A stretch of DNA of 33,073 bases, filler included. It is 12 parts of 12 records of this genome, joined end to end, with 100 filler letters (N's around TTAATTAATTAA, not from the genome) between each part and the next. Parts side by side here need not be neighbours in the genome. Positions count along the whole stretch, not along the records: positions 30,776 to 33,073 come from SRR11831580_8166; 11 more parts are not named here. One strand, given 5' to 3'. A model generated the notes under the pieces. The model saw only the letters and a list, made by a program, of their open reading frames with translations. It made no database searches and had not been told where the DNA came from. A program made the position numbers and the translations under genes. This document shows positions 1-33,073 of the stretch, one piece after another (the stretch's first letter is position 1; the number at the start of each line of letters is the position of its first letter).

Positions 1-886
1 GGGGTACCACTACGCCTTCACGCGGCGCTTCAGGATTCGGCGCTGGCAGATTCATCAACTTCGCCAGAATGCTCGCCAGTTTCAGGCGCATTTCCGGACG
101 ACGGACGATCATGTCGATCGCGCCTTTCTCGATCAGGAATTCACTGCGCTGGAATCCAGGCGGCAGTTTTTCGCGAACGGTCTGTTCGATAACACGCGGA
201 CCGGCAAAGCCGATTAACGCTTTCGGTTCAGCGATGTTGAGATCGCCCAGCATGGCGAAACTTGCAGAAACACCGCCCATCGTCGGGTCGGTCAGCACGG
301 AGATGTACGGCAAGCCGCGCTCCTGCATTTTTGCCAGTGCCGCAGAGGTTTTCGCCATCTGCATCAGCGACATCAGTGCTTCCTGCATACGTGCGCCACC
401 AGAGGCGGAGAAGCAGATCAGCGGGCAGTTATCTTCCAGCGCCTGCTCAACGGCACGCACGAAACGTGCACCCACAACAGACCCCATTGAACCGCCCATA
501 AAGGCGAACTCGAATGCCGCAGCGACAACCGGCATTCCATACAGAGTGCCTTTCATCACCACCAGCGCATCTTTTTCGCCGGTTTCTTTCTGCGCAGATG
601 CCAGACGGTCTTTATACTTCTTGGAGTCACGAAACTTCAGCACATCTTTCGGCTCAAGCTCGCTACCCAGCTCCACAAGGCTTCCTTCATCTAACAGGCT
701 ATGCAGGCGATTACGCGCTGTCATACGCATGTGATGGTCACACTTCGGACAGACCTCAAGATTACGTTCCAGCTCAGCGCGGTATAAAACCTGACCGCAG
801 CTATCACACTTAGTCCACACCCCTTCAGGAATGCTCGCCTTGCGGGTGGGAGTAATGTTGCTTTTAATTCGTTCAATCCAGCTCAT
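1..886 (-). CDS. accD: Acetyl-CoA carboxylase carboxyltransferase beta subunit (3' end cut by window edge)
   Basis: ATG at 886 reads [37 protein letters not shown] (C4 zinc ribbon) ..[19 protein letters not shown]. It has no stop in the window, so it is absent from the ORF track. Confidence 0.98.
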
Positions 887-1041
887 TAGGGACCTTTCTG
901 TCTGAACCTGGTTCGATGCCAGTTTTATCTTTGGGGACGCATAATGCCATTTTTGCCCCCAACAGACCATGAATGTTGCACATTAAAACATAACAGCCCG
1001 AAACTTTGGATAAAAAAGTGGTCGAACCGCGGAGTTACTTT

Positions 1042-1701
1042 TTATTTTGCGGCGCGTGCCGCAGCGCGTTTGTGACGGATTATTTCGATGACGCCCGGCA
1101 AAATAGAAACCACAATAATCCCGACGATCAGCAGCTTAAGGTTATCCTGAACCATCGGGATTGTACCGAAGAAATAGCCTGCGTAGGTAAAAAGCAGTAC
1201 CCACAACAGTGCGCCGATCACGTTATAAGCGGCGAAATGACGGTACGACATGTGGCCCATTCCCGCAACAAACGGGGCGAACGTTCTGACGATCGGCACA
1301 AAACGGGCGAGAATAATCGTTTTGCCGCCATGTTTCTCATAAAACTGATGGGTTTTGTCGAGATAACTGCGACGGAAAATTTTCGAATTGGGATTACTGA
1401 ACAACTTTTCACCGAACAACCGCCCGATAGTGTAATTGACCGCGTCACCCACAATCGCGGCGATCAGCATCAGCACCACCATCATATGGACGTTGAGATC
1501 GTTGGTTTCCAGTGATGCCAACGCTCCGGCAACAAACAGCAATGAATCACCCGGTAAAAACGGCGTTACCACCAGACCGGTTTCACAGAACAAAATTAAG
1601 AACAAAATGGCATAAACCCAGACGCCGTACTCCGCGACCAGCTCTGCCAGATGCACGTCAATGTGCAGGATAAAATCGATGAGGAAATAAATCAGGTCCA
1701 T
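1042..1701 (-). CDS. dedA: DedA family inner membrane protein
   Basis: 219 aa with [19 protein letters not shown] and [10 protein letters not shown] motifs; lies between truA and accD as in E. coli. Confidence 0.98.
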
Positions 1702-1728
1702 ATTTGCCTATGCCTTGTACTCGTCATC

Positions 1729-1763
1729 TTTCAGGCTGTAACTACGTTGGCTACAGCCTGAAA
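1729..1763. other. 12-bp perfect inverted repeat (hairpin) in the truA-dedA intergenic region
   Basis: TTTCAGGCTGTA-N11-TACAGCCTGAAA; possible terminator or mRNA stability element. Confidence 0.6.
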
Positions 1764-1783
1764 TGTTCCGAGCATTATTCTCG

Positions 1784-2569
1784 TTAGTCCGCCAGAAATA
1801 GCGGGCCCATTGGCGGTTTTGGAAGATCATACCGGTCAGGGTAATCCACCGCGACCAGATACAGCCCTTCCGCTTTTGCCGTTGCTGCCGCCAGCGTTCT
1901 GTCCTTTGCCGCCAGCAACTCTGCTATCCAGCTCTCCGGCTGGTTGTGGGCACCGACTTCCATCAGGCTGCCGACAATATTCCTGACCATATGATGTACA
2001 AAAGCATTCGCTTTAATATCTACCACCACATAAGGACCGTGACGCGTGACATTAATATGCATAACGTTGCGCCACGGGGTTCGGGACTGGCACTGCACCG
2101 CACGGAACGAGGTGAAATCATTCTCGCCCAGCAAGCATTGCGCAGCCCGATGCATCCGTTCAGCGTCCAGCGGTTCGTAAAAATGGGTTACCCCTTTACT
2201 CAGTACCGCCGGGCGCAGCCGATGATTGTAGATGATGTAGCGATAACGGCGAGCCGTGGCGCTAAATCGGGCATGAAAATCATCAGGTACAGTTTTAACC
2301 CAACGCACAGCGATGTCACCAGGTAAATTCGCATTTACGCCCAAGGTCCACGCCGCGTCTTTGCGCAGCGCGGTTGTTTCGAAATGCACAACCTGCCCGG
2401 TACCGTGTACCCCTGCGTCAGTACGCCCGGCGCAGAAGACGGTGATGGGTTCGTTCGCCACCTGGGAGAGCGCCTTTTCCAGCTTCTCCTGCACACTGCG
2501 GACTTCGTTCTGCCGTTGCCAGCCGTAATACTTACTGCCGTCGTACTCAATGCCCAGCGCAATTTTATA
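1784..2569 (-). CDS. truA: tRNA pseudouridine(38-40) synthase (5' end cut by contig edge)
   Basis: Frame is open to the contig end ([18 protein letters not shown]); catalytic [10 protein letters not shown] motif and [14 protein letters not shown]. Confidence 0.98.
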
Positions 2570-2669
2570 NNNNNNNNNNNNNNNNNNNNNNNNNNNNNNN
2601 NNNNNNNNNNNNNTTAATTAATTAANNNNNNNNNNNNNNNNNNNNNNNNNNNNNNNNNNNNNNNNNNNN
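2570..2669. other. Artificial contig-joining spacer N44-TTAATTAATTAA-N44 (first of 11)
   Basis: Identical spacers at 2570-2669, 8264-8363, 10579-10678, 13265-13364, 15440-15539, 18434-18533, 20631-20730, 23232-23331, 25770-25869, 27972-28071, 30676-30775. Most flanking genes are cut mid-frame. Confidence 0.99.
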
Positions 2670-2761
2670 GTGTTGTTATATTTTTATCTTGTACTTTTTT
2701 TCAGGTACTGAATCATTTTTAATTCATAATCTGCAACCCAATTTATAAAATAAATAGTCAT
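2670..2761 (-). CDS. waaS: LPS core biosynthesis protein WaaS/RfaS, 5' fragment
   Basis: ATG at 2761 reads [30 protein letters not shown]; very AT-rich; directly downstream of waaP as in the K-12 core type. Confidence 0.88.
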
Positions 2762-2797
2762 AATAAAGTTAGTTCCAGTACATACTAATAAATATTT

Positions 2798-3595
2798 TTA
2801 TAATCCTTTGCGTTGTGTTCGCTCTTTAATACGCTCGGCCTTAACGCTTGCCATGTTCAATAAATTCTGTTCAAGAGACAATATTTTGCGTAAAGGCATC
2901 CCAAAATAAACCTTCATAAATCGCCAGATATCTCTTTGCGTCAGGCCAATATTCATTGATGAGAAATATAAACCAATCAGGTCTTTATCGCGCCAGCGGC
3001 GCGGTACTTTTGCACGTATCTGTGCCCGATGCAGATCGATAACTGAAATTTTTAATTCATCTTCCCGGCCAGTAAATGGCAAATGAAGCAAAAAGTGGCA
3101 AATGTAACAGTCGCGGTGATTTATCCCTGCAGTATGCATTTTACGCACCATAGTTGCTACACGTGCGATCAGCATACGCTTAACACGTATATCAGGCGGG
3201 TTGACTGCCCAATCGGCACAATAATCTTCAAGGCTAATTGTGGGAGTGAGATCTTCGGTAATAATAAATGATGCGCGAGTTAATGGATTTAACCCTTTTT
3301 CGCCAAACCCAATGCCCTTCATTGTATCAACGCCAACATCACTCAGGCGATGAATAGCGTGCCACTCTCTGTCTGCGCCCAAAACGGGCATCCGCAATGA
3401 GAGTAGATTTTTTATAATCTCTTTTAATGTCGTCCCCTTGTGCCATTTAAGAAAATAGCTTTTCCCGGACAGTTCAAAGCGTAATGTACGACGAGTCTCC
3501 AGTTCACGAAAGACCTCGCCGTTCAGTTTTTTGACCTCTGCAAAAGCATCTTTACCACGCCAAAGTGTGGCAAGCGGCTCTTTTAATTCAACCAT
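2798..3595 (-). CDS. waaP: LPS core heptose(I) kinase
   Basis: 265 aa; kinase-like [11 protein letters not shown] and IDLHRA motifs. Confidence 0.97.
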
Positions 3596-4712
3596 CTAAA
3601 CCACCTGTAATGATATCCGCGGCTTTTTCTGGCAAGCTATACAAATCCTGAGTATCGGCATAATGGCGAGCATTCTCCGCCCAGGCCATTCGCAATGGCG
3701 ACTGAGTTAACGCTTTACGTAAAACTTCATTTAATTGTTCCTGAGAGAAAGGTTCAGCGATGACCGTTCCACAATTGGCATCCGCAATATAATGCGCGTA
3801 CCCACATACCGCTGTTGTTAAAACAGGTAACCCAGCAGTGATCGCTTCTAGAAGAACGATACCCGCGGCTTCCTGATAAGCGGGATGCAGTAATAAATCA
3901 GCGGCTGCCATTAATTCTGACACATCATTGCGACCGGAGAAGAAATGCACATTGCTCCGCACGCCGAGTTTTTCTGCCAGCGCTTCAAATTTTCGCGGCT
4001 TATCCTGACCAACAACAAATAAAAGCGTATTGTGACGTAATGATTCCGGTAACGATGCCAAAGCTTCAATTGAGCGATCTACACCTTTACGGCCAAAATC
4101 TGATCCAACCTGCAGTAATAAGTTTTGTTGCTCTTTTATGCCATTTTTCTGGCGATAAATTTCACGGCTGTTTGGGATTTGCTCACTGTATTTTCTGTCC
4201 GGATAAATACCGGGAGGAAGAATTTGAAAACGTTCAGGTTCAGTTTGATAATGCTTCTGGAAATCGGCGATTTGCTTATCGGTCAGCATCATAAGTTTCG
4301 TCGATTTACCCTGCTCGAAAGTCGCTCGCTCAAATGCGGCATAATGGCGATATCGTGATGTTAAACGATATAAAAAACCTTTTTCTTGCGCAACTTTCTC
4401 GGCGTAACAAACATCAGCGGCAAAATAAACATCCAGGCCAGGCATCTTATTAAACCCAACAACGCGATCTGCGGGATGCTCTTTGAGATGATTTTGTACC
4501 CAGGCATAATATTCTGCATTGCGTCCATGGTTGGTATGGGACTTAACTGGCACCTGAATAAGCTCAAATGCTTTCGGGCAATCGCCTTCCCACGACTGTG
4601 TATATACCCGAACATGGTGGCCCCGTGCGGCAACTGTTGATGCAATGCGCATAAAGTCACGTTGAAGCCCACCAAATGGAAAATATTTATATAAACAAAA
4701 CGCCACGATCAT
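3588..4712 (-). CDS. waaG: LPS core glucosyltransferase I (GT4)
   Basis: 374 aa; [13 protein letters not shown]-terminus and [12 protein letters not shown]4 motif. Confidence 0.98.
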
Positions 4713-5779
4713 AATTGTGCATTCCTGTCAGCTGAAGGGGCATCTTCTGGCAACAGCTTTTCCGTAGCGGCGATCACATCCTCCGCTGGGATAACAGAAA
4801 GATATTTTTTGTTGCGGTCAAGTTCATGCCGGGTCGGCATTTTCTGATAATTCCCCGCCCAGAATTGAATAATATTCTCGGTCCAGGGACGCCAGAATAC
4901 GTGATCCGTTGCACCAAATAGACTAATGACTGGCGTTTTCACTGCCGCTGCAATATGTCCCGGCGCAGAATCCACACCAATAAAAAGCACTGCATGATCA
5001 ATTAATGCACCCAGTTCAGGAAAACGTGTTTTACCTGCAAGGCCAGTAATGGGTTTTGTTTCGCAACCTCGTGCAATCTCATCTACACAAGCGAGATCAT
5101 CTGCCGAGGGCCCACAGGTTAGCACAACCTGATAGCCTCGCTGTTGCAGCGCATCGATAACCTTAGAAAATTTATCGTTATCCCAACACTTAAATATCTG
5201 ACGCGCTGTCGGTTGGATGACAACATAATGATCTTTTACGCCCAGGGCATCTAATTCCCGGCGCATCTTCTTCCAGCAATCTTCGGCGTAACTCATTGTT
5301 GTGTCGGTGTAGAAATCGGTAATACCTAATGGCTCAAGGACCGATAAATTACGCTCAACAATATGTGTACCGTGTATTGGCGCTAAGTGTGTGAAGCTTT
5401 TTTTCCAAATACCATGCTGCCGATGACCATAAAGTTGCGATATTTTCATCCGTGCAGGTAAACAACGTACCAGCAGCGCCACCATCCACTGATCCGTAAG
5501 ATTAATGACCAGGTCATAATTATTCGCACGCAGAGTTTTTATCAACGAAAGCACATTTTTAATTTTATCGAAAGTTCCCGCACCTTTATTGCTTATCCCA
5601 TAGAGCGCATTAATTTCCGGGTTTTCAGACAAAATAGGGATGGTGTCCTGATAAAGCAGCATATCGATTTTTGCATCAGGATAATTCTGCTTGAGCGTAC
5701 TGATGACAGGAGTAGTTAATAACATATCCCCATGATATCGCATCTTTATGACCAGGATTTTTCGAAATGGCTTTTCCAC
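4709..5779 (-). CDS. waaQ: LPS core heptosyltransferase III (GT9)
   Basis: RYHGDMLLTTP and GVDSAPGHIAAA GT9 motifs; start is either GTG 5779 or a downstream ATG. Confidence 0.96.
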   Translation of the reverse strand: MEKPFRKILVIKMRYHGDMLLTTPVISTLKQNYPDAKIDMLLYQDTIPILSENPEINALYGISNKGAGTFDKIKNVLSLIKTLRANNYDLVINLTDQWMVALLVRCLPARMKISQLYGHRQHGIWKKSFTHLAPIHGTHIVERNLSVLEPLGITDFYTDTTMSYAEDCWKKMRRELDALGVKDHYVVIQPTARQIFKCWDNDKFSKVIDALQQRGYQVVLTCGPSADDLACVDEIARGCETKPITGLAGKTRFPELGALIDHAVLFIGVDSAPGHIAAAVKTPVISLFGATDHVFWRPWTENIIQFWAGNYQKMPTRHELDRNKKYLSVIPAEDVIAATEKLLPEDAPSADRNAQL

Positions 5780-5824
5780 TAGCGACTCTTTTGTGTGATT
5801 GTCTGGTTAAGTTAAGCAGAAAAA

Positions 5825-5865
5825 AGCACGCTACCGCCCCAGGCTCAACAGCTACCTGAATACTG
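5825..5865 (-). promoter_or_regulatory. JUMPstart element with ops (RfaH recruitment site) in the waaQ leader; overlaps the region giving the RirA sRNA
   Basis: Minus strand CAGTATTCAGGTAGCTGTTGAGCCTGGGGCGGTAGCGTGCT; ops GGCGGTAGCGTG at 5827-5838. Confidence 0.93.
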
Positions 5866-6184
5866 ATAACGCACTTACTTTGACGTGCTAGTGTATCATT
5901 TCTTTCGCAGCAATCCGACCCGAATGATTTTTATACACAAAATATACTTTAATCATAAAAATCAAATAGATAAAAAATAGCATTTCGATAATGTCAGTAC
6001 GGCCTATGTAGATTTGAAAATGGGGCCGAGTTTCAATGAATCGCATAAAAATACAAAAAAAATGAAGATGTAGCGGCAGATCAGACCAAACTGAAGCTAT
6101 TTAAGTCAAAAACGGGAAAAGTAATGGTAAAGCCACAGCTAAATACATAGAATCCCCAGCACATCCATAAGTCAGCTATTTACT

Positions 6185-7949
<1,765 letters not shown>

Positions 7950-7956
7950 CGTTTAT

Positions 7957-7978
7957 GCCGGATGGTATGCCATCCGGC
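7957..7978. repeat. REP-like palindrome between convergent coaD and mutM
   Basis: GCCGGATGG-TATG-CCATCCGGC, a perfect 9-bp stem resembling the REP core GCCGGATG. Confidence 0.7.
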
Positions 7979-7987
7979 GCGCATGAA

Positions 7988-8263
7988 TTACTTCTGGCAC
8001 TGCCGACAATAAAACGTTGCCCGCTGCGCATGTTTAGTCGCCACAATCGGCGTACCGCACACCCGACACGGCTCACCTTTTCGCCCGTAAACCTGCAATT
8101 CCTGAGCGAAATAGCCCGGTTTACCATCACTTTGCAGAAAATCTTTCAGCGTTGTACCACCCTGCTCAATCGAACGCAGCAACACCGCTTTAATCACCCG
8201 AGCTAACAATTCACACTCTGCCAGCGACAGTGATGACGCCAGCCGATCCGGATGGATCCCCGC
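7988..8263 (-). CDS. mutM: Formamidopyrimidine-DNA glycosylase, 3' fragment
   Basis: [36 protein letters not shown]-terminal zinc finger. Confidence 0.97.
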
Positions 8264-8363
8264 NNNNNNNNNNNNNNNNNNNNNNNNNNNNNNNNNNNNN
8301 NNNNNNNTTAATTAATTAANNNNNNNNNNNNNNNNNNNNNNNNNNNNNNNNNNNNNNNNNNNN

Positions 8364-8577
8364 TGTGTATGTGTGTGTGTTTGTGTGTGCGTGAGGATGT
8401 GAGTGAGTGAGCGTGCGTGTGTATGTGGGTGTTCTGTGTGTTGTGTGTGCTGTTTCTTGTTTTCCTCATGTGTGTTAACTGTGTCTCTACGCACGCGTCC
8501 GTGTTAGTGCTGCCTCTGCTGAGTGGTATATCCTTCCTATGTAACAACGTGTGTGCGTGTGTGTGTATGTATGTGTT
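8364..8577. repeat. Degenerate (TG)n microsatellite-like intronic sequence of the eukaryote
   Basis: TGTGTATGTGTGTGTGTTTGTGTGTGCG.. upstream of the first TRAPPC8 exon; similar TG/CA tracts at about 18550-18800, 20090-20330 and 32410-32470. Confidence 0.8.
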
Positions 8578-8588
8578 TCGGACTGCAG

Positions 8589-10578
8589 GTAACACACATC
8601 ATTCTCTTCATGCGGGATGTGATTATCAACAACGTGCTGCCCTTTCTGCGCCGGAAACTGGAGATGCTGTACAGCGAAGTCGAAACAAACAGGAAAAAGT
8701 TTAAATTTCAGATTCAGTCGTGGTGGGGCTCGTCGAAAAAGCCTGCCAAAGGAGCCGAAGGGACCGGGTATGCTGTTCGATATGTGAGTAGGGGGCGCTA
8801 TGGTTGGGGTGTGTGTCCTTGTGTTGCGAAAGTTCGTGGACGGTCGTTCGGTTGGGGACTGCACACAGAGAGGAGGTTGCGTGAACGTGGCCACTTTGCG
8901 CCTTCTCGCGGTTGCTTACTGCCTGCGTGCAGGTATCCCGTGCATTCGGAGGAGATGAAAGTGCGGCGGCTGGCAGACCTGGCATTCTTTCTGCAGCACT
9001 GGTACGTGTGGGCGGGTGCTAGTCTACTTTTTTGTGATGGCGATTGTCACCTGTGTTGCATTTGTTGTCTGCTTGTTTTTTCTTCCTTTCGCTGTTAGCT
9101 TCGGACCTCTCTTTCTTTGTGAGTGGTCACCGCCGTTCTGATTTCTTTGTGCGCTTTTTGCGGTGTAGGAGGCTAGCCCGTGAAAATTATGAAATCGTTT
9201 CCAATGAATTCAAACAAGAGCGCGCGCTCAAGTACTATGCGGGCGCTGAGGTGCGCACCGTGATTCAACGTATTTTGTATACCTCCTCGTGTTTGTTCTG
9301 ATTTTGTGCGTTGGTACGATTGAGCTGTTCGTGGAGATCAGTCTCGTCTGTGTTGCGTTGGATCCGGTAGTATTGTGTTCTTCATTTGTGCGTATGTGCA
9401 CATCTCTCAGTGCACTCACCACCACCACTGTGTGTAACAGGAAATGCTGGGTATCACGCTCTATATGCTGGACGCCTCCCGCAAAGACTGCGAGCTCGCT
9501 ATGGACCAGGCCTTCTCCAACTACCTCAATGCAGGCTGCAAATACCTTAGCACGCGTGTCACAGTCACCGTGGCCGAAATCTTCCGTTCCCGTAACATGC
9601 ATCGCGAGGCAGCGGGTGCCTTTCTGCGTGCGTCCTCTGTGGAGAGCGACGATGTGCGTGCTGCACTCCTCATCGAGCAAGCGGCGCTGTGCTTTCTGAC
9701 ACTCACCCCGTCGCACTACCGCAAGTTTGCCTTCCATTCGGTGCTGGCGGGGCATCGGTTCAGTAACGCAAAGCAGAGACGACACGCCCTGCGATGCTAC
9801 ATGCTCGCGCTCACATGGTACGCGATGTTTGTCTACGTTCTTTGTGTGTATGTGCTTGCATACCTCATCCGTGCAAAATCTCTTCACCGCATAGTGTAGC
9901 GCGACCCCCGCGTACCTTGTATCTGAATTGTGCGTCGCAGTTATGAGGGCAAATCGTGGGGTCTGATTGAGGACCACATCAACTTCACGCTGGGGCGGCT
10001 CTGTGCGCACCTGCAAGAGCTCGAACACGCGGTGGGATTCTTTGTTCGGCTGCTCGGGGAGTCACAGCAACCGGTGGCGCGACAGAATACGTTCTTGCAC
10101 GAGTTTTTGTACCTTGTTAAGGTATCGCTTTCTCGCATTGTCATTCCCTGCGGCTGCTGTTCTTTTCCTCTTCTGCGTTGTCAGTGTAGTTGTGCGTCGT
10201 TCGTAGTCGTACGCGCTTACACTGCGCTTCTTCGTGCAGACTCTCTTGGGGGAACATGGCAAAAGGGAGTTTCTGCACCTCCCACTTCCTCGCGTCAACA
10301 CGGAGGAAATCACGATGTACGTGTTCGCGGATTTTTTGTTCGTGCTTATGTCTGAGTGGGTCAAGGCCCGGATGGGAATTTAACAGTTGCGTTCGCGGTT
10401 ATGAGTTGTATAACAGTTTGTGCGTGCGGACTTGTAGTGTCTGTGTTTGTGGTATTGCATGCCTGGTGTCTCGCACACATACGTATAACTGCGGTGTAGA
10501 TTTCTGCGTGACTCGCCCGTGGACACGAGCCCCGAGTGGGACGGCCTCAAGCAGCTCTTTGAAACCTCGCCCATCATG
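8589..10578 (+). CDS. TRAPPC8: Eukaryotic TRAPP III subunit TRAPPC8/Trs85, internal fragment, 7 exons
   Basis: Exons 8589-8767, 8933-9001, 9169-9250, 9441-9817, 9941-10121, 10240-10316, 10500-10578; all introns GT..AG and all phases match. The product includes VRRLADLAFFLQHW..YYAGAEEM..RAALLIEQAA..RKFAFHSVLAGHRFSNAKQRRHALRCY..YEGKSWGLIEDHINFTLGR..QNTFLHEFL, matching TRAPPC8 motifs as I recall them. Confidence 0.92.
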
Positions 10579-10678
10579 NNNNNNNNNNNNNNNNNNNNNN
10601 NNNNNNNNNNNNNNNNNNNNNNTTAATTAATTAANNNNNNNNNNNNNNNNNNNNNNNNNNNNNNNNNNNNNNNNNNNN

Positions 10679-10707
10679 CCTGTGTCCATATTACGTGGGT
10701 AGGATCA
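10679..10707. mobile_element. IS3: IS3 terminal inverted repeat (contig breaks inside the IS)
   Basis: Minus strand TGATCCTACCCACGTAATATGGACACAGG is an IS3 end; its TGA supplies the stop codon of yaiT. Confidence 0.92.
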
Positions 10708-12165
10708 ATCAGCCCCCCACCCAGTAGATTCGGTCAACGCAACAGTACTGTAGGAGTTAATAGTCAGATGATCGGTATCAACGTAGCCATCTTCACCAAT
10801 GTTCAGCGAAGAACCGTTAGTTAAATCGATAGTATCTGAAGTTAATTTAGATTCCGAAACATTAACCTGAGAACCATTATTAACTGTCAAGGTATCAACG
10901 ATGGAACGACCTGTAGTATCCCATTCAGAACCGTTATTCAACGCTACGTTAAATACACCGCTCTGGAAGACCTTGTCATCAACAACACGTTTCCAGTCAT
11001 TGTTTTCATATGTTGCATCAGGAGTAAGGCTGTTTGTAGCAACATCATACATTGCTGACGTTTCAGCAACGTTATAAATTGCCTGACCAACCCACTTGCT
11101 TCCGTTATCGAGAGTGAGATTTAGTTCATCAACGTTGAGGCTATCATCAGTCCAACCCCCGTTGGTATCTTTCACCCCGTCACCGTTGGAATCATGACCA
11201 TTCGGATCAAAATTACTATTCCAGGTGCTGGTAAAGGCAACATCACCCATCAGCGTTGAATTGCTGAGGAATACATTGTTCTTCATCGCATAGTCGGAAC
11301 CTGAAGCAGTAAAGGACATTGCAACATCACCCGGGCCAGCATAATCACTCGGTTCATCAGAATTGCCAAAGTGACCAGTTTTGCCATAAGTATTGCTATC
11401 CAGGATATAATTTGAACCCGAAGTCACTGTGGAATCTTTTACAGAGATATTGTTATCCCAAGTATGAGATTCGGTAGTGTAGGTTTCGTTGTAAGTATTA
11501 CCTTGAGATAATGCAATACCTGCAACGCGGGAGTTATTGGAAATATTGATGTTACTTTCTACATCAAGATTAACAGCAACGCCTTCACTTGTATCAAATG
11601 TCTCATTTGTGTGCTTGGTTACATCACCATCTTTATAAGAATCAGTGAAGTAAAGAGCTTCATAATCATCATCAATAGTAGTGTTAGCAATGTTCAAAGT
11701 GAAAACATCACCATCACGCCAGTGTGTATCAACAACCGCATCAGTGTAAAAATCATATCCACCCAGATTATTACCATCTGCATCAAAACGATCATAATAA
11801 CCGCCAGGCAGCATAGAAGTAATCGAACCGTGAATCACTGAATTACTGATATCAAGCTGATTAGCAGTACTGTCTGCATAATCATGGTTCAAATAATAGG
11901 TTGAGATCGTGCCGTTAACGGTATCGCCGTTAAAGGACTGATCGAAATCACCATTGGTGTTGTTGTAATAGACAAAACCACTATAGTTTACATAGTTGCC
12001 ATCTACAGTGCCTGCCTTATCCATATGATCCCAATCAAGTGCTGTAACGGGATTATCGATATAAGTCCAGGTATCATAGTTTGCTGCATTAGCCTGAGAG
12101 GTGATAGCCAGAGTGCAAGCCAATGCTAATTGTGATACTACAAGTTTCTTTTTCCAGGAGTGCAT
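10705..12165 (-). pseudogene. yaiT: Autotransporter N-terminal (passenger) fragment interrupted by IS3
   Basis: Signal peptide MHSWKKKLVVSQLALACTLAITSQANA, N/D/T/S-rich beta-helix-like passenger, no beta-barrel; ends exactly at the IS3 end; divergent from hemB. Confidence 0.93.
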
Positions 12166-12688
12166 TTGTCATCCCTCCTCAGGGACGTAATAAGTTGATC
12201 CATCAATTATCAATGCATAGAAAACATATTATGTTTCGCGCTAACGATTATGCTGCGTTACAGACGAATGGTTCAATTATTCTTTCCCCTAAGTCCGAAT
12301 GTGGACATATATAATTTATGGAGAAAAACACGCATCAAATTCATAAAAGCACAGTATTTCAACATGTTGCAGATAATTTTGTTTTTGAAGCATACGCATA
12401 ATAAATATCACAAACACAAACCAGATAAATATCCTATGAATATGCAACAAAGTTTTAATTATTCAATTTATAGCAGCGCAACCAAACTCCAAAAAATAAT
12501 AACCAACAGCTATAAATAAAGATTAAAAATATTTTCAGTGAATATAAAATTATTGCTGTTTCTATTAAAAAGATGTCCTGGCCTCTCTTCCATTCTCTTC
12601 TTGTCAACATCGCGACAACTTTCGTAAAACATCCCTACCCTGCTTCAGGTATACTATGCCCCTCGATTCCACAAACATCAGGCAGACC

Positions 12689-13239
12689 ATGACAGACTTA
12701 ATCCAACGCCCTCGTCGCCTGCGCAAATCTCCTGCGCTGCGCGCTATGTTTGAAGAGACAACACTTAGCCTTAACGACCTGGTGTTGCCGATCTTTGTTG
12801 AAGAAGAAATTGACGACTACAAAGCCGTTGAAGCCATGCCAGGCGTGATGCGCATTCCAGAGAAACATCTGGCACGCGAAATTGAACGCATCGCCAACGC
12901 CGGTATTCGTTCCGTGATGACTTTTGGCATCTCTCACCATACCGATGAAACCGGCAGCGATGCCTGGCGGGAAGATGGACTGGTGGCGCGTATGTCGCGC
13001 ATCTGCAAGCAGACCGTGCCAGAAATGATCGTTATGTCAGACACCTGCTTCTGTGAATACACTTCTCACGGTCACTGCGGTGTGCTGTGCGAGCATGGCG
13101 TCGACAACGACGCGACTCTGGAAAATTTAGGCAAGCAAGCCGTGGTTGCAGCTGCTGCAGGTGCAGACTTCATCGCCCCTTCCGCCGCGATGGACGGCCA
13201 GGTACAGGCGATTCGTCAGGCGCTGGACGCTGCGGGATT
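12689..13239 (+). CDS. hemB: Porphobilinogen synthase (ALA dehydratase), 5' part
   Basis: [28 protein letters not shown] (zinc site)..[10 protein letters not shown]; cut by linker sequence at 13240. Confidence 0.98.
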
Positions 13240-13264
13240 CGTAATAACTTCGTATAGCATACAT
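13240..13264. other. Partial 454 Titanium paired-end linker (loxP arm + spacer); library artefact
   Basis: CGTAATAACTTCGTATAGCATACAT: loxP 13-bp arm ATAACTTCGTATA plus spacer GCATACAT at 13244-13264, preceded by CGTA as in the linker. Confidence 0.93.
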
Positions 13265-13364
13265 NNNNNNNNNNNNNNNNNNNNNNNNNNNNNNNNNNNN
13301 NNNNNNNNTTAATTAATTAANNNNNNNNNNNNNNNNNNNNNNNNNNNNNNNNNNNNNNNNNNNN

Positions 13365-14807
13365 TTTTTTATGTTGCTCGGTCAGCACTATCTGCCGCTT
13401 AATCCACAGCAGTTGCCAGGGCTGTCGTGGGATCTGGCGCTGAATACCGCCGTCAGCTTTGTCACCAATACCAACTGGCAATCTTATAGCGGTGAAACCA
13501 CGTTGAGCTATTTCAGCCAGATGGCGGGCTTAACGGTGCAAAACTTTCTTTCTGCCGCCAGCGGGATTGCGGTGATTTTTGCCCTCATCCGTGCGTTTAC
13601 CCGCCAGAGCATGAGCACGCTCGGGAATGCCTGGGTCGATCTGCTACGCATCACGTTATGGGTGCTAGTCCCTGTGGCGTTGTTGATTGCACTGTTTTTT
13701 ATTCAACAAGGTGCGCTGCAAAACTTTCTGCCTTATCAGGCTGTGAATACCGTTGAAGGAGCGCAACAGCTGTTACCCATGGGGCCTGTAGCTTCTCAGG
13801 AAGCGATCAAGATGCTCGGTACTAACGGCGGTGGCTTCTTTAATGCCAACTCGTCGCATCCGTTTGAAAACCCAACCGCACTGACCAACTTCGTGCAGAT
13901 GCTGGCGATCTTCTTGATCCCAACGGCGCTGTGCTTTGCCTTTGGTGAAGTGATGGGCGATCGCCGCCAGGGGCGCATGTTGCTGTGGGCGATGTCAGTG
14001 ATTTTTGTCATCTGCGTAGGCGTGGTGATGTGGGCAGAAGTTCAGGGTAATCCTCATCTGCTGGCACTGGGCACGGACAGCAGCATCAATATGGAAGGTA
14101 AAGAGAGCCGTTTCGGCGTGCTGGTCAGTAGCCTGTTTGCGGTCGTGACGACGGCGGCTTCCTGTGGCGCGGTGATTGCGATGCATGATTCGTTTACCGC
14201 TCTCGGTGGCATGGTGCCGATGTGGCTGATGCAAATTGGTGAAGTGGTGTTCGGCGGTGTCGGTTCTGGTCTTTACGGCATGATGCTGTTTGTCCTGCTG
14301 GCGGTGTTTATTGCCGGGCTGATGATTGGTCGTACACCGGAATATCTGGGTAAAAAAATCGACGTACGCGAGATGAAACTGACTGCACTGGCAATTCTGG
14401 TTACCCCGACGCTGGTGCTGATGGGCGCGGCGTTGGCGATGATGACCGACGCCGGACGTAGCGCCATGCTCAACCCTGGCCCGCATGGTTTTAGCGAAGT
14501 GCTGTACGCCGTGTCATCCGCCGCTAACAACAACGGCAGCGCCTTTGCCGGATTAAGCGCCAACTCTCCGTTCTGGAACTGTTTACTGGCGTTCTGCATG
14601 TTTGTCGGTCGCTTCGGGGTGATTATCCCGGTGATGGCAATTGCCGGTTCGCTGGTGAGTAAAAAGAGCCAAGCCGCCAGCTCCGGCACGCTGCCAACGC
14701 ACGGCCCGCTGTTTGTTGGCCTGTTAATCGGCACCGTGTTGCTGGTTGGCGCACTGACCTTTATCCCTGCCCTGGCGCTTGGTCCGGTGGCGGAATATCT
14801 CTCCTGA
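13365..14807 (+). CDS. kdpA: K+-transporting ATPase subunit A (5' end missing)
   Basis: Selectivity-filter motifs [23 protein letters not shown]. Confidence 0.98.
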
Positions 14808-14829
14808 TGATATTGAGTGAGCACTGAAT

Positions 14830-15439
14830 ATGAGTCGTAAACAACTGGCGCTATTCGAACCAACACTTGTCGTTCAGGCGCTGAAAGAAGCGGTGAAAAA
14901 ATTAAACCCGCAGGCGCAATGGCGCAATCCGGTGATGTTTATCGTCTGGATCGGCAGTCTGCTGACCACCTGTATTAGCATCGCGATGGCAAGCGGTGCG
15001 ATGCCCGGCAATGCGCTGTTTAGCGCGGCCATTAGCGGTTGGCTGTGGATCACCGTACTGTTCGCTAATTTCGCCGAGGCGCTGGCAGAAGGCCGCAGTA
15101 AAGCGCAGGCCAACAGTCTGAAAGGGGTGAAAAAAACTGCCTTTGCCCGCAAGCTGCGTGAGCCGAAATATGGCGCTGCGGCGGACAAAGTTCCTGCCGA
15201 CCAACTTCGTAAAGGCGATATCGTACTGGTAGAAGCTGGCGATATTATCCCCTGCGATGGTGAAGTTATTGAAGGGGTGCATCGGTCGATGAAAGCGCCA
15301 TCACCGGGGAATCGGCACCGGTGATCCGTGAATCCGGCGGCGATTTTGCCTCCGTCACCGGCGGCACGCGTATTCTTTCTGACTGGCTGGTGATTGAGTG
15401 TAGCGTTAACCCCGGCGAGACATTTCTGGATCGGATGAT
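14830..15439 (+). CDS. kdpB: K+-transporting P-type ATPase subunit B, 5' part, with an apparent 1-base deletion at G-run 15274-15277
   Basis: [21 protein letters not shown]; continues in the shifted frame as [22 protein letters not shown] (TGES motif). Confidence 0.96.
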
Positions 15440-15539
15440 NNNNNNNNNNNNNNNNNNNNNNNNNNNNNNNNNNNNNNNNNNNNTTAATTAATTAANNNNN
15501 NNNNNNNNNNNNNNNNNNNNNNNNNNNNNNNNNNNNNNN

Positions 15540-16777
<1,238 letters not shown>

Positions 16778-16792
16778 TTATCTTTTAGGCGT

Positions 16793-17347
<555 letters not shown>

Positions 17348-17428
17348 TTAATTCAGGATTGTCCAAAACTCTACGAGTTTAGTTTGACATTTAAGTTAAA
17401 ACGTTTGGCCTTACTTAACGGAGAACCA

Positions 17429-17906
<478 letters not shown>

Positions 17907-17928
17907 GAAATATACAACGATCCCGCCA

Positions 17929-18216
17929 TCACCAGGCCATCTGGCTGGGGTGCTTAACCGTAAGTCTGACGAAATCAGTATAGTCAATGAGAATGATGTC
18001 GTTCGAAATTTGACCAGTCAAACCGCGGGCAATAAGGTCTTCGTTCAGGGCATAGACCTTAATGGGGGCATTACGCAGACTTTCAAGGTAGCGGTTACCG
18101 TCAACTGCGGCAGTTACGCCATCTTGCAATAATAGCAGTTCGTCTCCTTCACTGAGCAGACGCAGCAGCGCAGCAAAATCCGTCAGCCAGGGTGAGCGAT
18201 GTAATGTGTGCAGCAT
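17929..18216 (-). CDS. tusB: Sulfur relay protein TusB (YheL)
   Basis: 95 aa [24 protein letters not shown]; upstream of rpsL. Confidence 0.96.
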
Positions 18217-18223
18217 AAACGCC

Positions 18224-18433
18224 TCAAAACCTCAAAATAACATCGTAGTTGGCGAGTTCGCGGCGTAAGGCATCTGCTTCGAGCGGCGTGGCTTCGACAA
18301 CAAAGGGTGTCTGCGGATCTAACCCGCGTTCGCGCAGTGAAGCCGCACAAACCCAGCACTGTTCAATGTCGTACAGACCCAACAATTTAAAAGTGGCAAT
18401 GTAATCACGCGCCAGCACTGCATCGGGCTTTTG
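18224..18433 (-). CDS. tusC: Sulfur relay protein TusC (YheM), 3' fragment
   Basis: [45 protein letters not shown]. Confidence 0.94.
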
Positions 18434-19026
18434 NNNNNNNNNNNNNNNNNNNNNNNNNNNNNNNNNNNNNNNNNNNNTTAATTAATTAANNNNNNNNNNN
18501 NNNNNNNNNNNNNNNNNNNNNNNNNNNNNNNNNACGGAGATAAACTGAATGCATACACAAACATAAACATAAGCATATACACATACACATACACGACGAG
18601 AGAGATGAGTCCAACAGATAGAATGAATCAGAGGGTACGGAGCATGAACAAAACGGCGACGAAAGTTATTCCAACAGAAAATAGTTATCCACAGAACTGA
18701 GTATCCAAGCACATAAGGTGAAGGTGATATGGTTGTACTCACAGAAACACACAGAAATACATATAAACAAACACAAACACATACACACACACATCACGCG
18801 AGGGAGAAACCGACACATCTACATCATACACGAACAGCGAATGACACACGCAAAGAACTGGTTCGGGCAAACTCATGAGACACGATACACGAACGGAACG
18901 GGCAAGAATGTTGCGTCATACACACAGCGGAGTTTGCAAACGCACGAGTACATAGAGCAACAACGATGCAGGGCAGCTCACAAATCAACGCAACACGAGA
19001 ACATAATGATTGGGCTGCAAGTATAC

Positions 19027-19282
19027 CTGCTCTGCTTGCTCCTCCACGCGATCCGAGACAAGCTCGCCCTTGGTCGGGTGCAGACCCAATGTGCCACTCA
19101 CAAAGATGAACCCATTCGCACGGATGGCTTGGCTGCAGGATTAGCACCACAGTTAGTTGTGTCACAAGCGGAAGTGCGCGATCCACGTGATAAATTGCGA
19201 CTGAAAACTATGAGATGTCGGAATACCTGTAAGCACCGATAGCAGCGGGTGCGAGGGCGCTATTAATTACCTCCTTCAACAT
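19027..19282 (-). CDS. Eukaryotic RidA/YjgF/UK114-family protein, first two exons
   Basis: Exon1 19282-19227 and exon2 19132-19027 (94-nt GT..AG intron, phase 2) give MLKEVINSALAPAAIGAYSQAIRANGFIFVSGTLGLHPTKGELVSDRVEEQAEQ, the classic Rid N-terminus (APxAIGxYSQA..FVSG). The next donor at 19026 opens an intron that runs off the contig. Not in the ORF track. Confidence 0.9.
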
Positions 19283-19503
19283 GATTGGATGGAAAAACGA
19301 ATGCCATTTATCGGCAACTTCGCTATCTAAGCTGGCGTAGATTAAATCATGTCCTCATGCTGTCAGACATGTTCTGACACCGTGACGAGTTTTTTGTATG
19401 CGCACACAACACGCCACTTTCACCGCTGTCCATCGGTAGTTCCTAGTTTCTCCAGCATCGTTAGTCCATAGGCTCCGTCCTTGAACTATTGTGACGGGAA
19501 ACG

Positions 19504-19725
19504 ATGGCGAAGAAAAAGAATCTAATTGTTCGATTGCTCTCCACTGCTGGAACTGGATTCTTTTATCTTACGCAAAAGAACCCGCGTACTGTCCCTCAGA
19601 AAATGCAGCTTCGTAAATACGACCCTGTGGTTCGCCAACATGTCATTTTTGCGTACGTTGTGCTCTCTTCTTCGTCAACAGGTTCGCCTTACTCAACTGT
19701 TCTGCGTAGAGAGGCTAAGAAATGA
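19504..19725 (+). CDS. Nuclear-encoded organellar (mitochondrial-type) ribosomal protein bL33, 2 exons
   Basis: Exons 19504-19652 and 19710-19725 with a 57-nt GTACGT..TAG intron; spliced 54 aa [54 protein letters not shown]. Confidence 0.92.
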
Positions 19726-20730
19726 AAGACTGCCGCTTTCAAGTTATTATTTATGGTGGTAATGTGTCAATGGACTACTGTGAGACGCCGTTCCACTGCT
19801 CTCACTGTGCACCAGCTGGCGGCCCCGTCCAAGATGAACCACAAACCCACTGAGCGTGACGGCTGTTGTGTGCGCACTTGCGGCGACACGGGTACTTTTA
19901 CATGGGGTTATCTCTAGGGGCGCAATACAATGCTTCTTTTGCTTGTTTTTTTCCTACCAAACATGGGGTCTGAAATGCAGCCAGAGGACGAACGCAAGCA
20001 CGCTTACACTCACCACACACACGCAGATCCCCTCACTCTGCAATAGACAGAAGCCGCTAGGGTGCTCACTCCTCCGTGTTGTTGGGTGCATGCGTGTATG
20101 TGTGCGTGCGTGCGCTTTGCACTGTTCGGTCGTGCTGTGGGAAGATCTCTCATACGGTGTCTCTGGGACACACACACACAGCGGTGATGACGGCGGTGAC
20201 CATGGGTGGTGGTGGTGCTGGCTTGTAGATAGTTGCGCAGAGCGGCTGGAAAATTTGTTGTTCATAGCACACGCGCACACAGCCTGTATACAATACGTAC
20301 ACGTAGAGAGCCAGCACACTCACACACAGCACAGCCAGAGCGCGTTCTCCTAGTTTGCGCGATCGAAAACGGGACCATGATTCCCGCCGTAGAAAAAAAA
20401 CACACAGGGCCATCGTAGCGTATATATTGTTTTGTAAAACTTTCACACATAGAGAGGAGCGATTGCTCTCCGAGACACATCGAACACCGTCTTGGTCACA
20501 AGACACCACCGCCACCACCACGCGCATAGCACAGCACACCATCGTGGATACCATCATGCGACGTTGTGGTCATAAAATTAGACGCGCTTGTTTGTCACAT
20601 GAAACAAGTGATAAGCTAAACTACTCTTTCNNNNNNNNNNNNNNNNNNNNNNNNNNNNNNNNNNNNNNNNNNNNTTAATTAATTAANNNNNNNNNNNNNN
20701 NNNNNNNNNNNNNNNNNNNNNNNNNNNNNN

Positions 20731-21306
20731 GGAGATCCACGACAACAGCAACGGAAAAATACGCAGCACGTTGTCGATGACAGTATTGAGATCGCTCGCC
20801 CAGCGCAGGGAGAGCAAATAGGAACTGATCGCCAGACTGGCCCCTGCCAGCAGCGGCCCCAGCGTTAAAATCATCCAGTACACGGCGAACGAGTAAATTT
20901 TTGGTCGCGCTCGTTTACTGCGCCAGATGGTATTCAACGCGCTATCGATGGAGTACATCAACAATAACGCGGTGACGATCAGCCCGCACGCCCCAACGGC
21001 GGTCATCTTGTTGGAATTGGCAACAAATTGTTCGATATACCGCTGAATAACATCGCCAGTAGCAGGCAGAAAGTTGGCAAAAATAAAGTGACGTAACTGA
21101 ATGCTGACGTCGGAAAACATGGGAAAAGCGGCGAAAAGCGCAAAAACAACGGCAACCAGCGGCACTAATGAGAGCAACGACACATAGGCAAGGTTACCTG
21201 CCAGGGTTGTCATGTTGTCCTCATCAATGCGTTGCCAGAGTAGTTTTAGCCAGGCCCATAGTGGACGGGTACGGTGCCTGGCTTTGTCCTGAATGGTTTT
21301 TAGCAT
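20731..21306 (-). CDS. yihY: YihY/BrkB family inner membrane protein, 5' part
   Basis: [32 protein letters not shown]. Confidence 0.95.
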
Positions 21307-21899
21307 AACACCTTCGCGAAATAGTCCGGGATGGTGGTTTTATCTTTCACCAGAATACTGGTAATGCCCAGCTGATTGGCTCCTTCTATATTATCGGCGT
21401 TATCGTCGAAAAAGACCGTATCGCTGGGTGAAAAACCTTCCGCCTGCAAAACATGCTGGTAAATTCGTGCTTCAGGTTTGCGCATCCCCAGATCTTGCGA
21501 CAGATAGATATGGTCAGCAGCATCACGAATTTCCGGGTATTCTTCCGGCCAGAAGGTGGTATGCAGGCGGTTGGTATTGGAAAGCACCACCACGCGATGC
21601 CCCTGCTCACGCAGTTTATGCATGATGGCGATCACTTCCGGGCGCAGCGCAACAAACACCGCCTGCCAGCCGTGAGAGAACTGCTCGTAGCTTAGCGGTA
21701 GAGCCATCTCATGACACAGCGCCTCTGCGAACGCTTCGTCGCTAATTTCCCCACGCTCATGCTGATGAAACGCCTCCCCCATATGAAAACTCTTCTTAAG
21801 CGATGCCAGCGGAATACGCGTTAAATCGCTCCAGGCTCCCAGCACACGGTTAAAGTCGATATCGACAATCACATTACCTAAATCAAAGATATAGAGCAT
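21300..21899 (-). CDS. yihX: Alpha-D-glucose-1-phosphate phosphatase (HAD)
   Basis: ATG 21899, 199 aa; FDLGNV, LSNTN, RKPE and FFDD HAD motifs. Confidence 0.96.
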
Positions 21900-21997
21900 T
21901 TTTGCCTCCTTTCGCGCCACAAGAAATTAACTGTAGCGGGAAAGGATGGGTTTGGCTATGTGGCAAGGTATGAAGCCAGGTTAACGGTCACAAAAAT

Positions 21998-22782
21998 CTA
22001 CGCGTCTTCCTGGGGAAGAATGATTTCAATTTGGCTGTCTTGTAAGCGTGATTTTAGCGCAGCGGGCGGCAGCTCGTCGGTAAAGAGCGCAGTGACCTGT
22101 GCCACGTTACCAATTTCAACCGCCGCCGAAGCATGATACTTAGTGTGATCGGCGACCAGCAGAATATTTCTCGCGTGCGCCATCATCGTTTTCACCACGT
22201 TAGCTTCGTTTACATCAAACTCCATCAACGCGCCATCGCTCTCAATCGCCCCAACGCTTGTTACCAGATAATCAGCACGAAAATCAGCCACAAAGGACGC
22301 CGCTGAAGGGCCAATGATCCCGCTATTATGAGAGCGCAACGTACCGCCGGGCACCATCACTTCAAAGCGCGGGTTGTGGTAAAGAATATGCGCCACACGC
22401 AGGCTGTTGGTGATTATCCGCAAATGATTATGGTTAAGTAACGCCCGGGCAACATGCTCAACAGTCGTACCAATGGTGATAAATATTGTTGAACCATCAG
22501 GAATATAGTCTGCCACCGCTTCGGCAATCGCTTTTTTTCCTCGGTTTGCGAAACCTCACGCTGCTCGAACGCCGTATTAACGACGCTGGAAGCCCGACCC
22601 GCGCCACCGTGATGGCGCGTAATCAGGCCTTGCTCGCTTAATTTACGAATATCCCGGCGGACCGTCTGCGTGGAGACATCCAGCAGATTTGCCAGCTCAT
22701 CAATATTCATATACCCACGCTCGGCGATCAGCATGAGGAGTTGGTCGTGCCGCGGGTTACCGGTTAGTTCGGTAAGGCTCAT
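21998..22782 (-). CDS. yihW: DeoR-family sulfoquinovose regulator CsqR (YihW), with an apparent 1-base deletion in T-run 22532-22538
   Basis: HTH half (VSTQTVRRDI) and sensor half (IGTTVE..ADHTKY) are in different frames; the 785-bp span is one short of an intact 261-codon gene. Confidence 0.94.
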
Positions 22783-22815
22783 GAAAATTCCTCGAAAAAC
22801 CATCACCCTGGCATT

Positions 22816-23231
22816 TTATACAAAAAGTGACAAAAAAGATCGGGTTTGATCACAGTCAGGGATCCCGGCTCGTCCACCGGGACGTGTGCATTTTAACGCC
22901 GCTACACCGCTGGCGAAGCGGACTGACTCCGCTAAATCCCCACTTGTTGCCAGCGCCACCGCCAAAGCGCCGTGAAAAACATCACCCGCACCTGTGGTAT
23001 CTACCACATCAACTTTGAAGGCCGGTTGATGCTGACGCCCACCATTTTCCAGCCAGTCGCAGCCTGCGCTACCCTGGGTCACATAGACATGACCATTTGT
23101 GAGCGTTTGTGCCTGTTTTAGCGCACTGGCCATCTCTTTCACGCCCGTTAAGCGCGCCAGACCCGGTTCTGAAAAGGCCGCGTGATCGCTTAATGCCACC
23201 AGCTCACTGATATCCTGCGGCGTAATGTCCC
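22816..23231 (-). CDS. yihV: Sulfofructose kinase (PfkB family), 3' part
   Basis: VTQGSAG and VVDTTGAGDVFHG PfkB signature; upstream of yihW. Confidence 0.94.
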
Positions 23232-23331
23232 NNNNNNNNNNNNNNNNNNNNNNNNNNNNNNNNNNNNNNNNNNNNTTAATTAATTAANNNNNNNNNNNNN
23301 NNNNNNNNNNNNNNNNNNNNNNNNNNNNNNN

Positions 23332-23520
23332 TTTTTACAAAACCGCGATGCGCAGGCCGTTCAGCGCCAGCGCGTGGCCGATAACTTTCCCGGCAGCGAT
23401 GCCTATTACAACTATGTGCTGACCCTGTTTGGACAAGGCTGGGATCAACACCGTTTCCGCTTCTCGACAAAAGGTGAGTTATTACCTGACTGGGGCCAGG
23501 AATGCGCAAATTCACACTAA
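23332..23520 (+). CDS. bcsZ: Endoglucanase BcsZ, 3' fragment
   Basis: [50 protein letters not shown]; overlaps the bcsC start. Confidence 0.93.
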
Positions 23521-25769
23521 ACATATTCACGCTTTCCCTCGGTCTGGCCGTCATGCCGATGGTCGAGGCAGCACCAACCGCTCAGCAACAGTTGCTGGAG
23601 CAAGTTCGGTTAGGCGAAGCGACCCATCGTGAAGATCTGGTGCAACAGTCGTTATATCGGCTGGAACTTATTGATCCGAATAACCCGGACGTCGTTGCCG
23701 CCCGTTTCCGTTCTTTGTTACGTCAGGGCGATATTGATGGCGCGCAAAAACAGCTCGATCGGCTGTCGCAGTTAGCGCCGAGTTCAAATGCGTATAAATC
23801 GTCGCGGACTACGATGCTACTTTCCACGCCGGATGGTCGTCAGGCACTGCAACAGGCACGATTGCAGGCGACGACCGGTCATGCAGAAGAAGCTGTGGCG
23901 AGTTACAACAAACTGTTCAACGGTGCGCCGCCGGAAGGTGACATTGCTGTCGAGTACTGGAGTACGGTGGCGAAAATTCCGGCTCGCCGTGGCGAAGCGA
24001 TTAATCAGTTAAAACGCATCAATGCGGATGCACCGGGCAATACGGGCCTGCAAAACAATCTGGCGCTATTGCTGTTTAGTAGCGATCGCCGTGACGAAGG
24101 TTTTGCCGTCCTGGAACAGATGGCAAAATCGAACGCCGGGCGCGAAGGGGCCTCTAAAATCTGGTACGGGCAGATTAAAGACATGCCCGTCAGTGATGCC
24201 AGTGTGTCGGCGCTGAAAAAATATCTCTCGATCTTTAGTGATGGCGATAGCGTGGCGGCTGCGCAATCGCAACTGGCAGAACAGCAAAAACAGCTGGCCG
24301 ATCCTGCTTTCCGCGCTCGTGCGCAAGGTTTAGCGGCGGTGGACTCTGGTATGGCGGGTAAAGCCATTCCCGAACTACAACAGGCGGTGCGGGCGAACCC
24401 GAAAGACAGTGAAGCTCTGGGGGCGCTGGGCCAGGCGTATTCTCAGAAAGGCGATCGCGCCAATGCAGTGGCGAATCTGGAAAAAGCCCTCGCACTGGAC
24501 CCGCACAGCAGCAACAACGACAAATGGAACAGTCTGCTGAAAGTAAACCGCTACTGGCTGGCGATCCAGCAGGGCGATGCTGCGCTGAAAGCCAATAATC
24601 CTGACCGGGCAGAACGCCTGTTCCAGCAGGCGCGTAATGTCGATAACACCGACAGTTATGCAGTGCTGGGGCTGGGCGATGTGGCGATGGCGCGAAAAGA
24701 TTATCCCGCCGCCGAACGTTATTATCAGCAGACCTTGCGTATGGACAGCGGCAACACTAACGCCGTGCGCGGGCTGGCAAATATTTACCGCCAGCAATCG
24801 CCAGAAAAAGCTGAAGCGTTTATCGCCTCGCTCTCTGCCAGTCAGCGGCGTAGCATTGATGATATCGAACGCAGCCTGCAAAACGACCGTCTGGCACAGC
24901 AGGCAGAGGCACTGGAAAACCAGGGCAAATGGGCGCAGGCGGCAGCACTTCAGCGGCAACGACTGGCGCTGGACCCCGGCAGCGTATGGATTACTTACCG
25001 ACTTTCGCAGGATCTCTGGCAGGCCGGACAACGCAGCCAGGCCGATACGTTAATGCGCAATCTGGCGCAGCAGAAGTCGAACGACCCGGAGCAGGTTTAC
25101 GCTTACGGGCTGTACCTCTCTGGTCATGACCAGGACAGAGCGGCGCTGGCGCATATCAATAGCCTGCCGCGTGCGCAGTGGAACAGCAATATTCAGGAGC
25201 TGGTTAATCGACTGCAAAGCGATCAGGTGCTGGAAACCGCTAACCGCCTGCGAGAAAGCGGCAAAGAGGCAGAAGCGGAAGCGATGCTGCGCCAGCAACC
25301 ACCTTCCACGCGTATTGACCTCACGCTGGCTGACTGGGCGCAACAACGACGTGATTACACCGCCGCCCGCGCTGCATATCAGAATGTCCTGACGCGGGAG
25401 CCAGCTAACGCCGACGCCATTCTTGGTCTGACGGAAGTGGATATTGCTGCCGGTGACAAAGCGGCGGCACGTAGCCAGCTGGCGAAACTGCCCGCTACCG
25501 ATAACGCCTCGCTGAACACACAGCGGCGCGTGGCGCTGGCACAGGCGCAGCTTGGCGATACCGCAGCAGCGCAGCGGACGTTTAATAAGTTGATCCCGCA
25601 GGCAAAATCTCAGCCACCGTCGATGGAAAGCGCGATGGTGCTGCGTGATGGTGCGAAGTTTGAAGCGCAGGCGGGCGATCCAACGCAGGCGCTGGAAACC
25701 TACAAAGACGCCATGGTCGCATCCGGTGTGACTACGACGCGTCCGCAGGATAACGACACCTTTACCCGA
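23502..25769 (+). CDS. bcsC: Cellulose synthase outer-membrane TPR protein BcsC, 5' part
   Basis: Signal peptide followed by tandem TPR-like helical repeats; follows bcsZ. Confidence 0.96.
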
Positions 25770-25873
25770 NNNNNNNNNNNNNNNNNNNNNNNNNNNNNNN
25801 NNNNNNNNNNNNNTTAATTAATTAANNNNNNNNNNNNNNNNNNNNNNNNNNNNNNNNNNNNNNNNNNNNAGAA

Positions 25874-25906
25874 ATAAAAAAAGCCCAAGGCGTTAACCTC
25901 GGGCTT
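25874..25906 (-). terminator. Intrinsic terminator tR' of the phage late operon leader
   Basis: Minus strand AAGCCCGAGG-TTAACG-CCTTGGGCTT followed by TTTTTATTT. Confidence 0.9.
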
Positions 25907-25943
25907 GAATTTTTTTGGCTTCGGAACGACTGAACGTATTCCC

Positions 25944-25985
25944 AGCGTTAGAGATGAATCTATCCAGTTTTTCCGCGAAATGCAA
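25944..25985 (-). promoter_or_regulatory. Phage late promoter pR' with sigma70-dependent pause element (qut region)
   Basis: -35 TTGCAT (25985-25980), 17 bp, -10 TAGATT (25962-25957), then AACGCTGGG, similar to lambda's AACGATGGG pause-inducing -10-like element. Confidence 0.85.
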
Positions 25986-26027
25986 TACCTATTTCCTATA
26001 TATTTTCAACATTAGGGAAAATTATTT

Positions 26028-26837
26028 TCATCTCGTTACTTTTGAGAGAATGGAATCAGCCATAGACTCCTGTTTATGGCATTCGGCGACCAACTCCTCA
26101 AATAGCGGCTGAAGTTGCTCATATGCCGCCGTTTTCTTTATCTCCGCAACAGTATTAACGCCCTCAATTACCGTTGAGAACTTAAGCCTGGCGTAACCTC
26201 TACCACCGCAGCGGTCGCAGGCTTTCATTACTGGAACGCCCTGGCGATCGCTTTCTGCCTTGTCCAGCACCTTACCTTTGCCATGGCAGCGACACGAATT
26301 GCTGATAACGCCTTTTCCGTTACACGGCTTGCACTTAACTCGCACCACCTCACGCGCCTGTGTCCAGCTCTCCCAGTCGCTTGGGCGAACGGCACGCGAC
26401 ATTTTCGACCAGTAAGGCGGTTTCCCCCATGGGTATGAGACCTTGTTGGTAAACACTTGCGCCTCTGTAAATCCGCCACCATCACAGCAATCACATTTTC
26501 GAGTGCTGGCAGCACTTCTTGAATAATCCTGGTATGCAAAAGCGCAGAGAACCTTAAGCACGCCTGACCGAGCTGATTCATCGAGTTCAGACAGTGCTCT
26601 GAATTTACCTGATAACTTACGTGCCTGCTCATAGAGTCTCTCCAGTGCTATATCTGGGCTGCTAATGCCGATTTTCGAGAGGTAAAGATCGAAACCAAAC
26701 CCGCACTTGTGGCCAGCAAGGCCAAGCGCCGCCATAACGTCAGTGCCGGTGAGACTGTCTGATGCGGTTGCGCGAGGAGAGTCACTGAACATCGGTGATT
26801 TAGGCGCAAAGTATTTAGCGATTGATTCGAGGTTCAT
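26028..26837 (-). CDS. Q: Lambda-family late antitermination protein Q
   Basis: MNLESIAKYFAPKSPMFSDSPRATASDSLTGTDVMAA..FAYQDYSRSAA..CHKQESMADSILSKVTR parallels lambda Q termini; followed by pR'/tR'. Confidence 0.93.
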   Translation of the reverse strand: MNLESIAKYFAPKSPMFSDSPRATASDSLTGTDVMAALGLAGHKCGFGFDLYLSKIGISSPDIALERLYEQARKLSGKFRALSELDESARSGVLKVLCAFAYQDYSRSAASTRKCDCCDGGGFTEAQVFTNKVSYPWGKPPYWSKMSRAVRPSDWESWTQAREVVRVKCKPCNGKGVISNSCRCHGKGKVLDKAESDRQGVPVMKACDRCGGRGYARLKFSTVIEGVNTVAEIKKTAAYEQLQPLFEELVAECHKQESMADSILSKVTR

Positions 26838-26953
26838 TATGCGGCTTCCTTCTGTGGCTGGTGGGTTTTGGTCTGGCTGTGCTTTACTATTGGCGGCATG
26901 CTGGCGCGCTTAACGCTTTCGGCCTGGTATCGGGTTATCTCGTCTCTGGTCAT
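26837..26953 (-). CDS. Small phage hypothetical protein (38 aa)
   Basis: MTRDEITRYQAESVKRASMPPIVKHSQTKTHQPQKEAA*; GGAGG RBS, ATGA overlap with the upstream gene and TAATG overlap with Q. Confidence 0.75.
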   Translation of the reverse strand: MTRDEITRYQAESVKRASMPPIVKHSQTKTHQPQKEAA

Positions 26954-27156
26954 GATGGCCTCCGATTCCAGGCGCGAATTGCATCGCGCTTTGTTGGATA
27001 GGTGTCAGTTATCGGCTTAATCAAGCATTGCTTTGTTGAACAACCGGCGTAGACACCATCACCATCAGAAAAAAGTTCTGCGCCGCCGCCACAGAACGGA
27101 CACTCAAGCAGAAAAGCCCAATGAGGTAGCTTGAGATCGAATATCATTGGTTTCAT
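26950..27156 (-). CDS. Lar-family (restriction alleviation-like) zinc-ribbon protein
   Basis: LECPFCGG..GCSTKQC..AIRAWNRR signature; ATGA-coupled to ninG. Confidence 0.78.
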   Translation of the reverse strand: MKPMIFDLKLPHWAFLLECPFCGGGAELFSDGDGVYAGCSTKQCLIKPITDTYPTKRDAIRAWNRRPS

Positions 27157-27794
27157 GCTGCCTCCCGCTGTTTCAGTGCTTTGAGCTTGTCGCGGTACTC
27201 ATCCCGGATCCGGATGAAGTCTTCACGGCGGTAGTTGGTCATTTCGTGGGGACCATTGAGCCAGTTGACGTATCCCTGACCGTAACGAGCGACCAACCCA
27301 GCTTCGTATTGCTGCGCCACGGTCGCCTCTTTGGCGGTGTACTTGCCAGCTCCGGCATTACAGGATTTGCACTGCTTATGGGCGTTGCGTTCTTCAAAGC
27401 GCAGTTCAGGGTAAGCACCTACTGTCTTGAAATGGCCGCAATCCCACTGGCCACCATGCAGATCAGGCGGATTGGTCTCGCCGCAGCTGATGCATGGCAA
27501 ATCGGCGTCGCGCGCACGGATAAAGGCGTTGAAAGCTTTCTGAGCCTGAGCCTTGTAGTATCCGTCTGGCCTGAGCTCTGCCAGCCGCTCCTTGCGGCGT
27601 TTGCGCCCGTCCTTTTCAGCCTCTTTTTGCTCCTTGATGCGCTTAGCCGCGGCTTTCACCTTCTCCTTCTTGCGTTCTTCCATTGCGAGGATTGCGCCAT
27701 GCTCCGGGCTGCACCACCGGATCCGGATGTCGTGGAATTTCGGCACGAAGTATTCACCGCATACTTTGCACTTACGGCGGGATGGTTTACGCAT
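27153..27794 (-). CDS. ninG: NinG/Rap recombination endonuclease
   Basis: Likely ATG 27794: [49 protein letters not shown]. Confidence 0.92.
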
Positions 27795-27971
27795 GGGCAC
27801 CACCTTGAACCTGTACCAGCGTGAGGTTTCCGCAGAACACGGCACCAGTATCGATGTACATCTGGTTGGCATACTTCAGGGGCTGGCGCGCAGGGGTGTG
27901 GCCGAAGATAAACAGATCAGCACCAGCTATCGGCGAGACAATGCCGTCCTGAGCGTCGCTAACCCGTTCAC
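27787..27971 (-). CDS. ninI: NinI-like Ser/Thr protein phosphatase, 3' fragment
   Basis: Not in the ORF track: [60 protein letters not shown], closely resembling the lambda phosphatase C-terminus. Confidence 0.9.
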
Positions 27972-28071
27972 NNNNNNNNNNNNNNNNNNNNNNNNNNNNN
28001 NNNNNNNNNNNNNNNTTAATTAATTAANNNNNNNNNNNNNNNNNNNNNNNNNNNNNNNNNNNNNNNNNNNN

Positions 28072-28273
28072 TACCTCTCTCTATTACTGGGAAGGTAAGC
28101 TGGAGCAAGAATACGAAGTGCAGATGATTTTAAAAACTACCGTATCTCACCAGCAGGCACTGCTGGAATGCCTGAAGTCTCATCATCCATATCAAACCCC
28201 GGAACTTCTGGTTTTACCTGTTACACACGGAGACACAGATTACCTCTCATGGCTCAACGCATCTTTACGCTGA
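28072..28273 (+). CDS. cutA: Divalent cation tolerance protein CutA, 3' part
   Basis: [46 protein letters not shown]. Confidence 0.95.
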
Positions 28274-29945
28274 TCCTGCTACTTTGCAGCACTTCCGTTT
28301 TTGCCGGATTATTCGACGCGCCGGGACGTTCACAATTTGTCCCCGCGGATCAAGCCTTTGCTTTTGATTTTCAGCAAAACCAACATGACCTTAATCTGAC
28401 CTGGCAGATCAAAGACGGTTACTACCTCTACCGTAAACAGATCCGCATTACGCCGGAACACGCGAAAATTGCCGACGTGCAGCTGCCGCAAGACGTCTGG
28501 CATGAAGATGAGTTTTACGGCAAAAGCGAGATTTACCGCGATCGGCTGACGCTTCCCGTCACCATCAACCAGGCGAGTGCGGGAGCGACGTTAACTGTCA
28601 CCTACCAGGGCTGTGCTGATGCCGGTTTCTGTTATCCGCCAGAAACCAAAACCGTTCCGTTAAGCGAAGTGGTCGCCAACAACGCAGCGCCACAGCCTGT
28701 GTCTGTTCCGCAGCAAGAGCAGCCCACCGCGCAATTGCCCTTTTCCGCGCTCTGGGCGTTGTTGATCGGTATTGGTATCGCCTTTACGCCATGCGTGCTG
28801 CCAATGTACCCACTGATTTCTGGCATCGTGCTGGGTGGTAAACAGCGGCTCTCCACTGCCAGAGCATTGTTGCTGACCTTTATTTATGTGCAGGGGATGG
28901 CGCTGACCTACACGGCGCTGGGTCTGGTGGTTGCCGCCGCAGGGTTACAGTTCCAGGCGGCGCTACAGCACCCATACGTGCTCATTGGCCTCGCCATCGT
29001 CTTTACCTTGCTGGCGATGTCAATGTTTGGCTTGTTTACCCTGCAACTCCCCTCTTCGCTGCAAACACGTCTCACGTTGATGAGCAATCGCCAACAGGGC
29101 GGCTCACCTGGCGGTGTGTTTGTTATGGGGGCGATTGCCGGACTGATCTGTTCACCATGCACCACCGCACCGCTTAGCGCGATTCTGCTGTATATCGCCC
29201 AAAGCGGGAACATGTGGCTGGGCGGCGGCACGCTTTATCTCTATGCGTTGGGCATGGGCCTGCCGCTGATGCTAATTACCGTCTTTGGTAACCGCTTGCT
29301 GCCGAAAAGCGGCCCGTGGATGGAACAAGTCAAAACCGCGTTTGGTTTTGTGATCCTCGCACTGCCGGTCTTCCTGCTGGAGCGAGTGATTGGTGATGTA
29401 TGGGGATTACGCTTGTGGTCGGCGCTGGGTGTCGCATTCTTTGGCTGGGCCTTTATCACCAGCCTACAGGCTAAACGCGGCTGGATGCGTATTGTGCAAA
29501 TTATTCTGCTGGCAGCGGCATTGGTTAGCGTGCGCCCACTTCAGGATTGGGCATTTGGTGCGACGCATACCGCGCAAACTCAGACGCATCTCAACTTTAC
29601 ACAAATCAAAACGGTAGATGAGTTAAATCAGGCGCTCGTTGAAGCCAAAGGCAAACCGGTGATGTTAGATCTTTATGCCGACTGGTGCGTCGCCTGTAAA
29701 GAGTTTGAGAAATACACCTTCAGCGACCCGCAGGTGCAAAAAGCGTTAGCAGACACGGTCTTACTTCAGGCCAACGTCACGGCCAACGACGCACAAGATG
29801 TGGCGCTGTTAAAGCATCTTAATGTCCTTGGCCTACCGACAATTCTCTTTTTGACGGACAAGGCCAGGAGCATCCACAAGCACGCGTCACGGGCTTTATG
29901 GATGCTGAAACCTTCAGCGCACATTTGCGCGATCGCCAACCGTGA
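28249..29945 (+). CDS. dsbD: Thiol:disulfide interchange protein DsbD, with an apparent 1-base deletion in T-run 29848-29852
   Basis: ATG 28249; [26 protein letters not shown] and WCVAC motifs. The normal C-terminus [30 protein letters not shown] is in the shifted frame. Confidence 0.96.
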
Positions 29946-29981
29946 ACGACACTTGCAGTGGGAAAGACGGAGGAAAATAGC

Positions 29982-30557
29982 GTGCAACGTGAAGATGTAC
30001 TGGGAGAAGCCCTGAAATTATTAGAATTACAAGGGATTGCCAACACCACGCTGGAGATGGTTGCTGAACGTGTGGATTATCCACTGGACGAGCTACGCCG
30101 CTTCTGGCCAGACAAAGAGGCAATCCTCTACGATGCGCTGCGTTATCTTAGCCAACAGATAGATGTCTGGCGTCGTCAGCTGATGCTGGACGAAACGCAA
30201 ACCGCCGAACAAAAGCTGCTGGCACGTTATCAGGCGTTATCGGAGTGCGTTAAAAACAACCGCTATCCGGGCTGTCTATTTATCGCTGCCTGTACGTTTT
30301 ATCCCGATCCTGGCCACCCTATTCATCAACTGGCCGATCAGCAAAAAAGCGCGGCCTACGATTTCACCCACGAACTGTTAACCACACTGGAAGTTGACGA
30401 TCCGGCGATGGTAGCAAAGCAGATGGAACTGGTGCTGGAAGGCTGTTTAAGCCGAATGCTGGTGAATCGTAGCCAGGCGGATGTCGACACTGCACATCGG
30501 CTGGCGGAAGATATCCTGCGCTTCGCCCGCTGCCGCCAGGGTGGTGCATTGACCTGA
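29982..30557 (+). CDS. yjdC: TetR-family regulator YjdC
   Basis: GTG at 29982 after GGAGG; 191 aa with N-terminal HTH and GCLFI motif; between dsbD and pheU. Confidence 0.93.
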
Positions 30558-30624
30558 CAGAAACACAGAAAAGAAGCGATTTGCCGCAATCTTAAGCAGT
30601 TGAATCGCTTTTACTGAAATTAGG

Positions 30625-30660
30625 TTGACGAGATGTGCAGATTACGGTTTAATGCGCCCC
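30625..30660 (+). promoter_or_regulatory. Stable-RNA sigma70 promoter of pheU
   Basis: TTGACG-17bp-TTTAAT followed by the GC-rich discriminator GCGCCCC. Confidence 0.8.
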
Positions 30661-30663
30661 GTT

Positions 30664-30675
30664 GCCCGGATAGCT
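30664..30675 (+). tRNA. pheU: tRNA-Phe, first 12 nt only (contig breaks in the repeated tRNA)
   Basis: GCCCGGATAGCT is the 5' end of E. coli tRNA-Phe; downstream of yjdC. Confidence 0.85.
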
Positions 30676-31142
30676 NNNNNNNNNNNNNNNNNNNNNNNNN
30701 NNNNNNNNNNNNNNNNNNNTTAATTAATTAANNNNNNNNNNNNNNNNNNNNNNNNNNNNNNNNNNNNNNNNNNNNCACGAAAACAAACGCATCGTCCATG
30801 GAGCAAATCTCTGTTACTTGGAAGTTCCTACAGCAAACGTTAAATACAGAATAGATAACAGATAACATTACAAGCAGAATACAACGTACCACTCAAAGCC
30901 ATGAAAACAAACGGATACCACAAACAGATCTGCAAACATCAGAGCCATGGGACACACAGCACACACCGACACGCACATGGGTGGACAGACAACGCCCAAA
31001 AATGCGTGCGACAGACACGAGCATGACTGTGACACACCGCCGTGAACCGGACAACATGAGAACAAGCAGAATTTGACCTATCTACGTGTTTGACACCAAG
31101 TCTGCTCAAATTTCTCAACACATTTCTGTGTTGCCCATATTC

Positions 31143-33073
31143 ATGCCGCCGCATTCGTGCAGAAACTGCAATCAAGGCTTTGAGACCAAAGGTGCATATC
31201 TCAAACACTTTGACGTTCGACGGGATTGTGGACGAATCTGCCCGCCATTCACGTGCGTGAGATGTGGACGGGGGTTCACCAAACGGAACTCGCTGGCATC
31301 GCACTTGGATGTTTGTCATTTGCCACGTATGTCAGTCTGAAATCAATAGTTGTTGATGCGCATGAATGCTCATTTCAATTTACAGAACACGGATTAGAAT
31401 ACGAAGACCCCGTTCAATTTACTGCTAACGACCGGGATGCATCTCCAATTAGACAAGATTTCTCTGCAGCCGATCTGGGTGCGTTACGTGTCATTGTGTG
31501 CGTGATTGTGCATGCGTGCAGGCTTCGCCACCTTCATGCTGACTGCATGTGTGTTTATATACCAGAGGATGCAAACACCACCGCCTCCGTTATAGCAAAG
31601 CAGATCGTGCTGCTTCGCTTACACCACTCTGTATCTGAGCGTGCCCTGGATGCTGTCGTCGAGTGTCTGCGGACAGCAGCTAGTGACGACTTGCGGTTCG
31701 AAACGGAAGGCAGCAGCGCTGTCAGAGCGCTTGCATGAAGTGAGTTCCTCCGCTCAGCGTAAGTTGTGGGTGCAGACCCATTATCATCCTCCAGTACGTA
31801 CATGTATTCTACGTAGTATATACATCCTCCGTGGAGACTCGTGTCGTGCGTGTGTGTGTATGGTTTAACTGTTAAGTTTTCTCTGTGTAGAAAGTCTCTC
31901 TCCGTACGGTTGGAGAATGTAGATGGGCCCGGGTCTCCCTCATTGCTGCGATCGCAATGCTCGACGACCAGTTCGGTGATCTTGGAGCCCTCGCAGAACG
32001 GTTTTTTGAGGATTATGTTCTTCCAGCGGGCCACATCGGAGCGCTGGTGTGTCCTGCATCTGGTACAAACTTCATGGATACAGCGTGCTTCCGGGACCGT
32101 CGTCGCCTCGCTATCACCTTGTACTTCGACGGGGTGGCGACCTCCAGAAACGCCTTGGGCAGATCAGCAGTGGCCAGCCGGAAGTATCACGTCATTTCGT
32201 TTCGTATTGCTAACGTACCGCAAATGATGAAGGACAGCAATTGTATTCTTCCCATAGCCGTTGTTCCTCCGGATGCGTGGGAACTGCTCGGATTCGACGC
32301 AGTTATGCAGGACATCACGCGCGACCTTCAACTTCTCGACGCGGGTACGTGCATGCATTTGTGTCTCTGCGTGTATGACGTAAATTGCCGCGCCGCCGCG
32401 TGGATGGCTTCTATTGTATGTGTGTATATGTGTGTATATGGTTGTTTCGGTGTGCGTGTGTATAGAGATGCGTATGTACTATATAGTGAATAGCTTATGC
32501 GTACTTGTGTATATTCATGCATGAATGTACTTAGATATAGTGTATGTGTCCGTGATCGAGGCACTGACTGTGACGCAAACTTGTGTATACAGGCGTAGTC
32601 ATGAGGAAAACGGGCCGCGTAGTTACAGCTGCGTTATTGAGCATACACGCCGACAACGAGGCGGCACAGGTAGCTGCAGGCGTAACAACTTCAAGTGGCA
32701 CTTTGTTCTGCCGCCAGTGCACGACGGACAAAAGAACAATGCATGATTACGCTATGTACGTCACTTGATGCTTTACGTGCTGTTTGTGTAAATTCATGCA
32801 TCTCCGTGTGGATATAACAATTACATTCGTGTAGGAGTTGCCGTTTTGTAAGAACAACGTCGTCCTCGTTCGAGCCCGCCTGGCGGGCGCTTGAAGTGGC
32901 TGCAGCCATCGGCACCGCGACTACCACTACTGTCAGCACAGGGATCAAGCGGGTGTCAGCCGTGCGGGATATTCCAACGGCTCGACCGCGGTTTCATACC
33001 CTCTTTGCGCAAGATGTCATGCACGACTGGGCGGAGGGTGTCCTGGGTTGGTTTGTACAGCGAGCTTTGCGGC
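31143..33073 (+). mobile_element. Spliced eukaryotic gene: two N-terminal zinc fingers + CMC/EnSpm(CACTA)-like DDE transposase; 3' end beyond window; one frameshift near 31731
   Basis: Exons 31143-31326, 31386-31478, 31566-31793, 31891-32344, 32593-32755, 32835-33073 with GT..AG introns. Motifs: LYFDG..NALG..K..ISFRIANVP, HADNEAA..G, FCRQC, GIKR, QDVMHDWAEGV. Confidence 0.8.

Follow-up and report, generated by a model that had tools for sequence, protein, structure and literature searches.

The window, as we call the whole 33,073-nucleotide stretch of DNA analysed here, ends in the 5' two-thirds of a transposase gene, a copy that is incomplete because its contig ends. We conclude from sequence comparison and predicted structures that this gene probably encodes a divergent DDE transposase of the CMC/CMCT type, belonging to a rare, unnamed lineage and carried by a eukaryote whose introns are short and whose non-coding DNA is rich in GT/CA. 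The argument draws on a set of related proteins, among them P0004 and P0005, and on one related locus, L001, found on a 6.7-kb metagenome contig.

The contig and the gene model

The window consists of 12 contigs joined by linkers, nine of them E. coli K-12/phi80 cloning-host DNA and three eukaryotic. The piece just before the linker that ends at 30775 (28072-30675) matches E. coli DH5alpha at 100% identity, and this linker places the gene on its own 2.3-kb contig (30776-33073, with no linker inside it), unrelated to the preceding E. coli DNA. The linker was not mentioned in an earlier note on this DNA, made from the sequence alone. A search of the window for rRNA found none, a comparison with a plasmid collection had no match, and the transposase contig matched nothing in the nearest genome, G001. 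Trs85/TRAPPC8 exons are found at 8523-9899, on a sister contig. As a point of genome hygiene, neighbourhood within such a linker-joined mix of cloning-host and eukaryotic insert contigs is no basis for inference. Upstream of the gene is a 17-nt direct repeat, 30776-30792 and 30900-30916, the two units being 88% identical.

When five GT..AG introns are spliced from the + strand between 31143 and 33073, one reading frame results, still open at the window end. In the spliced protein a pair of C2H2 fingers is followed by a linker and a helical segment, and these by LYFDG (D), HADNEAA (D), CRQC and DVMHD. The intron donors are, in order, GTATGT, GTGCGT, GTGAGT (or GTAAGT), GTACGT and GTACGT, and the acceptors are all YAG. 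The features are as follows.

30676-30775, no strand: artificial contig linker, N44-TTAATTAATTAA-N44, parting the transposase contig from an E. coli K-12 contig
30776-31142, + strand: upstream non-coding DNA, A/C-rich; no element end definable, no similarity to L001 non-coding DNA
31143-31326, + strand: exon 1, with the start codon and a pair of C2H2-type zinc fingers; without homologue support
31327-31385, + strand: intron 1, 59 nt, GTATGT..TTTACAG, phase 1
31386-31478, + strand: exon 2, acidic linker of 31 codons; without homologue support
31479-31565, + strand: intron 2, 87 nt, GTGCGT..ATACCAG
31566-31739 (alternative ends 31720 or 31758), + strand: exon 3, helical segment conserved in L001; 3' end ambiguous
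31740-31890, + strand: intron 3, GTGAGT..TGTGTAG, phase 0 in the model with the GTGAGT donor; L001 intron at the same place, its sequence unrelated
31891-32344, + strand: exon 4, N-terminal helices, then, from the RNase H-like core, strands 1-3 and helix 1
32345-32592, + strand: intron 4, 248 nt, GTACGT..TATACAG, phase 1; at the same place in L001, missing in P0005
32593-32755, + strand: exon 5, second catalytic Asp (HADNEAA) and C(2)C motif (CRQC)
32756-32834, + strand: intron 5, 79 nt, GTACGT..TCGTGTAG, phase 2; place and phase the same in L001
32835-33073, + strand: exon 6, MH motif; cut by the window end

Exons 1 and 2 are drawn from the open frame, the match of phases and the zinc-finger profile, with no homologue. 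Intron 2 is in frame and free of stops, and might be retained. For exon 3, use of either consensus donor (GTGAGT at 31740 or GTAAGT at 31759) needs a one-base frame change somewhere in 31652-31736; ten GT/AG combinations give joins free of a frameshift, the most plausible using the weak donor gct/GTCAGA at 31721. Of the six exons in matching phases, apart from one frameshift, that the earlier note had described, the exons and phases stand, and the frameshift is conditional on the exon 3 donor used. Since a weak donor or a one-base correction is needed in this exon, the window copy may be decayed or may carry a sequencing error there.

Relatives of the gene

A phmmer search with exon 4 gave 21 proteins at E<=1e-3 among 1.84 billion representatives, the best at 5.3e-46; 20 of the 21 were accepted and one, a 1725-aa bacterial-type repeat protein (P0020), was set aside. 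Nine relatives are 45-57% identical to exon 4 of the window and none is closer, and all ten that were looked up, of the 21 matches, are single-member clusters on one to three short contigs; the contigs of the relatives other than L001 measure 3-5 kb. Word-indexed protein searches with exon 4, P0005 and alignment A1 for longer, named relatives found none. Among metagenome contigs, alignment A2 gave 161 pattern matches, one of which is the locus L001; none of 40 pattern matches in viral contigs or of 36 in genome contigs was a related locus.

L001 has the same exons (exons 3-6), with introns at the same places. In a tblastx comparison with the window these four exons are collinear at 51-58% amino-acid identity (58% over 57 aa for exon 5, 52% over 81 aa for exon 6). 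Similarity at the DNA level is confined to a stretch of exon 5 (73% over 94 nt); the non-coding DNA of the two shows no similarity, and their introns score barely above shuffled sequence. In L001, where the gene spans 385-3243, every exon stretch is open; together they amount to about 697 aa and carry FFDG, HADNEA, CRQC, DPMHD, FHYALAH and FAFES. Identity between window and L001 at the three codon positions is 0.61/0.67/0.38, and dN is 0.47-0.48 with dS saturated (undefined by NG86, 2.67 by LWL85), which makes the dN/dS ratio unusable. Taken together, these comparisons of exons and introns show that the protein has been under selection.

Could there be no real gene here, the open frame being due to chance or to assembly of unrelated pieces into a chimera? 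The window is an artificial concatenation, in large part of cloning-host DNA (nine of its 12 pieces), and the contig is short and of a quality not established. Such an origin is nevertheless extremely improbable in view of homology E-values down to 5e-46, an exon order collinear with an independent metagenome contig, the third-codon-position signature and the lack of linkers within 30776-33073. For exons 3-6 it is refuted by the homology and the collinearity with L001, and judged on these comparisons they are real coding sequence, far beyond chance.

Catalytic core and family assignment

The first catalytic Asp, in LYFDG, is encoded at 32128-32130 in exon 4, and the second, in HADNEAA, at 32652-32654 in exon 5. 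These are followed by the C(2)C motif CRQC (32709-32720), which is kept in P0004, P0005 and L001, and in exon 6 by the MH motif DVMHD (33013-33027), whose counterpart in L001 is DPMHD. The Asp of exon 4 (D80) and an Asn (N108, in ANVP) are invariant over 21 aligned rows. The window ends before the H(3-4)H motif and the catalytic Glu are reached; L001 continues to an H(4)H motif, FHYALAH, 24 residues before FAFES. This bears out the earlier note, which had placed the catalytic Glu beyond the window, and all four motifs that it had read (LYFDG, ADNEAA, CRQC and DVMHDWAEGV) are present in the spliced translation. The AlphaFold model of P0005 (pLDDT 79.7, pTM 0.74) has an RNase H-like order of strands, b1-b2-b3-a1-b4-b5, in which b1 ends with the Asp. 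Model and motifs show an RNase H-like core, with the first Asp on strand 1, the second after strand 4, and then the C(2)C and MH motifs.

The motif definitions of Yuan & Wessler 2011 are used here as relayed, second-hand, in the excerpted text of PMC12730594 and PMC4079192, which gives the diagnostic order as D..D..C(2)C..[M/L]H..H(3-4)H..E. The same excerpts give C(2)C and H(3-4)H as common to the whole CMCT group (PMC12730594), and C(2)C, LH and H(4)H as characteristic of Chapaev (PMC4079192).

Sequence profiles, searched at E<=10, recognise little of this family. Exons 2-6, P0005 and six other relatives had no Pfam match, and the L001 exons had only a sub-threshold one, to DUF4218 (PF13960). 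This is the only Pfam family listed for the E-motif exon of L001, with scores of 12.2 bits (E 0.16) and 11.7 bits (E 0.25) against a gathering score of 27 bits. PF02992 (Transposase_21) matched none of the window exons, seven relatives or L001 exons at that threshold, in searches whose sensitivity was lowered by the use of single exons or partial proteins as queries. The family is one that no Pfam model recognises, divergent as had been proposed.

The top match of P0005 in the ESM Atlas, with a score of 0.95 that arises once per 100 shuffled proteins, shares 193 of 256 features with a tnp2 cluster, PF02992 being carried by 64% of its members. The Transposase_21 family set accounts for nine of its 30 matches, against two for the RAG1 set and one for Plavaka; the scores of Plavaka and RAG1_RNase_H are 0.92 each. 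Structural comparison gave P0005 a TM of 0.73 to a Transposase_21 cluster, the sole one meeting the naming bar. Clusters having DUF4218 in 11-12% of their members are among the Atlas neighbours of the L001 E-motif exon; DUF4218 is a domain that accompanies Transposase_21.

Among solved structures, the Foldseek rows listed for the P0005 model against the PDB are, to rank 46, all RAG1 or HzTransib, with a best E of 3.6e-4. VIA-align against 48,161 chains gave RAG1 at Z 6.6 (164 aligned, rmsd 5.6), HzTransib at 6.3 and BbRAGL at 5.3, with the next unrelated row at 3.7; a Z of 5-7 is middling by the tool's own scale. The same six entries lead for the model of the window's own exon 4 (pLDDT 90.7), at Z 5.6-4.5 against 3.9. 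With this model Foldseek found nothing in the PDB at E<=0.001 (best E 0.38), its rows having RAG1 interleaved with dihydrolipoamide dehydrogenases, and a profile search of PDB sequences gave four chance matches and no RAG1, Transib or other transposase. Of the profiles that the earlier note had suggested for comparison, the Pfam models PF02992 and Plavaka did not match; the structural comparison did find RAG1 and Transib. The central claim of that note, a CMC-type zinc-finger transposase, accords with the Atlas assignment to Transposase_21, the RNase H-like model, the RAG1, Transib and BbRAGL matches and the motif order in L001.

That the only matching solved structures are RAG1, HzTransib and BbRAGL, and that RAG1_RNase_H and Plavaka also appear in the Atlas at 0.92, raises the question of whether the gene belongs not to CMC proper (EnSpm, Mirage, Chapaev) but to a Transib/RAG1-like branch or another CMCT lineage (Plavaka, ESTA, Lanisha). 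We regard this as distinctly unlikely. The PDB cannot discriminate here, because to our knowledge no structure from CMC proper has been solved; the Atlas puts Transposase_21 first, and only there is the naming bar met by structure; and in Pfam the E-motif exon touches only DUF4218. Every CMCT lineage has C(2)C and H(3-4)H, by the excerpted text of PMC12730594, but the MH motif fits the [M/L]H position given for Chapaev in that of PMC4079192.

The zinc-finger head

Exon 1 encodes finger 1, C-x2-C-x12-H-x6-C, at 31158-31229, and finger 2, C-x2-C-x12-H-x3-C/H, at 31257-31322. C2H2 fingers (PF00096) were defined by a C-x2-4-C-x12-H-x3-5-H spacing together with a profile match. Both fingers are C2HC-like variants, the first ending in H-x6-C and the second in H-x3-C/H, and the Pfam zf-C2H2 profile matches exon 1 in two stretches with E 5.1e-5 and 23.9 bits, just below its 25.2-bit cut-off. 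They are a probable DNA-binding domain. The two fingers, acidic linker and helical segment reported in the earlier note were located and translated in exons 1-3 as described. Zinc-finger exons are absent from the 384 nt upstream of the start codon in L001.

Introns, element ends and the question of domestication

CMC/CMCT elements have terminal inverted repeats, 5'-CA(C)..(G)TG-3', and target site duplications of 2-5 bp. Inverted or direct repeats that might be element ends were sought in the contig 30776-33073 and in L001, with short chance-level pairs as the only result, and no inverted repeats bracket the gene within the 6.7 kb of L001. A (CACTA)n tract at one end of L001 might be taken for a CACTA terminus, but this reading was rejected: the tract is a microsatellite with a five-nucleotide unit, lies where the contig breaks off, and has a counterpart in (CCACA)n at the other end. 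No second copy was found in the window's other non-E. coli pieces, nor did the window show any target site duplications, and the ten relatives, being singleton clusters on few contigs, do not look like a high-copy repeat.

Introns 3, 4 and 5 recur in L001 at matching codon positions and in matching phases, even though the proteins are only 51-58% identical; P0005 is without intron 4; and two-exon Chapaev transposases are in print, according to the excerpted PMC4079192. On this comparative evidence the introns are a trait of the transposase family and not a sign of taming, contrary to the earlier suggestion that five host-style introns imply long residence or domestication.

Domestication itself has a wider case. 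The gene might be a transposase-derived host gene, single-copy and nuclear, with ordinary introns, selected in a group of protists, of which the window would hold one (possibly mis-sequenced) orthologue or paralogue. This would suit exons under purifying selection beside introns diverged past alignment, intron positions and phases held in common by such distant copies, the fully open L001 gene, the lack of bracketing repeats there, the singleton clusters of all ten relatives looked up, and a total of only about 20 relatives in 1.84 billion representatives. However, a transposon lineage that is active but low in copy number, and is sampled as fragmentary metagenome contigs, would be expected to show all of this as well. 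The catalytic and zinc motifs are all intact in L001, as would fit an active enzyme, although RAG1 keeps them too. The absence of any relative closer than the nine at 45-57% suggests diverged element lineages rather than graded orthologues, and the lack of intron 4 in P0005 and the need of the window copy for a frame correction or a weak donor also count against a host gene. We consider domestication unlikely, if worth keeping in view, and prefer the transposase gene of a DNA transposon.

Proposed function and significance

As a CMC/CMCT transposase, the gene would lie in a DNA transposon of this group (CACTA/EnSpm, Mirage, Chapaev, Transib and allies). The C2H2 fingers would bind the ends of the element, and the D, D and E residues would hold the catalytic metal ions. 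In RAG1 the ZnC2 and ZnH2 modules hold structural zinc, and by analogy C(2)C and H(4)H may jointly do so here. The enzyme would then work by cut and paste, excising the element and reinserting it with short duplications of the target.

What the window holds is part of a mobile-element gene of an ordinary kind, whose lineage is poorly sampled. It adds a sequence-divergent branch to the transposase group that gave rise to RAG1, detectable by fold and language-model features only, in a source organism that is seemingly outside the annotated genomes. Full elements, if recovered, would help to root the CMC/Transib group and to define the reach of transposases with the C(2)C/H(3-4)H zinc site among protists. 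More speculatively, and with small probability, the window gene and its approximately 20 metagenome relatives could form a deep, unnamed CMCT lineage ranking with Plavaka, ESTA and Lanisha, confined to an unsampled protist group and having its own DNA-binding C2H2 head and a set of introns both ancient and conserved; in some hosts a single intact gene might then be a RAG1-like domesticated recombinase outside animals.

Comparison with known systems

EnSpm/CACTA elements, with CACTA termini, subterminal repeats and 3-bp target site duplications, have transposases described by PF02992 and PF13960. The present gene resembles these in its motif order, D..D..C(2)C..[M/L]H..H(3-4)H..E (the last two motifs from L001), in that the named clusters closest to it in the ESM Atlas, by features as by structure, are of this type, in the DUF4218 match, a weak one, to the L001 exon with H(4)H and E, and in being a transposase gene with introns. 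It differs in that the window family has no above-threshold Pfam match, and none whatever to PF02992, that the window copy has two N-terminal C2H2 fingers, and that all its known relatives come from unnamed metagenome contigs.

Chapaev elements have 5'-CAC..GTG-3' termini and 3-4 bp target site duplications. Compared by motif description, CRQC, MH and the FHYALAH of L001 match the C(2)C, LH and H(4)H reported in the excerpted PMC4079192, and multi-exon genes (of two exons) are found among Chapaev elements too; the window gene, in contrast, has five introns, compared with one or none.

Plavaka, ESTA and Lanisha are recently named CMCT lineages that are likewise deep, sequence-divergent and recognised by the same C(2)C/H(3-4)H pattern (PMC12730594, excerpted text), and Plavaka is among the Atlas matches, at 0.92. 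Neither the window exons nor their relatives, however, match the Pfam Plavaka model, and in the texts consulted these lineages are described from fungi and a moss.

Transib and RAG1 share no sequence-profile match with the window family, rank below Transposase_21 in the Atlas, and show just 9-16% identity in structural alignments, at Z of only 5-7. They are nonetheless the best and only consistent matches to the core among solved structures (PDB 6pqn, 4wwx and 6oem, with BbRAGL 6b40). The matched RAG1 residues, 533/539-684/754, lie within the pre-RNase H and RNase H regions by the Atlas's Pfam labels, and shared motifs are C(2)C and H(3-4)H, according to the excerpted PMC12730594.

Gene model and evidence for coding

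A single reading frame opens with an ATG at 31143 on the + strand and passes through six exons, separated by GT..AG introns of 59, 87, 151 (or 132-170), 248 and 79 nt. Two zinc fingers, an acidic linker, a helical segment, LYFDG, HADNEAA, CRQC and DVMHDWAEGV follow one another in this frame before the window ends. All the sequence elements listed by the earlier note are present in 31143-33073, the fingers having exactly the spacings it gave (C-x2-C-x12-H-x6-C and C-x2-C-x12-H-x3-C/H); the Pfam zf-C2H2 match to them falls just below cut-off (E 5.1e-5). The end of exon 3 is ambiguous. That note had proposed one frameshift, which is likely, since the consensus donors at 31740 and 31759 fit the phase of exon 4 only with a one-base shift in the last part of exon 3, but is not forced: the GT/AG pairs enumerated between exons 3 and 4 include 10 frameshift-free joins, the most conservative of which uses a weak donor, GTCAGA, at 31721. 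On so short a contig, the frame change could be a sequencing error.

Comparison with relatives shows that exons 3-6 are real coding sequence. When 1.84 billion representative proteins were searched with exon 4 by phmmer, 21 matched at E<=1e-3, 14 of them at E<=1e-10 and the best at 5.3e-46. One, P0020, a 1725-aa repeat protein (E 9.3e-4), was set aside; the remaining 20 are short ORFs of 98-275 aa. The ten that were looked up are all single-member clusters, each seen on 1-3 contigs (1.1-6.7 kb) of metagenome or run assemblies; the label 'hypothetical protein' is on two of them, and none bears any other name. Neither word-indexed protein searches nor the exhaustive phmmer search of the representatives found an annotated full-length relative. 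All 21 rows of the alignment have the Asp of LYFDG and the Asn of ANVP. Exon 4 runs directly into exon 5, without an intron, in the relative P0005, and another relative, P0004, has an in-frame insert at the same spot, which together confirm the exon 4/5 junction.

The only relative fetched with its flanks is L001, a metagenome contig of 6,678 bases, with which the window is collinear by tblastx (exon 3, 55% identity over 22 aa; exon 4, 51% over 142; exon 5, 58% over 57; exon 6, 52% over 81). Introns 4 (phase 1) and 5 (phase 2) fall at the same codon and in the same phase in both, and intron 3 of L001 can be given the position that it has in the window. The introns differ in length and their sequences are barely more similar than shuffled controls; identity by codon position is 0.61/0.67/0.38, a pattern that clearly marks selection on the protein. 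The exon stretches of L001 are all open, about 697 aa in sum, with a stop at 3243, and in the part that the window does not reach they carry FHYALAH, an H(4)H motif, and then FAFES 24 residues on. Zinc-finger exons are absent from the 384 nt upstream of the L001 ATG, the first 160 nt of which are a (CCACA)n run, so that the support for the fingers is the frame and phases of the window itself.

Both ends of L001 are pentanucleotide microsatellites, (CCACA)n at 1-160 and (CACTA)n at 6590-6678, which are probably assembly break points and not CACTA termini. Further + strand open stretches lie 3' of the transposase stop, in 3244-6560 (for example 5328-5747, 5758-6180 and 6168-6548); they have no Pfam match and could belong to a second gene of the element or to a gene of the host.

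Family and fold

The family is unrecognised by Pfam, which, apart from DUF4218, returned nothing for exons 2-6, seven relatives or the L001 exons, and a search with the family profile found no transposase among PDB sequences. Although sequence profiles fail, three lines of evidence, from motifs, ESM Atlas and fold, agree with the earlier assignment to CMC (CACTA/EnSpm, Mirage, Chapaev). That assignment was to be checked by a profile or structural match: the only Pfam profile match outside the zinc-finger exon is a sub-threshold one of DUF4218 to the L001 exon with H(4)H and E (E 0.16-0.25, 12 bits against a cut-off of 27); structural matches were obtained to RAG1, HzTransib and BbRAGL.

P0005 is 47% identical to exon 4 and spans exon 5 as well. 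Its best ESM Atlas feature match is a 'Transposase family tnp2' cluster (193/256 features, PF02992 on 64% of members) with a score of 0.95, a value reached by 1 of 100 shuffled proteins. The same family set appears in 9 of 30 matches, with Plavaka and RAG1_RNase_H each at 0.92, and by structure a Transposase_21 cluster is matched at TM 0.73, sufficient for naming. For the E-motif exon of L001, neighbour clusters have DUF4218 on 11-12% of members, below the threshold for recognition and a lead only.

The AlphaFold model of P0005 (23-row alignment; pLDDT 79.7, pTM 0.74) predicts a set of helices and then b1-b2-b3-a1-b4-b5; the first Asp ends b1 and the second comes directly after b5. Among the PDB chains listed by Foldseek, every one as far as rank 46 is RAG1 or HzTransib (best E 3.6e-4, two rows at E<=1e-3). 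Among 48,161 representative chains, VIA-align placed RAG1 first (Z 6.6, 164 aligned, rmsd 5.6) and HzTransib second (Z 6.3, 115 aligned, rmsd 3.9), followed by three more RAG entries and BbRAGL (5.3), with the first unrelated row at 3.7. The same six entries lead for the model of the window's exon 4 (pLDDT 90.7), by a smaller margin (Z 5.6-4.5 against 3.9); for this half-domain Foldseek found nothing significant in the PDB. All these Z-scores are middling on the VIA-align scale; what gives the fold evidence weight is that one family comes out on top with both aligners and for both models. We know of no solved structure of a CMC-proper transposase, and the PDB therefore cannot separate CMC from Transib.

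Genomic context: transposon or domesticated gene

The 33,073-base window comprises 12 contigs of 2.1-5.6 kb, split by eleven identical linkers (44 N, TTAATTAATTAA, 44 N). It is an artificial pseudomolecule, not one molecule, and adjacency within it has no biological meaning.

Linkers and bacterial or phage pieces of the window
2570-2669 (first) to 30676-30775 (last), eleven sites in all: linkers N44-TTAATTAATTAA-N44, 100 nt each
1-2569: E. coli piece
2670-8263: E. coli piece
10679-13264: E. coli piece
13365-15439: E. coli piece
15540-18433: E. coli piece
20731-23231: E. coli piece
23332-25769: E. coli piece
28072-30675: E. coli piece
25870-27971: phage phi80 piece, 100% identical; Q antiterminator and NinG/Rap region

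Eight pieces match the nearest reference genome, G001, at 84-99%, and the two that were compared with an E. coli collection show 100% identity to K-12 laboratory strains such as DH5alpha and NEB 5-alpha. The E. coli pieces look like cloning-host contamination of a clone-based library; the piece at 25870-27971 is consistent with the phi80 prophage that lacZ-deltaM15 cloning strains carry. A JUMPstart RNA element at 5827-5865 on the - strand (Rfam RF01707, 55 bits), in the E. coli waa-locus piece, is ordinary for a waa operon.

Three pieces, 8364-10578, 18534-20630 and 30776-33073, have no E. coli match and share a GT/CA-rich signature: per kb they have 17-28 GTGTG-type words, where the remaining nine pieces have 0-4. 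The first is eukaryotic and contains exons, separated by introns, of a Trs85/TRAPPC8 homologue (Pfam PF12739, E 1.3e-8 and 3.5e-3); its non-coding style is GT/CA-rich like that of the transposase contig, and it could be used to identify the host. The second has no recognisable gene, its sole Pfam match being a weak one to DUF6338 (E 1.6e-3). Given the linker and the lack of an E. coli match, the transposase gene is alone on a 2.3-kb contig of eukaryotic origin, and none of the sequence to the left of that contig is its neighbour. A 17-nt direct repeat, 88% identical, at 30776-30792 and 30900-30916, whose first copy opens at the contig's first base (CAC), is not enough to identify a subterminal repeat or an end of the element.

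Is this the gene of a transposon or a domesticated derivative? The earlier note took the introns to suggest long residence or domestication. This argument fails: copies that are today about 50% identical share the introns, which are therefore older than the divergence of those copies, and excerpts of PMC4079192 report transposase genes with several exons in this group. We consider it probable that the window gene is the transposase gene of a DNA transposon. The intact catalytic set leans slightly this way, as do nine relatives that are 45-57% identical to exon 4, with none closer, the presence of intron 4 in some copies and its absence from another, and the exon-3 defect of the window copy. 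A domesticated, transposase-derived gene seems rather unlikely, with small pointers towards it in the intact L001 ORF, the conserved intron positions and the singleton clusters of the relatives looked up. The wider CMCT clade, which includes Transib and its allies, mostly has 5'-CA..TG-3' ends and 2-5 bp TSDs, according to excerpts of PMC12730594. No inverted repeats bracket the transposase gene in the 6.7 kb of L001, which again leans slightly towards domestication.

Comparison with known transposases

The best reading of the gene product is a cut-and-paste DDE transposase, given the order of its domains, its RNase H-like core, the selection that has acted on it, and acidic residues and Cys/His motifs that stand where they would be expected. 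The C2H2 fingers would bind the ends of the element, and the three acidic residues would hold metal ions. The ZnC2 and ZnH2 modules of RAG1 hold zinc and, by analogy, C(2)C and H(4)H may do so jointly here; the Pfam name RAG1_ZnC2 occurs in the ESM Atlas output for P0005. Excision could proceed via a hairpin intermediate, like that reported for Transib and RAG1. Excerpts of PMC4079192 name C(2)C, LH and H(4)H as hallmarks of Chapaev; in the window a D is followed by a second D, then C(2)C and then MH, to which L001 adds H(4)H and E.
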